Part shown: positions 1 to 55,005 of the stretch, in pieces
Position numbering within the stretch: the stretch's first letter is position 1
How the letters are laid out: each line of letters begins with the position of its first letter
IMG/VR virus record: IMGVR_UViG_3300048113_000456
Coordinates: 1 to 55,005 of that record
Origin: a virus
Lineage: Duplodnaviria; Caudoviricetes
DNA: 55,005 bases
Direction: 5' to 3' (one strand)
The notes under the pieces: generated by a model
Databases searched by the model: none
What the model was told of the DNA's origin: nothing
What the model saw: the letters and a program-made list of their open reading frames with translations, nothing else
Program-made: the position numbers and the translations under genes

Positions 1-879
1 AATCAATGGGCAAAAGAGGTTGAAAAAGTGTTCGGGGTCAAAGCGGGGATTATTGGTTCAGGACAATTTGATATGGATGCTCCAATTGTGATCGGAAATA
101 CTCAAACTTTATACCGTAATTTGGATAAAATAAAGAATGAGTTTGGAACAATCATTTTGGACGAAATGCACCACGTATCTAGCCCTACTTTTGCTAAAAT
201 TATTGATACAAACTATGCACGTTATAAGATTGGACTGTCTGGAACAATTGAGAGAAAAGATGGAAAGCATGTTGTCTTTCGTGACTACTTTGGTGCTAAG
301 CTCTTTCAGCCACCAAAAGAGAACTTTTTAACTCCTAACGTGCATATAGTTAAGTCTGAGGTACGTTTTATGGACGGAGCAAGCGTACCTTGGGCTAAAC
401 GAGTAAACGCACTTACAAATAACGAAGAATATGTACACACCGTTGCTATGCTTGCAGCAACTTACGCGGCTAAAGGTCACAAGGTACTCTTGGTGTCTGA
501 TCGCGTTCATTTTCTCAAAGCTTGCGCCGACCTGATCGGTGAAAATGCCGTATGTGTTACGGGCGAGGTCTCGCATGAGGAAAGGGAAAAACTCGTGTCT
601 GATATTTTACACAAAAAAGAAAAGAATGTCCTCTGTGGTACACAATCAATATTTGCAGAGGGTATTTCAGTTAACACACTAAGCTGTTTAATACTAGGAA
701 CACCTGTAAACAACGAGCCACTACTAACACAGTTAGTTGGTCGAGTAATTCGTAAGAATGAAGGCAAGGGAACACCTATCGTAGTGGATATTCACTTGAA
801 GGGAAGCACTGCATCTCGACAAGCCTCTAATCGTATGGGTTTCTATATGAAACAGGGATGGGACATAAAACAACTATGA
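1..879 (+). CDS. D10: SF2 DEAD/H-type helicase, T5 D10-like (5' truncated by the window edge)
   Basis: Frame is open from base 1; motif II ILDEMHH, motif III GLSGT, motif VI QLVGRVIR; lies upstream of D11-D15 homologs. Confidence 0.88.
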   Translation, partial: NQWAKEVEKVFGVKAGIIGSGQFDMDAPIVIGNTQTLYRNLDKIKNEFGTIILDEMHHVSSPTFAKIIDTNYARYKIGLSGTIERKDGKHVVFRDYFGAKLFQPPKENFLTPNVHIVKSEVRFMDGASVPWAKRVNALTNNEEYVHTVAMLAATYAAKGHKVLLVSDRVHFLKACADLIGENAVCVTGEVSHEEREKLVSDILHKKEKNVLCGTQSIFAEGISVNTLSCLILGTPVNNEPLLTQLVGRVIRKNEGKGTPIVVDIHLKGSTASRQASNRMGFYMKQGWDIKQL

Positions 880-1658
880 AATTCAAAGACTTTATAAGTC
901 CTCTTAATGAGCAGATATTTTTTGACACAATAGTTGACAAAAAACCTTTTGTAATTAGAGGCGATGATTACAAGAAAAAGTTCTTTTCCGAGATAACTAG
1001 CTGGGATCATATATCCAATTATCTTAATAATGATAGGGCCGTATCGGGGTTTCAGATGATTGCCCCTGGCGATATCAAATTATGTATGGAAAAGAAAGGT
1101 CTTGAGCCACCTAAGAAGTTTAGCTGGGGAAGAAACCCTCAGTGGGATAAGCAAAAAGCTCATAAACTATGGAACAATGGTCATAGTATGATACTTACCA
1201 AAGCGTCTCAAATTAGCCCTAACATGAACGCAATTTGTGGTGCAGTTGAAGAAGGTTTTCCAGGTGGAGCAGCTGATGCACACTTCTACTGTAGCCCTAA
1301 CAAAAGTGCAGCAACGTTTCCTTGCCATGCAGATCAAGATGATAATTATCTAGTGCATGCAATTGGTACAGTTCACTGGCAAGTTTGGTCGGTTCGTATG
1401 CAACGTGAGAAAGTTAATGGCAGATGGAGATATAAAGGTGCTAGTGCTTTAAATGAAAAGCAGGAAGCTACCCTTGGAGAACCTGCTATTGATGTTTACC
1501 TTGGACCTGGAGATCTTTTATATATTCCGGCAGGGTATTTTCACAAAGCAGAACCCGTGGGAGCCAGAGTGTCTATCTCTGTTCCGTTGATGCTTTCTGA
1601 CTCGGGTGAGACCCCGCTGAACAGAAATTACTTTGACTTTGGTAAAAATACTTCTTGA
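876..1658 (+). CDS. JmjC/cupin-4 family 2OG-Fe(II) oxygenase (ROXA/YcfD-like)
   Basis: HxD metal motif FPCHADQDD and LGPGDLLYIPAGYFH with the distal His; ATG at 876 overlaps the helicase stop (ATGA); ORF track gives 858. Confidence 0.8.
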   Translation: MKFKDFISPLNEQIFFDTIVDKKPFVIRGDDYKKKFFSEITSWDHISNYLNNDRAVSGFQMIAPGDIKLCMEKKGLEPPKKFSWGRNPQWDKQKAHKLWNNGHSMILTKASQISPNMNAICGAVEEGFPGGAADAHFYCSPNKSAATFPCHADQDDNYLVHAIGTVHWQVWSVRMQREKVNGRWRYKGASALNEKQEATLGEPAIDVYLGPGDLLYIPAGYFHKAEPVGARVSISVPLMLSDSGETPLNRNYFDFGKNTS

Positions 1659-1683
1659 CTTTGGCAGCATACACTGGTATAAT
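1655..1683 (+). promoter_or_regulatory. sigma70-type promoter
   Basis: TTGACT-17 bp-TATAAT. Confidence 0.8.
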
Positions 1684-1685
1684 AT

Positions 1686-2075
1686 ATGTTCTTATTTAGT
1701 TGGAAGAAGATTTATGAAATAAGTGCTGGGAGCATCCCTACCATATTTCTAATTTTTAAAATGCTCGTAAATAGTGAAATACCTAAAAACAAGTATGACC
1801 CGATTTATAAGTATTACGATAAAGACTACTCTGGACAGTCTTTCTTAGTAAATCCAAAAGACTTACTATACAATGCGTTCAGATACAAAAGAAAAGAAGT
1901 GGTTGAGTATTTAGTACTAGCATCTTACAGATCTTATACAGATTATTTAATGTTTGGCACTACAACACTGAAAGTGTTAAACTCACCACTTCCATTACAT
2001 AAACTTAAACAAAATAGACTACTACGAATAGACTCAGAAGATAATATACACTTCCTATTCGAGAAGTCAACATAA
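1686..2075 (+). CDS. hypothetical protein (conserved position between D10 and D11 in T5-like phages)
   Basis: 129-aa ORF filling the gap; gene order only. Confidence 0.65.
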   Translation: MFLFSWKKIYEISAGSIPTIFLIFKMLVNSEIPKNKYDPIYKYYDKDYSGQSFLVNPKDLLYNAFRYKRKEVVEYLVLASYRSYTDYLMFGTTTLKVLNSPLPLHKLKQNRLLRIDSEDNIHFLFEKST

Positions 2076-2088
2076 GGAAAATAAAACA

Positions 2089-2715
2089 ATGGCAATTTCA
2101 TTCAATAAAGTTAAAGGCGAAGCTCAAAAATCATCAATCACTACCTACAAATATAACGAAGGTGACAACAAGATCCGTTTAGTCGGTGACGTTCTAGCTC
2201 GCTACGTATACTGGGTAACTGGTGAAAACGATAAGAACATTCCACTAGAGTGTTTATCTTTTGATCGTAACCAAGAACGCTTTAACAACCAAGAAAAAGA
2301 TTGGGTTCGCGAGTTCTATCCTGACCTAAAATGTGGTTGGTCTTACGCAATGCAGTGTATTCACAATGGTGAAGTAAAAGTAGTTAACTTGAAGAAAAAG
2401 TTATGGGAACAGATTCTAACTGCTGCTGAAGACTTAGGCGACCCTACAGATCCAGATACTGGATGGGATGTTTGCTTCAAGCGTGTTAAAACTGGCCCTC
2501 TAGCATACAATGTTGAGTATCAACTACAAGCATTAAAATGCAAGCCACGCGCATTAGACGCAGACGAGCAAGAGTTAATTGCTAGTTTAAAATCTATGGA
2601 TGATGTTATGCCTCGTCCTACGCCAGATGCACAAAAAGAGTTGTTAGACCGTATTCACGGTGCTACAGCAAATGAGATCGACGAGTCTATTGAAGACGAA
2701 TTTAAAGTAGACTAA
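2089..2715 (+). CDS. D11: T5 D11-like putative ssDNA-binding protein
   Basis: RBS AAGGA; RLVGDVLARYVYW, LGDPTDPDTGWDV and FKRVKTGP segments; acidic C-terminal tail. Confidence 0.8.
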   Translation: MAISFNKVKGEAQKSSITTYKYNEGDNKIRLVGDVLARYVYWVTGENDKNIPLECLSFDRNQERFNNQEKDWVREFYPDLKCGWSYAMQCIHNGEVKVVNLKKKLWEQILTAAEDLGDPTDPDTGWDVCFKRVKTGPLAYNVEYQLQALKCKPRALDADEQELIASLKSMDDVMPRPTPDAQKELLDRIHGATANEIDESIEDEFKVD

Positions 2716-2716
2716 T

Positions 2717-3670
2717 ATGATCTTATTTACCGCAGATTGGCACATTAAGTTGGGACAGAAAAATGTCCCTAAAGAATGGGCTTACAAACGATACGCACTG
2801 TTCTACGAGCAAGTACGTGAGTTAGAAAGTAAAGTTGATTTGCATATAATTGGTGGCGATCTTTTTGATCGTCTTCCCAATATGGAAGAGTTAGAGTTGT
2901 ATTTCGATTTTGTTCGTGATGTAACCGTAGAGACTATTATCTTTGACGGAAACCACGAAGCAACTAAAAAGAACAAAACGTTCTTTGATCAGTTACGAAA
3001 CGTTACTACAGCTCTAAATCCTCTAGTTAAAGTTGTTACGTCTACTACAGAGTATGATGGTTATAGTATACTTCCGTATGCTGATATTCATAAGAAAAAC
3101 ATCTTTGATACACTAGACAAATCTAAGGCTTTATTTACTCATGTACGTGGTGAGATTCCACCGCACGTAAAACCTGAAATAGATTTAGAGTTACTAGCAG
3201 ACTTTCCTGTAGTATTTGCAGGAGATCTACACTCTCACAGTAACACACAACGTAACATTGTATATCCAGGTAGTCCAATGACAACTTCCTTTCACAGAAA
3301 CGAAGTCTCAACGGGGTATCTACTAATAGACCCAACTACGTGGGGATGGACATGGCACGAATTTGAGCTACCTCAACTAATTCGTAAAACAGTGTTAAGT
3401 CCAGATGATATGCTGCCTACAGACTATCATCATACAATTTATGAAATTGAGGGCGATATTCAAGAGTTATCGCAGATACAAAACTCAGAGTTGCTTGATA
3501 AGAAAGTTGTCAAGAGGGCTACAGAAGCTACATTAGTTCTTAATAAAGAAGCTACGATAGAAGAAGAGCTAGTAGAGTATCTAACCTATATTCTTGAATT
3601 AGACGAAAAACGTATACCAAACATTATAGGAACATTCAATGATTACGCTTCAAAGGTTGAAATGGAGTAA
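2717..3670 (+). CDS. D12: SbcD/Mre11-like metallophosphoesterase nuclease subunit (T5 D12-like)
   Basis: ADWH, GGDLFD, GNHE, GDLH and YPGSP motifs. Confidence 0.9.
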   Translation: MILFTADWHIKLGQKNVPKEWAYKRYALFYEQVRELESKVDLHIIGGDLFDRLPNMEELELYFDFVRDVTVETIIFDGNHEATKKNKTFFDQLRNVTTALNPLVKVVTSTTEYDGYSILPYADIHKKNIFDTLDKSKALFTHVRGEIPPHVKPEIDLELLADFPVVFAGDLHSHSNTQRNIVYPGSPMTTSFHRNEVSTGYLLIDPTTWGWTWHEFELPQLIRKTVLSPDDMLPTDYHHTIYEIEGDIQELSQIQNSELLDKKVVKRATEATLVLNKEATIEEELVEYLTYILELDEKRIPNIIGTFNDYASKVEME

Positions 3671-5438
3671 TGTTTTTAGTTATGGTCCAGACAACGAACT
3701 AGACCTATCTGAAAGCAATGTTACTCAAATCATTGGTACTAACGGTATGGGCAAATCGTCCATACCTCTTATTGTTGAGGAGGCTTTGTATAACAAAAAC
3801 TCCAAGGGTATCAAAAAAGCAGATATTCCAAACCGTTACTTAAAAGATGGCTACAAGATAGAACTTGAATTTACTAAAGATACTAAGACATATGTCGTTA
3901 AAATCAATCGTAAAGCAAGTATCAAAATAGCCCTTTTTGAGGACGGTGTAGATATTAGTAGTCATACGGCTACAAATACTTACAAGACGCTTCAGGATAT
4001 TATTGGTATTGATTTTAAAACCTTCTCACAGTTGGTTTATCAAAATCCAAATACTAGCCTACAGTTTCTAACTGCTACTGATACAAACCGTAAAAAGTTC
4101 TTAATTGACTTATTACATTTAGACAATTATGTGAAGTTATTTGATTTATTCAAAGATGAAGCAAAGAGAGTTAGTACGAATATTACCAGTCTTCAATCTA
4201 AGTTAAATACGATTGAAAAGTGGTTGGAAAACAATAAACTTGAGAGTACCGAAGTATTAGAACTATTAAATATTTCTATTGACACGGAAGATGACGAGGA
4301 AGCTTTAAGTTCTTTACGAGTAGAATTAGAAAATATTTCGGAAAAAAATAAAAAAATCTCAAAAAACAATCAGTACAAAGAACTACTGAATCAAGTTGAT
4401 ATTAACGAGATCAACAATATAGACGCTACAGAAAAGCTATCCTACGATAAGTTACAATCTGAAGTAGGTAGTCTTAAACAAACCGTAGCGGGTGCAAAGC
4501 AAGTCCTAACAAAACTGGAAAAGTTGGGAGATAGTTGCCCCACTTGTGAACAGTCTGTTGATACTGAGTTTAAAAACTCTATGATTGAAGCAGAGCAGGA
4601 TAAAATAGAAGCGGCTAAAACTAGAAATGCGGAAATCCAAAAGCAGATTGCTGAGATTAAGACGAACAACTTGGAATATGAGCGTAAAGTACGAGGACAA
4701 AAAGAGTGGGAAGAATTGTACCGAAGTGTCGACAATGACCTGCCCTCTACTCCTTTGGATCGAAGACAGCTCGAATCAGAGTTTAAAGAAATACAAGCCC
4801 GTATTCGTGAAGCTCGAAGTAAGCTCCAAGAAATAGCAGATGAGAACGAAAGACGTACTAAGCAAAACACACGTATTTCCATCATCAAAGAGCAAACTGA
4901 TGAGTTTAAAGATCAACTTGATGAAGTATCAGCTTTACTAAGTGAAGAACAGTCAATATCTTCTAATTTAGAAGTATTAAAAAAGTCGTTTAGTACAAAC
5001 GGATTACTAGCATATAAGATAGAGAATCTTGTAAAAGAGTTAGAAGAACTTACAAATCACTATCTTGCAGAATTATCAGATGGTAGATTTACACTTGATT
5101 TTAGCATTACGAATGACAAGTTAAACGTAAACGTCACAGATAACGGCAACGTAGTTGATATTCTAGCACTGAGTTCAGGAGAATTAGCACGAGTAAATAC
5201 TTCAACATTATTAGCAATACGCAAACTAATGAGTAGTATTTCCAAGTCACAAATCAATGTACTATTTCTTGATGAAGTTATATCAGTACTTGATGAAGTA
5301 GGTAAAGAAAAGCTAGTAGAAATACTAATAGCAGAAGAAAACTTAAACAGCTATCTTGTTAGCCACCAGTGGCAACATCCACTTCTTGAAAAGATTGAAG
5401 TGGTTAAAGAAGATAATATAAGCAAGTTGGAGGCTTAG
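3639..5438 (+). CDS. D13: SbcC/Rad50-like ATPase (T5 D13-like)
   Basis: Walker A GTNGMGKS, coiled coil with CPTC zinc hook, signature LSSGE, Walker B LFLDE. Confidence 0.92.
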   Translation: MITLQRLKWSNVFSYGPDNELDLSESNVTQIIGTNGMGKSSIPLIVEEALYNKNSKGIKKADIPNRYLKDGYKIELEFTKDTKTYVVKINRKASIKIALFEDGVDISSHTATNTYKTLQDIIGIDFKTFSQLVYQNPNTSLQFLTATDTNRKKFLIDLLHLDNYVKLFDLFKDEAKRVSTNITSLQSKLNTIEKWLENNKLESTEVLELLNISIDTEDDEEALSSLRVELENISEKNKKISKNNQYKELLNQVDINEINNIDATEKLSYDKLQSEVGSLKQTVAGAKQVLTKLEKLGDSCPTCEQSVDTEFKNSMIEAEQDKIEAAKTRNAEIQKQIAEIKTNNLEYERKVRGQKEWEELYRSVDNDLPSTPLDRRQLESEFKEIQARIREARSKLQEIADENERRTKQNTRISIIKEQTDEFKDQLDEVSALLSEEQSISSNLEVLKKSFSTNGLLAYKIENLVKELEELTNHYLAELSDGRFTLDFSITNDKLNVNVTDNGNVVDILALSSGELARVNTSTLLAIRKLMSSISKSQINVLFLDEVISVLDEVGKEKLVEILIAEENLNSYLVSHQWQHPLLEKIEVVKEDNISKLEA

Positions 5439-5642
5439 ATGAGAGATCAAATATTACACGCTTTATATAATCATGCCAAAGGGCATATATCAAAGCACAT
5501 CGCTAACGTAGAAATCTACTTAGCAAACCCAGCTGGGATTGGTGAGCATCCAGATGTATTAGATGCGATTGAACACGAATTAAGCGAAATTTCAAAGTAC
5601 CACGACCAATTAGAAGTCCTGGACGAGTATTTCAACGAGTAA
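5439..5642 (+). CDS. hypothetical protein
   Basis: 67 aa; RBS GGAGG; abuts both neighbours. Confidence 0.7.
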   Translation: MRDQILHALYNHAKGHISKHIANVEIYLANPAGIGEHPDVLDAIEHELSEISKYHDQLEVLDEYFNE

Positions 5643-5644
5643 TT

Positions 5645-6088
5645 ATGGTAGACAGCAGAGCAAAAGGAGCAAGAGGAGAATATCTTGTAAGAGATATGTT
5701 AAGGGAAGCAACTGGCTACAAGTTCGAAAGAGTACCTGCTTCAGGTGCTCTCGAATATCTCAAAGGTGATTTATATGTTCCAAATGAAAAGAACTTATAT
5801 TGCATTGAGGTTAAGAACTACGAAGATTCTCCTTTAAATGACAAGGTATTTACAGCCCCTAAAACCAACAATTTAATACGTTGGTGGAAGAAAGTAGAAA
5901 TACAAGCAGAAGGCGGTGGACAAGAGCCTATGCTATTTTTTAAATATAACCGATCAAAAGTATTTGTAGTAGTACGTATCGAACCAAAAGAGTCTGAGTA
6001 CTTTTTTATTAGCAAGTTAAATTGTTACGTATGTCTAGCAGAAGAATGGTTGGAAAAAGAACAGGTGGAGTTTTTAGGTGGCGTTTGA
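5645..6088 (+). CDS. D14: T5 D14-like PD-(D/E)xK nuclease, putative Holliday junction resolvase
   Basis: SRAKGARGE, GDL...IEVK motifs. Confidence 0.82.
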   Translation: MVDSRAKGARGEYLVRDMLREATGYKFERVPASGALEYLKGDLYVPNEKNLYCIEVKNYEDSPLNDKVFTAPKTNNLIRWWKKVEIQAEGGGQEPMLFFKYNRSKVFVVVRIEPKESEYFFISKLNCYVCLAEEWLEKEQVEFLGGV

Positions 6089-6917
6089 TTTTAGTGACAT
6101 TTTAGATGCAGAAACAACAAACACTACATTAGTAGTAGATGCTCTAAACCTAGCGTTTAGATACAAGCATCAGGGTCGCAACGACTTTCGTTACGATTAC
6201 CAAAAAACCGTACAATCTTTAGCAAAATCTTACAACTGTAGTAAGGTAATTATTACAGCTGATTGGGGATCTTCTAGCTACAGAAAAGAAATTAACTCTG
6301 AATACAAACAAAATCGTAAGGACAAGTTTGCAGAGCAGACAGAAGAAGAACGTATAGCTTTTGAAGAGTTCTTTGAAGAGTTTGAAGAAACACTAGAAGT
6401 ACTCGCAGAAGATTATGTAGTGCTAAGGTACAAGGGTGTAGAGGCTGATGATATTGCAGCTCACATTGTAAAAGAAAAAGAACAGTACGGATTAGAAAAT
6501 ATCTGGATGATATCAAGTGACCGAGATTGGGACTTAATGATTCAGGAAGGCGTTGGTAGATTCTCTTATGTGACGAGGAAGGAAGTCACGCTAGAGAACT
6601 GGAGTGAACACTATGATGTATCTCCAGAAGATTATATATCTTTGAAGTGCCTAACTGGAGATAAAGGTGATAACGTTCCGGGTATCCCAGGTATTGGACC
6701 AAAGAGAGCGCAGACTCTCATAGAAGAATATGGTACAGCATTAGATTTATATGATGCAATACCAATAAGTGGTAAGTATAAATATATTGAGTCTCTAAAT
6801 GAAAATGCAGAGCAACTCTTACAAAACTACGAACTAATGGATTTAATTACTTTTTGCGACGACGCAATAGGGTCTGACAATATAACAGACATAAAGGAAA
6901 AGTTAAGTGAAATATAA
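6078..6917 (+). CDS. D15: flap endonuclease / 5'-3' exonuclease (T5 D15-like)
   Basis: VDALNLAFR, YKQNR, GVEADD, SSDRD, GDKGDNVPGIPGIGPK motifs; GTG start. Confidence 0.92.
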   Translation: MAFDFSDILDAETTNTTLVVDALNLAFRYKHQGRNDFRYDYQKTVQSLAKSYNCSKVIITADWGSSSYRKEINSEYKQNRKDKFAEQTEEERIAFEEFFEEFEETLEVLAEDYVVLRYKGVEADDIAAHIVKEKEQYGLENIWMISSDRDWDLMIQEGVGRFSYVTRKEVTLENWSEHYDVSPEDYISLKCLTGDKGDNVPGIPGIGPKRAQTLIEEYGTALDLYDAIPISGKYKYIESLNENAEQLLQNYELMDLITFCDDAIGSDNITDIKEKLSEI

Positions 6918-8688
6918 TATTAACATTGATTACAATAGAGACAAGTATCTATCAGAGTTCGGGATTATCACTTTAAAAGATAGATATTTAGTGGCAGGTG
7001 AAACCTCGCCACAAGACGGCTTCGCAAGAGCAGCATGTGCTTTTGCAGATGATGAAGCACACGCACAGAGGTTATATGATTACGCTAGTAAATTGTGGTT
7101 TATGTTCAGTACTCCTATTCTTAGCAATGGCGGTACTGATCGTGGTTTGCCTATCAGTTGTTTTCTTAATCATGTTGAGGATTCTAGGGAAGGTATTACC
7201 GGACATTACACCGAGAATGCGTTTCTTTCTAGTGTTGGTGGCGGTATTGGTGGCCACTGGGGAGCCGTTCGTTCAGTAGGTAGCAAGACTTCAAAAGGTA
7301 GTGAATCTACTGGTGTTATTCCTTTTATTAAAGTAGTAGACGCTGAAATGTTAGCGTTCTCTCAAGGTGTAACACGCCGAGGTAGTTATGCTGCGTATCT
7401 TGATATATCGCATCCGGAAATTGAAGAGTTTTTGGACATTCGTAAACCTACTGGTGGTGATGTTAACCGTCGCAGCACTAATCTTCATCATGGCGTTGTT
7501 TTATCAGATGCTTTTATGGAGCTTATCGAAAAATGTACTATTGACAAGTCTTTGGATGATAGCTGGCCTTTGGTCGATCCGCACTCTGGGGAAGTAAAGA
7601 AAGTAGTATCAGCTAAGGCATTATGGGTTAAGATTATTCAGAATCGTGTAGAAACTGGCGAACCATATGTAATGTTTGGTGATACAGTCCAAGCGGGGCT
7701 GCCACAGACTCAACAAGATATGGGACTAAAAGTACATCACTCAAATTTATGTAGTGAGATTACTTTACCAACTGATGCAGAACGTACAGCAGTTTGTTGC
7801 TTATCTAGCGTAAACTTAGAAGAGTATGACGAATGGTGTGACAATGAGCAGTTTATTCCTGACTTAGTACGTATGTTAGACAATGTATTGACTCATTTTA
7901 TTGAGTGTGCGCCGAATGAGCTTGAAAAAGCCAAGTTTAGTGCTTTCCGTGAGCGGTCGATCGGACTTGGAGCGATGGGTTTCCATGCCTATTTACAACG
8001 TCATTCGATTCCATTTGAAAGCGTAATTGCAAAAACTAGAAACGAACAAATGTTTAAGTCTATAAAGGAGCAAGCACTTGAAGAATCAAAACGACTCGCA
8101 GAAAAATTTGGAGAAGCCCCAGATGCAATGGGTACTGGCGTTCGTAATATGCACCTTATGGCTATTGCCCCTAATGCTAGTAGCTCTATTATATGTGGTA
8201 ATACAAGTCCTTCTATTGAGCCTTTCCGCGCTAACGCTTATGTGCAGAAAACTAAATCCGGTACTTCTTTGGTTAAAAACGAATACCTCCAAGACTTACT
8301 ACAAGATATTGGCATGGATACGGATGAAGTATGGCGTTCAATTGCGAACAATAGAGGCTCGGTTCAGCATCTTGATTTCCTCGATGATTTTACTAAAGAC
8401 ATCTTTAAAACGTCGGTGGAAATAGACCAAAGTTGGGTTATAGATTTTGCAGCAGATAGACAGAAATACGTATGTCAATCTCAGTCTTTAAATCTGTTCT
8501 ACCCATCTAACGTAAGTAAGCTAGAGCTTCACTTACATCACATGAAAGCGTGGAAACGTGGTGTGAAAACTTTATATTATGCTCGATCAGAAGCATTTAA
8601 ACGAGCAGAGTCTGTATCAGACCAAGCATTACGTCAGCAAATAATCGACGTAGCAGACGGCAACGATTGCGTCATGTGTGAAGGATAA
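6907..8688 (+). CDS. nrdA: ribonucleoside-diphosphate reductase alpha subunit (class I, no N-terminal ATP cone)
   Basis: STPILSN, ISCF, SNLCSEI, CCLSS, APNASSS, KTLYY and C-terminal CVMC. Confidence 0.95.
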   Translation: MKYNINIDYNRDKYLSEFGIITLKDRYLVAGETSPQDGFARAACAFADDEAHAQRLYDYASKLWFMFSTPILSNGGTDRGLPISCFLNHVEDSREGITGHYTENAFLSSVGGGIGGHWGAVRSVGSKTSKGSESTGVIPFIKVVDAEMLAFSQGVTRRGSYAAYLDISHPEIEEFLDIRKPTGGDVNRRSTNLHHGVVLSDAFMELIEKCTIDKSLDDSWPLVDPHSGEVKKVVSAKALWVKIIQNRVETGEPYVMFGDTVQAGLPQTQQDMGLKVHHSNLCSEITLPTDAERTAVCCLSSVNLEEYDEWCDNEQFIPDLVRMLDNVLTHFIECAPNELEKAKFSAFRERSIGLGAMGFHAYLQRHSIPFESVIAKTRNEQMFKSIKEQALEESKRLAEKFGEAPDAMGTGVRNMHLMAIAPNASSSIICGNTSPSIEPFRANAYVQKTKSGTSLVKNEYLQDLLQDIGMDTDEVWRSIANNRGSVQHLDFLDDFTKDIFKTSVEIDQSWVIDFAADRQKYVCQSQSLNLFYPSNVSKLELHLHHMKAWKRGVKTLYYARSEAFKRAESVSDQALRQQIIDVADGNDCVMCEG

Positions 8689-8694
8689 GAGAAA

Positions 8695-9654
8695 ATGAGT
8701 AATTTATTAGAAGAAAGAAGTTATTTTAAACCGTTCAATTACCCTTGGGCATTTGAACACTATAAAACCCAGCAGCATATGCATTGGCTACCAGATGAAG
8801 TGCCTATGGCTGACGACATTAAAGATTACAACGAGAATCTCCCTGAGTCAAGCAAATCTCTACTGAATAACTTGTTTACGTTTTTTACTCAAGCTGATGT
8901 AGATGTTTGCTGTGGGTATGCAAAACATTATTTACCAACATTCAAGCAACCAGAAGTACGCATGATGTTAGCGGCCTTCGCCGCAATGGAAGCAGTACAC
9001 CAAGAGGCTTACTCTTTATTGTTAGAAACGCTAGGATTTGGCGATGATGTTTACAAAGAGTTCATGAATCACAAAGAGATGATGGACAAACATGAGTATC
9101 TAAACGATTTCGGTATGGATACTAAAATGGATATTGCAAAGACTATGGCTATATACTCAGGTTTTACCGAAGGTGTTCAGTTATTTAGTTCTTTCGCAAT
9201 TTTGTTGAACTTCCCACGACATGGTTTAATGAAGGGCATGGGACAGATTGTCTCCTGGTCAGTTCGGGATGAGTCATTACATGTCGAGGGAATGTCTCAA
9301 CTTTTCCGTACTTTTATTCAAGAAAATCCAGAGTTATGGACAGACGAGTTAAAGTACGAAATTTACTGTGCAGCAGAACGTACAGTGGAGTTGGAAGATG
9401 CGTTTATTGATCTTTGCTTTAAGGATGCTGAAATTAAAGGCCTTACAGCATTGGAAGTAAAAGAATATATTCGCTATATAGCAGATAGACGACTACTGGG
9501 TCTAGGATGTAAGAAGATTTTTGGAAGTGAAGAAAACCCTCTTCCTTGGATTGATTATATGACAAATGCAGTAGAACACACAAACTTTTTCGAAAACAGA
9601 CCTACCGAGTACTCAAAAGCGAGTACAACCGGTAATTGGCAAGACATTTTTTAA
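8695..9654 (+). CDS. nrdB: ribonucleoside-diphosphate reductase beta subunit (class Ia)
   Basis: FFTQAD, EAVHQEAY (radical Tyr), EGVQLFSSF, RDESLH, NFFENRPTEY. Confidence 0.95.
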   Translation: MSNLLEERSYFKPFNYPWAFEHYKTQQHMHWLPDEVPMADDIKDYNENLPESSKSLLNNLFTFFTQADVDVCCGYAKHYLPTFKQPEVRMMLAAFAAMEAVHQEAYSLLLETLGFGDDVYKEFMNHKEMMDKHEYLNDFGMDTKMDIAKTMAIYSGFTEGVQLFSSFAILLNFPRHGLMKGMGQIVSWSVRDESLHVEGMSQLFRTFIQENPELWTDELKYEIYCAAERTVELEDAFIDLCFKDAEIKGLTALEVKEYIRYIADRRLLGLGCKKIFGSEENPLPWIDYMTNAVEHTNFFENRPTEYSKASTTGNWQDIF

Positions 9655-9666
9655 GGAATCATATAT

Positions 9667-9894
9667 ATGAGTAACATTCAACAACTAAACCCAGAAGATC
9701 GTAACATGGTAACAATCGACGACGTAGAATACGTATTTGAAGACTTACCTGAAGATGTTCGCAATATCTTAGCAGAGTTAAACTATGTTAATGAAAAGAT
9801 CAATGATCTTGGAGTGGAGCAACAGCGACACGAAATGATGCGATCAGGATACATCACTGTCTTAGGACAGGAAATGAAAAAAGTCCAACAGTAA
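9667..9894 (+). CDS. hypothetical protein
   Basis: 75 aa; RBS AAGGA; last gene of the + strand block. Confidence 0.7.
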   Translation: MSNIQQLNPEDRNMVTIDDVEYVFEDLPEDVRNILAELNYVNEKINDLGVEQQRHEMMRSGYITVLGQEMKKVQQ

Positions 9895-9895
9895 G

Positions 9896-9928
9896 AAAAA
9901 AGAAACCCAGCACTACGCTGGGTTTTTT
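9896..9928. terminator. bidirectional rho-independent terminator between convergent early and late blocks
   Basis: AAACCCAGC-ACTAC-GCTGGGTTT stem flanked by an A-tract and a T-tract. Confidence 0.8.
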
Positions 9929-10644
9929 AATGACAGTTCTAAATCATGGAATCCCTTCCGCAATTTCGAAATTCTATGTTTAGACTTGTCTGCTAGGCGG
10001 AGAATATTATCACGTATACTGGGATCAATACCATCACAATATTCTTCTAACCTATCAAAGGCATAAGCATACGTCTCCCGAACAGTAGCTTTTCCTGAGA
10101 TAATATGAGGTACGTAGTTCAGCACTGCGGCATGCTCTGACCCCATTCCATATTTTACCGCTTCCATACAGTTTATGCAACTTGATATTAACGGATCTGT
10201 TCTATGATTCATATATCTTGGCATATATAAAACTTTCTTTTCATTTAATATTCTTGTATCACTAGCAGGAACTTCATACCATTTCTCTGGATTTATAATA
10301 AATACCGACAAGTCTATATGGCCTGGAGTCATATTTACTCCAATCATTTCATAGTTCTTTGCCTGTCTTTTATGATCAGAGTACACCCCGCTACGACTAG
10401 CGCAGATATGGTACTTTCGTATAGTTTCTATAGGCGGTAAGTCATCGTGTCTAATGTTGAGTACAAGTCCCGAAACTACCACTAGGGTAGGCTCAGTAAC
10501 ATTTGCTAGTGCAGTACCTATCTTACTTTTTCCACACTTTACAACACTCCACTTTGCTCGTGGCGTGTTTTTCTGTATAGAATTTATTGTAAGTTGTGTA
10601 AGCTTTGGATTAGTTTCAAGAATTAGAATTTTTAGGCTTGACAT
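9913..10644 (-). CDS. putative degenerate GT-A (GT8-like) glycosyltransferase
   Basis: IDLSVFIINPEKW and LYMPRYMN resemble the GT8 'NsGV.linl..w' and 'lp..yN' segments; no clear DxD; start assumed at MSSLK (ORF track 10668). Confidence 0.4.
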   Translation of the reverse strand: MSSLKILILETNPKLTQLTINSIQKNTPRAKWSVVKCGKSKIGTALANVTEPTLVVVSGLVLNIRHDDLPPIETIRKYHICASRSGVYSDHKRQAKNYEMIGVNMTPGHIDLSVFIINPEKWYEVPASDTRILNEKKVLYMPRYMNHRTDPLISSCINCMEAVKYGMGSEHAAVLNYVPHIISGKATVRETYAYAFDRLEEYCDGIDPSIRDNILRLADKSKHRISKLRKGFHDLELSLKNPA

Positions 10645-11494
10645 GTTCAAACTCCTTAAACTTTTCAAAAAACAAATCTACATACTCTTGAGGATTTTCT
10701 GCGTTAACAGGTATAATGCCAGATGTTTTGCTAGAAAATAATCTTTTTAAGTTGTCTTCTCTATCTTCTCCATCTTTAAAAACTGCTTTATACAAAGAAC
10801 TATAGGTATAGTTGTTGTTTGCATTTCCAAATAAGTATACTTTCTTACCTTTAGCTACAGCAATTAGACCCATTTCTGAATTATCGCAAGCACCTACAAT
10901 TGAAGCATCTTCTAAAAGTTGGTGGCCCGATAGTTTTTTATCTAGTATATTATCTGCCCCAAACTCTTGTTTAAGTTTAGTTACAGCCCAGTTTGCAGTA
11001 ATTGGATGACACTTAAGTTTTGCTCCCTGCTTTACAGCTCGGTGAAGTTTACCGAAGTCACAAGCATCATATAATATATTAGTACCTGGAAGAAAGATTA
11101 CAAAGTCATGTGTCTTTCTATTCTTTCTTAGTCTATACTTATCTACGCTATTATTTTTAATATCATTATAAATTTTTAAACCTTCTTCGGTAATTTCAGA
11201 CTGGCAGGCATCTGCCATTTGTTTGTCGGACCAATACTTACCTGCAATACGTATAAGTATAAACTTACTCATCATATCTGTGTAAGTATATCCATGTATT
11301 CTTTTGTTGTCACCCATGTCATACCATATATCGTATTCGACATTTGTACTATTTGGACCATTTTTTGGTAATAAGTCTTTTAATGCTGCAACATTATCAT
11401 TAAGTTTATTTCTAACGATATTTCCAGATTTAAAGAAATGTGTGGCTGTATCTCCCAGCTCGTCTACATTACTCAGTCTTTCCAAGGCCATCAC
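10616..11494 (-). CDS. KpsS/KpsC (capsule polysaccharide synthesis)-like glycosyltransferase
   Basis: KCHP ... LLEDASIVGACDNSEMGLIAVAKGKKVYLFG matches the 'K.HP...ll..a..V...NS..G.eA...GK.V..fG' pattern. Confidence 0.55.
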   Translation of the reverse strand: MMALERLSNVDELGDTATHFFKSGNIVRNKLNDNVAALKDLLPKNGPNSTNVEYDIWYDMGDNKRIHGYTYTDMMSKFILIRIAGKYWSDKQMADACQSEITEEGLKIYNDIKNNSVDKYRLRKNRKTHDFVIFLPGTNILYDACDFGKLHRAVKQGAKLKCHPITANWAVTKLKQEFGADNILDKKLSGHQLLEDASIVGACDNSEMGLIAVAKGKKVYLFGNANNNYTYSSLYKAVFKDGEDREDNLKRLFSSKTSGIIPVNAENPQEYVDLFFEKFKEFEHVKPKNSNS

Positions 11495-11648
11495 GTAGCT
11501 CCTCTATGTCGTCCCCAAAGCCTTCCAAGCGATCTTCGGTATCTTCGAAGTGCTCCATGATAATGTCTAAAGTAGTCTCTAGACGACGACGCATATTTTT
11601 TACGTCGTCTTGTAGTTGTTTAAATTCTTTTTGTGTTACTCTGTCCAT
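11469..11648 (-). CDS. 59-aa acidic coiled-coil protein (absent from ORF track)
   Basis: MDRVTQKEFKQLQDDVKNMRRRLETTLDIIMEHFEDTEDRLEGFGDDIEELRDGLGKTE; overlaps both neighbours and fills the operon gap. Confidence 0.75.
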   Translation of the reverse strand: MDRVTQKEFKQLQDDVKNMRRRLETTLDIIMEHFEDTEDRLEGFGDDIEELRDGLGKTE

Positions 11649-14600
11649 TCTGAACCATCCCAGTAAATTGTATTATAATCAGATGCCGAAGATACTTCTG
11701 TAAATACGTTGCCTGATCCTGTATATCTCCCATACACAGTGGTGTCTGTATCTCTAGAAGTGCCTGTAGCACGGTTTGTAGATACAACAGTGTCAAATAA
11801 TGTGACAAATGCGGTTGTTGTATCAAATGTTGTCGATGCCGAAGTATCGAAAGTAGTTACATATACACTGCCTGTAGATCTTGAAGTAGCTCGGCTAGTA
11901 CTTCTGCTAGTGTTTCTAGAAGTTTGTGTAGCTAGGGTAGTACCTCTACTAGTATTAAACGTAGTGTTAAATGCAGTCGTTGTGTTAAACGCAGTACTTC
12001 TATTTGTGTTAAACGTAGTAGTTGTATTTCTGCTTGTATTAAAAGCAGTTACATTAGACGTTTCAGTAGCTAAAGAAGTTTCTGATGTTGTTTCAAATGT
12101 TGTGTTAAATGCCGTAGTAGTAGCAAGGGTTGTATTAAACGTAGTAGTTGTATTAAACGCTGTAGTACTACTTCTAGTTGTATTAAACGTAGTAGTTGTG
12201 TTAAATGCTGTTGTACGAGAAGTTTCATTTGTCGTATCAAAAGCTGTTACAAACGTAGTAGTTGTGTTAAACGCAGTAGTTGTGTTAAATGCTGTAGTAG
12301 TTCCACGGTCTGTACCGGTAGTTCTAGTAGTAGCAAAAATACTATAAGTAGCTCTACTTGTGTTAAACGTAGTTACTGTACCAAATGCAGTATAAGTACT
12401 ACGGCTTGTGCCTGTTGCTCTTGAAGTATCAAAGTAGCTAGTGTACGATGTTACTGTAGCAAATGCAGTAGTTGTGTTAAATGCAGTTGTTGTACTACGA
12501 CTTGTACCAGTAGTTTTACTTGTGTTAAACGCAGTAGTTGTGTTAAATGCAGTTGTTGTATTAAACGTGGTAGTTGTGTTATTACCAGTACCCGTTGTAC
12601 GTGTGGTATTGTACGTAGTAGTAAATGCTGTATACGTGCTGAACGCTGTTACAGTATTAAACGCAGTTGAAGTACCACGACTTGTACCAGTACCTTTGCT
12701 AGTATTAAATACCGTGCTTGTATTATACGTAGTGGTTGTATTAAACGCAGTAGTTGTATTATTACCTGTGCCAGTATTTCTATTCGTGTTAAAGTTTGAT
12801 ACATACGCAGTGTACGTAGCAAAAACAGTAGTTGTGCTAAACGCTGTATTAGTGTTACGACTTGTACCCGTACCTCTACTGGTGTTAAATGCAGTAGTTG
12901 TATTATACGCAGTAGTAGTTGTAAAGGTAGTAGTAGTGTTTAGACCCGTACCCGTTGTACGACTAGTATTAAAGTACGAAGTGTATGCAGTATACGTAGC
13001 AAATGCAGTTGTAGTAGCAAACGAAGTTGTAGTGCCACGACTTGTGCCGGTATTTCTATTTGTATTAAATACAGTACTTGTAGCATACGCAGTAGTTGTA
13101 GTAAATGCTGTAGAAGTTGTTATACCTGTTCCAGTAGTTCTACTTGTATTAAAGTTTGATACATAAGCAGTATAAGTACCAAAAGTAGTTACAGTAGAAA
13201 ATGCTGTGGTAGTACCACGATCAGTGCTAGTAGCTTTACTAGTATTAAACGCAGTAGTTGTATTATACGCAGTAGTTGTCGTAAAGGTAGTAGAGGTGTT
13301 TAAACCAGTACCCGTTGTACGAGTTGTATTAAAGTAGCTAGTATATGCAGTATACGTCGCAAATGCAGTTGTAGTAGCAAAGGAAGTTGTAGTACCGCGA
13401 CTTGTACCCGTACCTCTGCTAGTATTATAAGTTGTGCTTGTATTATACGTAGTGATTGTATTAAACGCAGTAGTTGTATTATTACCTGTACCAGTATTTC
13501 TATTCGTGTTAAAGTACGAAGTATACGCAGTATAAGTACCAAAAGTTGTTACTGTAGAGAATGCAGTATTAGTAGCTCTGTTAGTAGCTGTAGTTTTGCT
13601 AGTGTTAAATACTGTAGTTGTATTATACGCAGTAGTTGTCGTAAAGGTAGTAGTAGTATTCTTACCAGTACCTGTTGTACGCGTAGTATTGAAGTAAGAT
13701 GTATACGCAGTATAGGTAGCAAATGCTGTAGTAGTAGCAAAAGATGTTGTAGTTCCACGACTTGTACTTGTGCCTCTGCTAGTATTGAACGAGGTCGTTG
13801 TATTATACGCAGTAGTAGTTCCAAATACCGTAGAAGTATTTCTACTTTCAGCAGTATTTCTGCTAGTATTTGTAGCATATACAGTAGTGAAGGTAGTTGT
13901 AAACGCAGTACTAGTATTAAAAGAAGTAGTTGTGTTACGACCTTCAGCAGTATTTCTAGACGTAGCAGTACCGTATACAGTTACAAACGTAGTATTGAAG
14001 CTAGTAGTTGTTCCGAAGGATGTAGTTGTGTTACGACCTTCAGCAGTGTTTCTAGAGGTAGATGTAACTCTAGAAGTACCTCTAGACGTAGCAGTGGCTT
14101 TACTAGTGTTAAACGTAGTTGCTGTAGTATATGCAGTAGTTGTATTATATACAGTAGTAGTATTTCTGCTTTCCCCTGTAGTTCTGCTCGTGGCAGTAAC
14201 AAATACCGTAGTAAATGCCGTAGTAGTATTACGACTTGTAGAAGTTGCTCTACTTTCACCTGTATTTCTTGAAGTATTACGAGAAGTGTTACGATATTCG
14301 GCAGTGGCTCTACTTGTTGCAAATGTAGTAACAAATGTAGTAGTACGATACTCAGCCGTAGCTCTGCTTGTATTGAATGTAGTTACAAACGTAGTAGTTC
14401 GTGATGTATTGTAATACGTTAAGAATGTAGTAGTACGGTACTCAGCAGTAGCTCTTGAAGTGCCTGTAGCTCTGCTAGTATTTCTAGACGTGTCAAATAC
14501 GGTAGTAGTATTAAAACTAGTAGTTGTATTATGGTCAACAGTACTACGAGAAGTATTACGATACTCAGCAGTGGCTCTAGAAGTACCCGTAAGTCTAGAA

Positions 14601-17600
14601 GTATTAAAACTTACATTCTGTCTACGTCTAATTGTAAAAATATAAGTTTGGCTAGAACTATTATATACATAGCTAGTACCTTTTTGATACTCGTAACCAT
14701 TAGTGATTCGTGTAGTTGAGCCAAATAATGTACCTATGCCTGCTTGGTTCCATATACCTCCACCACCTTGGCTATATACAGAACTAATCTGCTCAACACC
14801 ATAGTAAACATAGTAACTATAATAACTTCTTTGGTAAGCAGTGTATGTTCCAATTACAGAAGTTACGAATGTAGTAGTAGTATTAAAGCTGGTAGTAGTA
14901 TTATGGTCTACAGTAAGGAAAGTAGTAGTACGATACTCAGCAGTAGCTCTCGAAGTTCCTGTAGCTTTAGAAGTTGCGTATACAGTACCAAATGTAGTAG
15001 TCGTGTTAAAACTTGTAGTAGTATTATGATCAACAGTACTACGAGACGTATTTCTTGAAGTATCAAATACTGTGGTACGAGATGTGTTTCTCGATGTATT
15101 AAAAGTTGTTGTAGTATTATGATCTACAGTACTACGAGACGTATTTCTTGACGTATCAAATGTAGTTGTAGTATTATGGTCTACAGTTAAGAATGTAGTC
15201 CCAAAAACAGTAGACGTAGTATAGGACGTAGTAGTATTAAAAGCAGTAGACGTACCTCTGCTAGTTCCTCTACTTGTGTTCGTTCCAAATACTGTGCTTG
15301 TATTATAAGCAGTAATGGTAGTACGACTTGTAGAAGTTGCTCGACTTTCTCCTGTATTACGTGCAGTATTAAAGACTGTAGTAGTATTAAATACAGTAGT
15401 AAAGGATGTAGTAGTTCCAAAAGTAGTAGATGTTGTATACGCTGTATAAGTCGCACGACTTGTACCAGTAGTACGTGACGTTCCGCGAGTAGTGTTTCTG
15501 CTAGTATTTGTTGAGAACGTTGTACTTGTAGTATAAGCAGTGTAAGTAGCTCTGCTTGTTACCGTTGATCTAGACGTTCCGCGAGAAGTGCTTCTGCTAG
15601 TATTAGTTGCGAATACTGTATTTGTTGTATAAGCGGTTAGGGTAGCTCTACTTGTAGCAGTAGTACGACTTTCCGCAGTTGTACGAGTAGTGATAAATGT
15701 AGTAGTTGTATTAAATACTGTAGTAGTTCCACGACTTGTACCAGTTGATCTTGTAGTTGTAGTATTTTTACCTGTAGCAATAGAAGTAGTAAATGTAGTT
15801 ACAGTATTGAATGCTGTGTATGTTCCACGACTTGTAGCAGTACCACGAGACTCTCCAGTTGTACGAGAGGTGTTAAATACTGTAGTAGTACCAAATACTG
15901 TGGTTGTGTTACGGTTAGTACCAGTATTTCTACTTGTAGCCGTGTTTCTACCTGTAGCTATACCTGTAATAAATACAGTATTTGTAATAAATGCAGTGTA
16001 TGTGTTACGGCTTGTACCTGTAGCTCTACTTTCTGAAGTTGTACGAGATGTGTTAAATACTGTAGTAGTATTAAACGCAGTAGTAGTACCGCGACTAGTA
16101 CCCGTTGCTCTTGTAGTTGTGGTATTTTTACCTGTAGCAATAGAAGTTACAAACGTAGTTGTAGTGTTGAAAGCAGTATAAGTATTGCGACTTGTAGCAG
16201 TACCACGAGACTCACCCGTTGTGCGAGTAGTAATAAATGTAGTTGTGGTGTTAAATACTGTTGTAGTTCCACGACTTGTACCAGTATTTCTGCTTGTAGC
16301 AGTATTAAGACCTGTAGCTATACCTGTAATAAATACGGTGCTAGTGTTAAAAGCAGTATAGGTATTTCTGCTGGTACCAGTTGATCTGCTTTCTATGGTA
16401 GTACGTGAAGTATTGAATACTGTGTTTGTGTTAAATGCTGTAGTAGTACCACGGCTTGTACCGGTAGATCTAGTTGTAGTTGTATTTACACCAGTAGCGA
16501 TAGAAGTTACAAACGTAGTTGTAGTATTAAATGCTGTGTATGTGTTACGACTTGTAGCAGTGCCGCGAGACTCGCCCGTTGTACGAGTAGTAATAAATGT
16601 AGTTGTCGTGTTAAATGCAGTAGTTGTGTTTCTGTTTGTACCAGTTGTACGACTGGTTGCAGTGTTTAAGCCTGTAGCTATGCCTGTGATAAATACAGTA
16701 TTTGTGATAAATGCAGTGTATGTGCTACGACTTGTGCCAGTAGATCTACTTTCTGAAGTTGTGCGAGAAGTATTAAATACTGTAGTAGTGTTAAACGCAG
16801 TAGTAGTTCCACGACTTGTACCAGTTGCTCTAGTAGTTGTAGTATTTCTACCAGTACCTAAACTTGTATTAAATGTAGTAACAGTGTTGAAAGCAGTATA
16901 AGTGCTACGAGAAGTAGCTGTGCTCTTAGACGTACCAGTTGTACGAGTAGTGATAAACGTAGTTGTAGTATTAAACGCAGTGGTTGTACCACGGCTTGTA
17001 CCAGTAGTTCTTACCGTAGTAGTGTTTCTGTCTGTACCAATACTTGTTTGGAATGTAGTGCTGGTGTTGAATGCAGTAGTAGTATTTAGACCAGTTCCGG
17101 TAACGTTATTTGTGTTAAATACAGTAGACGTGGTTGTACCAGTATTAAACGTAGTTGTAGTATTAAACGCTGTAGTAGTATTACGACTAGTTCCAGTTAC
17201 TTTAGATGTAGCTGTGGTTCTAGTCGTGTTTCTAGAAGTAATAAATGTGGTGTTGAACGCAGTTGTACGACTAGTCTCTGTAGACTTTGAAGTGTTAAAC
17301 GTTGTCGTTGTGCTACGGCTAGTACCAGTTGCTTTTGAAGTTTCAAATACAGTATTTGTACTACGAGAAGTTCCACGAGACGTATTAAACGTGGTGTTGA
17401 ATGCTGTGATTGTGTTAAACGCAGTTGTACGAGTTGTTTCAAATACTGTACCGCTTTCACGAGTAGTTTCAAAAGTAGTAGTACGAGAAGTTTCTGTAGC
17501 TAAAGTAGTTCCGCGAGAGGTATTAAACGTAGTGTTAAACGCAGTAGTTGTATTAAATGCTGTAACAAATGTAGTAGTAAAAGTTGTAGTAAATGCTGTA

Positions 17601-17890
17601 GTTGTGCTTACAGTAGTATCTACACTTGTTGCAAACGTAGTAGTACGACTAGTAGCAGTACTAGCAGAAGTTCCTAAAGAAGTTTCAAATGTTGTGTTAA
17701 ACGCAGTAGTAGTATTAAAAGCTGTAGATGTTGCTGTAGAAGTAGCTGTTATAGCCTGCCACGCAGTAGAAAAAGTTACGTCACCTTTTGCTAGTACGTA
17801 TCCAACAGAACGTAAAGTGCCTGCGGTGGCCTTTACTATTATTTGCTTTGGCTCTACTAGGGCGGAGCCATTCCACACCTTGATAGTCAT
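11636..17890 (-). CDS. giant Thr-rich repeat protein with mirror-complementary halves; putative beta-hairpin fibre
   Basis: 2084 aa; Thr at alternating positions; NTTTAF/GTSR units; unique central domain of ~80 aa; KVWNGS and YWDGSEW ends; located in the fibre gene cluster. Confidence 0.8.
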   Translation of the reverse strand: MTIKVWNGSALVEPKQIIVKATAGTLRSVGYVLAKGDVTFSTAWQAITATSTATSTAFNTTTAFNTTFETSLGTSASTATSRTTTFATSVDTTVSTTTAFTTTFTTTFVTAFNTTTAFNTTFNTSRGTTLATETSRTTTFETTRESGTVFETTRTTAFNTITAFNTTFNTSRGTSRSTNTVFETSKATGTSRSTTTTFNTSKSTETSRTTAFNTTFITSRNTTRTTATSKVTGTSRNTTTAFNTTTTFNTGTTTSTVFNTNNVTGTGLNTTTAFNTSTTFQTSIGTDRNTTTVRTTGTSRGTTTAFNTTTTFITTRTTGTSKSTATSRSTYTAFNTVTTFNTSLGTGRNTTTTRATGTSRGTTTAFNTTTVFNTSRTTSESRSTGTSRSTYTAFITNTVFITGIATGLNTATSRTTGTNRNTTTAFNTTTTFITTRTTGESRGTATSRNTYTAFNTTTTFVTSIATGVNTTTTRSTGTSRGTTTAFNTNTVFNTSRTTIESRSTGTSRNTYTAFNTSTVFITGIATGLNTATSRNTGTSRGTTTVFNTTTTFITTRTTGESRGTATSRNTYTAFNTTTTFVTSIATGKNTTTTRATGTSRGTTTAFNTTTVFNTSRTTSESRATGTSRNTYTAFITNTVFITGIATGRNTATSRNTGTNRNTTTVFGTTTVFNTSRTTGESRGTATSRGTYTAFNTVTTFTTSIATGKNTTTTRSTGTSRGTTTVFNTTTTFITTRTTAESRTTATSRATLTAYTTNTVFATNTSRSTSRGTSRSTVTSRATYTAYTTSTTFSTNTSRNTTRGTSRTTGTSRATYTAYTTSTTFGTTTSFTTVFNTTTVFNTARNTGESRATSTSRTTITAYNTSTVFGTNTSRGTSRGTSTAFNTTTSYTTSTVFGTTFLTVDHNTTTTFDTSRNTSRSTVDHNTTTTFNTSRNTSRTTVFDTSRNTSRSTVDHNTTTSFNTTTTFGTVYATSKATGTSRATAEYRTTTFLTVDHNTTTSFNTTTTFVTSVIGTYTAYQRSYYSYYVYYGVEQISSVYSQGGGGIWNQAGIGTLFGSTTRITNGYEYQKGTSYVYNSSSQTYIFTIRRRQNVSFNTSRLTGTSRATAEYRNTSRSTVDHNTTTSFNTTTVFDTSRNTSRATGTSRATAEYRTTTFLTYYNTSRTTTFVTTFNTSRATAEYRTTTFVTTFATSRATAEYRNTSRNTSRNTGESRATSTSRNTTTAFTTVFVTATSRTTGESRNTTTVYNTTTAYTTATTFNTSKATATSRGTSRVTSTSRNTAEGRNTTTSFGTTTSFNTTFVTVYGTATSRNTAEGRNTTTSFNTSTAFTTTFTTVYATNTSRNTAESRNTSTVFGTTTAYNTTTSFNTSRGTSTSRGTTTSFATTTAFATYTAYTSYFNTTRTTGTGKNTTTTFTTTTAYNTTTVFNTSKTTATNRATNTAFSTVTTFGTYTAYTSYFNTNRNTGTGNNTTTAFNTITTYNTSTTYNTSRGTGTSRGTTTSFATTTAFATYTAYTSYFNTTRTTGTGLNTSTTFTTTTAYNTTTAFNTSKATSTDRGTTTAFSTVTTFGTYTAYVSNFNTSRTTGTGITTSTAFTTTTAYATSTVFNTNRNTGTSRGTTTSFATTTAFATYTAYTSYFNTSRTTGTGLNTTTTFTTTTAYNTTTAFNTSRGTGTSRNTNTAFSTTTVFATYTAYVSNFNTNRNTGTGNNTTTAFNTTTTYNTSTVFNTSKGTGTSRGTSTAFNTVTAFSTYTAFTTTYNTTRTTGTGNNTTTTFNTTTAFNTTTAFNTSKTTGTSRSTTTAFNTTTAFATVTSYTSYFDTSRATGTSRSTYTAFGTVTTFNTSRATYSIFATTRTTGTDRGTTTAFNTTTAFNTTTTFVTAFDTTNETSRTTAFNTTTTFNTTRSSTTAFNTTTTFNTTLATTTAFNTTFETTSETSLATETSNVTAFNTSRNTTTTFNTNRSTAFNTTTAFNTTFNTSRGTTLATQTSRNTSRSTSRATSRSTGSVYVTTFDTSASTTFDTTTAFVTLFDTVVSTNRATGTSRDTDTTVYGRYTGSGNVFTEVSSASDYNTIYWDGSEWTE
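12430..13870 (-). repeat. eight 180-bp (60-aa) coding repeats, C-terminal arm
   Basis: The recurring xTYTAYTSYF landmark occurs 8 times at 60-aa spacing; boundaries approximate. Confidence 0.8.
15600..17041 (-). repeat. eight 180-bp (60-aa) coding repeats, N-terminal arm
   Basis: The recurring (S/G)IATG(L/K/V/R)N landmark occurs 8 times, alternating A/B variants; boundaries approximate. Confidence 0.8.
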
Positions 17891-17891
17891 G

Positions 17892-18275
17892 TTATACTAT
17901 ATACCAGACATAGCCAGTTGGCTTCCCAGACCCATCAGTAGGTACAGTGCTTGTAACTTCAGAAATATCATTATTAAAGTCTGATAAATTATCTGGCGTA
18001 CTATAACTGAACACACCCGTAGCGGCATTGTAAGCAAGATCCCCAGTAGCAGAAACTGCATTTCTAGCTCGGGTTGTTGAAAAGTAAGGTTTGCTAGGAT
18101 CTTCGGCGAGATCGGCAGTAGTTCTGTCGTTTATACGTATAACAGTGCCGTCGCTTTTTTTAATATACATAAGACCGTCATATGTATTTATAGCAACTTC
18201 ACCTAAGGCTAGTTGTGATGCATTTGGTGCGGTATCTGGCGAAGCCGAACGCTTTAATTTAATAGTTTGTGCCAT
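17892..18275 (-). CDS. small tail-fibre adaptor-like virion protein
   Basis: N-terminal IKLKRS...GEVAINTYDG fibre motif; RBS AGGAG. Confidence 0.65.
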   Translation of the reverse strand: MAQTIKLKRSASPDTAPNASQLALGEVAINTYDGLMYIKKSDGTVIRINDRTTADLAEDPSKPYFSTTRARNAVSATGDLAYNAATGVFSYSTPDNLSDFNNDISEVTSTVPTDGSGKPTGYVWYIV

Positions 18276-18334
18276 GTGGCTCTCCTAGAGACTTGCGTAT
18301 ATACGCAGGAGTGGATATCGAGGTTTATAGGAGA

Positions 18335-18363
18335 ATTATAGCGTAAGAGGATTAGAAAGTCAA
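18335..18363 (-). promoter_or_regulatory. sigma70-type late promoter
   Basis: TTGACT-17-TATAAT with an upstream A-tract. Confidence 0.8.
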
Positions 18364-18422
18364 GGAGTTTTTTTGGGAAGGTAGCTGAGCAACGAGTTGT
18401 TGCCCAGCATTTTTAGAGCTTT

Positions 18423-19673
18423 TTAGAAAGTACCGCCGTCTAGTTCGGTAATTTGTGCTTCGAAGTTAGCAACTGTAAGTAGGTTAGAATAGTTAGTTCC
18501 ATCTACGGTAGTTTGCCAAATGTCTGTAGTTTCGTTCCAACGTAAAGAAACGTTTGCAGAAGTTCCACGTTCTACTTCAATACCTGCGTGAGCGCTTGGA
18601 GTACCAGCTTCATCTTTGTTTAAAACAATGATGTTATCGCCAATCTCTACAGTAGTAGAGTTAACAGAAGTTGTAGTACCTTGTACAGTTAAGTCGCCTG
18701 CAATAATTACATCAACACCTGATCCATCACCTAATGTAAGGTCAGCACCATTATCTGTAGTAATTGTGGTACCATCTAAGCTAAGGTTATCTACGCCTAA
18801 TGAGGTTAGTCCAGTTAAGTCAGACTCACTTGATCCTAAAGTTAAAGTAGTTGAACCTAAAGTTGTACTAGAGTTTGCTAGATTGGCGTTAGGTAACGCA
18901 CCAGAAACATCTGCTGCTAAGTCAATAGCACCCAAAGTGATTTCTTGACCACTTAAAGATAAATAGTCATGAGAAGTAGTATTAAGAGTTACATTAGTAG
19001 AGTTATCAGTACCTGCTACATCTACATTTATTAGAGTACGTACTTCACCAGCTGTAATACCTGTTTCTAAAGCAGGTGTTCCTGCATTATCATAAATAGC
19101 AGGAGTTTCGCCAGAGTAGGCAAATGTTATTGTATTATCTGTAACAGTAGTAGTAATGTCTGTACTACCAGTAAATGTTAGTGTTTCGCCCGTATTATAA
19201 GTATCGGTATTGGTACCATCACTAAGTGTAATGCTACTAGATGATGGAGCTTGCCATGCAGTTTGTCCAGAACCATTGGTAACAAGAACATTTCCTGCAT
19301 TACCGTCTGCTTGTGGCCAATTTACACCATCTAATACTAAGTCACCAGTACCATGTGGAGTTAATGTTAAAGCACCATTTGTGTCGGTACTTGTAATAGC
19401 ATTACCATCAATAGTAATATTATCAACGTTTAACTGATCAATTTTCTTGCTAGAATCTACAATAATAGCACTTGAAGCTGTTAAAGTACCTGCTGTGTGA
19501 TCAAGCATATCGGTAAAGTATTTACCACCGATTACTGTAACATCGCCTGTACCAGGATTACCAATAAATAGTTTATTACTGGTACCTTCTGATGAATAAG
19601 CTAATTCACCTTGGTTTAGTGTTGCGGGAGTAGCCGTAGTGCTACTGCGTTTTATCTTAATTACTTGAGCCAT
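18423..19673 (-). CDS. tail fibre / virion structural protein
   Basis: IKIKRS...GELAY N-terminus; G/T/S-rich beta repeats; GIEVERG...WNE motif; ends in LDGGTF. Confidence 0.7.
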   Translation of the reverse strand: MAQVIKIKRSSTTATPATLNQGELAYSSEGTSNKLFIGNPGTGDVTVIGGKYFTDMLDHTAGTLTASSAIIVDSSKKIDQLNVDNITIDGNAITSTDTNGALTLTPHGTGDLVLDGVNWPQADGNAGNVLVTNGSGQTAWQAPSSSSITLSDGTNTDTYNTGETLTFTGSTDITTTVTDNTITFAYSGETPAIYDNAGTPALETGITAGEVRTLINVDVAGTDNSTNVTLNTTSHDYLSLSGQEITLGAIDLAADVSGALPNANLANSSTTLGSTTLTLGSSESDLTGLTSLGVDNLSLDGTTITTDNGADLTLGDGSGVDVIIAGDLTVQGTTTSVNSTTVEIGDNIIVLNKDEAGTPSAHAGIEVERGTSANVSLRWNETTDIWQTTVDGTNYSNLLTVANFEAQITELDGGTF

Positions 19674-19697
19674 ATTGGTCTCTCCAGTAGCCTTTAA

Positions 19698-20048
19698 TTA
19701 AAAGGCTCCTCCGTCCTGAACACCATCCTCTTCGGCAGTGACTAAAGGAAACCAATCAGTAGTTCCTTCAACAGTTCGGTAAACATAAAAAATGTCATTT
19801 GTTGTATCGTACCAAGTATCACCAATTTCTACATTGGAGCCAGAAGGCTGCGCAGGGGTACGAAAATCCTGAGCTGCGATTTGTTCGAGAGCCCCTTGTA
19901 AATTTGTTGCACTAATGTATCCAGTAGGATTTACAACAACAGAAGTTGCCCCTACATCTGCAAGAGCTAAATTAGCTTGTACTTCAGTAGTAGTACTAGA
20001 GACAGTAACTTCTGTAATATACGGTGCAATTTGTATGCTAATAGCCAT
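19698..20048 (-). CDS. small fibre adaptor-like structural protein
   Basis: ATNLQGALEQI, GDTWYDT motifs; ends in DGGAF. Confidence 0.6.
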   Translation of the reverse strand: MAISIQIAPYITEVTVSSTTTEVQANLALADVGATSVVVNPTGYISATNLQGALEQIAAQDFRTPAQPSGSNVEIGDTWYDTTNDIFYVYRTVEGTTDWFPLVTAEEDGVQDGGAF

Positions 20049-20386
20049 TATTTAGTTACTTCCGCTACAACAGTTGCCTGCCCCTCCAAGAGTCTAGTTA
20101 CCATATCATCATTTTCAGTAAAAAGCTCTAGGTCATAAAAATATATTCCTGCCGTAAGTGCAGTTGTGGTAGAGTTTCCGAGTGCCATTTTTACTTGTCC
20201 ATTAGCAGCATCTGTCACAGTACAAGTAAACGTAGCAGCCGCAGACGCGTCAGTTTTCTTTTGACGCATTTGAGCACGAGCTGAGTAGCCCGTTAAGTTT
20301 TTAGCGGATCCGTCCTCAGACAGTGTTAACTGAATCGCAAAATCAGATCCCTGTTCGATCGTTAAGTTATATGTTGCTGCTGGCAT
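20048..20386 (-). CDS. BppU-like fibre/baseplate attachment protein
   Basis: YNLTIEQGSDF...NLTGYSARAQMR...YFYDLEL...RLLEG pattern typical of phage Ig-like attachment domains. Confidence 0.6.
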   Translation of the reverse strand: MPAATYNLTIEQGSDFAIQLTLSEDGSAKNLTGYSARAQMRQKKTDASAAATFTCTVTDAANGQVKMALGNSTTTALTAGIYFYDLELFTENDDMVTRLLEGQATVVAEVTK

Positions 20387-20408
20387 TTATCTTTCTCCTA
20401 TGTGTGAA

Positions 20409-20437
20409 ATTATATCAAGGTGATCATTTTTAGTCAA
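20409..20437 (-). promoter_or_regulatory. sigma70-type late promoter
   Basis: TTGACT-17-TATAAT with an upstream A-tract. Confidence 0.8.
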
Positions 20438-20466
20438 GTTATTTTTTTGGGTAGGTATATAAGTAT

Positions 20467-21345
20467 TTAGTTATTTAAAAATTTTCTTAGCCAATTCTCT
20501 TTATCTAAATGGGTCATAAATAGAGGTCTGTATATAATGGGCAATTCCCAAATACTACTACGCCATTTAGGTACAGTGTTAGAAACCTTTTCTTTAAATA
20601 AAGCTACAGAATCTTTTTGGGCAAACTTTTTTTGTATAGAGCCCTCTGTGGTTCTATCTACTATGTACATGTCACTTGACATAGTTAAACAGTAGCATAA
20701 ATTACCTTTTTGATGCTCTGCTAGCAGTTGATAAGAATACAAATGATCTTCTGCTACAGGCAAGTCTTCGCTCATCTTTATTTTAGCTGATTTTTTACTC
20801 TGAAGTATAATAAAATCCGTAGATTTTGGTAAATCTTCTGACCATATATGAGACTCTCCTATGCCTAATTTTTTACTCGGAGTAACTAAACTAATACCCC
20901 ATACTCCGGCTTGTAAATCTTCCGAAACTTGAGCTACGTGTCCTGCATTTACTTTAGTATTTAAAATATCTGTAGGTATAACCCCAAGTACATCAATACA
21001 AGGAAACTGTTTTATGTGGCTATATAAGGACTTTATATAGGAAGGATATAATAAGTCATCTCCATCTATTTGGCTAATAAAGTCACAGTTACTATTTAAA
21101 AATAAGTCTAAACAAGAGTTTTTACCTTTTCCAGGTAATCCATTACTTTCTGTTTGTATAACAGGATACGGCAGCTTTAACTTTAATACTTCTTGAAAAT
21201 AGTTAGAATTAGTAGAATTTACTACTATAATAGGAGTAAGTTCAACCTCGGGTATTTGTTTAATTTCTAATAAATTATTTACAATTCTTACTAACTTTTC
21301 TATACTATTTGTGGTTAGTATAGTAAGCATTATTTTTACCTTCAT
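20467..21345 (-). CDS. GT-A fold (GT2-like) glycosyltransferase
   Basis: ESNGLPGKGKNS...QIDGDDLL (DxDD) and AEDH motifs. Confidence 0.7.
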   Translation of the reverse strand: MKVKIMLTILTTNSIEKLVRIVNNLLEIKQIPEVELTPIIVVNSTNSNYFQEVLKLKLPYPVIQTESNGLPGKGKNSCLDLFLNSNCDFISQIDGDDLLYPSYIKSLYSHIKQFPCIDVLGVIPTDILNTKVNAGHVAQVSEDLQAGVWGISLVTPSKKLGIGESHIWSEDLPKSTDFIILQSKKSAKIKMSEDLPVAEDHLYSYQLLAEHQKGNLCYCLTMSSDMYIVDRTTEGSIQKKFAQKDSVALFKEKVSNTVPKWRSSIWELPIIYRPLFMTHLDKENWLRKFLNN

Positions 21346-21347
21346 AC

Positions 21348-21896
21348 TTAATCCTCTGTATTAAAGAAAAAAGTCTGAAAAAGTCTGGCATTAGTTTTAT
21401 CTGTACCAAAACCTGGAAGTACACTTCTATGGTAGTAATTAGCATCGTATATCACTGCTCTATTATATAAATTTTTAGCTTCTGCTATAATTTCCCAATC
21501 CGATTCTAAAGTTTTATGTTTGTTAAAGTCTACTAGGGCTTCTTTTGAGTGTTTATATATGCCCGTAGGTTTATGTCTGTAAATAGCAGTGCCAGAGTCC
21601 AGAGGAGCATCTGGTGTTAGGTAAACTACACATGCCCAGCTTGTCTGATCGTGATGTATCCAGGTAGTTGCATCTTGTGTAGTATATTGAAACGCAGTGT
21701 TGTACTCTGCAGGCCAATAAGTTATTTTTTTGTTAAGTATTTTTTCAAAAGTTTTTTGAATTTCGTAAAACCATGCACCTCCACAAGCTTTAGTGCGTTT
21801 TCCAGGGTAGTTCCCTGTTATATTAAACTCCCAGGATAGTGCTAGTTTTCTAACACTATCCGGATCTTGATAAAAATTATCTTGTATTATAAACAT
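21348..21896 (-). CDS. 2OG-Fe(II) oxygenase (DUF6445-like)
   Basis: DNFY, YPGKR, WIHHD (HxD), VVYLTP, GT, YNRAVIY...YHRS, RLFQTFF. Confidence 0.75.
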   Translation of the reverse strand: MFIIQDNFYQDPDSVRKLALSWEFNITGNYPGKRTKACGGAWFYEIQKTFEKILNKKITYWPAEYNTAFQYTTQDATTWIHHDQTSWACVVYLTPDAPLDSGTAIYRHKPTGIYKHSKEALVDFNKHKTLESDWEIIAEAKNLYNRAVIYDANYYHRSVLPGFGTDKTNARLFQTFFFNTED

Positions 21897-21901
21897 ATAT
21901 G

Positions 21902-24900
21902 TTATCCTAGGTTGCCGATTTTTACTCTGATATTACCAGATCCATCGTATATTAAAATTCTATTGTTAGTTCCGTCTATCCCTAGCACGTTTTCGTTCGT
22001 ACCTCCCGGCGTATAATTAGACGCTCTAGAATACTCTGTAAAAGTTGTGCCAGATCCAGAATATTCCCAAGCTCTATCTGAAGGTATATGCCAGTATACG
22101 TCTCCTGCTAAAGCAGGGCTTTTTACATTTTCTATTGCTACTTTTTTATTAGCGTCTGTAGCTATAGTAGAACCTGTATCAAATGCTATAGTGTTTCCTG
22201 CCGCGCCTTGTGCTCCAATCTCCCCTTGAGGACCTGTTTCACCTTGAGCACCTTGCTGTCCTTGAGGGCCTTGAGCACCTTGGGGCCCTGTTTGACCTTG
22301 GGCTCCTTGTTGTCCTTGTGGACCTTGATCACCTTCAGCACCTTGAGGCCCTGTTTCACCTTGTGGACCATCATCACCCTGAGCACCTTGGTCACCTTGA
22401 GCACCTTGAGGTCCTGTTTCACCTTGAGGACCATCATCCCCTTGAGGACCTTGATCACCTTCTGCACCTTGAGGTCCTGTTTCACCTTGAGGACCATCAT
22501 CCCCTTGAGGACCTTGATCACCTTCTGCACCTTGAGGACCAGTAATACCTTGAGCACCTTGTTCGCCTTGAGGACCTTGATCACCTTCTGCACCTTGAGG
22601 ACCAGTAATACCTTGAGCACCTTGTTCGCCTTGAGGACCTTGGTCACCTTCTGCACCTTGAGGACCAGTAATACCTTGAGCACCTTGTTCGCCTTGAGGA
22701 CCTTGGTCACCCTCAGCACCTTGAGGACCAGTAATACCTTGAGCACCTTGTTCGCCTTGAGGACCTTGGTCACCTTCAGCACCTTGAGGGCCAGTAATAC
22801 CTTGAGCACCTTGTTCGCCTTGAGGACCTTGGTCACCCTCAGCACCTTGAGGACCTGTTTCGCCTTGAGGACCATCATCACCTTGTGGACCTTGATCACC
22901 CTCAGCGCCTTGAGGTCCTGTAATACCCTGTGCACCTTGCTCACCTTGAGCACCTTGGTCACCTGTAGCACCTTGAGGGCCTGTAATACCTTGTGGACCT
23001 TGCTCACCTTGTGGTCCTTGCTCACCTTGGTTACCTTGCAAGCCTTGAGGACCTTGAGCTCCTTGCTCTCCTATAGGACCTTGAGCGCCTACTACTAGGA
23101 AAGCAGAATATGCATGAAAACTAGAAGCATCTATAGCAGAGGAGGAGGCTTCCTGAGCGTAAGTTTGGTAATTTATATTAGTAACACCTCCCGGCACTCC
23201 GGTAGCTATTCCGTATATAGAGTAAGTTCCACCTACAGTTGAAAAACTTGCATTTACTGTTTGTTTTCCTACGGGTGTTAGTTTATTATAGTTTATTATT
23301 TCATACCATAAAGTATCTACTAAGACATCTTCTACTAACTCTTGGGTCCCAGGCTCTTTATTAGATACGGAATCATCTCCTCCCCATACCCAGTGTTTCC
23401 CTGAGTGTAAAACAAGATCTCCATTATCATAGCTAGTAGAAGAAGACCAGGCACTTTGATTAGCAGGGGCACCTCCATAATCTTCATCAGAAGGATCTAA
23501 ATAACCTCTAGGAGCATTTGAGTAGTAAGGAAAGACTGTTTCTCCAGTATCTCCTACAGCTCCCTGCAGTCCTGCACCTCCTTGTGGGCCAGTAATACCT
23601 TGAGGACCTGTCTCACCTTGAGCACCTTGAGGGCCTTCACCACCTTGTGGACCAGTAATACCTTGAGGACCTTGGTCACCTGTAGCACCTTGAGGACCTG
23701 TCTCACCTTGAGCACCATCAGCACCTTGAGGACCTTGGTCACCTGTAGCACCTTGAGGACCTGTCTCACCTTGAGCACCATCAGCACCTTGTGGACCTTG
23801 ATCACCTGTTGCACCTTGAGGACCTGTCTCACCTTGAGGACCATCATCACCTTGAGGACCTTGATCACCTATATTACCTTGAGGACCTGTTTCACCTTGA
23901 GGGCCGTCTTCACCTTGAGGACCTTGATCACCCTCAGCACCTTGAGGACCTGTTTCACCTTGAGGACCGTCTTCACCTTGAGGACCTTGATCACCCTCAG
24001 CACCTTGAGGACCTGTCTCACCTTGAGGACCGTCTTCACCTTGAGGGCCTTGATCGCCGATGTTACCTTGAGGACCTGTCTCACCTTGAGGACCGTCTTC
24101 ACCTTGAGGGCCTTGATCACCGATGTTACCTTGAGGACCTGTTTCACCTTGAGGACCGTCTTCACCTTGTGGACCTTGATCGCCTATGTTACCCTGTGGA
24201 CCTTCTTCACCTTGAGGACCGTCTTCACCTTGAGGACCTTGGTCACCTATATTGCCTTGAGGGCCTTGTTCTCCTTGTGGACCTTCTTGACCTTGAGGCC
24301 CTTGATCACCTATATTACCTTGAGGACCTGTTTCACCTTGAGGACCCTCTTCACCTTGTGGACCTTGTTCACCTTGAGCACCTTCTTCACCTTGAGGACC
24401 TTGATCACCTTCAATGCCTTGAGGGCCTTGAGCACCACGAATAGACTTAGTAAAGGTTTGAACTCTAGTGTAGGTTGTTTCACCTCCTACGCCATCTACA
24501 ACAACTATCGTAAAGGTAATACTTCCGGTATTTGCACTAAGAGCTGTAATACTACCTAGTGTGTAAGAATTTGAGTCTGTAGTAGGAGTGCTATCTTCTG
24601 TAACATTAGTAGAAGATACATTAGTAACTCTAAACGACGGAGTTTGGTATTCTTCACTATCATCATAAGGTATATAAGTATTTCCTATAATTGCTTTGAT
24701 AGTAGTACTTGTATTGGTAAAATCTAATGTGTCGTTTTCAAGAACTGGTACACTACAGTTTTCATTACTAAGTACTATATTTACGCCGTCTACTACTCCG
24801 TCAGCTACGCCCTCTACGCCTGGGTATCCGCTTAAAGGATGATACGCAGAGTATAGTCTAGAAACTTTATTTCCGTTTTGAGTATCAATCTGCGTAACTA

Positions 24901-27900
24901 CATGTCTTATCCAGTAGTATCTAGTCTCTGTTTCTGTAGAAAGTATTTTATCCAGGAATATATTGCCAGAGGTAGTACCTATTTTTTCCGCATTAGCAAA
25001 ACTATCGTCTGTGGATCTCCAGATTTCTGTATCAAAAGCAGCTTCATTAAAGTCTGAAGAATTAGTCCAAGTAAGTTCTATACCACCTTTTCTTGAGTTT
25101 AAATTTTGTGCTAAATCTGAAGGAGAAAGTACACGTACAATTGGACTTGCTTGTGGAGCTTGATACATTGGAGCTACAGCTGAATTTAAACGCTCTAATA
25201 TATAAGCATCATCATTATGCTCTACGGCTACAACCTGTACAAGATTATTAGAGTCTGCTTTCAGTGTTTGTATTCTAAATAATTTCTTTTCCCAGTTAAA
25301 TCTAGGATAAGTTATGGCAATTATTTCTCCAGAAAGAAGTAAGTAAGACTTAGGAGACAACGTTAACGATATAGATAAACCCGCTCTTGATTCGTCAAGA
25401 AGTTGTTTAATATTTAGACGAGCATTATAGTAGTTAGAGATACCACCTGCTTTAAAGTTTCCTTGACGTTTAATACCTTTATCTTCTTCCAAATAAACTG
25501 AATTAAAGAAAGATAAACTTCTAGTATTGAATGAGTTAGAAGGGTCTACTATAGATGCTGTAATAGCATTATACGTTTTATTTATACCCTTATCTTCTAA
25601 CTTTATATCACCTATAATATCATCTTCTGTGATAATTTCAATAGCAGGATCAAAGTTTTCAATAGCTTTAGCTTTTGTTTTTACTTTTAAATAGTATTTT
25701 CCTTGCTGGTATCGTAAAATACCATTAAATTGGCTCAGTAAATTATTTACGTTTTCAAAAACAGATGTAGAGGTATCAATAACAATATTTGTCTGGTGTC
25801 TAGTAACGTATCTTTGGTCTTGGCTGTCCCAACCTAAGTACTTCCAGTAGAGAACAGAATCAGAGTCGTACAAAGAGTATCCAGTAACAACAGCAGTTTC
25901 ATTGTTGTCTAGAGTAGTGATTTGTTTAACGATAGGATTTTGATCTCCACCGTTCATAACATCTGTACTAGTGTTTACTGTTATATCGTTAGAAGTTCCA
26001 GTTAATGTCAGAGTTCCAAAAGCACCTGTAGGCTTAACAATAGTTCCTTTAGAGGTTACAATTGAAGCGGTTAAAGTGCTGTCTTCATAATGGTAAACTA
26101 AGTCGTTTACTTCATACTCTTTCCAGTCAAACCATTTTTTACCTAATTTTCCTATAACGTCTGTAAATACTACTTGTTTGTATGTAGTACCTTTGTATGT
26201 TTTTAACTCTACAGACTCTACAGTACCTTTAAACATTAACTGGCCTGTAGCAGGGTATCTATATTCTTGACCTACTTGTACAGTAGAATATTGACCACAT
26301 AAAATTGTTACGTCAGAACGCTGTTCACAAGCTAATGCTGACTCGTAAAAACTAGGTAAATCAATTAAATCTAAAGACAAGCCTTTACCGTATCGCTCAC
26401 TAGTTAAGTAATCTAACAATTGTAGCGCAGGGTTTATTGTAACCCTATAGTCTCCGAAGTTATTTGTAGAAACTATAGAAGTAGAGTGCCCATAGCTATA
26501 TGAGTAACCAGTAAGATCTAAAGTACCTTCTACTATTAAAATGTTATTAGTGTCAATAAAAGTCTGAAAGCTTGAGTCCTCCGGAGAAAGTACGGACTTA
26601 GTATATGTAGTGCTGCCCTCTTTTGTGAATTTTACATTTAAACTACTTATTACAGATAGTGCAGATGTGTCTGAGCTGTCTCTTGTATAGGCGCTTACAT
26701 TTTTAAACTCTAAATCTACAGAATCTATTGTTACACTTTGAGTATCAGAGTATAAGTCTACAAGCTCTCCTGAATTTTGTAAAGTATAAGTAGGATTTGA
26801 AAAGAATTGATCAAGATTTGAGTTTTTCTGCACTACTCTTGCTTTGAAGGTAGTAGTATTTATAGAGTAAAGAGTTACTCTAAATGTTGCATCCGTTGTG
26901 CCCTCTGTAAGAGAAAGTTGCAGAGAAAAAGCCTGGTCATTAGTATTTTTTAAGGCTTTTATTAAGTTTTTGTCAAAAGTAGATAAACCTGATAAGTCAA
27001 TATCATAGTATGCTGATACTAAATCGCTAGGAGTTCTTTTTAATTCTGGGTCGTAAGAAAATACTTGCTTAGTAGATACTCTTGTTAGACTAACATCAGT
27101 TAAGTCTGAGGGATTAAGTCTAGAGCCTACGTCATACTCATCGCTTGTAGCTGCGGTTGTACCAGAGAAAGACTCTGATACCATGACCCAAGAATCGCTT
27201 CCAGAGGTCATAGTTATGCTTTTAGCCTCCCCAGCGTCTATTATATCTTGTACAGATTGAGTAGCACATTTTACTTTAAAACGTACGTCTAAACTGCCGT
27301 CAGCACTGTACAAAGTAAACTTATCTACAATTTCGGCTGAAGAAGTTTGTCCAGTATTTAAAGTTATGGTTACTGTTTGTCCTAAGTAAAAGTTATCTGC
27401 TTCTGCTGGATCAGTAGTACCTCTATAAGTACCATCATAGTTTTGACAATTTACATATTTGCCTTTTACTACATAAGAATACTCTCCTGCTTTTCCACTT
27501 TCTGAGGTAACAGTATCTTTTGTTACAACGTATGCAGTGTCAAGTAACTGGTGGTTAGCTGTCCAATATTCGCTAGGGTCTTTATCGTAGTAGTCATTTT
27601 GTACTAAAAATTTACCTTGAGAGGCGTTTTTAACTAAGGTAGGGTCAGCTCTTTGGTTATCGAGCCCTGCGTGGAAAGTAAAATGTAAATCATTATTTGA
27701 TTTCCAAGAAAATGTTTTACCGTGTGTAATACCCGTATTACTTACAAGTCTATGTTGAAACGCATCACTTAATTCATAAGATGCCTGATACAGTCTATTT
27801 GTAGTTGGAGTCTGTATTCTTTCATAGTTTTCGTCGCCTAGTAAGAAAGCTTCAGTTTGTATGGCAGAAGATTGATCTAAGGTATAAAAGTCTGCTCCGC

Positions 27901-29242
27901 CTAGTACATCGCCTTTGTCCATTCTTCCAATACAGGCTACTCCTGCTTCAGCGTCACTTCCTACATAGCGACTGTCATAGTCTGCTTTATTAGAGCATAT
28001 TAAACCTTTGTTATTATCAGTGTATACGTCATAGACTCCACCAATAGGACCTTCACACAATACATTAGCTGTATATAGCTCTGTTTTACCTTCTGCAATA
28101 TTATCAGATGAGTTACTATCACGGGTAATAATTACATCGGCAAATACAGGTACAGCATCTATTTTTTGAACACCATAAACTACAGGTATGAATTTAGCTT
28201 GTAAATTAAAGCTAACGTCAAGCTCTCGCTCTACTTCATAAGTTTCTATGGAGGTTTTTTGCATCCCAAAAAGACCTGCCAAACCACCACGTTTACGTAT
28301 TTTTGGTCGTGTAGCTGTATCTGTGTATTGTGCGCTTACATTTAAAGCCGAGTCTGCGTGCTCAAAACCTTTGTCATCTTTATACGCTGGAGAAATTAAG
28401 GCTCCTTCTGAGGAAAACCCTGACGCGTCTAGTGCTCTGTGGTACTCATCTGAAGTTAAACGTCCTTGAACGCCTACAAAGTCTGCCCAGTGGCTAGTAA
28501 GATTCCATGTGATTGCTGCCTCTCCAGATGCCTTATCTGAAATAGAAGACTTACTAATAATTCCCTTAAAGAAAAAGATAGGGTCTGTATGATACCACTC
28601 TCCTGTAGTAGGATTTGAATAGATTTTATAAATGTCAACAGAACGGTTTACATAGTTCGAGTAGCTAAGAGATGCAGTGTTAGGTATAAGTCCAGAGACT
28701 TCAGGGTTAGCATATTCTATATCAAAAGCAGTACTTAAAACTGTAGGAAAGCCTGCGTCATCTAGTGCCGTATACTCTACTTCAGTTCCAGAACTTTTTA
28801 ATTTATCAATTCGTACATTGTGTACATTAGAAGTAGATCTAGAAGATAGAACTATAGTGTCGCCTGGATAAAACCCAGACTTAAAAAGGTCAATAGAAGT
28901 GGTAAAAGTACCTGTAGATCCTTTTGCTGTTGAAGTATTGTTTGTTATGGTAGATACTGCGTAGGCACCTAACTTAGCAGCAGAAAGAACCAAGTTTGAG
29001 TTACTTGCTTTTGCTTGAGTAGCTTCTTCAATTGCACCTACTTTTAAAAGTGACCCAGGTCTATACGTCTGTCCATCCCATTCTACATCATGAGGTGCGT
29101 CAGTTAAGTAAACAAAATCTAAGGCAGAATCTGACTCTTTTTTGTTCGAAGGTTTTTCAAATTTTACTAGGTGAAAAGTATTAAAAGGATTGTTAGCTAT
29201 AAGCGCATCTTTTAAACTTTGCGGAAGATTTCTGATTGCCAT
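21902..29242 (-). CDS. central tail tip/hub protein (T5 pb3 / lambda J-like) fused to two collagen blocks and a CBM-like module
   Basis: [30 protein letters not shown] motifs; FnIII-like region; 200 Gly-X-Y triplets; C-terminal RVKIGNL; follows the distal tail protein. Confidence 0.85.
22190..23089 (-). repeat. collagen block 2: 100 uninterrupted Gly-X-Y triplets, 63-bp unit
   Basis: GAQ...GNT spans exactly 900 nt; unit [21 protein letters not shown]. Confidence 0.9.
23537..24436 (-). repeat. collagen block 1: 100 uninterrupted Gly-X-Y triplets, 63-bp unit
   Basis: GAQ...GET spans exactly 900 nt; unit [21 protein letters not shown]. Confidence 0.9.
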
Positions 29243-29296
29243 GTAAGTACTCGATTAACTTTAGGCGGAAGGCCTGTTACATTTATAATTTTCTAA

Positions 29297-29325
29297 ATTA
29301 TAACAAGACCTACCTTAGTTGTCAA
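29297..29325 (-). promoter_or_regulatory. sigma70-type late promoter
   Basis: TTGACA-17-TATAAT (perfect consensus). Confidence 0.85.
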
Positions 29326-29342
29326 GTAATTTTTTTCCGACG

Positions 29343-29984
29343 TTATACTAAACACTCTTTCAGCTTGAGAGATAAGCTATATAAGCCATTAGTATCAATA
29401 GAATAAGATATAGTATCAGAATCTGCAAGTACTTGCATTTTTGGATAAGCAAAAACCGCATCCGCTGAAGTATTTCCTAATACTTTTTTCTGCAAAGAGG
29501 GAGAGATAGTAATACTTGTAGATGTAGGTATGGTAGTTACCTGATACGCCTTTACATGGGTATCATCACCCGGATCTGCAATATAAAACATATCACCAAC
29601 CTCTACTCCAGTAGTATTTGCAATAGTTAAAGTAGACGACCCCGCTTCAGCGGTAGCTGTTACCTCTTTATCTAATACAGATGGTTTATAGTGTTGCGGT
29701 AAACCTACTAAGAAAGGCTCTAGGCTTGCTTGGTGTTTTAGTAAAAATCCATATACTGTATTAAACTGGGCTTTAGTAAGTGGATTATACTTTATACTTA
29801 CGTTCCACTCATGAAACATATTTATCTGTCTAAAAGAAATACCAGACCTAGATCTATTAGTGACTACTGGTTGTACAGATTCTACAGTCATACTGGCAAA
29901 GCCAGGACCGTAAGATCCTAGCGCTGCTTCCCCTTCTTCATCTATAGGACTTAGTGGGTCTGGTAGTGTATTTTGAATTGCCAT
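29343..29984 (-). CDS. distal tail protein (T5 pb9-like)
   Basis: LPDP...GPGFAS...SRSG...W.V.I.YNPLT; lies between tape measure and tail hub genes. Confidence 0.8.
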   Translation of the reverse strand: MAIQNTLPDPLSPIDEEGEAALGSYGPGFASMTVESVQPVVTNRSRSGISFRQINMFHEWNVSIKYNPLTKAQFNTVYGFLLKHQASLEPFLVGLPQHYKPSVLDKEVTATAEAGSSTLTIANTTGVEVGDMFYIADPGDDTHVKAYQVTTIPTSTSITISPSLQKKVLGNTSADAVFAYPKMQVLADSDTISYSIDTNGLYSLSLKLKECLV

Positions 29985-29985
29985 G

Positions 29986-32900
29986 TTATGCCTCTAAAGT
30001 ATTGACACTTTCTAAGAAAGTCTCTCCGTTTGAATTTGCTGCTTCTCGTAGCATTCCAATAATATTTCCGCGCTGATTTAGAAGAACTTCTTCCACGCCT
30101 TGTGCGTCTACCGCTGATATGTTTATGTTTGCATTTACAGTTGGCTGTAAGCCTGCCGCTGTTTCGTCTGCTGGTACTATAGTACCTGGACGATCTGGAA
30201 CAAACATTTCTGGTCCTTGCTCTCCAACTACAAATGCTGTGTTACCACCTGCGGCTCTATATTTTGCACCAGTAAATGCAGGAGTAAAGTTATTAGCTCC
30301 ACCAATACCTTGATTTCCTCTCATATAACCTAATTCACCGGCTGCAGATCTAGAGCTTGCCATATCTATAGAAGAACCTCTTTTACCTGCAGACACTGAA
30401 GTAGGTGCAGAAGTATCAGCAGAAGCTGATCCTCCATTATATGTCATTCCAGATATTAAGGATACTTGAGCCATACCCATAGCACCTACGAGTCCTGCTA
30501 GTATCATATTATAAGGTGCTGGTGCTGAAGATAGAGCTTGAGTTATACCTGTTGCTGTACCGATAATAGCTTGAGCCATTTTCATTTTTTTGTCTTGCTC
30601 AAAAGCTTTACGCTTCATTGCTTCTTTTTTAGCTTCTAGAGATTTTAACTTAGCTACGCTTTCTGCTGATTTTCCATCTAAGGCTTTTTCTCTTTCTATC
30701 TGCTTATCAATTCCAGCGATTGCACTTCTAGAAGCTGCACTCATTGCAGATGCTAATGCACTTACGGAAGCGCCTACTACCTGGAGTGCGGCACCTACTA
30801 CCTCGGCTTGCTCTGCTAAATTCATGCTACTAAATGCTTCAGACATTGAGGTAAAGTTACTCTTAGTTCTTTCATTAAAAGATTTAAGGACAGAAGTAGA
30901 AACTTCTCCAAAGTGCATAACACTGTCAGTGATCTTAAACATGCCTTCTTGCAATCCAGCAATCAGCTCTCCTTCAGGACCTAGCTTACGTAACTCTTCT
31001 CCTAAAGGCTGTAGCATATTACCCATAGCAGCAATTTTATCTCTAGTACTAGCTTCGTCTATACTAAATAAACCTCCGTCTCCAGTAGCTGCCTGTAGTC
31101 TTTCGTAAAAAGACCCTGTTGCAGTTTTTCCAAACTCAATAGCTTTTGCAGCGGCATCCGCCAAAACATCTGCATTTACGGATTTTTGGTGCTCTGCTTG
31201 ATCATCAATATCTTTTAAGGCGTCTTTTCTGTTTGATCCAGAACCTACTTGTGCTGATGTTATATTAGATTGAGAGGCTGTTAACTTAGTCGCTAAATCA
31301 ACATCACCTGCCTCATTAGCTTTTTTAATTTGCATATCTAACTGAGCCGAAAGTAAAGCATACTGCGCGTCTATTAAGTCATACTCTATTTTAACTTTAG
31401 TTTTTAAAACCTCTAGCTGTGCGTCTCTATTTTTCGCTTCTAACTCTTGAGTCTTTTTAACTATTAAGTACTCTTCTTTTGGGCCTAGGTCTCTAGAAGT
31501 AGATCCAGGTTCAGATGCTTTTTTCAATTTTAACTGTATTCTGTAAGCTTCTACACCTCTAGCCGTAGCTTTTTCTGCTAACTGCAATTGCTTTTCTTTC
31601 ATAGCTAGACTGGCTTTTTCAATTTGCTGTATAAACTGAACTATAGCTAACTCACCTTTTGTTACCTCTACCAAGTTTTCTGCTTTATCAATTGCTTGCT
31701 CATCGAGTGTGTTAAGTTTATTTTTATTTGCTCTTATTTTATTAGTGAGATTTATGTACTCGGCGCTCTGTTTATTTATATCTGTAACGCCGTTTTTATG
31801 CTCGTCCATAGACTCTAAAATCTTTTGATCTGCATCTATTGTAGCTTGTACACCAGCTTTCTGTGCTTTTATAACATCGTTAGTTAACTTTAATACGTTT
31901 TTAAGTGTTCTTGTAGATAAGCCACCCTTAGCTTTTTCAGTTGCTAATTGTTCTTTAGCTACTGCTAAAACACCTTTGTTTGTTTCTAAAGTTTTTGCAG
32001 AAGCAGTAAGTACTGTAGTAACGCCATCTATGTTTTTGTCTATAACATCTTTAGCTTCTTTCTCTATTGCTAGGTTTTTCTTTTTGAGAGCAGCGGCTTT
32101 ATCTAGTAGTTCTTGTGCTTTCGCTCGCTGTGCATTCTCTTCATCAATAGTAGAACTAAAACTAAATAAGCGGAAACCTTGATTTTGTAAAGGAGCTAAA
32201 ATTGCGTTAGCTTCTTTTTCTAGATCTTGAGCAGCTTTTTTATTTAATTCTACTTCAATTTGTTTCTCTGATACTCCAAGTATTGCCGCTTGCATAGCAG
32301 ACAAGCTTTCAAGCACTATCGTTGCACTTTCTCCAAGTTTAGCAGACATTGCTTTTGAAGCCTCGCCTACTTGCTTAAGCCCAGAAGCCATTTCACTAAT
32401 AGGGCTTTTAGGCTTTAACGAATTCATGTATTCATCTACAGATTTTCTAGATGCCTTAGCGGCTTCTTTAAAAACTGTTACAGTATTGGCAGCTTCTTTT
32501 TGTCCTTTTATAAATTCATTGAGTAAAGAAACTGCTTCTGTTTGATTTTTTGCATTATCAACGAGCTCTTTAGCATTGGCTTTATATGCTTGTGTAAGTA
32601 CTGAACTAGACCCTATTAAGTCACGAATAGCTTTTTCTTGTGCATCCAAAACATCCCCATTGTTAGCGCCAGCTACATTAAGTGTATCATAAGACCCTTG
32701 AAATTGAGCCAAAATATTATCTAAGGCTGTATAGCTCGCTCCCAGAGTAAATATCTTAGTACTAGTCCCCGCAAAAGCTTTATCTACTTCTTTTAGGTTA
32801 TCAGCCAATTCTTTATGAACTTCGCTTAAAGCTTCTATGTTCTTTTCTAACTCTTTTGTACCAGCACCTTTAAAGCCTTCGTATAAAGCTTTTGACGCTT

Positions 32901-34494
32901 GCCATACTAGAGTTATTACGAATATAATCTGACCTATAATAGGTATAGCGTTTAGCAATGCACTACCGAATAGTGTTGCCGCACCTGCTGCTGCTCTTAA
33001 ACCTACGGCTATTTTAGAGCCTATGCCTGCTTGCTTTCCTATTTGTCTGAATTGAGCTGATGAATACCCAGCAGCAATTTTAACTTTATCCCAAGCTCCT
33101 GCAAGGTCGTCTGTAGTTTCTGCCATTTTTTGTAAGCCTCCGGCAGTTAGCTTAGACGTTCTAGAAGAACCTATAGCTTTTCTTTCAGTACTAGACTTAC
33201 TTCCTCTTCCAGATTCTTTTTCTTGTAAAGATTGAGCTGTTGCAAGTAATTGTTGTGTTACTGCAAGCTCTTTTTTCTTTTCATTTGTAAGCTCTTTTGC
33301 TCCGTTAAGCCTAAATTGTTCAGATTTTTTTAGCTCTCGTATAGTAGTTTTTAAAAACTTAGCTTTATCATCTGCGTTCTTATACTCTGTAGCAAATTTA
33401 GCTACAGTTTTAGGTGCTATACCGCCACTTTTTAATTTAGCATTAGCATTGTTTATTTTTTGAAAGCCAGCTATTGTTTCTTGCTCTGCTTTTTTATAAC
33501 TAGCACTTACTTTTCTGGAAGCATCTTTTGCTGATTTAGCATAAGCTTCGGCAGATTTTTTAGCGGCTTGTGCAGTCATCTCAATTCCAGGTACTATTTT
33601 AGATACTATTGAGGAGGCAAATACTGCCATTACGCCTATTAGAGCTGTAGGAGAAGAAGCTAAAAAAGACACTAATGGTTTGAGTACAGTATTTACAAGA
33701 CTTAAGGCATTTTTACTTAAATCAGCAAAAGTTGCTGCTAGTCTATTATAAGGATTAGAGTCTACCTCATTGCCTATAGCTCCAAATTTAGCCTGAGCTT
33801 CATCTAATACAGCATTTGCAAACGCTTGTCGTTTTTCAAAGTTTGTAAGCTGGGCTGTAGTTTTGCCTACACTTCGAGCATAGTCTGCTGATGCAGTATC
33901 TAGTCTTACAAAAATACCTAATTCATCGAGTAATTCTGGCTCAAGTTTTGTTATACCGCGTGTAAGTCGTTGTATAGAGTCTTGCATATCTCTACCAAGA
34001 GCGGTAGACGCGTTTCTAGCTGCGACTGTTAGCTCTTGTACTTTAGAGGGATCTAAGCCTGCACTTGTTATAGATATAACTGAACGCATAGCCTCTTCCA
34101 TACTTAAAGCAGCTCCACTAGCTTCTATCATACCCTTAGATAGGCTAGTCATAGCAAGACCTGAAGTTCTACCTAATTCACGTAAACCTTGAGTTAACTG
34201 GTCTACTTGAGCAGCTCTCTGTAAAACGCCAAAAGCCGCGGTAACGGCAAAGACGTTCGCGGCTAAGGTTGCGTAGGCAGGAACTAATCCACTATCAATA
34301 CCTGTGGTCATTTTTGAAAATGCTTTGGTACTATTAGAGGTTGCGCCTGCTACGCCTTTTTGTTGTTTCTGGTAATTATCACCTGATTTTGCTAAGTCAT
34401 CGTTTGCTTTTTTGGCTTTTTGGGTGTCTTTTTCAAGCTGACCCATGCCTTTGGAGTCTACATTAACCTTTACGTTGACGTCATTACTAGCCAT
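29986..34494 (-). CDS. tape measure protein (T5 pb2-like)
   Basis: 1502 aa, helical and Ala/Lys-rich; YATLAANVFA, KLEPELLDELGI, VGEQGPE motifs; follows the chaperone genes. Confidence 0.9.
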   Translation of the reverse strand: MASNDVNVKVNVDSKGMGQLEKDTQKAKKANDDLAKSGDNYQKQQKGVAGATSNSTKAFSKMTTGIDSGLVPAYATLAANVFAVTAAFGVLQRAAQVDQLTQGLRELGRTSGLAMTSLSKGMIEASGAALSMEEAMRSVISITSAGLDPSKVQELTVAARNASTALGRDMQDSIQRLTRGITKLEPELLDELGIFVRLDTASADYARSVGKTTAQLTNFEKRQAFANAVLDEAQAKFGAIGNEVDSNPYNRLAATFADLSKNALSLVNTVLKPLVSFLASSPTALIGVMAVFASSIVSKIVPGIEMTAQAAKKSAEAYAKSAKDASRKVSASYKKAEQETIAGFQKINNANAKLKSGGIAPKTVAKFATEYKNADDKAKFLKTTIRELKKSEQFRLNGAKELTNEKKKELAVTQQLLATAQSLQEKESGRGSKSSTERKAIGSSRTSKLTAGGLQKMAETTDDLAGAWDKVKIAAGYSSAQFRQIGKQAGIGSKIAVGLRAAAGAATLFGSALLNAIPIIGQIIFVITLVWQASKALYEGFKGAGTKELEKNIEALSEVHKELADNLKEVDKAFAGTSTKIFTLGASYTALDNILAQFQGSYDTLNVAGANNGDVLDAQEKAIRDLIGSSSVLTQAYKANAKELVDNAKNQTEAVSLLNEFIKGQKEAANTVTVFKEAAKASRKSVDEYMNSLKPKSPISEMASGLKQVGEASKAMSAKLGESATIVLESLSAMQAAILGVSEKQIEVELNKKAAQDLEKEANAILAPLQNQGFRLFSFSSTIDEENAQRAKAQELLDKAAALKKKNLAIEKEAKDVIDKNIDGVTTVLTASAKTLETNKGVLAVAKEQLATEKAKGGLSTRTLKNVLKLTNDVIKAQKAGVQATIDADQKILESMDEHKNGVTDINKQSAEYINLTNKIRANKNKLNTLDEQAIDKAENLVEVTKGELAIVQFIQQIEKASLAMKEKQLQLAEKATARGVEAYRIQLKLKKASEPGSTSRDLGPKEEYLIVKKTQELEAKNRDAQLEVLKTKVKIEYDLIDAQYALLSAQLDMQIKKANEAGDVDLATKLTASQSNITSAQVGSGSNRKDALKDIDDQAEHQKSVNADVLADAAAKAIEFGKTATGSFYERLQAATGDGGLFSIDEASTRDKIAAMGNMLQPLGEELRKLGPEGELIAGLQEGMFKITDSVMHFGEVSTSVLKSFNERTKSNFTSMSEAFSSMNLAEQAEVVGAALQVVGASVSALASAMSAASRSAIAGIDKQIEREKALDGKSAESVAKLKSLEAKKEAMKRKAFEQDKKMKMAQAIIGTATGITQALSSAPAPYNMILAGLVGAMGMAQVSLISGMTYNGGSASADTSAPTSVSAGKRGSSIDMASSRSAAGELGYMRGNQGIGGANNFTPAFTGAKYRAAGGNTAFVVGEQGPEMFVPDRPGTIVPADETAAGLQPTVNANINISAVDAQGVEEVLLNQRGNIIGMLREAANSNGETFLESVNTLEA

Positions 34495-34879
34495 TGTTTT
34501 TTCTCTTTAGCTTTTCTAGCTGTCTTTTGATTTCCTCAGAAGAAGCTTTTATAGCTCTTGAGTCAAGAAACGTTAGCACATCTAACGCCAACTCTCTGTC
34601 TTCAACTCCATATATATCAAACAATATAGGCAAGTTTGTATAGTCTTTGCCTATATAACCTATTTCAGGATATACTCTATCCCCTAAGGTATTAAAGATA
34701 ATCATCGCTACCTGAATAGCCTCTGGCAAATCATCCATATCTGGAGGTATATGCTTAGGGTCTGGTTCAGTACCTAGTTGCTCGCACATATTAAAATAAG
34801 ATTCACGAGTCATTTTTCCATCTAGGTTTTTATACAACGTCTCCAGCCGGTCTAGGGCTTCTTGCTTTTGGCTTTGCAC
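34487..34879 (-). CDS. tail assembly chaperone, C-terminal (frameshift-extended) part
   Basis: Overlaps the upstream chaperone in the +1 frame; no evident RBS; lies immediately before the tape measure gene. Confidence 0.65.
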   Translation of the reverse strand: MQSQKQEALDRLETLYKNLDGKMTRESYFNMCEQLGTEPDPKHIPPDMDDLPEAIQVAMIIFNTLGDRVYPEIGYIGKDYTNLPILFDIYGVEDRELALDVLTFLDSRAIKASSEEIKRQLEKLKRKNNG

Positions 34880-35273
34880 GAAAGTAGTCTAAATCAAATA
34901 CTACCTCATTTAGCCAAGAATCAAATTCAGTAGAAGAAGATACTAATAACTCAGCGTTATCTGCGTTGTATTCAAGCTCTACACTTAACTGATCTTCCGA
35001 TACGTCAATAAGAAGTAAAGTAGATAAGTGGTCAAGAGTTAAACCTTTCCAACCTTTTACAGTGCTTTTAGTAAACTCAGTTACAAACTTCTCTTCATCT
35101 AAAGTTTCTGCTACAGCGCGTGTTTTTCGATCAAACTTCTGCACTGTGCAACGCTTGCGTAAACTGTTTAATTCCTTACGAGATAGATTAGCTACCTCTA
35201 CTTCAAATCCTGGTAATCCTGGGAAGTCTACCCACACTGATTTAGTGTCTACCATTAACGATTTAAGATCCAT
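34830..35273 (-). CDS. tail assembly chaperone
   Basis: AGGAG RBS before the ATG at 35273 (MDLKSL; ORF track 35339); position; VKGWKGL motif. Confidence 0.75.
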   Translation of the reverse strand: MDLKSLMVDTKSVWVDFPGLPGFEVEVANLSRKELNSLRKRCTVQKFDRKTRAVAETLDEEKFVTEFTKSTVKGWKGLTLDHLSTLLLIDVSEDQLSVELEYNADNAELLVSSSTEFDSWLNEVVFDLDYFRAKPKARSPRPAGDVV

Positions 35274-35281
35274 TATTTCTC

Positions 35282-36181
35282 CTAGTATGTGTTGTATGTA
35301 AAAACAGAAGATAATGTTGGGTTGTAATTCATTCTCCAACTATAATCTTCTATATAAATTTCTTCAAATAAAGCTGTATTGGTCCAGGTAACGCTAGATA
35401 AATTTAAGTCTAGTCCGTAGTCTGTTCCGCTTTCCGATTCTCCTAAAGTTAGTCTAAGAGACGTATCTGTATCAAAGTTTTGAGCATCTGATACCGAGGA
35501 TTCTTCTAAGTATTTTTTTATGTTCCCTGCTAATATGCGTTTTTCTATAGCATAGTCACTAGGGTACATGATTGAATCTACTCCAGATACTGATATAGCC
35601 TTATTTACAGTAGAATAAGGTGTCCATTTAATATCATTTTGTAGCTCTAAGCTCATAGATACTACATGATCAGAATAATCTGTGCCATTCCAATCAAAAG
35701 TAAGTATTTTTGCTATATTATATGTAGTAGTAGATGCCCTAGACTGTAAAGTACCTGGATAAGTATACGAGCTAGAAATTGCTGGTGCGTATAAACGCTT
35801 AGCTTGCCCACTTATATTCATTTTTAGTATAGAATCTTTAGAAATACTAACTGCGCCGTTTGTAATTATACAAGATTCTATTCTGAATACGTGCGAGTCA
35901 CCCTCTACATATAAGTCAAACTCTGCGTAATCAATAAGCCTATCAAATACAACAGAATAATCGTCCTCACGAATTAAGTGTATTGTAAACTCAAAGTTTG
36001 CCGGATTTGCTTTAGTAATAGTACTAGCTTCAAACATATTTTCCGTATGTAAAGTTTTAACTGGATAACTATTTTCTGTTAACGTTTGGCTGGCAGAGAT
36101 AGACTCTACCTCTACTGGGTAACGGTTCGCACCATAAACCACATAAACCTTAGTATTTGTTAAAAAGTTAAAAGAAGCCAT
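35282..36181 (-). CDS. minor tail tube / baseplate tube protein
   Basis: Tube-like sequence (ISASQT, NPANFEF) directly after the major tail gene, as in T5. Confidence 0.7.
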   Translation of the reverse strand: MASFNFLTNTKVYVVYGANRYPVEVESISASQTLTENSYPVKTLHTENMFEASTITKANPANFEFTIHLIREDDYSVVFDRLIDYAEFDLYVEGDSHVFRIESCIITNGAVSISKDSILKMNISGQAKRLYAPAISSSYTYPGTLQSRASTTTYNIAKILTFDWNGTDYSDHVVSMSLELQNDIKWTPYSTVNKAISVSGVDSIMYPSDYAIEKRILAGNIKKYLEESSVSDAQNFDTDTSLRLTLGESESGTDYGLDLNLSSVTWTNTALFEEIYIEDYSWRMNYNPTLSSVFTYNTY

Positions 36182-36224
36182 AAATTCCTACATAGAATGG
36201 AGCGTAGCTCCTAGTTATACCGAA

Positions 36225-36253
36225 ATTATAGCGTGAGAGAGGTTATAAGTCAA
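36225..36253 (-). promoter_or_regulatory. sigma70-type late promoter
   Basis: TTGACT-17-TATAAT. Confidence 0.8.
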
Positions 36254-36275
36254 GGACTATTTTTTAGAGGAGTAG

Positions 36276-36301
36276 AAAAAAAGGGACCGAAGCCCCTTTT
36301 T
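36276..36301 (-). terminator. rho-independent terminator after the major tail gene
   Basis: AAGGGGC-TTCG-GTCCCTT stem (cUUCGg loop) followed by a U-tract. Confidence 0.85.
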
Positions 36302-36306
36302 GTTAA

Positions 36307-37404
36307 TTATGCGCCTACGTATTTGATAGTAAGTTCATCGGTATCATCAACAGTAGAAGGTAATGCGTGGAAGTTAGTTTCCATTGAAATTACGTCTTCT
36401 ATAGAGTGAGATGGTACTTCTAAGTGACAGCTCGGCATGTTTAATTCGATGCGAGGAGTGTTTCCTCCACCAACTTTAAACAATAAACCAAATGAGTTAG
36501 TAACTCTATCAGTTGCTTCAATGATGTCTTCAAATAGCTCAGCACTTGAAGTGCCTTCTGCATTTAAGTAACAAGTAAAGTTACCTGACACAGAGCGAGT
36601 ACCTGTTACGTGACCTAGAGGTAAGTTTACTACGCCTAACGTTTCTGGTGTTAAGAAAGTTAAGTTGTTAGAAATAGTTACGTTACCACCAGTTAACACT
36701 AAGCTATAAGAATCTTCAAAGTCATCGTCTAAAGATGTAGTAGCTGTTAGTGTGGTTAAGCGGTTACGAATAAAGTTACTTGTAGAGCTAACGCCTTCAG
36801 TAATAGTAGCTGCTGGTGTTGAGGCTTCTTCAGTAATAACTTTACCAAAACCAGACCAGTTAATAGTAGCAATACCATCAATATCAAAGTCTAAACTTGC
36901 TTCATTAACACAACAGCCTTCAACTTTATATATAGTATTAGAAGTGTCTGATGCAGCACCTAATACAAAATAAATATTTGCAGTACCTAAAGTAGTTTTA
37001 TTTGAAGAGTCAAAGTCAATGTCTAAATCCGTAGTGTCTGCTGTAAAGCCTGTAAAAGTATTAGAAGCATATGCTGCATCTCCTACCATTAAAGCCCATA
37101 AAACTTCTTCTACTGCGTGATGGTTTGCTGCATCATCTGCTGCTCCAGTACCAGATCCTGCTGAGACAAATGGACGTGCATAAGTAGAGAAACTCCACTC
37201 CGCAGGTGCATAAGAATCAGTAAACATTTGACGAGCTCGACGAGAGCTTCCATCTGTAGCATTAGCCATTTCATTTAGTGTAATTTCAGAAGCATTAGTT
37301 GCTTGTGAAAAACTAAAACCATCTAATACAGGCAGTTCCCAAATAGCCGAGCCAATTTCAATAAAGACTTTGGTATCGCGACTAAAATATAATTTATCAG
37401 CCAT
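36307..37404 (-). CDS. major tail tube protein (T5 pb6-like)
   Basis: SRDTKVF, VLDGFSFSQ, PAEWSFSTY, FDIDGIATINWSG, LTPETLG, TGTRSVSG motifs. Confidence 0.9.
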   Translation of the reverse strand: MADKLYFSRDTKVFIEIGSAIWELPVLDGFSFSQATNASEITLNEMANATDGSSRRARQMFTDSYAPAEWSFSTYARPFVSAGSGTGAADDAANHHAVEEVLWALMVGDAAYASNTFTGFTADTTDLDIDFDSSNKTTLGTANIYFVLGAASDTSNTIYKVEGCCVNEASLDFDIDGIATINWSGFGKVITEEASTPAATITEGVSSTSNFIRNRLTTLTATTSLDDDFEDSYSLVLTGGNVTISNNLTFLTPETLGVVNLPLGHVTGTRSVSGNFTCYLNAEGTSSAELFEDIIEATDRVTNSFGLLFKVGGGNTPRIELNMPSCHLEVPSHSIEDVISMETNFHALPSTVDDTDELTIKYVGA

Positions 37405-37467
37405 AGTTTTCTCCTATGAGTATCTTGAAAAGACTTGGTCGTGAACTTTTGCTCGTGCCAGTCGTTT

Positions 37468-37920
37468 CTAGTAACGAACCTCTATAGTCATTTCACCGAC
37501 TCCAAAAGGTTCAAGTACACCTTCGTCAGTATCAATACTAACTATAGTGATTTGTTGTGTATGTTGAATATTACCAGTTCTTTCAACATATGCTAATCTA
37601 GAGTTTTCTTCTAGAACAGTTTCTACGTCTTCCATTAGTTTTTCTAATGCGGTTACAGCGTCTTCCTCATTTACATAACAACGTATTGTTATGTTTAAGT
37701 ATCTGTCTTTGTAACCTCCTCCTTGGTAAACACGAGCTTCAGAGCCTGCGTTTAAATGGACAGAAGGGAATTCCTCAACTTCATCCCAGAATTTTAATCT
37801 AGGACTTACTTGATTGAATAAGTTTGTAAGATATTGATTTGTTCCGTCAATTTCTTTTAATTTTTCTACTATAGCATCTACAATAGCAAGTCGTCTTGTT
37901 GTATAATTTCTTTCTGACAT
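37468..37920 (-). CDS. tail terminator protein
   Basis: Position; KFWDEVEEFP and IDTDEGVLEPFGVGE motifs. Confidence 0.8.
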   Translation of the reverse strand: MSERNYTTRRLAIVDAIVEKLKEIDGTNQYLTNLFNQVSPRLKFWDEVEEFPSVHLNAGSEARVYQGGGYKDRYLNITIRCYVNEEDAVTALEKLMEDVETVLEENSRLAYVERTGNIQHTQQITIVSIDTDEGVLEPFGVGEMTIEVRY

Positions 37921-39305
37921 TATAATCTCCTAGTGTAGAATCTGCCGATAGCTAATTCTGCTGCAATTTCTCTAATACTTTCGTTTATTAGCGTTCGTGG
38001 ATCTCTATCTGGATCTCCTTGTGCAAAACCTGGTTCAAAGGTTTGATAAGGACTTTTCATATAAGTATATCCAAAGCTATTAAAACCCTGTGGTGTTTTT
38101 TGTACGTCTACAACTCTGACACTAGAGGCAAATCTTCCTGATCTATAGTTTAAAGCAGGAGAACCCATATTAGCAGCGACTGTTTGTGGCAATCTTTGAT
38201 TAAGTATACCAAGTATCATACTAATGTTTAAAGTAGAAGACGGGCTTGTTTTTTGAGCCGGTCTTTGAACGGGTTGTTTATTAGATCCCTTATAACGAGT
38301 CCCTGCATTTTTTGATTTTGTACGTACAGGTTTTTTATTTCTTTTTGGTTTTTTAACTTTTTTAGTTGCTGTTACATTCTTAGACTTAGTTAAAGTTTCT
38401 TGTATAGAATAAGCTATACCATTAAGACCATCTTTTTTCAAAGAGTTACTTCCTGGCATATTCCACCAGTCTTGGCCTTTAGCCCACTCGGTTACTTCTT
38501 TTACTAGTTTTGGTTTTAGAACTTTCCAATCGTGAGGCTCTGAACCACCAAAGTTTTCAGTATAACTATCTATACGTATTTCTATATTAGCCCCTTCTTG
38601 AAGGGAAAAATTATCTAAGTCACTGTTATATGTTATTACCGCATCTATGTGTCCGAAAACATCGTGTAGATTTTTTGCGTTATCTTCGGATAAAAACCCA
38701 TCAAAGCTCATATCACCATCAGAAGCCTTGCTTACTAAGGATAAGGCTTTTTGTAATTGTGCGATACCTACAGTACTTTTTCCAGAGTGAAGCATTTCTA
38801 TGCCCTTATTGAGCTGTCCTACTTCGCTTCTCTTAGCTGCTGCCTGCCAACTCATTCCAGGTGTTCTTACATCACGAGCTGTGGTTAAGCCTCTGCCAAG
38901 AGTGCTTTTTAGTTCTTTTGTTATGTTATTGGTAAAAACTTTTTTTATATCTTTAACTAACTGTGTGTTAGAGTTATTTACCAAAACAGTAATTATAGTT
39001 GGAGTATTTAAAGTGCTATAAGTTGCTGTGACACTCTTTTTCCTAGGGTTTTCTGCCGATTCTTTAACTAACTGTAGTGCTTCTTCGGCAGACCTATTAA
39101 AAATATCTGAAAAAGTTAAGTCTGGGTACTCTGTTTCAGGATTATTTATAACCATTAAATTATAGGTATTTGTAAAAGCCCTTTCTAGACTAAGTAAATC
39201 AAAAGTTATTAAAGTCTTTTGTTTATTTAACTGAGTACGCACAGGCCCATAAGCTAATTTATGTATACACTCATCTAGTACTTTTTGAGTGAATGCTTTA
39301 CTCAT
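37920..39305 (-). CDS. tail completion / neck protein with an extended N-terminal region
   Basis: C-terminal LNYRSGRFASSV...YMKSPYQTFEPG...RDPRTLI; position. Confidence 0.7.
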   Translation of the reverse strand: MSKAFTQKVLDECIHKLAYGPVRTQLNKQKTLITFDLLSLERAFTNTYNLMVINNPETEYPDLTFSDIFNRSAEEALQLVKESAENPRKKSVTATYSTLNTPTIITVLVNNSNTQLVKDIKKVFTNNITKELKSTLGRGLTTARDVRTPGMSWQAAAKRSEVGQLNKGIEMLHSGKSTVGIAQLQKALSLVSKASDGDMSFDGFLSEDNAKNLHDVFGHIDAVITYNSDLDNFSLQEGANIEIRIDSYTENFGGSEPHDWKVLKPKLVKEVTEWAKGQDWWNMPGSNSLKKDGLNGIAYSIQETLTKSKNVTATKKVKKPKRNKKPVRTKSKNAGTRYKGSNKQPVQRPAQKTSPSSTLNISMILGILNQRLPQTVAANMGSPALNYRSGRFASSVRVVDVQKTPQGFNSFGYTYMKSPYQTFEPGFAQGDPDRDPRTLINESIREIAAELAIGRFYTRRL

Positions 39306-39889
39306 TAGAAGTTCTTATATAAATCTAGTACTCGTTTAATATGGTCAGGAAAAGCTACGTTATTACGCTGACTAGTACTAGCCTGGTTCTGCACACTTGC
39401 ACCCGCTAAAGTTCTGCGTTCTTTGTGTTCGTCTTTTAAGTAGTATGTAATCAAATCAAATACTGCTAGTTTTAAATCTGCCGGTACTTCTTCATAGCCT
39501 GCATTATATGTAACTTTTACAGAGCCCGGGCCATGCTTCCAATTCTGTTTCTGGCCTGTACTAGATACCTTAAAGATACTGTCTGTAATAGAATCTAAGT
39601 AATACTCTGAAGAAGTTAAAGTTGTGTAGTCAGAAGAGAAGTTATCTCTTTCTTCTACGCTAATTATGTGTCTAATTGGACTTTCTGTAAGCTGTATCAT
39701 TGAAGTATTCCAGTCTATACTGAACTCCTCAACTTTATTTTCAGCCCAAAAGTCTACAATACTATTACCGCAGTAAGTTTTTACTAATTGGCTCACACTT
39801 TCTACAAGTGTAGTTAAGCGAAGGTCTTCTTTTACCGAAGTAATGCCTTCTGCATCTTTATATTCTTCTACTGTAACTAAATTTGTCAT
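39305..39889 (-). CDS. head completion / head-tail connector protein
   Basis: Follows the capsid gene; VKVTYNAGY..VPADLKLA, FPDHIKRVLDLY. Confidence 0.85.
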   Translation of the reverse strand: MTNLVTVEEYKDAEGITSVKEDLRLTTLVESVSQLVKTYCGNSIVDFWAENKVEEFSIDWNTSMIQLTESPIRHIISVEERDNFSSDYTTLTSSEYYLDSITDSIFKVSSTGQKQNWKHGPGSVKVTYNAGYEEVPADLKLAVFDLITYYLKDEHKERRTLAGASVQNQASTSQRNNVAFPDHIKRVLDLYKNF

Positions 39890-39905
39890 TTGTAAACCTA
39901 TTAGT

Positions 39906-39937
39906 AAAAACTCAGGGAGAATTAACTCCCTGGTTTT
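39906..39937 (-). terminator. rho-independent terminator after the capsid gene
   Basis: CAGGGAG-TTAATT-CTCCCTG then AGTTTTT. Confidence 0.7.
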
Positions 39938-39953
39938 AATACTCTATGCTCTA

Positions 39954-41906
39954 TTAAGAGTCAGCTGAGTTTGCGATAGCAACAGATGGCTCATGGCCAT
40001 TTCCGCCAGCTACTAACTCTGCGAAACCTAAAGACTGAGTAGCAACGATAACACGACGTTGGTTCATTACTTCATAGTCTTGCTCAACAGATACACCGCG
40101 TAAACGTGGAATCACGTAGTTGCGAGTGTTAACAGCGTATGCTACGTCAGTACCAGCGTCATCAGCAGGGAACTCTTCAGATACAACAACTGCTGAACCG
40201 AATACCGCACCGATTGTACCAGTAACACGTACTGCTAAATCAGAACCAACTTCATCAAGAGTTTGGAAGTTAGCGTCGTCTAGTAAGTCATAGTAACCTT
40301 TCTGAGATACAATGTAAACAACTTCTGATGGTACAAGACCATATTTACCCATTGATTGACGTGCGTCAAGCAACTTAGCAGCAGTTAGGATTGAAGTACC
40401 TAAGTCATGATTACCAGCAAGTGTAACACCAGCAGATGCAACATCAGCAAGACCAGAAATCTTACCAGATACACCGTTAAGGATAGCGTTTTCAACTGCA
40501 CGAGCGTGTGCACGAGCAACACCTTCTACAAGCATTGGCATTAAGTTAACAAGAACTTGCTCGTCTACTTCATTATCCATGAAAGTACTAGAAATCAAAC
40601 GGTGAGCCGTTAAAGTGATTTGCTTAGCATTGTATTGGTTAGCAGTAACTTGTGGATCGTTTTCTAAGTTACCAGAAGTTGCATTGGTTGCCCAAGATGC
40701 TAAACCAGTTTCTGTTTGTAGTGGTAGAATGGTAGATGCGCCATTTACTGTGATTTCACGGAATAAAGCTGCAACTTTAAGGTCACGCATGATCTCTTTT
40801 TCAATTTGCATTGAAACTTCTTGATCAATATCACCAGCGTTAGCTGCATAGTTAATACCAGCTTTTTCTTGAAGATCCATAGCGAAATCAGTGTTCATAC
40901 CTTTTTGAGTCATTACACCCAAGATATGAGCTTTCATGAATTCTTGGCCCCACTGCTTCACGTCAGACTTTTCTGCACGATCAGCGAATACTTTTTTGCT
41001 ATCACGCATTTTTTCGATTTCCTGATTTTTCTCTTCAAGTTCAACTTGTAGAGCTTTTTGAGCTTCTTCAAGCTCTGCTTGTTTTTCTGCCATTTTAGCT
41101 TCAACGTCTGCTAAGATAGCTGCTTTTTCTGCTTCTAAAGCTGCTTTTTGAGCTTCTTCTGCTTGTGCTTTTTCTAAAGCTGCTTTTTCAGCTGCTTTTT
41201 CTTTCGCTTGTTCCATTTTGATTTGAGCTGCAGTATCAGCCGCAACTTTCTTCGCAAATGCTTCCAAGTCGATTTCTGGAGTTTTATTTACTTCAGACAT
41301 GTTTTTCTCCTGTTCGATAGTCTCTTTGACTATATTACTTTGTGTTTCATCGGATTCTTCGGAAGTAATAACTTCTTCCGAGTCTTTTTCAACACTGTTA
41401 ATTAAAGATTTTTTAAACTCTTCGTACTCAGAAACTGAGTCAAAAGACTTTGCTAGTGAGAAAGTGGCTGCTTGATTACAAGGAACGGAAACAACCGAAA
41501 CTTCAAACAACTCAGCATCCTTTACCATTATTCCATCGGTTTCCTTTATATAATCAGCATCCTTGACTCGAAAACCGACGGAAAATGCGCCGAGGATACC
41601 TTCTTTAACTAGTTGAGCTACGTGATCTGGTGCAGATTTAGAAATTTTAGCTTCCATCTCCAAACCGTTTTGCGTAACTTTTAACTTCGTTGCACGACCA
41701 ATAGGCTTATTATAATCGTGATTGAAAAGAATAATAGGATTCTTTTCAAAGTTATTTAAACCACCTTTTGCCCAAGCCTCTGCTGGAATCTGATCTCCGG
41801 CGCGGTCAAAGTCAGCGGTACTTGCCATACCACGAACTAAGATGCTACCGTCATCGGACTCATCGAAAGCTTTGAGCGTAGATGTTAGATTGAAAATCTT
41901 TTCCAT
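39954..41906 (-). CDS. HK97-type prohead protease fused in frame to the major capsid protein (internal capsid start at 41300)
   Basis: Protease motifs LFNHD..KPIG, FSVGF, EVSVVSVPCN; coiled-coil delta domain; HK97 capsid C-terminal region; AGGAG RBS before Met203. Confidence 0.9.
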   Translation of the reverse strand: MEKIFNLTSTLKAFDESDDGSILVRGMASTADFDRAGDQIPAEAWAKGGLNNFEKNPIILFNHDYNKPIGRATKLKVTQNGLEMEAKISKSAPDHVAQLVKEGILGAFSVGFRVKDADYIKETDGIMVKDAELFEVSVVSVPCNQAATFSLAKSFDSVSEYEEFKKSLINSVEKDSEEVITSEESDETQSNIVKETIEQEKNMSEVNKTPEIDLEAFAKKVAADTAAQIKMEQAKEKAAEKAALEKAQAEEAQKAALEAEKAAILADVEAKMAEKQAELEEAQKALQVELEEKNQEIEKMRDSKKVFADRAEKSDVKQWGQEFMKAHILGVMTQKGMNTDFAMDLQEKAGINYAANAGDIDQEVSMQIEKEIMRDLKVAALFREITVNGASTILPLQTETGLASWATNATSGNLENDPQVTANQYNAKQITLTAHRLISSTFMDNEVDEQVLVNLMPMLVEGVARAHARAVENAILNGVSGKISGLADVASAGVTLAGNHDLGTSILTAAKLLDARQSMGKYGLVPSEVVYIVSQKGYYDLLDDANFQTLDEVGSDLAVRVTGTIGAVFGSAVVVSEEFPADDAGTDVAYAVNTRNYVIPRLRGVSVEQDYEVMNQRRVIVATQSLGFAELVAGGNGHEPSVAIANSADS

Positions 41907-41907
41907 C

Positions 41908-42243
41908 TTATTTCTCTTTTTTAACTACTGGCTGGGGCTTTGGCTTTGGCGCTACCTTTGCAGGCGCTGGCTTAGCTTTTGGCTCAGCAGGCTTAGGGGC
42001 AGGCTTAGGTGCCGCCTTTGGTTTAGGGGCATGAATTTTTGCCCATAATTCCGGCTCTTGTGTTTGCATTGCATTAAGTAACGCACCCCAAGCTCCAAAA
42101 TAACAAGTTAACTGAGAAATGCGTACTGGTGCATTTTCAATACTACCGTAATCTCTTCGATTCTCAGGTACTCGACCTATTTCTAGAAAAAACTCTGCTA
42201 GAGTCTTTACGATAGCTTTACGTTGTCTTAAACGAATTGCCAT
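41908..42243 (-). CDS. small basic protein with a homing-endonuclease-associated-repeat-like domain and a Pro/Lys/Ala tail
   Basis: LAEFFLEIGRVP...Y...YFGAWGALL followed by PKPKAAPKPAPKP. Confidence 0.55.
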   Translation of the reverse strand: MAIRLRQRKAIVKTLAEFFLEIGRVPENRRDYGSIENAPVRISQLTCYFGAWGALLNAMQTQEPELWAKIHAPKPKAAPKPAPKPAEPKAKPAPAKVAPKPKPQPVVKKEK

Positions 42244-43442
42244 TATTGTTCTCCTTCTCCGCCTGTGTCTTCTACCGGTCGACCCCCTTCATCAGGATTA
42301 GCTGCCGACCCAGCAATATTTGCAGGCACTCTTAATTCGTCGTGTCCTTCAATAGGATCAAATCCTAGTGCAAGACGTGCCTCGTTAGGCGATATAATTC
42401 CTGTATTGACCAGTGCTGAATAGTACTGTGATTGATCACGTAGTTCAGGTTGTAGGGCAGGAATATCTGTTGCATCTTCTTTTAGTTCAAAACCAAAAAA
42501 GCGTTCTAAGCCTTCGTTTAGTTTTCTAACGATAGGTAAAACAGTTTCTAAATAATAAAGTCTCATGTTAGGACGTAAGTTCGCATTATTACCAGAATCT
42601 AGTAAAATTGGAGGAACGCCTAAGGCCTTTAAGATAATTTTTTCGTTGTCTGCTATTGAAGATTGAAAGTCTAACTCTTTAAAGTTTACATTAGAAATAC
42701 TATCAATCTCAATTCCACCATCTAAAATAAGTGGACGTCTACCGCCGCCGGTAGGGTTATAACGCATAGACCATGATTGGATCATACGTTCTTTAATTTT
42801 TTCAGATAAAGTATTAGGAGACTTTAAAACAAGTCCTGGAACTGCACCGTTTTTAAAGAAGTTGTCTTGAAATTCTCGCATACGCATCATAAGAATCATT
42901 GTACGTAATGCAGGTTTTAATCTAGAAATACCTCGATATATTGAATAAAAAGAGTTTTCTTTTACGTGTATAATTTCTTCGGTAGAAAACTTAATTCGTT
43001 CTTTAAATGTATAGTGGCTAATATAAGTTTCTTCATCTGCATGAATAATCATGTGTTGTGCAGGAAGATGGTAAAGATGTGCGCCGTCAAAGTAAATAAA
43101 TATGTTTCCATCAATCATAAAGTCAGTAATAAGGTTACGACGGAAAGTACTAATATCTTGATAAGGGTTTGGCTCCTGATTAAGAAGTACATTTACTTTT
43201 GAACGTTTAATTCCTTTTACAATATTAAAGTTACCTGTAATAGGATCGCCTACTTTAGTTTTAATCTCTGAAACATCATCTACAATCATGTTTACACCGC
43301 GATTTACTATTTCAAGCTGTTCGTATGCTTGTTCATACTTAAAAGTAGACTCACGACTAGATTCAATTTTATGGTCGTAAAAAGGTTGAGCAGGATTTGC
43401 TTTTTCTTCCTCTTTACCAAATATTTTGTTAATCCAGCCCAT
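42243..43442 (-). CDS. portal protein (HK97 family)
   Basis: LLNQEPNPYQ, DGNIF, FFKNGAVPG, ALGVPPILL, ISPNEAR motifs. Confidence 0.93.
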   Translation of the reverse strand: MGWINKIFGKEEEKANPAQPFYDHKIESSRESTFKYEQAYEQLEIVNRGVNMIVDDVSEIKTKVGDPITGNFNIVKGIKRSKVNVLLNQEPNPYQDISTFRRNLITDFMIDGNIFIYFDGAHLYHLPAQHMIIHADEETYISHYTFKERIKFSTEEIIHVKENSFYSIYRGISRLKPALRTMILMMRMREFQDNFFKNGAVPGLVLKSPNTLSEKIKERMIQSWSMRYNPTGGGRRPLILDGGIEIDSISNVNFKELDFQSSIADNEKIILKALGVPPILLDSGNNANLRPNMRLYYLETVLPIVRKLNEGLERFFGFELKEDATDIPALQPELRDQSQYYSALVNTGIISPNEARLALGFDPIEGHDELRVPANIAGSAANPDEGGRPVEDTGGEGEQ

Positions 43443-43812
43443 TTTTCTCTCTTTGAATACCTACCCATCGCATTTGCTTTTTAGCAGTACCTAGACTAGG
43501 ATCTTTACCATAAATTTTATGGAGTTGTAAGTGGTGATGATGACAGAGCGTTACTGTCTCATCGTAAATCTTTCCGTGGTTATCTTCTATGAACTCATCT
43601 CTCCAGATTACGATATACTCATCTGTATAGTGTTCTGGGCGTTCTTTTTGTTTATTCTTTAACCACTCGTTTAATAAAGGTGTCATAGTGTAATAATGGT
43701 GAAAGTCTAAGTTTTCTGTCTCTCCGCATATATAACAGCTAGAGTCTTTTTCGTACTTAGATTTTGCCTTATCTCGTATGTATTTTATTTTGTCCCTTTT
43801 TAACTTAGACAT
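43429..43812 (-). CDS. HNH-type nicking endonuclease
   Basis: CYIC...LDFHH...TLCHHHH..LH; between terminase and portal as in T5. Confidence 0.8.
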   Translation of the reverse strand: MSKLKRDKIKYIRDKAKSKYEKDSSCYICGETENLDFHHYYTMTPLLNEWLKNKQKERPEHYTDEYIVIWRDEFIEDNHGKIYDETVTLCHHHHLQLHKIYGKDPSLGTAKKQMRWVGIQREKNGLD

Positions 43813-43839
43813 TTCTTTTCGTCCTTTATTTATATGAGA

Positions 43840-43868
43840 ATTATAACGTGGGGGAGTTGATAAGTCAA
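43840..43868 (-). promoter_or_regulatory. sigma70-type late promoter
   Basis: TTGACT-17-TATAAT. Confidence 0.8.
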
Positions 43869-43890
43869 CAACTATTTTTTAGACCCCTAA

Positions 43891-45195
43891 TTAAAACCCG
43901 GTGTTACTAGTTTCAAAAGAATAGATTGCATATCGTAAAGCATCAGCCATATGCGATGCTCGATTGTGTTTAGGCTTTTCTTTTGCAAGGTTTGGATTTG
44001 GATCCCATTGATACTGATCTAAACAGGCCATTGTTTCTGCACATCTTTGATCTACGAGTAGAGTTTCATTATCTACTACCGCGGCTACTTTGGCTATACC
44101 ATCTAAAACCGACTTTTTAGCATTGATAGTAGAAATATCGTATTGCTGTGCAAAATCAAATCGAGTCTGTGCTGCTGCGGAATCAATGTAGATATAATCA
44201 ATATCCCATTTATCTATCATATGCTGTATTTCTTCAGCATGTTTTTCTGTTGTTTTTTCCGAGTCGTAATACTCGTCTAAAACATAATAAAGTTCCTCAT
44301 CCCAGTCGTACCCAATAACACAGAAAGCAGTAGGATCGCGATAACCCACATCGAGCCCAGCAAATATGTCCATGCCTCTAGTGTTAATTTCTTCAAAATT
44401 TCCAACACATTTTTCATGGTTAAAGTTCCAAATTTGTCCTTCGAACTGATTAAAGTCAGCTTCATATTCTTGTTTAAATTCTGCTTCGGACATACTCTTA
44501 CGAGCTTCCTCAACATCTTGTTCGGTCATTCTAGGATTATCTTTGTAAGTGGCTTTTATAGAACACCACTCAGGAAAGTCATCGTCGAAACCTCTATCAA
44601 AAAATTCGGCAAACCAGTTATTACGGCCCCGAGGTGTAGAGATAAAGATGGCTTTGGAGCCAGGCTTGTCAAGTGTAGGACGCAAGGCCACGTTAAAGGC
44701 ATCTTTACCGTTTGCTAACGCTGCTTCATCAAAAATTATCAAATCGTAAGATCGACCAACACAGGAGTCTACCTGACTCACAGAGCCCATCCTAACAGTG
44801 CTACCATTGCCCATCTCTATTACCTTGTCTTTAGCGTTATCTCGTTTAACTTCTAATTCGAAGTGCTTAATGAGATTTCTTTGTAGATCGAAAGAAATTT
44901 GAGAAAGTGAGTAATTAGGTGACATTATTAGAATATTGGAATTAGGAACTAGAGAAACTAGTTGCCCAATAATATTTGCTATATACGTTTTGCCTTGTCG
45001 TCGTGAAAGAGCTCCACAGACAAAACGGTATTTAGGATTGTTTACAGCATTTAGTAAAGCAATTTGAGATGGGAGAGGGTCGATATTTAATAAGTTTAAG
45101 TACTCTGAGGAGTCTAACTTAAGAAAACGACTATCTTTTTGGTATTCGCAAAGATAGTCGCTAATAACATCGCTTCGGCTAATTGTTAAAGCCAT
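43891..45195 (-). CDS. terL: terminase large subunit
   Basis: SRRQGKT, IIFDEAA, ISTPRG, GLDVGYRDP, HMADALRY motifs. Confidence 0.95.
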   Translation of the reverse strand: MALTISRSDVISDYLCEYQKDSRFLKLDSSEYLNLLNIDPLPSQIALLNAVNNPKYRFVCGALSRRQGKTYIANIIGQLVSLVPNSNILIMSPNYSLSQISFDLQRNLIKHFELEVKRDNAKDKVIEMGNGSTVRMGSVSQVDSCVGRSYDLIIFDEAALANGKDAFNVALRPTLDKPGSKAIFISTPRGRNNWFAEFFDRGFDDDFPEWCSIKATYKDNPRMTEQDVEEARKSMSEAEFKQEYEADFNQFEGQIWNFNHEKCVGNFEEINTRGMDIFAGLDVGYRDPTAFCVIGYDWDEELYYVLDEYYDSEKTTEKHAEEIQHMIDKWDIDYIYIDSAAAQTRFDFAQQYDISTINAKKSVLDGIAKVAAVVDNETLLVDQRCAETMACLDQYQWDPNPNLAKEKPKHNRASHMADALRYAIYSFETSNTGF

Positions 45196-45207
45196 TTAAT
45201 AAATCCT

Positions 45208-45387
45208 TTATAGTAGTTTTGAAATAGCAGCTATAGTTGTAAGCATATAACCTTTCATTTCCATATCAAGTGCATCATCTTCTATTTCGAGTGCTGCTTG
45301 AATATCTACAAGTAGTTCATTTGCTTCTTCGCTGGTCATAGTGCCATTCTCTAAGCCTGCTTTAATTTCGTCAAGTAACTTTTCCAT
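45208..45387 (-). CDS. 59-aa hypothetical protein (absent from ORF track)
   Basis: MEKLLDEIKAGLENG...TIAAISKLL; TAATG coupling to the upstream gene; fills the gap before terL. Confidence 0.7.
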   Translation of the reverse strand: MEKLLDEIKAGLENGTMTSEEANELLVDIQAALEIEDDALDMEMKGYMLTTIAAISKLL

Positions 45388-45734
45388 TAGTATCTCCGCA
45401 TGATAGCGTTAGCTATATCTTTACTCTGCTTTTGTAATATTTTCTTTTTGATTTTACAAACAGCAGGCTTTGTGTTCATGTTCAGTGTTTCTGCTGTTTT
45501 ATACATTTTAGACACCATAGACTGTACATCTTTAGATTTTTTACTCTCTGAGTACAACTTAAATTTAAGAACTTTAAACTTAACTCGCTGTGTTGGATAA
45601 TCGCAGTTTAAAGTTTCTACTGCGTATCGCACGTCTACAGCTAACATAGATTCATTATCATCATAAAGACTTGTATCTAAGAGTTGAGAGCAGCCTGTTA
45701 GACACAAGGCTGCAATAAATACTAAATACTTCAT
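45387..45734 (-). CDS. lipoprotein
   Basis: Signal peptide with lipobox LTGC. Confidence 0.7.
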   Translation of the reverse strand: MKYLVFIAALCLTGCSQLLDTSLYDDNESMLAVDVRYAVETLNCDYPTQRVKFKVLKFKLYSESKKSKDVQSMVSKMYKTAETLNMNTKPAVCKIKKKILQKQSKDIANAIMRRY

Positions 45735-46039
45735 TTCTTACTGGTGTATGCTTGTCCGCCAAAGAAGGCTGCAACAATTGCTGCTACAGATACAAAGTAT
45801 GTAGCTGCCATATCACCAAGTATTTTAGAAGCACCGTCTAATCCTACTAGGTCGCCTAACAATACTGCGAATGGATATAGTAATAAACCAAACAGAGCAA
45901 ACCAAGTCATATTTCGCTGTGCATCTCGCATTGCGTCTTGATCTTCTAATTCTTTACGTTTAAACTCCAAATACATTTGGTGCTCTTCTGGAGTGACAAT
46001 GCCATCTCCATTAGTATCTGCTGGATGATGTTCTGACAT
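45731..46039 (-). CDS. two-TM membrane protein (holin-like) with an N-terminal EF-hand loop
   Basis: DTNGDGIVTPEE loop, two hydrophobic helices, basic C-terminus; start assumed at MSEHHP. Confidence 0.55.
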   Translation of the reverse strand: MSEHHPADTNGDGIVTPEEHQMYLEFKRKELEDQDAMRDAQRNMTWFALFGLLLYPFAVLLGDLVGLDGASKILGDMAATYFVSVAAIVAAFFGGQAYTSKK

Positions 46040-46377
46040 TACCATTTAACCTTATCTGCCCAATAAGCTGCGCTCATTTTGCCTTTTGCAATGTTTTTAC
46101 GGTGACGCGCTTTAAAAGATGCACGTTTACGTTTCATTGCTTCGCTTTCACCCTTTTTAGGCTTACCAGCAGTTTTTGCACCCTGCTGACCAAAACGAAT
46201 AGTTTTAACTTTATCCCCAACTTTAGCTACAACAATGTGTGACTTTTTAGGGTGTCCTGGAGTACGCTTAGGTTTATTATAACCAGTTACACCAGCTCTC
46301 TTTAATCTAGAGTCTTTTTTCTTACCGCCAGCCCTACGTTGTGTAGGTCCTCGACGTTTACCTTTTCTTACCGCCAC
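46039..46377 (-). CDS. highly basic hypothetical protein
   Basis: K/R-rich; IRFGQQG...SFKARH...SAAYWA. Confidence 0.7.
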   Translation of the reverse strand: MAVRKGKRRGPTQRRAGGKKKDSRLKRAGVTGYNKPKRTPGHPKKSHIVVAKVGDKVKTIRFGQQGAKTAGKPKKGESEAMKRKRASFKARHRKNIAKGKMSAAYWADKVKW

Positions 46378-46651
46378 GTCTCATTTTTCCCTTTCTGGTC
46401 TTTTTCACGTAAGTGCTGACCATCTTAGGCTTTCCGCCTGGGTTTCCTGCTCTGCGTTTGCGACGAATTGCTGATTCTTTTTGTTTTTTCGTCATACGAG
46501 CAGCCTTAGCCGCTGGTACGCATTTTGGGTATTTTTTAGAAGATGCTTTCTTTCGTCCACAAGGAGCGTAACCGCCACCTTTCTTTGGACGAGAAATGTC
46601 TACCCACTTCTCTTTAAACCATTTGGTTAAACCACCGCTAGTTTTTGCCAC
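46358..46651 (-). CDS. highly basic hypothetical protein
   Basis: GGLTKWFKEKWVD...PCGR...YPKCVP; GTG start. Confidence 0.7.
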   Translation of the reverse strand: MAKTSGGLTKWFKEKWVDISRPKKGGGYAPCGRKKASSKKYPKCVPAAKAARMTKKQKESAIRRKRRAGNPGGKPKMVSTYVKKTRKGKMRRGGKKR

Positions 46652-46745
46652 GACGTTTTTTCCTATTAGTAGAAGTTCGAGAACCTCTCTTAGGTAGTTT
46701 ACGTTTTTTAGGCTTTTTGTATTTTGTCATACAATCACACGCCAT
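46638..46745 (-). CDS. 35-aa protamine-like peptide (absent from ORF track)
   Basis: MACDCMTKYKKPKKRKLPKRGSRTSTNRKKRRGKN; TAATG coupling upstream and overlap downstream. Confidence 0.5.
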   Translation of the reverse strand: MACDCMTKYKKPKKRKLPKRGSRTSTNRKKRRGKN

Positions 46746-46945
46746 TAGTATTTACCTCCGCGAGCTTTATAAGTCTTTACCAACCAACCATTTGCATAGG
46801 CTGATGGATATACTTTAAATTTCCTCTTCGCTTCCGCTTTCACTCTCGCGTATAACTTCTTGTTCTTCGGTGTCGACTTCTTCATCTTCGACTTGCCAAC
46901 CGTAGATCGGCGCTTCTTCACCGTTTTCCGCTTCTTTACTGCCAT
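46745..46945 (-). CDS. highly basic hypothetical protein
   Basis: MAVKKRK...YPSAYANGWLVKTYKARGGKY; GGAG upstream of the ATG at 46945. Confidence 0.7.
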   Translation of the reverse strand: MAVKKRKTVKKRRSTVGKSKMKKSTPKNKKLYARVKAEAKRKFKVYPSAYANGWLVKTYKARGGKY

Positions 46946-47066
46946 GATCCATCTCCCATTCTGCACCTAGGCCTGCTGCTTTAGCAGCTTCTTCTTCGGT
47001 TTTGAATTTGTGGAGTTGCCCTTCTGCATCTCGAAAACAAAACTTTCCTCTTTTCTGATAAATCAT
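46815..47066 (-). CDS. hypothetical protein with an acidic C-terminus
   Basis: GGAGG RBS before MIYQKR; overlaps the next gene by 131 nt. Confidence 0.6.
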   Translation of the reverse strand: MIYQKRGKFCFRDAEGQLHKFKTEEEAAKAAGLGAEWEMDHGSKEAENGEEAPIYGWQVEDEEVDTEEQEVIRESESGSEEEI

Positions 47067-47067
47067 A

Positions 47068-47394
47068 CTATCCTCCAAAGAAATATACTACTATAGACCC
47101 GATGATTCCAGTCAGAGTAGTCCAAAAAATTTTATTTATACTGTTTAAAGTAACATCACCTTTGTTTAAACGCTTTTCGTGCATATCTAAACGTTCCTCA
47201 TGCTCAGCTATACTATCCACCAGTTGAGTCTTCGAAGACTCTAGGCTAAGTAGTTTTTCTTCTGCACGCGCTAATGCTACAACAGTGTCTGAAAGTTTAT
47301 CGATTTTATCTTCAATTCGATCTAGTCTTGACTGATCTTGTTGCAGATGTTCTCTTAGTAAACTTTCAATATTACTCGAATTATTCCCCGTCAT
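47068..47394 (-). CDS. coiled-coil protein with a C-terminal TM helix
   Basis: RLDRIEDKIDKLSD heptads; terminal IFWTTLTGIIGSIVVYFF. Confidence 0.7.
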   Translation of the reverse strand: MTGNNSSNIESLLREHLQQDQSRLDRIEDKIDKLSDTVVALARAEEKLLSLESSKTQLVDSIAEHEERLDMHEKRLNKGDVTLNSINKIFWTTLTGIIGSIVVYFFGG

Positions 47395-47845
47395 TTTTAA
47401 GTAATTTTTCCATCAACTTGCCATAGTTGCCTTGTCCAAACGGTAAAGATTCGTTTATCTGGACATTTGTCTGATTTTTTATTTGTGCACTTTCAGCTTT
47501 TAACAGCTCTGCTTGTGCCTTGATTTCGTCCATACGCATTTTATGTGCCATCTGTAATAAGTCAGCAAGATCTTTTGAAGAATATACGCCAGTTTCCTGG
47601 GCTTCATCTAACTTGCTTTGAATCATTTCATCTAGCAGACTACCAATGTTATTTTTATTTCTATAACCAAGATCTAGATATACAGTATCTATATACTTCT
47701 TTACTTCTCGTTTATTTAACAGAGCAACTACCTTATCTTCAGATACGCCCATGTATTCGGTAACAGCTCTGATGTTTCCGAATTGTAGATAACAATTTGC
47801 TATCTCCAGACCTTCTGGTGATATGGTTGAAATTTCCTTACTCAT
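47381..47845 (-). CDS. terS: terminase small subunit (T5-like)
   Basis: ISPEGLEIANCYLQFG helix-turn-helix-like start, SSKDLADLL, NYGKLMEKL; upstream of terL. Confidence 0.75.
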   Translation of the reverse strand: MSKEISTISPEGLEIANCYLQFGNIRAVTEYMGVSEDKVVALLNKREVKKYIDTVYLDLGYRNKNNIGSLLDEMIQSKLDEAQETGVYSSKDLADLLQMAHKMRMDEIKAQAELLKAESAQIKNQTNVQINESLPFGQGNYGKLMEKLLKNDGE

Positions 47846-47851
47846 GGTGCC

Positions 47852-47880
47852 ATTATATCCTTAGAGTTATTGTAAGTCAA
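47852..47880 (-). promoter_or_regulatory. sigma70-type promoter, probably giving a leaderless terS mRNA
   Basis: TTGACT-17-TATAAT followed by 6 nt and then ATG. Confidence 0.8.
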
Positions 47881-47898
47881 GAGTTATTTTTAAGAGGT

Positions 47899-48378
47899 CT
47901 AATTTGCTAGAGGATTGTCCAGTGCTTGCTGCAATTTTTTATTCAGACGAGATTCAAGTGCATCCATCGCTAACCTATTGTCAGAAGCTAAACTATCCCG
48001 TTTTGCATCAAATCTCTCGGCAGCTCGATCTATCATCTCACCCACTTTAGTTTCTAGCTCGCGATTGTTGTCTTCAACTCTGTCCACATTTTGCTCCATG
48101 CGATTGAAGTCATCTCGTAAATCATTTTTAATTGAGCGAGAGTAATCTACGGCTTCATCAATGCGAAGAAGTGCATCGTCAAGTTTCTGTTCAATTATTT
48201 TGTTTCTGTTTTCAATAGAAGTAGTATCTATGTTTTGGATAATTTCTTTCATATCCATGTAATCTTTATAAAACTCAAAGCCACCCCAAAGTGTGCCGCC
48301 CAAAGTAGAAAGTGCAGTAAGTACTATCATCATCTTACCGCCTTTGAAGGTCATGCCTCCAAATTCAAACTCAGCCAT
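47899..48378 (-). CDS. membrane-anchored coiled-coil protein
   Basis: N-terminal hydrophobic helix followed by heptads. Confidence 0.7.
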   Translation of the reverse strand: MAEFEFGGMTFKGGKMMIVLTALSTLGGTLWGGFEFYKDYMDMKEIIQNIDTTSIENRNKIIEQKLDDALLRIDEAVDYSRSIKNDLRDDFNRMEQNVDRVEDNNRELETKVGEMIDRAAERFDAKRDSLASDNRLAMDALESRLNKKLQQALDNPLAN

Positions 48379-48379
48379 T

Positions 48380-48784
48380 TTAGTTCTCGAATTTAAGTCG
48401 CTTTAAGTTTGCAACTTCTTGCTGAAGCTTTATTACTTCAAGTCTTTTTTTCTCCAGTTCTAGTTGGTATAACGTGTTGCAGTTAATGCGTTCTTTCGGA
48501 GCACCTATTGGTATTATTATTCTTGCGTAAACTCCAACATTTCTGTCGTTACTTCCAAGAATGTCTGTATTATTTGGAAAAAGATCGTCGTCTTCTTTAT
48601 TTATTACTCCCATTACTCCAAACTCTAAATTAGTAGAGGACCCTATTGCATTCGAACAATCGAGGGTACCTGTTCGAAATCTATCTGATTGATAGTTCGA
48701 TGGAGATGTTGGTAAGGATAGGTTTAAATTATTTCCTGCGAAGGCAGGCAACGATAGAAACAATCCTAGTAATAAGTATTTCAT
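48380..48784 (-). CDS. secreted protein
   Basis: Signal peptide (AFA); two Cys; C-terminal coiled coil. Confidence 0.7.
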   Translation of the reverse strand: MKYLLLGLFLSLPAFAGNNLNLSLPTSPSNYQSDRFRTGTLDCSNAIGSSTNLEFGVMGVINKEDDDLFPNNTDILGSNDRNVGVYARIIIPIGAPKERINCNTLYQLELEKKRLEVIKLQQEVANLKRLKFEN

Positions 48785-49158
48785 TCTTGTACTCGTGAAC
48801 AGATCCTTGATGCTATAACTGTCTGTGTTTTTTCTTTGTCTAGTATTTTACTAACAGAACAGAAGAATCGTACCTGGTTTTTATCCTCCTCTCGGATATA
48901 AATAGTTATTTGTTTGCGTTCGAGGTAAAACACAGGTACAATTCTTGACTCTGTAGCGAAAGGAAGAGCATTCCAGTTATCGTCATAAACGTTTAACTCA
49001 AAGTAGTCTACATCCTTTCGTATGTTAAAAAGTTCCATATCCACCTTTAGCACACCTTGCACGTATGAAGGTTCTAAAGTAGGATAGGTAGGCAAAAACT
49101 GGTGAGCACTAACTGGCCCACTCAGCATTGCTAATAGTAGTATTATTTTGCGATACAT
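48781..49158 (-). CDS. secreted Ig-fold / pilus-chaperone-like protein
   Basis: Signal peptide (VSA); beta-rich, ELFN...YFELNVYD; terminal Cys pair. Confidence 0.5.
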   Translation of the reverse strand: MYRKIILLLAMLSGPVSAHQFLPTYPTLEPSYVQGVLKVDMELFNIRKDVDYFELNVYDDNWNALPFATESRIVPVFYLERKQITIYIREEDKNQVRFFCSVSKILDKEKTQTVIASRICSRVQE

Positions 49159-49631
49159 TCAGCTTCTACCACTGCGTTGTAAGTTCCAGCAGGAAACGCT
49201 TTATCATAGCCGTAGTCTGCTTCAGAATCAATCTTAAACCAAGTACTACCTGCTAAAGTTAAGTCAAACTCTACTGTATTGTTGAACTCTACTTTTGCAG
49301 TTTCATAAGCAGCCATTTCAGCGTTTGAAACTTCTCCAACTGTTACGGCCCCGCTCCAGTTTACTGTATCAAGTAACTCTGGTGAAGAAGAGAAGTCGAT
49401 CGGATAGCTAATACGAGCTTTATAGTAATCTGCGCTTACTACATCGAAACGAACGATTGGAGTTACACCACCATCAGCTGCACCAGTGCTTAACTTGCTT
49501 GGGGTAGGGTTTCCGTACACACCGTCAGTATCAGTTGTAATAACACATTTAGACTCTACAGTACCACTAATAGGTACCTGAGCAAATGCACTCATTGTAC
49601 ATAGGGCTAAAAGTCCAGCTACGTATTTCAT
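49143..49631 (-). CDS. secreted fimbrial-subunit-like protein
   Basis: Signal peptide (AFA); ISGTVESKC N-terminus; AGTYNAVVEAEC C-terminal strand. Confidence 0.55.
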   Translation of the reverse strand: MKYVAGLLALCTMSAFAQVPISGTVESKCVITTDTDGVYGNPTPSKLSTGAADGGVTPIVRFDVVSADYYKARISYPIDFSSSPELLDTVNWSGAVTVGEVSNAEMAAYETAKVEFNNTVEFDLTLAGSTWFKIDSEADYGYDKAFPAGTYNAVVEAECIAK

Positions 49632-50527
49632 TTCTTATCTCCTCGTTGGTACTGCGATTGTACCATCTCTTCGTGTAATATTTGTTGTGCCAGGCCTACA
49701 CGTAGACCTTTTCTGTTTTCCGGAAGCTTAGTATCTGTCATAGACGCTTCTTCTTTGTATTGACCACCACGCATTTCTACGGCCTGATAGTTTTGTATAT
49801 GGTTGTTCATTGCAATCAGCTTATCGGCAGCAGCGACTGCCTGTGCTGTCATAAGTGCAGCATTTACAGCTCCAAGTGCAACTTCAAGTCTTTGTTCTTT
49901 TGAAGCCTCTTTCTCAGCTTCTAAACGCTCTTTTTCTTCGGTCTCTTCATCTTTTAACGATACTTCGTTATCAAGTGCGTCTTTTATAAATTCGTCATCG
50001 AGTGGATCTTTATATTCAAATACATTTTGTACTACGTAAGGGTCTATATACCCAGGACATTCTGGAGATGATTGAGGATCAAAACAAGGATCGTAGCTAT
50101 ACGAGTATACTACTGATGCATCTTGTACTGTCCCAAATCCCTCTACAGAAATAGATCCGGGACCCCATCTACTAATATCAATACCACCTGTAGCAACTAA
50201 TTTGTTAATTGTATTTCCGGGCTTTCCACTCCAGTCGTCTACTTCTCGAAAAATATAACCACTTCCGAGTGCATCTTCGTTTTGTACTGCTACGATCATA
50301 TCTGAAGCAGGATCCTTTACAGTTGTATACCTATAAAATACATTCGATACCTGTAGTCCAGCTTGTTGTGGTAGTACTTGAGACATTACCCAAGCATTTG
50401 CATCAGCAGCTGCATTTCCTGTTGTTCCGTAAACTACTTTTGTATCAGAGTAGGAGTAACAAGAGAAGCAGGATGCCGCCACTAGCAAGTAGGGTGTCAT
50501 CTTCACGTTTATCATCTTCTGTCTCAC
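49628..50527 (-). CDS. putative secreted protein (true start probably 50500)
   Basis: Signal-like MTPYLLVAASCFSCYSYS; DPC.DPQSSPECPGY motif; acidic helical C-terminal half. Confidence 0.65.
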   Translation of the reverse strand: MRQKMINVKMTPYLLVAASCFSCYSYSDTKVVYGTTGNAAADANAWVMSQVLPQQAGLQVSNVFYRYTTVKDPASDMIVAVQNEDALGSGYIFREVDDWSGKPGNTINKLVATGGIDISRWGPGSISVEGFGTVQDASVVYSYSYDPCFDPQSSPECPGYIDPYVVQNVFEYKDPLDDEFIKDALDNEVSLKDEETEEKERLEAEKEASKEQRLEVALGAVNAALMTAQAVAAADKLIAMNNHIQNYQAVEMRGGQYKEEASMTDTKLPENRKGLRVGLAQQILHEEMVQSQYQRGDKK

Positions 50528-50969
50528 TAGGCTTTGCCGATGCGTCAGCTTCCCACGCTAATTTAGCTTCAGGACCAATAAGCCCATCTTTGGGGCATGG
50601 AGTTCCTGCATTCATCATTGCGTCAAACACACGCTTATCTTGACACATTGTAGAAACTGCCGCTACTTTCATACCCATATCAAAAAGAGTCTTGGATAGC
50701 TTTAGTCTTTCACAATTCATGTCTCGCACAGTTTTACCTGCCGAAAGTCCAAGTATTTGCGTTTGTACAGCTCCTGCAATTCCCACAGTACATAAGTCAC
50801 TGTTTGCATTATTCATAGTCGGAATAATTGCAGAAGGTGGTGGAGAGTTGAGTGTAGTACTTGAAGTACTATTTACAGTGCTCTCTGTTTTTGATTCTGT
50901 CTTAATTATGTCCTCTTGTCCAATACTGCTAAAAGACAGTAGTAAGAGGCTCAATAATACACGTTTCAT
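50445..50969 (-). CDS. secreted Cys-rich protein with a C-terminal membrane anchor
   Basis: Signal peptide; SPPPSA, four Cys; ends in GGILLLLLLLL; GGAG RBS. Confidence 0.7.
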   Translation of the reverse strand: MKRVLLSLLLLSFSSIGQEDIIKTESKTESTVNSTSSTTLNSPPPSAIIPTMNNANSDLCTVGIAGAVQTQILGLSAGKTVRDMNCERLKLSKTLFDMGMKVAAVSTMCQDKRVFDAMMNAGTPCPKDGLIGPEAKLAWEADASAKPSETEDDKREDDTLLASGGILLLLLLLL

Positions 50970-50991
50970 TTATTTCTCCAGTTATTGGAAA

Positions 50992-51020
50992 ATTATCTCA
51001 TAGTAGGTAACTTTTGTCAA
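50992..51020 (-). promoter_or_regulatory. sigma70-type promoter of the secreted-protein operon
   Basis: TTGACA-17-GATAAT with extended -10 TG and an upstream A-tract. Confidence 0.75.
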
Positions 51021-51042
51021 GTTATTTTTTTCCTACCCAAGA

Positions 51043-51516
51043 TTATGGTTGTATTGGCCAAGGGGCATCTTCTACACACGTTTCGTCCCCGCTGAGATTA
51101 TCGGTAATATCTCGTAGCTCTTGTCTATATGTAGCCCACAGTGCTTTATCTGTTGCGTTTAATGGACTGTCTGGCATTTGTGTCCAATCACATTCAAATA
51201 ACTTTCGACTACGTTCTAACCGTACTTCGTTTAAAATTATAGCAGAGTCCCAGTTCCAGGCATGAGGTGTGAGACTAGTGTCCCAGTACGCGAAGGCGTT
51301 CGGCTTTTCTGGTACTTCTTTCCACCACTCAATTTCATTACACCATACGTGCCTTTGCATATACTCCCCTATATCAGAGTATTCACCTATATTATATATA
51401 CGGTGTATGATTAAGCCGTTGTCGGCTATATCCCCGTCCTGGCCGTAAGTGCCATTATCTGTTTGTGTTATGTGTATTACGCCGTAAGCGTCATGTAGTG
51501 CTACTATTGGATGCAT
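51043..51516 (-). CDS. tail fibre assembly chaperone-like protein
   Basis: VRLERSRKLFECDWTQMPDSPL...WATYRQELRDIT...WP. Confidence 0.8.
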   Translation of the reverse strand: MHPIVALHDAYGVIHITQTDNGTYGQDGDIADNGLIIHRIYNIGEYSDIGEYMQRHVWCNEIEWWKEVPEKPNAFAYWDTSLTPHAWNWDSAIILNEVRLERSRKLFECDWTQMPDSPLNATDKALWATYRQELRDITDNLSGDETCVEDAPWPIQP

Positions 51517-51518
51517 AT

Positions 51519-52265
51519 TTAGTTCCCTAAAACTTGTTTACCGCGAAGATAGTATTCGCTTTGAAATCTTTCGTAGTTTGAATAAATACTAGCTTGTCCA
51601 TAATGGAATATGCCAGTACCTGCAAAATTGTATGGGAAAGGCCCAGAACCGTTATAAGTGCCAGTGTTATTTGAGAATAAGTATCCTACCCTAAACAAGA
51701 CTCCGGTTGCGGAAATCATTTGTAAGCTAGAAGTGTTATACCATTCTCCGTTATTTATAGTACCTAGTTGATATGTATGATCTCTTCTGCTAGGGGATAC
51801 GTAATCTATTTGTACTTCGTCTTTTGTAGTGAAAGTCCTAGAATCAAAGGTACGGATAGTGTAGGCACCTACTTTATCTAAAGTTTGCAATCCGTAATCG
51901 GAACCACCACTAATTTTATTCATAGGTCGTAGAACTACGTAACTGAGAGAGGTCGGAGCTGTTCCTGTAATAGAGTCTATTTTAAACCAGGTTTCGTATA
52001 TTCTAGCAGGGAACGTAGTAGTTAATTTTGTATACCCTGTTACTAAGAATCGAACATTCGTAGCAACATCTGCGGAAGGCTTAAATAGTACTATATCCTC
52101 ATCATTAAAAGATACGCTCGACCCACCTTGGTTATAAGGATCATAGTTACCTACTCCATTTATAATTCCAGACTCTACAACACTCATGCCTATGTAAGGG
52201 TCATTACTATCAAAAAGAGTAGATCCAGTTGTTTCCGAAAAAACTTGTATTCCATAATCTGCCAT
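51519..52265 (-). CDS. putative tail-tip / receptor-binding-associated protein
   Basis: Two YG(I/L)Q...FDS motifs; aromatic-rich; occupies the T5 pb5-equivalent position. Confidence 0.5.
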   Translation of the reverse strand: MADYGIQVFSETTGSTLFDSNDPYIGMSVVESGIINGVGNYDPYNQGGSSVSFNDEDIVLFKPSADVATNVRFLVTGYTKLTTTFPARIYETWFKIDSITGTAPTSLSYVVLRPMNKISGGSDYGLQTLDKVGAYTIRTFDSRTFTTKDEVQIDYVSPSRRDHTYQLGTINNGEWYNTSSLQMISATGVLFRVGYLFSNNTGTYNGSGPFPYNFAGTGIFHYGQASIYSNYERFQSEYYLRGKQVLGN

Positions 52266-52267
52266 AA

Positions 52268-52567
52268 CTACCTCGTAAACGCAATATAGTAATAAGTTTT
52301 ACTACTACTAGTAGGATTTTGTATTTTAAAGCTATTTGTTAGCTTATCTGTAATATTATACTTTTCTGCAGCACTTTCAGAATAAGATGAAACTTGTCCA
52401 GGCCACACGTAAATATAGTCAACCTCATTTGCTGTTATAGCCGCAGACGTAGAGCCTGCTGATACTGTTACATTGCCAGATGATGTTACTTTTAAAAATG
52501 TATCCATGACGGTACTATCAAAAGTGACGTATCCATTTGCATCAAAACATTTTAAGCCATATGCCAT
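52268..52567 (-). CDS. small tail-tip-associated protein
   Basis: MAYGLKCFDANG..TFDS motif. Confidence 0.5.
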   Translation of the reverse strand: MAYGLKCFDANGYVTFDSTVMDTFLKVTSSGNVTVSAGSTSAAITANEVDYIYVWPGQVSSYSESAAEKYNITDKLTNSFKIQNPTSSSKTYYYIAFTR

Positions 52568-53457
52568 TCTTTTACTCTCGTATTATGAAGTCTACCTTCA
52601 TCTTTTAGCTGTTGCATTGCGTCTTTCAAAACAATCATCCAGTCTACAAAACCTTTGCCACCTTCTTTCTGGCTTTGTAACACAGCAATTCCAGATATGC
52701 GGGCATCGTACATGTAGGTAGGACGCTTCTCGTCATGCGCTACTAGCTCTAACTCTCCTCGATCATGTAAGTCTTTTAACTCTAGAAACTGAAAAGTATC
52801 TTCTCCAACTACAAATCGAGGATCGTAGCGTACTTGTAAGGCTTTTCGTGACATAAATACTACACGAGCTGCTATCTCATCAATTCCCATACCATAATGC
52901 AGAAGAGAAACATAGTCTTGAAAACAGTTTAACTGAGTACCTGTAGTGCCTTTATAGTTATCAACTATCAATTCACCTTTTTTCAGTTCTTCCCAGTCTA
53001 CGACAGCAGATCCTATAGCCATTTGAAAGGGTAAAGTACTAGGATCTAAATGCTGTCGTGAGTCATCTACTAGAAACTCTTTTGATATTGTGTTAACTGG
53101 CCAGGTTTGACTAATTGCGTTTGTTAAAACAACCGCATCGGGTGCATTCTCTAATTCCGCTAGGGATTTGTAGTATTTTACTCCGTACTTTGTCAGGTAA
53201 TCATCACCGTCAATTAAAACTGCATAAGGTACGCCATCTTTGTCAAATTGGTCAAGGAATGAGTTTTTTCCTGTAGCCGCTGTACCGTCACTTTTTGTAA
53301 TAAAATGTCTAATTTTATTTAACTTGCAGTACTTGGACGCCAGAAGCTCGTAGTCTTTGTCAAGTGTGTTAATTATTACAGTTGTGTCCTCTTTCGAAAG
53401 CGTGTCAAACTGCCTTTCGAGAGCGTAAATATTGTGACTTGTAAGTACGTAAAACAT
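52552..53457 (-). CDS. GT-A fold (GT2-like) glycosyltransferase, paralog of 20467-21345
   Basis: KSDGTAATGKNSFLD...LIDGDDYL and GEDT motifs. Confidence 0.7.
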   Translation of the reverse strand: MFYVLTSHNIYALERQFDTLSKEDTTVIINTLDKDYELLASKYCKLNKIRHFITKSDGTAATGKNSFLDQFDKDGVPYAVLIDGDDYLTKYGVKYYKSLAELENAPDAVVLTNAISQTWPVNTISKEFLVDDSRQHLDPSTLPFQMAIGSAVVDWEELKKGELIVDNYKGTTGTQLNCFQDYVSLLHYGMGIDEIAARVVFMSRKALQVRYDPRFVVGEDTFQFLELKDLHDRGELELVAHDEKRPTYMYDARISGIAVLQSQKEGGKGFVDWMIVLKDAMQQLKDEGRLHNTRVKEWHMA

Positions 53458-53484
53458 GTCAAATTCCTTTCAGTTAATGTAGGT

Positions 53485-53513
53485 ATTGTACAACTTCTGT
53501 AAAATTTTGTCAA
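53485..53513 (-). promoter_or_regulatory. sigma70-type promoter at the head of the late block
   Basis: TTGACA-17-TACAAT with an upstream A-tract. Confidence 0.75.
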
Positions 53514-53586
53514 GTTGTTTTTTCGTGTGGTCCTCATATCAGTGACCCCGTTGCAGATTTTTTGGTGCGTACGTCAAAAAGGTTTG

Positions 53587-53615
53587 TTGACTTTTTTCAA
53601 AAAATTTTGTATAAT
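53587..53615 (+). promoter_or_regulatory. sigma70-type promoter of the HNH gene
   Basis: TTGACT-17-TATAAT. Confidence 0.8.
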
Positions 53616-53646
53616 AGTACTTCGAGATTAAAAACTAGGAAATAAT

Positions 53647-54507
53647 ATGAGACGACCACAGAATTTATGTGACACAGGATTACTTCATTGGATAATGAAT
53701 AATGCACTAGAAAAAGAGCCTGAGAATTTAGAAGAAGATTGCTGGATAGCAGAAGAGTCAAAATGCGTTGGAAGAGATTCTAGGCCTATGTTTCGGTTTA
53801 AAAAGAAAAACTATCTGATGTACCGAGCAACTTGGGAAATGTGGCATGGAGTATCCTTTCCAAAAGGGTTACAGGCTAGGCATCTATGTGGTAACGCGAG
53901 GTGTATTAACCCATTACATATAGAACCAGGTACCCAAAGAGAAAATGAATTTGATAAAAAAGAGCCAAAAACAAGACAAACAACTCTTCCAATTACTCCT
54001 GCAAATATCTCTCCAGAAGAAAAAGTAGATTTTTGGCTTGAAAATCATACAAAAGATGTAGATGGTTGTTTAGAATTTTTAGGTTGTGTGGGATCTGATG
54101 GGTACGCTCGAAGAAGTGTGAGGTTTTCTGGAGTTCAGAAAAAACTTGAAGTCCATAGATACGTGTATGCGGTAAAAAATGGCTTAGATTATTTTGATAA
54201 ATCGTGGACAGCTCGACACACTTGCCATAATCGTAGTTGTATCAATCCTGATCATATAATCCCAGGCACAAGAAGTCAGAACTCAATAGACTCAAGAAGT
54301 TATAGCAAATCAACAAAACTTCGAGAGGAAGAAGTTCGAGAAATTATCGATAATTTTTTGAAGATTGAGGAGTGGCCTCTTGGAAGTAAGAAGTCTTTTG
54401 CAAACAAGCAAGCAGAAAAGTACGGAGTAAGTCCTAATACAATAACAAATATTGTATTTAGCAAAACTCGGTGGAAAGATATATTAGAAGAATACGGGCT
54501 ACTTTAA
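53647..54507 (+). CDS. free-standing homing endonuclease with two tandem HNH (His-Cys box-like) domains
   Basis: ARHLCGNARCINPLHIEPGTQREN and ARHTCHNRSCINPDHIIPGTRSQN; C-terminal HTH-like AEKYGVSPNTI. Confidence 0.85.
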   Translation: MRRPQNLCDTGLLHWIMNNALEKEPENLEEDCWIAEESKCVGRDSRPMFRFKKKNYLMYRATWEMWHGVSFPKGLQARHLCGNARCINPLHIEPGTQRENEFDKKEPKTRQTTLPITPANISPEEKVDFWLENHTKDVDGCLEFLGCVGSDGYARRSVRFSGVQKKLEVHRYVYAVKNGLDYFDKSWTARHTCHNRSCINPDHIIPGTRSQNSIDSRSYSKSTKLREEEVREIIDNFLKIEEWPLGSKKSFANKQAEKYGVSPNTITNIVFSKTRWKDILEEYGLL

Positions 54508-54519
54508 GTAGCCTTTTTT
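54497..54519 (+). terminator. rho-independent terminator
   Basis: GGCTACT-TTA-AGTAGCC followed by T6. Confidence 0.8.
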
Positions 54520-54600
54520 GTACGTGTTGACCCCGTTATAGACTCCTTTAATCGTTTTTGATTTTTACTTGTGGTTTACGTGTTGGGGTGCGCGCTCTGC

Positions 54601-54758
54601 CACTGGTCGGACCAGTCAATTAACTGCCCCCCACTGGTCAACCACTTGTTGCGAATGATTCTCATTTGCATTCAGTGTCATCTTGCTAACCAGGTCAAAT
54701 GCGAACGGTTCGCATTTGCATACTTATGCACTTTTTATTCACTGGTCTGAACAGTGAA
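54601..54758. promoter_or_regulatory. array of palindromic operator-like sites (FadR/GntR-like x3, Fur-like x2)
   Basis: ACTGGTC-G-GACCAGT; CACTGGTC occurs three times; GCGAATGATTCTCATTTGC; CAAATGCGAAC-G-GTTCGCATTTG. Confidence 0.55.
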
Positions 54759-54776
54759 ATTAATTGCATTTAGGGG

Positions 54777-54804
54777 TTGCACTTTTTTTCAATCAGCGTA
54801 TAAT
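54777..54804 (+). promoter_or_regulatory. sigma70-type promoter (probable pre-early)
   Basis: TTGCAC-16-TATAAT. Confidence 0.6.
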
Positions 54805-54864
54805 GATCTTATCGGTTAGGGGGAATGAGCAAGAAAAAACTTGCAAATTAATTTAAAAAAACCC

Positions 54865-54893
54865 TTGACTTTAGCAGATAAATTTGAGATACT
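54865..54893 (+). promoter_or_regulatory. sigma70-type promoter (probable pre-early)
   Basis: A-tract, TTGACT-17-GATACT with extended -10 TG. Confidence 0.7.
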
Positions 54894-54937
54894 AACACTG
54901 TCAATTAAGACATTAACTTTTTAAGGATACCATTATC

Positions 54938-55005
54938 ATGGCTTATACTACTACTATGATCGCGCAGATCGAAAATGCACAACCTCTTAACCTTGAAATC
55001 GCTAA
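54938..55005 (+). CDS. start of a gene truncated by the window edge (possibly T5 A2/D5-like DNA-binding protein)
   Basis: AAGGA RBS; MAYTTTMIAQIENAQPLNLEIA... Confidence 0.45.
   Translation, partial: MAYTTTMIAQIENAQPLNLEIA

What the first reader, a model, noticed from the sequence alone, without database searches (positions are those of the whole stretch)
11636..17890. A 2084-aa protein whose halves are 'reverse complements' at the amino-acid level: a self-registering giant beta-hairpin fibre
Seen: the chain has Thr at alternate positions, punctuated every 4 or 6 residues by a marker that is either aromatic (F/Y) or non-aromatic (mostly R/K, also L/V/I/A/N/S). Reading the N arm forward and the C arm backward, the markers are complementary and the irregular 4/6 spacing is identical. 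From the termini, N: F F F L A R F V V F F F F F F R L R F R F R F F F R R F K R pairs with reversed C: R R V F F F A F Y R R R R L R F F F R F R F N L S F F L F F. I checked 48 consecutive markers from the ends, 37 outward from the centre, and one representative 60-aa repeat unit, and found no exception; I did not check every position in between. The symmetry exists only in the protein, because the DNA is not an inverted repeat. Inference: the arms (about residues 48-1010 and 1093-2050) zip into one antiparallel two-stranded ribbon of roughly 300 nm (about 0.33 nm per residue). Cross-strand aromatic-Arg (cation-pi) pairs would act as a binary code fixing the register, much like base pairing, while the termini meet at the virion and a tip domain is displayed. 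I know of no described phage fibre built this way.
Basis: partly seen in the sequence, partly recalled or inferred. Interest (0 to 1): 0.97.

Follow-up and report, generated by a model that had tools for sequence, protein, structure and literature searches.

The report
Giant self-pairing beta-hairpin phage fibre
A 2084-residue protein in a phage tail gene cluster has two halves that match in mirror image, residue by residue, as if the chain folds back on itself into a very long two-stranded ribbon kept in register by aromatic-arginine pairs; relatives always keep the two halves equal in length, and I found no description of such a fibre.

Summary
The ORF is on the minus strand (11636-17890, 2084 aa, 38% Thr).

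At one gap-free register (i+j=2104), 131 of 162 Arg/Lys face an aromatic. Shuffles that keep the grammar reach at most 47-73.

Over residues 55-905 one face holds 425 cross pairs:
- 239 T:T
- 128 aromatic:Arg/Lys
- 32 aromatic:other
- 0 aromatic:aromatic and 0 basic:basic

Near the tip the pairing continues through one-residue bulges: 5 of 5 VDHN motifs lie opposite an AEYR. The DNA is not an inverted repeat.

Comparative evidence is new here.
- 31 of 31 family members (298-2084 aa) keep the two arms equal in length.
- Two relatives at 86% identity differ by +32 residues in each arm, at mirrored places, and show 7 F:R to R:F double swaps.
- Eleven of 11 unrelated T4-like baseplate-wedge proteins carry the same grammar.

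The best reading is a fold-back antiparallel beta-ribbon side fibre, up to about 0.3 µm long, of a siphovirus. Structure predictors gave no confident model of the arms, so the physical structure, the number of chains and the virion location remain inferred. My searches found no published description.

The parts
11636..17890 (-). Whole ORF, 2084 aa plus stop (stop codon 11636-11638). ATG at 17890-17888, directly after the upstream gene, which ends at 17892.
   Evidence: conserved synteny in related contigs
17750..17890 (-). N-terminal domain, residues 1-47 (starts MTIKVWNGSA), conserved in the family; presumed anchor.
   Evidence: alignment A1, 26 invariant columns of 56; profile search, 25 hits
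14855..17728 (-). N arm, residues about 55-1012: Thr on alternate positions, with markers every 4 or 6 residues.
15650..17005 (-). N-arm tandem array: 180-nt (60-aa) unit, about 7.5 copies, with a 360-nt super-period.
14855..15178 (-). Tip-proximal part of the N arm (residues 905-1012), where the register shifts by one-residue bulges. VDHN at residues 903, 922, 953 and 994; AEYR at 984.
14615..14854 (-). Tip domain, residues about 1013-1092, rich in Tyr and Gly; holds the motifs GYEYQKG and IRRR.
   Evidence: hhalign to the tip of the short family members, probability 96%, E 3.6e-9, 76 columns; the homologous tip in P0025 is modelled at pLDDT 73-92
11744..14614 (-). C arm, residues about 1093-2049; read backwards it is the complement of the N arm.
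12456..13816 (-). C-arm tandem array: 180-nt unit, about 7.6 copies, 360-nt super-period. It mirrors the N-arm array in copy number and period.
11639..11743 (-). C-terminal domain, residues about 2050-2084 (ends YWDGSEWTE), conserved in the family; a DUF2510-like motif.
   Evidence: alignment A2; DUF2510 match in 26 of 26 short members, best 23.2 bits against a cut-off of 24

Best explanation
The gene encodes a fibrous virion protein of a siphovirus, most likely a side fibre. Its chain runs out along the N arm (residues about 55-1012), turns at a small tip domain (about 1013-1092), and runs back along the C arm (about 1093-2049). The two arms form one long antiparallel beta-ribbon of about 950 residue pairs. 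With the usual beta-strand rise that is roughly 0.3 µm.

One face of the ribbon is a ladder of cross-strand Thr:Thr pairs. Every 4 or 6 residues the ladder is interrupted by a pair in which an aromatic (F/Y) on one strand faces Arg/Lys, or less often an aliphatic or small polar residue, on the other. Which strand carries the aromatic, and the 4-or-6 spacing, vary aperiodically. Only one register therefore avoids aromatic:aromatic, Arg:Arg and marker:Thr clashes. The markers act as a register code that prevents slippage in an otherwise low-complexity chain.

The other face holds only small or polar residues and probably packs against something, perhaps other copies of the ribbon. The conserved N- and C-terminal domains end up side by side and would anchor the fibre to the baseplate region. 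The fibre is strongly cationic (net +105, pI 11.1) and would make the first, reversible contact with the cell surface.

Shown: the mirror code, its statistics, equal arms, compensatory changes and the genomic context. Inferred: beta pairing, intramolecular fold-back, the nature of the contacts, the number of chains, the virion location and the function.
For: (1) Single gap-free mirror register: 131 of 162 R/K face an aromatic. 425 face-A pairs show 0 aromatic:aromatic and 0 basic:basic. Spacing is only 4 or 6. All shuffle controls stay far below.

(2) The strict two-residue periodicity is as expected for beta-strands. Face A is T 59%, F 16%, R 14%. Face B is T/S/N/A/G/V 92% with almost no charge.

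(3) The symmetry is absent in the DNA, so it is selected at the protein level.

(4) In the family, the best register minus length is 17-23 in 31 of 31 members with L 298-2084 aa. The value 17 belongs to the subfamily whose C-terminal domain is 5 residues longer. N-arm length takes 8 distinct values (70-92), and C arm minus N arm is 2 or 3 in 25 of 26 members. The one outlier, P0061, has an N-arm insertion aligned into the tip columns, and its register is normal.

(5) L004 and L006 are 86% identical. Their indels sum to +32 in the N arm and +32 in the C arm, at mirrored places. Of 613 comparable pairs, 7 are F:R to R:F double swaps and 3 are T:T to F:R conversions; none creates a forbidden pair.

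(6) The three long homologs have 1-2 clashes among 125-159 marker-containing pairs. They pair up to a turn of about 4 residues, as an intramolecular hairpin requires.

(7) The two arms hold matching 60-aa arrays of about 7.5 copies. 5 of 5 VDHN motifs lie opposite an AEYR.

(8) The same grammar occurs in the C-terminal 600 aa or so of 11 of 11 T4-like baseplate-wedge proteins: 26-41 aromatic:basic pairs against a shuffle maximum of 20-25, with 0 basic:basic.

(9) Context: it is a late gene of the tail module, downstream of the tape measure, Dit, a collagen-repeat hub or fibre protein, a homolog of an L-shaped-tail-fibre assembly protein, and a small ORF with a tail-fibre N-terminus. The gene order is conserved in L002-L007.
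Against: - No structure predictor folded the arms. AF2 on residues 841-1263 without an alignment gave mean pLDDT 31.7.
- AF2 on a 340-aa family member with 26 sequences modelled only the tip (pLDDT 73-92) and, weakly, the N-domain (62-69). The arms came out as coil at pLDDT about 30.
- The ESM Atlas's own model of that protein has pLDDT 0.34.
- Within the 26 short members only 1 of 63 aromatic-containing column pairs shows both orientations, so substitution covariation there is thin.
- An isolated two-stranded ribbon of this length has no precedent that I know of. The uncharged, small-residue face B suggests the real object is more than one ribbon.
- Nothing shows that the protein is in the virion.
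Confidence: 0.68

Rival explanations
1. The arms pair as inferred, but the functional object is a bundle of several hairpins. One example is a trimer giving a six-stranded needle or prism, like a hugely extended T4 gp37 needle, with the small-residue face B buried between ribbons. This refines the best explanation rather than opposing it.
For: Face B is 92% T/S/N/A/G/V, with 22 D/E of 850 residues. It shows size-complementary pairing: N:S z=6.3, G:T z=4.1, and like:like pairs depleted. That fits a packed surface. Phage fibres are usually trimers (recalled). [quoted passage not shown]
Against: No second register shows a clean code, as edge-to-edge pairing between neighbouring hairpins in a closed six-stranded sheet might need. 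There is no HxH metal motif: all 5 His lie in VDHN. There is no sequence match to any PDB chain.
Confidence: 0.3
2. The complementary arms pair between chains rather than within one. The N arm of one subunit would pair with the C arm of another, giving an antiparallel dimer, a domain-swapped oligomer or a head-to-tail network.
For: A mirror code cannot by itself distinguish a hairpin from an antiparallel duplex of two chains. All the statistics fit both.
Against: In L004 and L006 pairing runs to a turn of about 4 residues at the exact centre. In the window an 80-aa domain sits at the centre. A two-chain duplex would place two such domains as an internal bulge. The conserved N and C domains would then lie at both ends of a rod twice as long, which is awkward for a virion appendage.
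Confidence: 0.12
3. The Thr-rich regions are a disordered, possibly O-glycosylated, mucin-like spacer, and the symmetry has no structural meaning.
For: Predictors treat the arms as low-confidence coil. A weak GT2-like ORF lies in the same module (20.8 bits, below the 23.3 cut-off).
Against: A disordered spacer gives no reason for a strict alternation, for exact mirror complementarity over about 950 pairs, for equal arms in 31 of 31 relatives, or for compensated indels and swaps. Pro is 1 of 2084 residues.
Confidence: 0.03
4. The chain is a beta-solenoid or amyloid-like stack of parallel coils, as in Thr-ladder antifreeze or ice-nucleation proteins.
For: TxT ladders are typical of such solenoids (listings and abstracts). 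60-aa tandem repeats exist.
Against: Parallel-offset correlation is weak (best 80, at offset 12) compared with the mirror peak of 131. The non-repetitive ends and several different repeat types all obey the mirror code. No Pfam family matches.
Confidence: 0.03

Closest known systems
Needle domain of the T4 long-tail-fibre tip protein gp37 (also inferred for lambda Stf)
   Same: [quoted passage not shown] As I recall, each chain runs to the tip and back, so a distal domain lies mid-sequence.
   Different: The gp37 needle is about 15 nm long (150 by 25 A; PMC3004832 passage), a trimer, and held by metal-binding His motifs (recalled). Here the arms are up to about 950 pairs. There is no HxH, no sequence match to PDB chains, and a Thr ladder with an aromatic/Arg code instead.
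Streptococcal antigen I/II adhesins (SpaP/P1)
   Same: A single chain folds back so that an N-side repeat region pairs with a C-side repeat region. This forms a stalk over 50 nm long that presents the central V domain. The stalk is further locked by N- and C-terminal domain contacts (PMC7732690 passages). It works like the architecture proposed here.
   Different: That stalk is an alpha-helix wound with a polyproline-II helix, not a beta-ribbon. It belongs to a bacterial wall-anchored adhesin, is unrelated in sequence, and is about six times shorter.
SMC/Rad50 antiparallel coiled-coil arms (recalled; no call)
   Same: The chain folds back at a central hinge, so the N- and C-terminal halves pair antiparallel over tens of nm and the termini form one head.
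   Different: They are alpha-helical coiled coils, ATPases acting on DNA, and have no binary aromatic/cation code.
Thr-ladder ice-binding and ice-nucleating beta-solenoids
   Same: Flat arrays of Thr from TxT motifs on a beta-sheet face (listing and abstracts).
   Different: Those are parallel solenoid coils with short repeats. Here the pairing partner is the mirror position in the other half of the chain, and no such Pfam family matches.
C-terminal halves of T4-like baseplate-wedge proteins such as that of Stenotrophomonas phage DLP_6 (P0002-P0012)
   Same: The same grammar and the same mirror complementarity, in 11 of 11 proteins examined.
   Different: The grammar is attached to a wedge domain (PF23786, weak) instead of the MTIKVWNGS and YWDG terminal domains. 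The arms are about 260 pairs. The similarity may be only compositional (E 3.6e-10 to 9e-4 over 8-27% of the query). These regions are also undescribed: passages of the DLP6 paper PMC5349666 do not mention them.

Membership tests
gp37-type fold-back needle (T4 gp37 / lambda Stf tip) | Detectable sequence similarity to solved gp37-type chains | tested here: not met
   phmmer of P0001 against all PDB chain sequences found 0 matches at E<=1.
gp37-type fold-back needle (T4 gp37 / lambda Stf tip) | HxH metal-binding motifs along the needle (feature recalled, not from a call) | tested here: not met
   Only 5 His in 2084 residues, and all 5 lie in VDHN motifs; no HxH.
gp37-type fold-back needle (T4 gp37 / lambda Stf tip) | Homotrimer forming six strands | not testable with these tools
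   No reliable oligomer model could be obtained; this needs SEC-MALS or cryo-EM.
gp37-type fold-back needle (T4 gp37 / lambda Stf tip) | Fold similarity of the modelled part | tested here: inconclusive
   Only the tip of P0025 was modelled with confidence. PDB searches gave best Z 3.8 and no Foldseek match at E<=0.001.
Phage tail or side fibre (generic) | Encoded within the tail morphogenesis module | tested here: met
   It lies downstream of the tape measure, Dit, a collagen-repeat hub or fibre protein and an LTF-assembly-like gene. The order is conserved in L002-L007.
Phage tail or side fibre (generic) | Membership of a named tail-fibre family (PHROG, Pfam, NCBIfam) | tested here: not met
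   P0001 matched 0 families in Pfam, PHROGs and NCBIfam. The 26 short members matched 0 PHROGs.
Phage tail or side fibre (generic) | Presence in the virion | not testable with these tools
   The phage is uncultured (an IMG/VR record). tblastn of P0025 found no match in 50,697 phage records.
Gp38-type receptor-recognising adhesin (tip domain only) | Fold or sequence similarity of the tip to Gp38 domains | tested here: inconclusive
   One BFVD hit, a Gp38-domain protein of Rhizobium phage RL2RES: E 2.5e-5, 116 columns, TM 0.20 by query length, rmsd 6.5. No Pfam Gp38 match at E<=1 in 26 members. No PDB match.
DUF2510 (PF10708) | C-terminal RYWDGxxWT-type motif reaching the gathering score | tested here: inconclusive
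   26 of 26 short members match. The best is E 5.5e-5 at 23.2 bits, just under the 24-bit cut-off. P0001 itself matched nothing at E<=0.01.
Thr-ladder antifreeze / ice-nucleation beta-solenoids | Short parallel coil repeats; match to the families' models | tested here: not met
   No Pfam family matches. The dominant signal is antiparallel-mirror (131), not parallel offset (best 80).
Mucin-like disordered Ser/Thr/Pro linker | No positional order; Pro-rich | tested here: not met
   Pro is 1 of 2084 residues. There is strict alternation and a mirror code.

The most novel reading that the evidence does not exclude
Phages have evolved a protein analogue of nucleic-acid base pairing. A two-letter cross-strand code (aromatic opposite Arg/Lys, set in a Thr:Thr ladder with 4- or 6-residue spacing) fixes the register of by far the longest beta-hairpins I know of: up to about 950 residue pairs, about 0.3 µm, in one polypeptide. 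The code evolves through compensatory mirrored indels and F:R to R:F swaps. It lets fibre length change freely (27 to 320 nm within one phage lineage), and it occurs in at least two unrelated virion protein families. If so, it is a new class of fibrous protein architecture and a ready-made design rule for programmable beta-ribbon nanofibres.
Probability: 0.5. Interest if true: 0.95.

Novelty: categorically new. Interest (0 to 1): 0.9.

Why it matters
Known phage and viral fibres are built from triple beta-helices, beta-spirals, collagen or coiled coils.

- **A new building principle.** A single chain that folds back on itself for hundreds of nanometres, with its register written in a binary aromatic/cation code, would be a new way to build a fibrous protein.
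- **A protein counterpart of RNA covariation.** The sequence alone would specify long-range beta pairing, as covariation does for RNA. That gives a rare test case for structure predictors, which fail on it here.
- **An evolutionary puzzle.** Length changes must occur in two distant places of the gene at once.
- **A host-recognition element of widely variable length.** The family spans 298-2084 aa within one conserved gene neighbourhood.
- **A possible design rule** for register-controlled beta-ribbon materials.

Tried and rejected
**Structure and fold**
- AF2 on residues 841-1263 without an alignment gave pLDDT 31.7 and was unusable.
- AF2 on P0025 with 26 sequences left the arms unmodelled.
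- Complex prediction on three copies of P0021 with alignment A3 returned 'no answer', score 0.00. This is evidence neither for nor against.
- Fold searches with the P0025 model: VIA-align against 48,161 PDB representatives gave best Z 3.8. Foldseek against PDB gave nothing at E<=0.001. BFVD gave one Gp38-domain lead only.
- The ESM Atlas gave best feature score 0.77 and no structural match above TM 0.29.

**Homolog and family searches**
- The whole-protein homolog search found only the T4-like wedge proteins.
- The search with residues 1-60 among proteins of 1146-3647 aa found nothing.
- megablast of 11000-19000 and tblastn of P0025 against 50,697 phage records gave no match.
- NCBIfam, Pfam and PHROGs gave nothing for P0001 or for the two downstream ORFs.

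**Alternative explanations tested**
- A DNA- or RNA-level palindrome as the cause is rejected.
- A second pairing register, which would point to a closed multi-strand sheet, was not found.
- Column-pair covariation inside the short family gave only 1 swap in 63 pairs. The evidence for compensation comes instead from indels and from the L004/L006 comparison.

**Other**
- Literature searches for a described equivalent found none. 'Tentaclins' (PMC10743442 passages) are lectin plus Ig chains and are unrelated.
- Supplementary files of papers were not consulted.

Full report
**What is there.** The finding's coordinates hold one ORF on the minus strand (11636-17890, ATG start, 2084 aa). It starts directly after the stop of the upstream gene. 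The protein is 38% Thr (799 of 2084) and has 236 aromatic and 162 Arg/Lys residues, but only 57 Asp/Glu and 1 Pro. Net charge is +105, pI 11.1, mass 223 kDa. It matches no Pfam, PHROG or NCBIfam family and no PDB chain sequence.

**Checking the observation.** I avoided hand-picked markers. I scored every anti-diagonal i+j of the whole protein for aromatic residues opposite Arg/Lys.
- One register stands out, i+j=2104. There 131 of 162 Arg/Lys face an aromatic, with 4 aromatic:aromatic and 0 basic:basic pairs. The runners-up score 88 and 85 and are the +/-60-residue repeat shifts.
- The maximum over all registers never exceeded 37 in 300 residue shuffles, 50 when position parity was kept, or 73 when blocks of 4-60 residues were shuffled.
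- The strictest null keeps the whole grammar and only permutes the 161 marker units of the C arm. It gave mean 36.6, sd 2.8 and max 47 in 500 trials, against 128 observed.
- Among all stop-to-stop frames of at least 150 aa in the window, only this one shows such a signal.

**Anatomy.**
- Residues 55-905 pair with 2049-1199 without a single indel.
- Positions alternate between two faces. Face A has 425 pairs: 239 T:T, 128 aromatic:Arg/Lys, 32 aromatic:L/I/V/A/N/S, 13 E:T, 11 S:T, 1 F:T and 1 D:R, with no aromatic:aromatic or basic:basic pair.
- The 161 aromatic-containing pairs are separated by exactly 4 residues (59 times) or 6 residues (101 times) and by nothing else.
- Face B is T/S/N/A/G/V (92%) with hardly any charge. 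It has its own preferences: N:S z=6.3 and G:T z=4.1, with N:N, S:S and G:G depleted.
- From about residue 903 to the tip the simple register fails. A gapped alignment restores the complementarity. The shifts are one-residue bulges where a VDHN on one arm faces an AEYR on the other, and all 5 VDHN motifs pair with the 5 AEYR motifs.
- The centre (about 1013-1092) is a Tyr/Gly-rich domain.
- Each arm contains a 60-aa tandem array of about 7.5 copies with a 120-aa super-period.
- The DNA has no matching inverted repeat. Watson-Crick complementarity at the mirror register is 0.349, against 0.333-0.335 for the in-phase neighbours and 0.380 for the best unrelated register. The best inverted DNA match is 40 nt at 73%.

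**Relatives.** The window is a 55-kb viral metagenome record, estimated 71% complete. A scan of viral contigs found six related loci. Three hold long homologs of 1472, 1408 and 1780 aa and one a 311-aa form, all with the same N-terminal and C-terminal domains. A profile of the N-terminal domain found 25 proteins, mostly fragments cut at contig ends. A search with one complete short member found 43 proteins, of which I aligned the 26 that are full length (298-352 aa).

In every one of the 31 complete members, the best mirror register minus the protein length is 17-23. The value 17 belongs to the subfamily with a C-terminal domain 5 residues longer. So the arms are always equal, from about 70 to about 950 residues.
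- Among the 26 short members the N arm takes 8 different lengths (70-92). The C arm is 2 or 3 residues longer in 25 of 26. The exception, P0061, has part of its N arm aligned into the tip columns, and its register is normal.
- The long homologs have 1-2 clashes among 125-159 marker-containing pairs (class counts).
- L004 and L006 are 86% identical. Their six N-arm indels sum to +32 and their six C-arm indels also sum to +32, at mirrored positions.
- Of 613 comparable pairs between L004 and L006, 7 are F:R to R:F double swaps and 3 are T:T to F:R conversions. None creates a forbidden pair.
- Inside the short family, substitution covariation is thin: 1 of 63 aromatic column pairs shows both orientations.

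**Tips.** The window's tip is homologous to the tip of the short forms (hhalign probability 96%, E 3.6e-9). L004, L006 and L007 have no tip domain; there the pairing runs to a turn of about 4 residues.

**A second family.** The only hits of the whole-protein search were 11 T4-like 'baseplate wedge subunit' proteins, among them that of Stenotrophomonas phage DLP_6. All 11 carry the same grammar in their C-terminal 600 residues or so, with one mirror register, 26-41 aromatic:basic pairs against a shuffle maximum of 20-25, and 0 basic:basic pairs. Other cultured T4-like phages share only the N-terminal wedge part. Passages of the DLP6 paper do not mention the region (PMC5349666).

**Context.** The minus strand carries a typical siphovirus late operon:
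- terminase, portal, a protease-capsid fusion, adaptor, terminator, major tail protein and chaperones;
- a 1502-aa tape measure, Dit, and a 2446-aa hub or fibre protein with collagen repeats;
- DUF6445 and a weak GT2-like ORF;
- a homolog of an L-shaped-tail-fibre assembly protein, two unknown ORFs, and a 127-aa ORF with a tail-fibre N-terminus;
- then this gene and two conserved unknown ORFs.

The order is conserved in the related loci, while this gene varies from 311 to 2084 aa.

**Interpretation.** Selection acts on the protein, not the DNA. It keeps position i compatible with position S-i over the whole chain and forces length changes to occur in both halves together. The simplest cause is physical contact: the arms form an antiparallel beta-ribbon. 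The two-residue periodicity fits beta-strands. The central tight turn in three homologs, and the central domain in the others, fit an intramolecular hairpin whose conserved termini come together.

The aperiodic choice of which strand carries the aromatic, together with the 4-or-6 spacing, makes other registers clash. I therefore read the markers as a register code. That the contacts are cation-pi, that the length is about 0.3 µm (about 950 pairs at the usual 0.33 nm rise, recalled), that the protein is a baseplate side fibre, and that its strong positive charge serves first contact with the cell surface are all inferences.

The small, uncharged face B suggests that ribbons pack together. The number of chains is open.

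**What speaks against.** No predictor folded the arms, and the one complex job gave no answer (see Tried and rejected). The tip has no clear known fold. Its only lead is one Gp38-domain hit in BFVD. There is no experimental evidence of any kind.

**Comparison with what is known.**
- The closest structural relative in idea is the gp37 needle, a six-stranded antiparallel beta needle about 15 nm long (PMC7291167 passage; PMC3004832 passage). This protein is not a member of that family: there is no sequence match and no HxH motif.
- It would work like the streptococcal antigen I/II stalk, where N-side and C-side repeat regions of one chain pair to present a central domain and the termini lock together (PMC7732690 passages). 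It would also work like SMC arms (recalled). Its material is beta-strands and its code is different.
- Five full-text searches found no description of such a fibre. Supplementary files were not seen.

**Verdict.** The physical details remain open. I rate it as a new kind of fibrous protein architecture, of high interest.

Noticed in passing
P0002-P0012 (e.g. P0002 residues about 715-1235): T4-like 'baseplate wedge subunit' proteins, including that of the cultured Stenotrophomonas phage DLP_6, carry the same Thr-ladder and aromatic/Arg mirror code in their C-terminal half (11 of 11). This offers a cultured system in which to test the structure.
   Followed up: partly
L004:8001-12419, L006:8001-12227, L007:3788-9130: Long homologs (1472, 1408 and 1780 aa) have no tip domain. 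Their arms pair up to a turn of about 4 residues, so the shaft itself, not a tip, may be the functional part.
   Followed up: partly
window 20467-29242 (minus strand): A 2446-aa hub or fibre protein with long collagen repeats (Pfam Collagen, E 1.4e-89) is followed by a DUF6445 protein and a weak GT2-like ORF. These may be enzymes that modify the collagen-like fibre.
   Followed up: no
window 39954-41906 (minus strand): A 650-aa ORF matches both a head maturation protease (residues 7-303) and a major head protein (10-612). It looks like a protease-capsid fusion.
   Followed up: no
window 9913-11494 (minus strand): Two ORFs directly downstream (292 and 251 aa) are conserved next to the hairpin gene in L004-L007 at 42-54% identity but match no named family. 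They are candidates for assembly factors of the fibre.
   Followed up: partly
window 11639-11743; alignment A2 C-terminus: The C-terminal YWDGxxWTE motif matches DUF2510 just under its cut-off in 26 of 26 short members (best 23.2 bits against 24).
   Followed up: partly
window 11709-17984 (plus strand): Several long antisense ORFs (up to 360 aa, e.g. 16902-17984) overlap the gene. They translate to Ser/Cys/Val-rich low-complexity strings and are most likely by-products of the Thr-codon-rich sense strand.
   Followed up: no
window 6907-9654 (plus strand): Ribonucleotide reductase large and small subunit genes lie on the opposite strand next to the structural module.
   Followed up: no

Follow-up and report, generated by a model that had tools for sequence, protein, structure and literature searches.

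The window (the whole 55,005-nucleotide stretch of DNA analyzed here) encodes a 2084-residue protein, P0001, 38% of which is Thr, and in which two short motifs, VDH and EYR, cluster around the center of the chain. We asked how so long a chain might fold and what the motifs might contribute. As set out below, P0001 probably folds back on itself as an antiparallel, two-stranded β-ribbon, with paired VDH and EYR motifs forming bulged rungs near its tip.

A Thr-rich protein of a tail-fiber region

P0001 is a Thr-rich protein of the tail-fiber region of an uncultured T5-like phage. Its gene lies downstream of genes for the tape measure, the distal tail protein and a 2446-residue collagen-repeat fiber, and of an LtfC-like gene (Table 1). 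Residues 1–47 of the 127-residue product of the abutting upstream gene match phrog_17885 ("tail fiber protein", E = 3.8e-8), suggesting a tail-fiber-type N-terminus and a possible role as an adaptor; the abutting arrangement recurs in homolog loci. Downstream, the phrog_26179 gene is syntenic in loci L002–L005 and in five of six further loci. The second downstream gene had no family match in PHROGs or Pfam, and a comparably sized ORF occupies the next place in homolog loci.

P0001 itself matched no family in PHROGs v4 (E ≤ 1e-5) or Pfam-A (E ≤ 1e-3). A profile of the tip and inner arms had no match among PDB sequences at E ≤ 1, a phmmer search of 1.84 billion proteins returned a single, unrelated low-complexity protein, and tblastn against 50,697 cultured phage records found none; a literature search likewise gave no match for this type of fiber. 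The mean pLDDT of AF2 models was too low for use, at 34.6 for the lone sequence and 48.0 when 35 aligned sequences were supplied, the arms staying below 50. The tip domain was partly folded in these models (pLDDT 65–76) and aligns with homologous tips; no fold match to it was found.

Table 1. Features of the P0001 locus, with positions in the window.
Feature	Residues	Positions	Strand	Basis or partner
Fold-back fiber protein gene (P0001)	2084 aa	11636..17890	minus	ORF and translation
N-terminal base domain (MTIKV...EP.QI.VK..GTLR.V...TAW)	1–45	17756..17890	minus	homolog alignment A1
N arm, Thr every second position	46–1011 (966 aa)	14858..17755	minus	parity track, ladder i+j = 2104
Non-repeat tip domain (NGYEYQKG ... 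IRRR)	1012–1095	14606..14857	minus	midpoint low-Thr segment
C arm	1096–2040 (945 aa)	11771..14605	minus	parity track, ladder
C-terminal base domain (…VYGRYTG…YWDGSEWTE) and stop codon		11636..11770	minus	homolog alignment A2
TVDHN no. 1	902–906	15173..15187	minus	AEYR 1197–1200 (pair 5, outermost)
TVDHN no. 2	921–925	15116..15130	minus	AEYR 1179–1182 (pair 4)
TVDHN no. 3	952–956	15023..15037	minus	AEYR 1149–1152 (pair 3)
N-arm AEYR	984–987	14930..14941	minus	TVDHN 1117–1121 (pair 2, swapped)
TVDHN no. 4	993–997	14900..14914	minus	AEYR 1108–1111 (pair 1, adjoins tip)
AEYR C1	1108–1111	14558..14569	minus	
C-arm TVDHN	1117–1121	14528..14542	minus	
AEYR C2	1149–1152	14435..14446	minus	
AEYR C3	1179–1182	14345..14356	minus	
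AEYR C4	1197–1200	14291..14302	minus	
Abutting upstream gene (MAQTIKLKRS…), possible adaptor	127 aa	17892..18275	minus	phrog_17885 match
Downstream gene, phrog_26179 (function unknown)	292 aa	10616..11494	minus	conserved fiber-gene partner
Second downstream gene	251 aa	9913..10668	minus	no family match

The arms of P0001 match as a mirrored ladder

Even positions 46–900 of the N arm, on the alternating face, were compared with the C arm at all registers. The best register, i+j = 2104, yields 127 aromatic-to-Arg/Lys and 235 Thr-Thr pairs among 419, with no like-charge pair, no aromatic-aromatic pair and no indel over ~860 residues; 128 of the 151 Phe, Tyr, Trp, Arg and Lys residues of the N arm find a complementary partner. 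Compared with these 127 aromatic-to-Arg/Lys pairs, the next best sum in one comparison gave 63, the best parallel offset 61, and a scan of 800 antiparallel sums a mean of 11.8 (sd 14.1) with runners-up of 81 at ±60; the residue classes were picked after viewing the sequence, the all-register scan being the only control. The Arg of E-x-R faces Tyr in all 13 cases in P0001 and in 63 of 63 in homologs, where other Arg residues face Phe 1072 times and Tyr 152 times. The non-ladder face carries periodic Tyr, Ile and Val.

VDH faces EYR with a one-residue step

Positions 14285–15190 encode residues ~901–1202 and contain all ten motifs, each checked by translation. VDH starts at residues 903, 922, 953, 994 and 1118, EYR at 985, 1109, 1150, 1180 and 1198. 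The motifs flank the non-repeat tip domain, four TVDHN and one AEYR in the N arm and four AEYR and one TVDHN in the C arm, and the pairs are confined to the ~110 tip-proximal residues of each arm. The protein contains five His, all within VDH motifs.

In mirror-image order the positions of V and E add up to 2103, 2103, 2103, 2102 and 2101, and the spacings from the tip outward are 9/9, 32/32, 31/30 and 19/18 (N arm/C arm), so that the VDH side is longer by one residue each time. The outermost Asp and Arg, D904 and R1200, add up to 2104, exactly the register of the outer ladder. Inward of them, only the sums 2105, 2106, 2107, 2106 and 2107 preserve the ladder; every one of the five VDH motifs shifts the register by exactly 1, and the ladder continues to either side of it. 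Counted over the 101 positions of the motif zone, this stepped register has 17 aromatic-to-cation and 26 Thr-Thr pairs, compared with at most 7 for any single sum. Of the five internal gaps in a gapped mirrored alignment that was blind to the motifs, four fell inside "vdhN" and one in a Thr run seven residues from VDH1118. Moreover, within residues ~40–2040, side-chain parity switches at every VDH motif and only there.

The same geometry recurs around each pair. Asp of VDH faces Arg of EYR in five of five pairs, Phe at H+6 faces Arg at E−4 in all five, and the residue at V−3 (Phe or Arg) is complementary to that at E+6 (Arg or Phe), again in all five, pairs 1 and 2 having this V−3/E+6 rung in common. 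As judged by register, VDH and EYR are thus juxtaposed with a one-residue step in the same way in all five pairs and, as described below, in a second protein. The original prediction had counted these motifs correctly, and its proposals that VDH and EYR face each other across antiparallel strands and that the VDH side carries one extra, bulge-like residue are borne out by the independent ladder register and by the step at each VDH; its swapped pair is identical in geometry to the other four, with Asp opposite Arg there too, and its hairpin model gains strong independent support from the ladder register and from the mirror rule of the family.

In a classic β-bulge, as defined by Richardson, a single residue of one strand lies opposite two of its partner strand; the first bulge position has a helical-like backbone, and the two bulge side chains point to the same face. 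The register step, the gap placement and the parity flip in P0001 all agree with such a one-residue insertion and, as in a classic bulge, alternation is shifted by one and a local bend or extra twist would be expected. Unlike the classic bulge, the one proposed here is deduced from sequence register alone, and has five occurrences, each as the same two-strand module of 11–12 residues (…T-V-D-H-N-T-T-T-x-F opposite R-A-T-A-E-Y-R…) in a ribbon of ~1000 residues, always with Asp-Arg.

A relative changed in both arms together

A metagenomic relative, L113, is 72% identical to P0001 in the motif region and has the same motif order (4+1/1+4), all five of its His lying within VDH. Its D+R sums are 1099, 1099, 1099, 1098 and 1097, and its outer ladder, found independently, has a sum of 1097, which yields 62 pairs, the runner-up sum having 29. 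From pair 3 to pair 2 there are 34/34 residues, compared with 32/32 in P0001; the two-residue insertion is matched in both arms, and the Phe/Arg pattern is altered yet complementary. VDH and EYR lack substitution-level covariation of their own, as only these two proteins carry the motifs, which are invariant in both.

These data bear on whether the matching positions could simply reflect tandem duplication of repeats, or chance, without physical pairing. Both arms do consist of short repeats, and three N-arm copies have the context RNTSRSTVDHNTTT in common. However, the chance of finding five right-type partners at five predicted positions is 2e-9 with 105 free positions and 3e-6 with only 26 allowed slots, no DNA mechanism is known to copy mirror-image protein segments to two distant parts of a gene, and the motif copies differ by synonymous codon changes, indicating that they are not recent DNA duplicates. 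In addition, L113 changed both arms together, the register derived from the 127 ladder pairs outside the motif zone lands exactly on D904/R1200, and the all-register scan excludes equal counts at many registers. We regard this explanation as close to refuted, with a negligible chance of being correct.

The mirror rule extends across a family of fibers

P0001 belongs to a new family, defined here, of Thr-rich and probably fold-back fibers with an N-domain MTIKV…TAW and a C-domain …YWDGSQWTE, as it has the terminal domains, the Arg/Lys-to-aromatic ladder and an apex at the midpoint. The N- and C-terminal domains are conserved, with 46–65% (alignment A1) and 55–64% (alignment A2) identity to three homologs; the confirmed viral loci number 29 and 113, respectively. 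Thirty-six further distinct members (335–1781 aa) obey the mirror rule. In 37 distinct complete proteins (335–2084 aa) the best sum was L+20 (27 proteins), L+22 (9) or L+40 (1), so that 36 of 37 follow L+20 or L+22; the P0001 register, 2104, equals 2084+20. A central domain lies at 0.49–0.53 of the length in all 13 members with a detectable one (0.508 in P0001), no low-Thr center being detectable by composition in 5 of 18 members. The apex, at the exact midpoint, ranges from a compact loop of 6–7 residues in some members to globular domains of ~100 residues. VDH/EYR bulges were absent from the 36 further distinct members checked, 34 of which have no internal gap in the mirrored alignment, indicating that the fold itself does not depend on the motifs.

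The mirrored pairing might instead be intermolecular, with VDH and EYR juxtaposed across the chains of an antiparallel dimer or a swapped trimer. Most phage fibers are oligomers, the periodic Tyr, Ile and Val on the non-ladder face could mediate lateral packing, and an antiparallel dimer satisfies the i+j = constant rule equally well, so that sequence by itself cannot separate the two arrangements. However, a midpoint apex that varies from 6–7 to ~100 residues is readily explained as the tip of a hairpin but fits poorly at the dyad of a dimer, whose two ends would be alike, leaving no distal tip, and intramolecular zipping would be kinetically favored. We consider intermolecular pairing unlikely and infer an intramolecular hairpin rather than a swapped oligomer.

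Contacts at the VDH/EYR rungs

In the fold-back ribbon, Asp at each VDH/EYR rung would face Arg of EYR, and the Thr two residues after His would face Glu. His would contact either Arg/Glu or Tyr of EYR, according to which residue is bulged: with the step between D and H, it would lie on the ladder face beside Glu, and with the step between H and N, it would face Tyr on the other face. The latter option fits the pairing seen family-wide, as Tyr is the partner of 153 of the 161 His in homologs. Of the D-R and H-E salt bridges originally predicted, the D-R contact is thus supported, the two residues facing each other in five of five pairs, while H-E has an equally good rival in H-Y.

The same prediction had raised the more speculative idea of a His/Asp/Glu/Tyr metal site, possibly for iron. 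Such clusters might bind iron, zinc or a similar metal through His, Asp, Glu and maybe Tyr, either inside a single hairpin or along the axis of a three-hairpin bundle, as in some trimeric phage fibers. All five His of P0001 do lie beside Asp and opposite Glu and Tyr, the motifs are invariant in L113, and His-lined metal sites occur on the fiber axes of T4 gp37 and gp12. Yet side-chain parity puts Tyr on the face opposite Asp and Glu, the Arg at the center of each cluster lies directly across from Asp, where it would compete with any cation, each site has one His with HxH absent, and His elsewhere in the family pairs with Tyr as a ladder rung; for the bundle variant, there is no sign of a trimer. 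The metal site was therefore not borne out, and we regard it as highly improbable, though conceivable in a bundle of several hairpins.

Alternatively, the His clusters might be pH- or ligand-sensitive hinges, at which bulged rungs, loosened by protonation of His next to Arg or by receptor contact at the tip, let the tip-proximal ribbon bend or unzip as a signal. The confinement of His to the VDH sites and of these sites to the ~110 tip-adjacent residues of each arm would suit such a role, and bulges are natural bending points, which permit strand bending in designed β-proteins according to one study (PMC10089152). However, there is no sign of a conformational switch, and the motif is absent from all other members seen, which argues against a general part in fiber action; a hinge is rather improbable.

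A model for the bulged ribbon

In the fold-back model, the two arms would pair along their length, the small globular domain would form the distal tip, and both terminal domains would meet at the base. The ladder on one ribbon face would comprise Thr-Thr rungs, Arg/Lys against Phe/Tyr and E-x-R against Tyr, and the five VDH/EYR pairs would add a third kind of rung, with the extra residue on the VDH strand as a β-bulge. We conjecture that these rungs lock the register and kink the ribbon. Each combination of bulge and charges would be a unique landmark in a slippery repeat, the clusters would fix the register where zipping must start, beside the tip as the C arm emerges, and the bulges, four on one strand and one on the other, would locally bend or twist the ribbon.

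The T4 gp37 needle is a trimer that folds back over its last ~200 residues only and binds iron via HxH. As in gp37, the P0001 chain would reach a distal tip and fold back with antiparallel strands, and His mark sites on the shaft. Unlike in gp37, the whole 2084-residue chain would be folded back and gp37-type HxH is absent, each of the five His being isolated within VDHN, and no sequence or profile similarity to gp37 was found in the PHROGs, Pfam and PDB searches. SMC proteins and Rad50 also have one chain with a central apex, antiparallel arms whose equal lengths co-vary, and termini that form a base. They are α-helical coiled-coil ATPases, whereas the P0001 arms would be β-strands of a virion fiber with a Thr and Arg-Phe ladder, and the resemblance is an analogy of layout only.

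Single-layer β-sheet proteins such as OspA form β-structure without a conventional hydrophobic core. The same may hold for Thr-rich peptides, which tend toward β-hairpins according to one report (PMC11936462) and which P0001 would resemble in relying on Thr and cross-strand pairs. These systems span tens of residues, whereas P0001 would have ~960 consecutive cross-strand pairs with a discernible code. Its genomic position and the abutting gene with a tail-fiber N-terminus resemble the lateral (L-shaped) tail-fiber module of T5-like phages, but P0001 lacks similarity to pb1/LtfA-type fibers.

We tentatively suggest that a self-zipping, one-chain fiber of ~960 residue pairs, with a pairing code and a register-marking, kinking bulged rung, could be an architecture of programmable, complement-like pairing not described before. 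The proposed code would consist of T-T, R-F, K-F/Y, H-Y and ExR-Y, to which this lineage would have added EYR opposite (D)H, a rung that would act as register marks do in nucleic-acid hairpins; the ribbon would measure roughly 0.3 μm if extended.

Implications

If the model is true, the fiber architecture would be unlike the trimeric β-helices, β-spirals and coiled coils of viruses: one polypeptide folded once, with its length set by repeat number (335 to more than 2000 residues in nature). As the only code insertions in P0001, the VDH/EYR pairs would be a natural handle for probing the model and register slippage, and the code (Arg-Phe, His-Tyr, E-x-R-Tyr, and Asp-Arg at bulges) could serve the design of long, thin rods. 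For marine phages, the occurrence of the family in one SAR92 genome and over 100 contigs of uncultured viruses would indicate an unrecognized, widespread host-contact appendage.

Mirrored VDH and EYR Motifs Flank the Tip of P0001

P0001, the threonine-rich fibre protein, contains 799 Thr residues (38%), 5 His, 1 Pro and no Cys, and has no family match in Pfam or PHROG. A non-repeat segment (residues 1012–1095) is preceded by four TVDHN motifs and one AEYR motif and followed by four AEYR motifs and one TVDHN motif, exactly the count given in the original prediction, and a translation check confirmed the window coordinates of all ten. The VDH motifs, which hold all five His residues of the protein, start at residues 903, 922, 953, 994 and 1118, the EYR motifs at residues 985, 1109, 1150, 1180 and 1198. 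Read outward from the centre, the order is V, E, V, V, V in the N arm and E, V, E, E, E in the C arm, with spacings (N arm/C arm) of 9/9, 32/32, 31/30 and 19/18, so that each VDH lies opposite an EYR. The probability that this layout arose by chance, with partner motifs of matching type at all five expected positions, ranges from 2e-9 to 3e-6, depending on the number of positions counted as free. Codons differ synonymously between the motif copies, indicating conservation of the motifs at the protein level rather than recent duplication of the DNA. A DNA palindrome as the source of the mirroring was dropped, as the reverse complement of the codons does not encode the partner motif.

The Two Arms Are Complementary in an Antiparallel Register

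All even positions over residues ~40–900 and 1122–2040 hold either Thr or a large side chain (F, R, Y, E or K), without a single phase slip; the side-chain phase of P0001 changes at the five VDH motifs and at no other point. We scanned for the sum of facing residue numbers (i + j = S) that best pairs large residues between the two arms, leaving out the motif-bearing zone beside the tip. At S = 2104, 127 of 419 ladder-face pairs match an aromatic residue with Arg or Lys (second-best S, 63) and 235 match Thr with Thr, while Thr faces a large residue in only 25 pairs and neither like-charge nor aromatic-aromatic pairs occur. Across 800 S values, the mean was 11.8 aromatic-cation pairs (standard deviation 14.1), with runners-up of 81 representing slips of one 60-residue repeat; the best parallel offset reached 61 pairs. 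Of the 151 N-arm residues that are aromatic or cationic, 128 face a complementary one. The two arms thus match as complements, residue for residue, along ~860 positions without an indel. Mirrored identity, in which a residue is matched with the same residue, gave no peak at the true register; the register signal is complementarity, not identity. A β-solenoid and an ice-binding-type TxT array were dropped as models, since neither explains the mirror-image complementarity of the two halves.

Both arms also contain zones with a 60-residue period (residues 300–745 and 1380–1800), which coincide under the mirror. Once per period, a Y/I/V patch appears on the non-ladder face, which could be a signal for lateral packing or supercoiling.

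VDH-EYR Pairs Step the Register by One Residue

The original prediction had cast VDH and EYR as cross-strand partners with the VDH side one residue longer, an Asp-Arg salt bridge and a swapped pair that speaks for a hairpin; its sequence observation is confirmed, and each of these expectations agrees with the register found outside the zone. D904 and R1200 sum to 2104, exactly the outer ladder register. Further inward, the Arg-Phe/Thr-Thr ladder holds only if S increases by one after each N-arm VDH and decreases by one after the C-arm VDH, giving successive sums of 2104, 2105, 2106, 2107, 2106 and 2107. This stepped register yields 17 aromatic-cation and 26 Thr-Thr pairs over 101 positions of the zone, compared to at most 7 for any single S. 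A gapped mirrored alignment scored on residue classes only opened five internal gaps: four within "vdhN" and one, 7 residues away from VDH1118, in a run of Thr.

Pair geometry is identical in all five pairs, the swapped one included. The Thr before Val lies opposite Thr, Val opposite the residue after Arg, the Asp of VDH opposite the Arg of EYR, and the Thr at H+2 opposite Glu. Moreover, Phe at H+6 faces Arg at E-4 in every pair, and the V-3 residue (Phe twice, Arg three times) always faces the opposite class at E+6, a rung that pairs 1 and 2 have in common.

Judged by sequence, VDH-EYR pairs would constitute a third type of rung. Where an ordinary E-x-R rung stands opposite T-x-Y, the EYR rung stands opposite T-N-H-D, with one residue extra. 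Two local readings fit the parity of the strands. If the step falls between Asp and His, both would share the ladder face and stand opposite Arg, Glu would lie diagonally from His, and the contacts would be Asp-Arg and His-Glu, with His replacing the usual Tyr. If it falls between His and Asn, Asp would lie opposite Arg on the ladder face with Asn bulged, and His would meet the EYR Tyr on the reverse face, reusing the His-Tyr pair of the family. The sequence fits both alike, and the Asp-Arg contact is common to both; the predicted His-Glu salt bridge belongs to the first. The more speculative proposal of a His/Asp/Glu/Tyr metal site is unsupported: under either reading, Tyr sits on the face opposite Asp/Glu and an Arg lies inside the cluster, which argues against a simple metal site; one formed between several bundled hairpins would be conceivable.

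A Close Relative Shows a Matched Change in Both Arms

The metagenome scan returned a single close relative, L113, which is 72% identical over the zone and encoded by a 5'-truncated ORF of 1292 aa. Its motif order is that of P0001 and all five of its His residues lie in VDH. The Asp-Arg sums are 1099, 1099, 1099, 1098 and 1097, and the outer ladder, located independently, lies at 1097 (62 pairs vs 29 at the next sum). Between pairs 3 and 2, L113 has 34 residues in each arm, compared to 32 in each arm of P0001, and the Phe/Arg pattern there is altered with complementarity kept. This matched change is a compensatory one, as the hairpin model predicts. Among 84 distinct Thr-rich ORF fragments, L113 alone combines VDH (five copies) with more than one EYR. 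If the family rule S = L + 20 (L, protein length; see below) holds, the full-length protein would comprise ~1507 aa.

A Pairing Code in a Family of Mirrored Fibres

Family members were recruited first through shared gene order with phrog_26179, the downstream gene, and then with the conserved terminal domains (N and C) as queries; this brought the family to more than 100 viral loci, with complete members of 335–2084 aa. Across 37 distinct complete proteins, the top-scoring mirror register was L + 20 (27 proteins), L + 22 (9) or L + 40 (1). A low-Thr centre is detectable in 13 of 18 proteins (the other 5 have no such domain) and always lies at 0.49–0.53 of the length, and 34 of 36 homologs align gap-free in mirrored fashion, bar one gap near the base forced by an odd anchor. 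Apices range from 6–7-residue loops (…YSRSHTS…) and 12–18-residue loops to globular domains of 65–100 residues. Cross-strand pairing is residue-specific, amounting to a residue-level code in the family. Arg in E-x-R is opposite Tyr in all instances (13 in P0001, 63 in homologs), whereas for Arg outside E-x-R in homologs the partner is Phe 1072 times and Tyr 152 times; the count of Arg-Phe pairs in the family is 1045–1072. Tyr is the partner of His in 153 of 161 cases and Thr that of Glu in 74 of 94; Lys pairs with Tyr (234 times) or Phe (165 times).

Some members deviate in detail. The 1528-aa member L007 carries ~130 extra repeat residues on the N side near the tip, an asymmetry; its ungapped and gapped mirrored alignments both end 226 residues apart, with a globular tip of only ~85. 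In the sub-family of L094, L102, L108, L112 and relatives, short apex loops bear FCPEGG(T), the sole Cys-bearing element seen in family proteins, and the N-terminal domain differs (MA[IL]YVNDSGTLRQI…). The fibre gene of L002 is split into two overlapping frames but is intact in the near-identical L003; the split reflects either an assembly error in the repeat or a real frameshift.

Genome Setting of the Fibre Gene

The window, an IMG/VR viral record of 55,005 bases with an estimated completeness of 71%, has a gene order of the distant T5-like siphophage type, and its gene set includes terminase, portal, fused protease-capsid, tail tube, tape measure and distal tail protein. After these come a collagen-repeat fibre, an LtfC-like gene, two genes with tail-fibre N-termini and then the P0001 gene. 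In six of six further loci, a tail-fibre-like gene abuts the family gene upstream; downstream follow phrog_26179 and then a ~240-aa gene in five, the sixth locus ending too early. In the window and the loci L063, L045, L012, L040, L038 and L116, this downstream pair accompanies the fibre gene nearly throughout, on varied phage backbones; it could encode factors that help assemble the Thr-rich arms, or enzymes that modify them.

Coordinates of features in the window and in related loci
Feature	Location	Position	Strand	Size or domains
P0001 fibre gene	window	11636..17890	-	2084 aa
phrog_26179 and next gene	window	9913-11494	-	~290 aa; ~240 aa
Prohead protease-major capsid ORF	window	39954-41906	-	650 aa; Peptidase_S78 (residues 37-155), Phage_capsid (residues 360-628)
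Collagen-repeat fibre region	window	20048-29242	-	fibre of 2446 aa
JmjC/cupin-domain protein	window	858-1658	+	
Family member	L116	163-3129		988 aa
Fibre gene, two overlapping frames	L002	5500-9880		556 aa + 974 aa
Fibre gene, intact	L003	533-4942		1469 aa

Protease and capsid, a single ORF here, are two separate annotated genes in the T5-like phages matched by tblastn. The collagen-repeat fibre has ~10 repeat stretches, where GC reaches 0.49, and is followed by a DUF6445 protein (phrog_1644), a gene with a weak resemblance to glycosyltransferase-2 that misses the cut-off (E 3.9e-4) and the LtfC-like gene; jointly, the genes of this region could form a fibre modification set. The JmjC/cupin-domain protein lies among phage replication genes. 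L116, a GTDB genome contig of 519,747 bases, belongs to a SAR92-clade gammaproteobacterium, and two ORFs, of 290 and 245 aa, come after its fibre ORF; this suggests a prophage copy and points to a host for some of the family.

Structure Prediction and Database Searches

AF2 modelling of residues 890–1210 without an alignment gave local meanders of no use for reading the fold (mean pLDDT 34.6). With a 35-sequence alignment, residues 945–1160 reached a mean pLDDT of 48.0 (65–76 in part of the tip, below 50 in the arms), with unreadable contacts; MAFFT alignments lose the arm register, and the AF2 alignment therefore carried no arm covariation. Complex prediction of N-arm residues 890–1011 with C-arm residues 1096–1210 gave an ipSAE of 0.00 in two runs without controls, which is evidence neither for nor against pairing.

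Foldseek with the 945–1160 model found no PDB match at E ≤ 0.001, a wide VIA-align search no clear fold (best Z 4.4), a profile search no PDB match, and an ESM Atlas search with the tip a best score of 0.83, under the useful range. A word-index search with residues 890–1210 had no match and one with the N-domain of a 437-aa member a single match; exhaustive phmmer gave only one, spurious match. Against cultured phages, tblastn found nothing for P0001 or a short member and only a 17-residue chance match for the N-domain; megablast with head-tail genes and a search of viral contigs with the tip domain alone were likewise without match. Across these searches, neither a known fold nor a relative beyond the family emerged for the tip domain. 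P0001 may be compared with T4 gp37, SMC/Rad50, OspA and Richardson's definition of a bulge. No description of such a fibre was found in the open-access full texts searched, and the parent architecture appears to be new; the closest printed idea is the preference of Thr-rich peptides for β-hairpins (PMC11936462).

A Probable Register-Setting Role for the VDH-EYR Rungs

Judged by the sequences of two proteins and a family of dozens, cross-strand partnership, a one-residue bulge, an Asp-Arg contact and their support of a hairpin are well supported. An intramolecular hairpin as opposed to a swapped oligomer, the oligomeric state and what the fibre does are points that we infer.

The arms are repetitive, such that a slip of one 60-residue repeat would keep 81 of 127 ladder pairs. 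Pairing would start only after the C arm emerges, i.e. beside the tip, and the five bulged, charged rungs would fill that first ~110-residue stretch. As a one-residue bulge would invert the side-chain phase, a wrong register would set large residues against Thr on either side. Given slippery repeats, zipping that would start by the tip and phase-inverting bulges there, we favour register setting, along with a local bend or twist, as the probable role of the VDH-EYR rungs. One strand would carry four of the bulges and its partner the fifth, and bulges are described as permitting strand bending in designed β-proteins (PMC10089152). A hinge that responds to pH or to a ligand is a less likely alternative to register setting. 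As the motifs are absent from other family members, the register-setting rungs would represent a lineage-specific refinement rather than a requirement of the fold.

Follow-up and report, generated by a model that had tools for sequence, protein, structure and literature searches.

In phage lambda, the central tail fibre is formed by a C-terminal extension of gpJ, and in T5 the central fibre and receptor binding are provided by separate proteins, pb4 and pb5. The Tal protein of S. thermophilus phages, in the excerpted text of Lavelle et al. 2020 (PMC7533335), runs from a hub through 100-500 aa of collagen, one or more CBMs and a collagen linker of ~100 aa to a C-terminal domain of ~80-100 aa described as having an unknown fold. 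In the Tal proteins of cos and pac siphophages of this species, it is the domains between the collagen-like repeats that vary and are linked to host range, according to the antireceptor VR2 work as cited in passages of PMC5601072. Collagen-like fibres are also encoded by E. coli prophages (EPclA-D), where the excerpted account of Ghosh et al. 2012 (PMC3368898) presents PfC as a trimerisation module and the fibre as an extended dumbbell in electron microscopy (EM).

The window analysed here, a stretch of 55,005 nucleotides from a Caudoviricetes record (IMGVR_UViG_3300048113_000456), encodes a protein, P0001, in which a tail-tip hub continues into a collagen block, a spacer, a second collagen block and a small C-terminal domain. 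A preliminary description of this locus had considered the fusion of collagen to a hub unusual in itself. This view did not hold, since the hub-collagen-CBM-collagen-small-domain topology is already known from S. thermophilus Tal (PMC7533335, excerpted text) and the present analysis added more than 20 marine lineages. The explanation that we favour as a whole, and regard as probable, is that of a marine siphovirus hub bearing an extended or kinked central fibre with an exchangeable mid-fibre knob.

The hub protein and its collagen blocks

By its sequence and gene position, P0001 is a central tail fibre protein, because its gene directly follows those of the tape measure protein (TMP) and the distal tail protein (Dit), in the order TMP-Dit-hub with all three on the minus strand, and because its N-terminal part is a J/pb3-like hub (Table 1). 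A PHROG profile search matched residues 1148-1422 to phrog_31 ('central tail fiber J', E 1.8e-31), and tblastn with the hub matched 914 phage records, the best at ~31% identity over 43% of the query. The best tblastn matches were from Vibrio phages of 80-128 kb, annotated as 'tail protein' or 'central tail fiber J'. At E-values up to 1, Pfam scans with complete P0001, with its spacer and with its C-terminal domain listed only Collagen, Phage_phiJL001_Gp84_N, CBM_5_12 and DUF6705; Phage-tail_3 (PF13550), precomputed for the relatives P0002 and P0009, did not match P0001 at E up to 1, and megablast of the P0001 gene against phages returned no match. The phage is present in seawater runs from at least four studies (Logan contigs), and its host is presumably a marine Gram-negative bacterium. 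Two MAG fragments matched in a genome collection gave no clue to the host, and an ESM Atlas search yielded no usable lead.

Table 1. Features of the P0001 locus, in window coordinates
Feature	Positions	Strand	Size and sequence	Basis or remark
Tape measure protein (TMP)	29986-34494	minus	1502 aa	phrog_3779, E 2.6e-80
Distal tail protein (Dit)	29343-29984	minus	213 aa	phrog_1302, E 4.1e-18
Hub / central-tail-fibre protein P0001	21902-29242	minus	2446 aa; stop codon 21902-21904	ORF list and translation
J/pb3-like tail-tip hub	24437-29242	minus	N-terminal 1602 aa	phrog_31 and tblastn matches
Pre-collagen domain, probably Ig-like	24437-24787	minus	aa 1486-1602, ends ...QTFTKSIR	conserved directly before collagen
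Collagen block 1	23537-24436	minus	aa 1603-1902; 100 G-X-Y triplets, 900 nt	53 D+E, no K/R; 63-nt period
Spacer, type A knob	23090-23536	minus	149 aa	homologous to type B knobs (hhalign probability 97%, E 1.7e-11)
CBM5/12-like module in spacer	23294-23452	minus	aa 1931-1983	sub-threshold Pfam CBM_5_12 and PDB profile matches
Collagen block 2	22190-23089	minus	aa 2052-2351; 100 G-X-Y triplets, 900 nt	43 D+E, no K/R; 63-nt period
C-terminal domain	21905-22189	minus	95 aa, IAF...GDVYWHIP...RVKIGNLG	conserved in relatives

P0001 is thus divided into segments of 1602, 300, 149, 300 and 95 aa (hub, collagen, spacer, collagen and C-terminal domain). The Pfam Collagen family (PF01391) scores 294.2 bits for the whole protein against a gathering threshold of 27.2, with 10 stretches matched. 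Both Gly-X-Y blocks are uninterrupted and equal in triplets and nucleotides, exactly as reported in the preliminary description, whose coordinates and counts were reproduced. They consist of tandem arrays with a period of seven triplets, in 12.8 and 12.1 copies with 87-88% matches. The dominant seven-triplet units differ between the blocks, as had been described; yet rows 4 and 10-12 of block 2 are units of the block-1 type (85-93% nucleotide identity), which qualifies this distinction. Rows 5-9 of block 2 are mutually 95-100% identical over 315 nt.

The seven-triplet period is common to unrelated collagen arrays. Duplication of a whole arm was considered as the source of the equal arms and rejected: DNA identity between blocks 1 and 2 is 75.4% in register, which does not exceed that found with shifts of 63-252 nt. 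In-register identity between the arms is likewise no better than that of shifted registers in L006, L010, L049 and L003. Sequence exchange between arms as an equaliser was not supported either, as the 15-21-mers common to both arms also occur in L004 and L012, whose arms are unequal.

Fusion to a hub whose relatives we take to be trimers, together with the published phage collagens, suggests that P0001 would trimerise and form triple helices. Each block would then correspond to a predicted triple-helical rod of ~86 nm, close to the ~85 nm given in the preliminary description.

Knob, cap and pre-collagen domain

The spacer was initially described as carrying a motif resembling CBM5/12, and profile comparisons gave weak, sub-threshold signals for such a motif. 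The Pfam CBM_5_12 family (PF02839) matches it partially, over profile positions 1-22 of 44, at 20.7 bits (E 4.4e-4) and thus below the gathering score of 26.2. Among nine knobs, four gave such matches, all below this score (17.4-24.4 bits: window 20.7, L010 24.4, L008 17.6, L004 17.4), and the other five had none at E up to 0.1 (P0002 by count only). A profile of nine spacers matched 25 PDB sequences, weakly (E 0.006-0.6) and always on the CBM-like part (profile positions 21-69); 24 of these bear the names of chitinases, chitin deacetylases or NodB-domain proteins, and the top match, 7b5h, is listed as an unnamed protein. Within type A knobs, W30, Y36, G39, D40 and W51 are invariant, and in the spacer alignments the module of this phage alone has a 9-aa insertion. 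A library search with the spacer returned three weak matches, two of them CBM5/12-like repeat proteins and one spurious, arising through this window-specific insertion; a word-index search with the spacer alignment among longer proteins returned no match.

The knob is exchanged between close relatives. In L006, L010 and L049, the hubs are 86-96% and the C-terminal domains 70-82% identical, while between the arms L006 has a type A knob, L010 one of type B and L049 just one additional residue. We therefore treat the knob as the exchangeable part of the fibre. Its CBM-like sequence suggests glycan binding, and the knob would likely be an adhesin for initial, reversible attachment to the host surface or to a polysaccharide.

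The C-terminal domain, or cap, matches no Pfam family and gave a single weak PHROG match (E 0.0098). A profile search of the PDB found no solved relative for it, just sub-significant NHL-like strand motifs. Judged by these searches, knob and cap are two undescribed domain families, the knob being without a Pfam match above threshold and without a PHROG match. Neither was found in any cultured phage by tblastn with the spacer and the C-terminal domain against 50,697 GenBank phage records. A relationship between the cap and the C-terminal end of a Thr-rich 2084-aa protein was rejected, the similarity being confined to a 16-aa motif (hhalign probability 11%). The cap family also terminates stand-alone collagen fibres: the L013 group runs from N124 through 169+7+194 triplets to a related C-terminal domain. 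In L014, just 19 triplets precede the same domain.

At the other end of the collagen, the pre-collagen domain is kept directly N-terminal to the repeats in six aligned sequences and 39 viral loci. Its PDB matches are weak and Ig-like, including the T5 decoration protein 5lxk (E 0.4). Judged by eye from the end motif, the pre-collagen domain is paired with other C-termini in 16 of 29 complete ORFs.

Arm lengths and the shape of the fibre

Arm lengths were tabulated for 23 complete double-block lineages including the window, with no phylogenetic correction; this table replaces an earlier permutation test on eight lineages. The difference between blocks ranges from -17 to +35 triplets, or up to 30 nm, and exceeds 5 triplets in 15 of the 23 lineages and is exactly 0 in two. 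The two lengths scale together (r = 0.95), with a regression of b2 = 23.3 + 0.62 b1 whose slope (CI 0.52-0.71) is not 1; the window lies 15 triplets above this line (residual SD 7.5). Exact equality occurs in one of the 22 other lineages, where a normal fit to their differences predicts about 0.026 per lineage. Across the wider family, the 100/100 equality is not more than chance.

The proteins of the window's own sub-clade share the hub family and the pre-collagen domain and end in a C-terminal domain of 90-95 aa; their arm lengths are 100/100, 69/69, 79/80, 76+77 (L049, one extra residue between), 67/72 and 66+7+78 (P0008). Arms within 1 triplet are found in four of these six against none of 18 others (Fisher p = 0.0014, for a grouping picked post hoc and with no phylogenetic correction), despite unrelated collagen sequences and three kinds of mid element. 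The equality could in principle be an assembly artefact, with the copy number of near-identical 63-nt units mis-estimated in a metagenomic contig. The near-identity of block 2 rows 5-9 fits this explanation, and the contigs of relatives often stop inside collagen (L008, L011, L037, L044). Logan contigs from four independent seawater runs of four studies all break inside both arrays, leaving ~22430-22826 and ~23690-24212 unbridged, and the 100/100 copy numbers therefore rest on one assembly. However, the longest exact repeats in the arrays are just 77 and 69 nt, so that reads of 100-150 nt with long k-mers could in principle resolve them, the reading frame is unbroken through both arrays, and equal or near-equal arms recur in the independent assemblies of relatives. 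We accordingly consider an artefact highly improbable.

The preliminary description had read the equal arms as an out-and-back fibre. In this geometry, the first rod would reach ~86 nm outwards to a knob at the far apex, and the second would come back and bring the C-terminal domain to the tail tip. Such a hairpin would need equal arms, and homologues with freely unequal blocks had been named as evidence against it. Besides the exact equality in the window, the near-equality of four of six sub-clade proteins, reached from independent collagen cassettes, speaks for this geometry, as does the inequality seen in three other members of this hub family, of which L009 (+30) is without the pre-collagen domain and L046 (-17) and L053 (+15) have another C-terminal domain. 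Counting triplets in homologues, the comparison proposed at the outset, bore out near-equality for the closest relatives (69/69, 79/80, 76+77, 67/72) but not for the wider family, in which the blocks are freely unequal, e.g. 132/102, 121/86 and 126/103. The first of these, L009, has a C-terminal domain 64% identical to that of the window, and the other two, L012 and L080, have one of the same family. Indeed L012 (+35), L073 (+16) and L080 (+23) are unequal despite having both a pre-collagen domain of the window's family and an RVxIG C-terminal domain, and P0008 departs from equality within the sub-clade itself. Pairs of 128/102 and 23/40 have other C-terminal regions, L004 keeping only the first ~55 aa. 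Post hoc, block 1 of L009 can be divided into ~30 charged and ~102 other triplets, which we did not count as evidence.

The closest full-length relative, P0007, also speaks against a return to the tip. Its hub (55% identity along the full 1602 aa), pre-collagen domain and C-terminal domain (74%) are those of the window protein, and it has one unbroken rod of 117 triplets; the C-terminal domain can therefore sit at the far end of a fibre. Further points against a hairpin are the single extra residue of L049, which would be too little for three chains to turn back, the presence of the cap family at the ends of stand-alone fibres, and the pairing of the pre-collagen domain with other C-termini in more than half of the complete ORFs. 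Both rods are also strongly acidic, with 53 and 43 D+E per chain and no K/R, which would disfavour side-by-side packing, although this argument is weak at the ionic strength of seawater. The unequal homologues, the single rod of P0007 and the stand-alone fibres thus leave the proposed return of the C-terminal domain unsupported. The fibre is probably not folded back, and we regard the hairpin as very unlikely.

A weaker constraint would have selection hold a hinge, or a centre of folding and registration, near the middle of the rod with no return to the tip, so that arms become nearly equal in some clades. The fibre may jack-knife at a knee, or globular trimers flanking each half may start the zippering of the highly repetitive triple helix and keep its chains in register. 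Consistent with this proposal, the break in the collagen falls between 0.37 and 0.58 of its length in all 23 lineages, across totals of 61 to 234 triplets and with the correlation given above, and this holds for three knob types as well as for single-residue or short interruptions (L049 76+77, L058 55+7+62, L013 169+7+194). Some collagen-domain pairs of E. coli prophages are close in length (106/102 and 118/117 residues) and others are far apart (117/75 and 48/135), in the excerpted data of PMC3368898. On the other hand, modules are shuffled between lineages, which makes the independence of these phylogenetically uncorrected observations uncertain, and a slope of 0.62 means that the second arm is longer in short fibres and the first arm in long ones. 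P0007 has no discontinuity at all, and the collagen parts of S. thermophilus Tal are very unequal (100-500 aa against ~100 aa in the excerpted text of PMC7533335). Such a constraint seems rather unlikely to us.

In a further reading, this hub lineage would actively hold its arms equal within ~1 triplet whatever the mid element, and the fibre would be a two-armed device folding at its exact midpoint. A stowed jack-knife or hairpin would place the cap beside the pre-collagen domain and open on host contact; the stowed state would have disappeared in relatives whose arms are unequal or whose rod is single. We judge this reading to be quite unlikely.

In the favoured explanation, P0001 is the tail-tip hub of an uncultured marine siphovirus, and its last 844 residues would build the central tail fibre. 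Three hub chains, each with a small Ig-like domain ahead of the collagen, would wind into a triple helix of 100 triplets (~86 nm) and then form a trimeric knob displaying three CBM5/12-like modules, beyond which a second triple helix of 100 triplets would follow. The 95-aa conserved cap may hold the three chains together and in register at the fibre end, which would be the free distal end, and the whole would be either stretched out or bent at the knob, without doubling back towards the tail tip. Rod length would shift through gain or loss of 63-nt units, making the 100/100 match one point on a loose family-wide co-scaling and no design rule. The good conservation of the C-terminal domain, which is unusual for a receptor-binding tip, counts against this explanation, as do the near-equal arms of the sub-clade, for which whole-arm duplication gives no account, the position of the window above the family regression and the sub-threshold CBM_5_12 scores.

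Relation to described fibres and modules

If the favoured explanation is correct, this fibre, whose triple helix would total ~172 nm, would rank with the longest of the collagen-like phage fibres described from sequence, and the design of hub, collagen, sugar-binding module, collagen and cap known from dairy streptococcal phages would also occur, built from unrelated domains, in the J/pb3-type tails of abundant marine viruses. A knob swapped between near-identical phages, with recombination-prone collagen repeats on both sides, is a candidate host-range cassette. The co-scaling of arms around a near-midpoint discontinuity and the shared seven-triplet period bear on the assembly, registration and use of highly repetitive triple helices.

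The P0001 hub core is homologous to lambda gpJ and T5 pb3, its gene likewise comes after those of TMP and Dit, and as in gpJ a C-terminal extension would form the central fibre, although the proteins of T5-like Vibrio phages align over just 38-44% of the hub part. The motif W...Y..GD.V.Y....W of the CBM5/12 modules of chitinases and chitin deacetylases is present in the knob, with the weak profile scores given above; a difference is that the module is part of a bigger domain, 133-149 aa among the knobs, which would have to be trimeric.

EPclA-D are trimeric collagen-like fibres with non-collagen modules, as predicted for P0001, and in the excerpted text of PMC3368898 some have two collagen domains split by a small module and a C-terminal PfC. 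Their lengths vary in multiples of three residues and they appear extended and hinged in rotary-shadowing EM (PMC3368898, excerpted text). In phi24B gp61, as far as the available account goes, the collagen shaft is interrupted mid-way and ends in a small globular domain. EPclA-D and gp61 are separate side-fibre proteins, whereas the collagen of P0001 is fused to the hub; the EPclA-D rods are much shorter, at ~30 nm, and their modules are PfN, PCoil, Pf2 and PfC, whereas the P0001 matches at E up to 1 include no phage-fibre Pfam families.

The closest parallel in domain order is S. thermophilus Tal, where the excerpted description gives the same succession as in P0001 of a trimeric tail-tip domain, collagen, CBM, collagen and a C-terminal domain of ~100 aa. 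The parts themselves differ: the Tal N-terminus is gp27-like and that of P0001 J/pb3-like (phrog_31), the Tal module is BppA-like whereas the sole family signal of the P0001 knob is CBM5/12, and both collagen parts of P0001 are 300 aa long, in contrast to the unequal ones described for Tal. The variable inter-collagen domains described for Tal parallel the knob exchange seen among L006, L010 and L049.

The collagen extension of the tail-tip hub

The 2446-aa hub protein (P0001) lies in an IMG/VR virus record of 55,005 nt with 71% estimated completeness. Two upstream genes on its strand encode the tape measure (phrog_3779, E 2.6e-80) and distal tail (phrog_1302, E 4.1e-18) proteins. For residues 1-1602, the PHROG match is "central tail fiber J" (phrog_31, E 1.8e-31), and tblastn aligns them with 914 phage records, the best of which (~31% identity across 38-44% of the query) come from Vibrio phages of 80-128 kb and carry the annotation "central tail fiber J" or "tail protein". 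The upstream genes and these matches identify the collagen part as an extension at the C-terminus of the tail-tip hub, i.e., a central tail fibre. Three smaller ORFs are encoded downstream, and side-fibre genes may be next in order. P0003, a downstream protein made up nearly entirely of short Thr-rich repeats (TAFNTTT, TSRGT, and similar) with a Tyr-rich non-repeat island at its centre, is presumably the "Thr hairpin"; a relationship between its C-end and the C-terminal domain of the collagen protein was rejected, as the two have only a 16-aa motif (YTGSGNVFTE) in common (hhalign probability 11%).

Coordinates of the collagen fibre gene, its parts, and neighbouring ORFs
Feature	Position (nt)	Strand	Description
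Hub/collagen ORF	21902-29242	minus	2446 aa; contains all fibre parts listed
Collagen block 1	24436-23537	minus	aa 1603-1902; 100 uninterrupted triplets, 900 nt (script)
Spacer		minus	149 aa between blocks 1 and 2 (script)
Insertion in spacer	23297-23323 region		9 aa; spacer aa about 64-75
Collagen block 2	23089-22190	minus	aa 2052-2351; 100 uninterrupted triplets, 900 nt (script)
C-terminal stretch		minus	95 aa after block 2 (script)
182-aa ORF	21348-21896	minus	matches phrog_1644 ("minor coat protein")
112-aa ORF	20048-20386	minus	"L-shaped tail fiber protein assembly" families, phrog_3304, E 4e-20
416-aa ORF	18423-19673	minus	phrog_15769, function unknown
P0003	11636-17890	minus	2084 aa

A script scan of the ORF identified exactly two long Gly-X-Y runs, whose equal lengths in the window agree exactly with the preliminary description. 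Tandem Repeats Finder reported a 63-nt period in blocks 1 and 2 (12.8 and 12.1 copies, respectively; 87-88% matches). When laid out as seven triplets per row, GDQ opens rows 3-13 in both blocks, and this layout confirms that their dominant units differ, as had been claimed; units of the block 1 type also occur within block 2 (rows 4 and 10-12, 85-93% nucleotide identity), while rows 5-9 of block 2 are mutually 95-100% identical. Both blocks are acidic, with 53 (block 1) and 43 (block 2) Asp and Glu per chain and no Lys or Arg, and each has a predicted length of ~86-87 nm at ~0.29 nm per residue, the value in PMC3368898.

Among 18 collagen blocks of 9 lineages, autocorrelation was strongest at a lag of 7 triplets (21 aa, 63 nt) or 14 triplets in 16, despite unrelated unit sequences; 7-triplet units are also present in P0007 and L044. 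The loci concerned, besides both blocks of the window, are L003, L004, L006, L009, L010, L012, L013, and L044, with proteins P0002 and P0007. Since the axial repeat of a 7/2 collagen helix is seven triplets, this period may be structurally selected. With such a period, block length changes in 7-triplet steps.

The region 21900-24700 was compared with contigs from four seawater runs (four studies). Coverage of its non-repeat parts was continuous, each piece differing at 0-4 letters, and contigs of all four runs break within both arrays (about 22430-22826 and 23690-24212), so that the exact copy numbers depend on a single assembly. The longest exact repeats in the arrays are 77 and 69 nt, and the arrays are thus resolvable in principle by ordinary reads. 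This phage, or a relative at a level of at least 99%, occurs in runs of viral metagenomes from seawater and aquatic sources, with at least 60% of sampled words present in 20 runs from 9 studies.

The mid-fibre knob

The spacer had been likened to a CBM5/12 module. It partially matches Pfam CBM_5_12 (20.7 bits, E 4.4e-4, profile positions 1-22 of 44; gathering score 26.2). Of nine related spacers, this one included, four match, with a top score of 24.4 bits and none at the gathering threshold. A profile built from nine spacers matched 25 PDB sequences, all at profile positions 19-69; 24 are annotated as chitinase, chitin deacetylase, or NodB-domain protein, and the best match (7b5h) is to an unnamed protein. 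Given these sub-threshold Pfam scores and weak PDB E-values (0.006-0.6), "CBM5/12-like" is a fair description, with family membership putative. The rest of the spacer had no significant match in Pfam or PDB, and the spacer had none in PHROGs. An acidic/hydrophobic 9-aa insertion (QELVEDVLV...) in the window's module is missing from all relatives among nine aligned knobs; it caused a spurious spacer match to an unrelated repeat protein (P0004).

Three spacer types were distinguished in relatives. Homology links types A and B (hhalign probability 97%, E 1.7e-11), and type C has no detectable relation to either. Loci L006, L049, and L010 encode hubs 86-96% identical and C-terminal domains 70-82% identical, with unrelated collagen sequences and three different mid elements, i.e., a knob of type A, one of type B, or one residue. 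The pre-collagen domain of L044 is 93% identical to the window's, and its 7-triplet collagen unit is quite different. The knob would be the variable part of the fibre. In some relatives the knob gives way to a conserved interruption by one residue, GPAGTT-P-GP(T/V)G, present once in L049 and twice, at a spacing of exactly seven triplets, in P0008, L058, and L013. On metagenome contig L004 (8546-13318), a collagen-knob-collagen cassette is found in a separate 1591-aa fibre protein. Its knob is of type A, with 71% identity to that of the window; the N-terminal part measures 101 aa and the C-terminal region 660 aa, and of the cap the protein retains no more than the first ~55 aa. Duplessis and Moineau (2001) is reportedly the original paper on variable regions in S. 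thermophilus phage antireceptors. The exchange of knobs seen here resembles these host-range-linked regions, which are flanked by collagen-like repeats (PMC5601072).

Arm lengths across relatives

Relatives were collected by scanning contigs of viral, metagenome, and genome origin for the spacer, C-terminal domain, and pre-collagen domain, and through protein homologue and protein representative searches, with blocks cut out by script. Neither spacer nor C-terminal domain was found in a cultured phage among 50,697 GenBank records. After merging duplicates (L002/L003/L007, L005/L006, L009/L031, L010/L040/L052) and leaving out genes cut at contig ends (L008, L011, L037, L044, L070, L078, L079), the final set included 23 lineages with two long collagen blocks.

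Triplets in successive collagen blocks, by mid element (last row excluded from block statistics)
Mid element	Lineages
Window	100/100
Type A knob	P0002 67/72; L006 69/69; L003 62/65; L004 128/102
Type B knob	L009 132/102; L010 79/80; L032 25/36; L033 36/43; L034 58/64; L035 34/43; L036 34/48; L038 37/54; L039 36/41; L041 37/44; L046 23/40; P0009 53/56
Type C spacer	L012 121/86; L053 60/45; L054 53/45; L073 76/60; L080 126/103
Single extra residue	L049 76/77
Two single-residue interruptions, seven triplets apart	P0008 66/7/78; L058 55/7/62; L013 169/7/194

Equality of the two blocks, for which the triplet count in homologues had been set beforehand as the test, does not extend across these lineages. 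Block 1 is at most 35 triplets longer (about +30 nm) and 17 triplets shorter (about -15 nm) than block 2, the difference being 0 in 2/23, within 1 in 4/23, within 5 in 8/23, and >5 in 15/23, and arms are unequal even with the same C-terminal domain family (L009, L012, and L080). A regression which, like these counts, takes no account of phylogeny or module shuffling (b2 = 23.3 + 0.62*b1, r = 0.945) has a slope interval of 0.52-0.71, which excludes 1. Given this range and slope, homologues are freely unequal, the outcome named in advance as refuting the hairpin. The regression line meets the diagonal near 61 triplets, which explains why near-equal pairs cluster at 62-80; for the window, block 2 exceeds the fitted value by 15 triplets (residual SD 7.5).

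The arms nonetheless scale together, with the discontinuity at 37-58% of a collagen length totalling 61 to 234 triplets. Within the window's sub-clade, defined by the same hub family, pre-collagen domain, and a 90-95-aa C-terminal domain ending RVxIG, arms are 100/100, 69/69, 79/80, 76/77, 67/72, and 66/7/78, i.e., within one triplet in 4/6 vs. 0/18 other lineages (Fisher p = 0.0014, for a post hoc grouping). A recent whole-arm duplication was rejected as the source of equality, since in-register DNA identity between arms does not exceed that of shifted registers (window, L006, L010, L049, L003); inter-arm word sharing is also found in unequal lineages. For the co-scaling and the sub-clade near-equality, two readings were retained: a very improbable fold-back of the fibre within this sub-clade, and a constraint on the midpoint with no return of the C-terminal domain to the tip, which we consider unlikely.

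The C-terminal domain and known collagen fibres

The preliminary description placed the C-terminal domain back at the tail tip, an arrangement that fits poorly with several relatives. In P0007, the closest full-length relative (hub 55% identical and colinear across all 1602 aa, same pre-collagen domain, C-terminal domain 74% identical), the collagen is a single unbroken 117-triplet block without spacer, and the C-terminal domain, judging from this sequence, must lie ~100 nm from the hub. Related domains also end stand-alone collagen fibres of ~370 triplets (L013 group) and, in another hub protein (L014), follow merely 19 triplets. Among 29 C-complete ORFs with the pre-collagen domain, 13 end in this C-terminal family and 16 otherwise (end motif, by eye), hence the two domains are no obligate pair. 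The out-and-back fold is thus not supported by the relatives' sequences; the equal-arm tendency of the closest ones speaks in its favour and leaves it a small probability. The C-terminal domain would instead fit a distal cap keeping three chains together, resembling PfC, a domain trimeric by experiment in the collagen-like fibres of E. coli prophages (PMC3368898). Neither this domain nor the pre-collagen domain had a significant match in Pfam or PDB, and the former had one weak match in PHROGs.

Collagen fused into a pb3/J-like hub had been proposed to be unusual; collagen on a tail-tip protein is already known. According to PMC7533335, the Tal proteins of S. thermophilus cos/pac phages consist of a hub, collagen (100-500 aa), one or two CBMs, a collagen linker of ~100 aa, and a C-terminal domain of ~80-100 aa with unknown fold. 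E. coli prophage fibres have two collagen domains with a small module between (PMC3368898), the collagen shaft of phi24B gp61 is "interrupted ... in the middle", and the baseplate of S. aureus phage 80alpha includes a collagen-like fibre protein (PMC7048315). Collagen at the tail tip is therefore not new. No account of such a fibre on a J/pb3-type hub was found among the papers listed by full-text literature searches. The present fibre differs in four respects: its J/pb3 hub type, its CBM5/12-like knob family, its cap family, and its long, nearly symmetric rods. Overall, the gene product is a collagen-type central tail fibre borne on the hub, with a CBM5/12-like knob at mid-fibre and a conserved cap at its end, a new variation on a known design.
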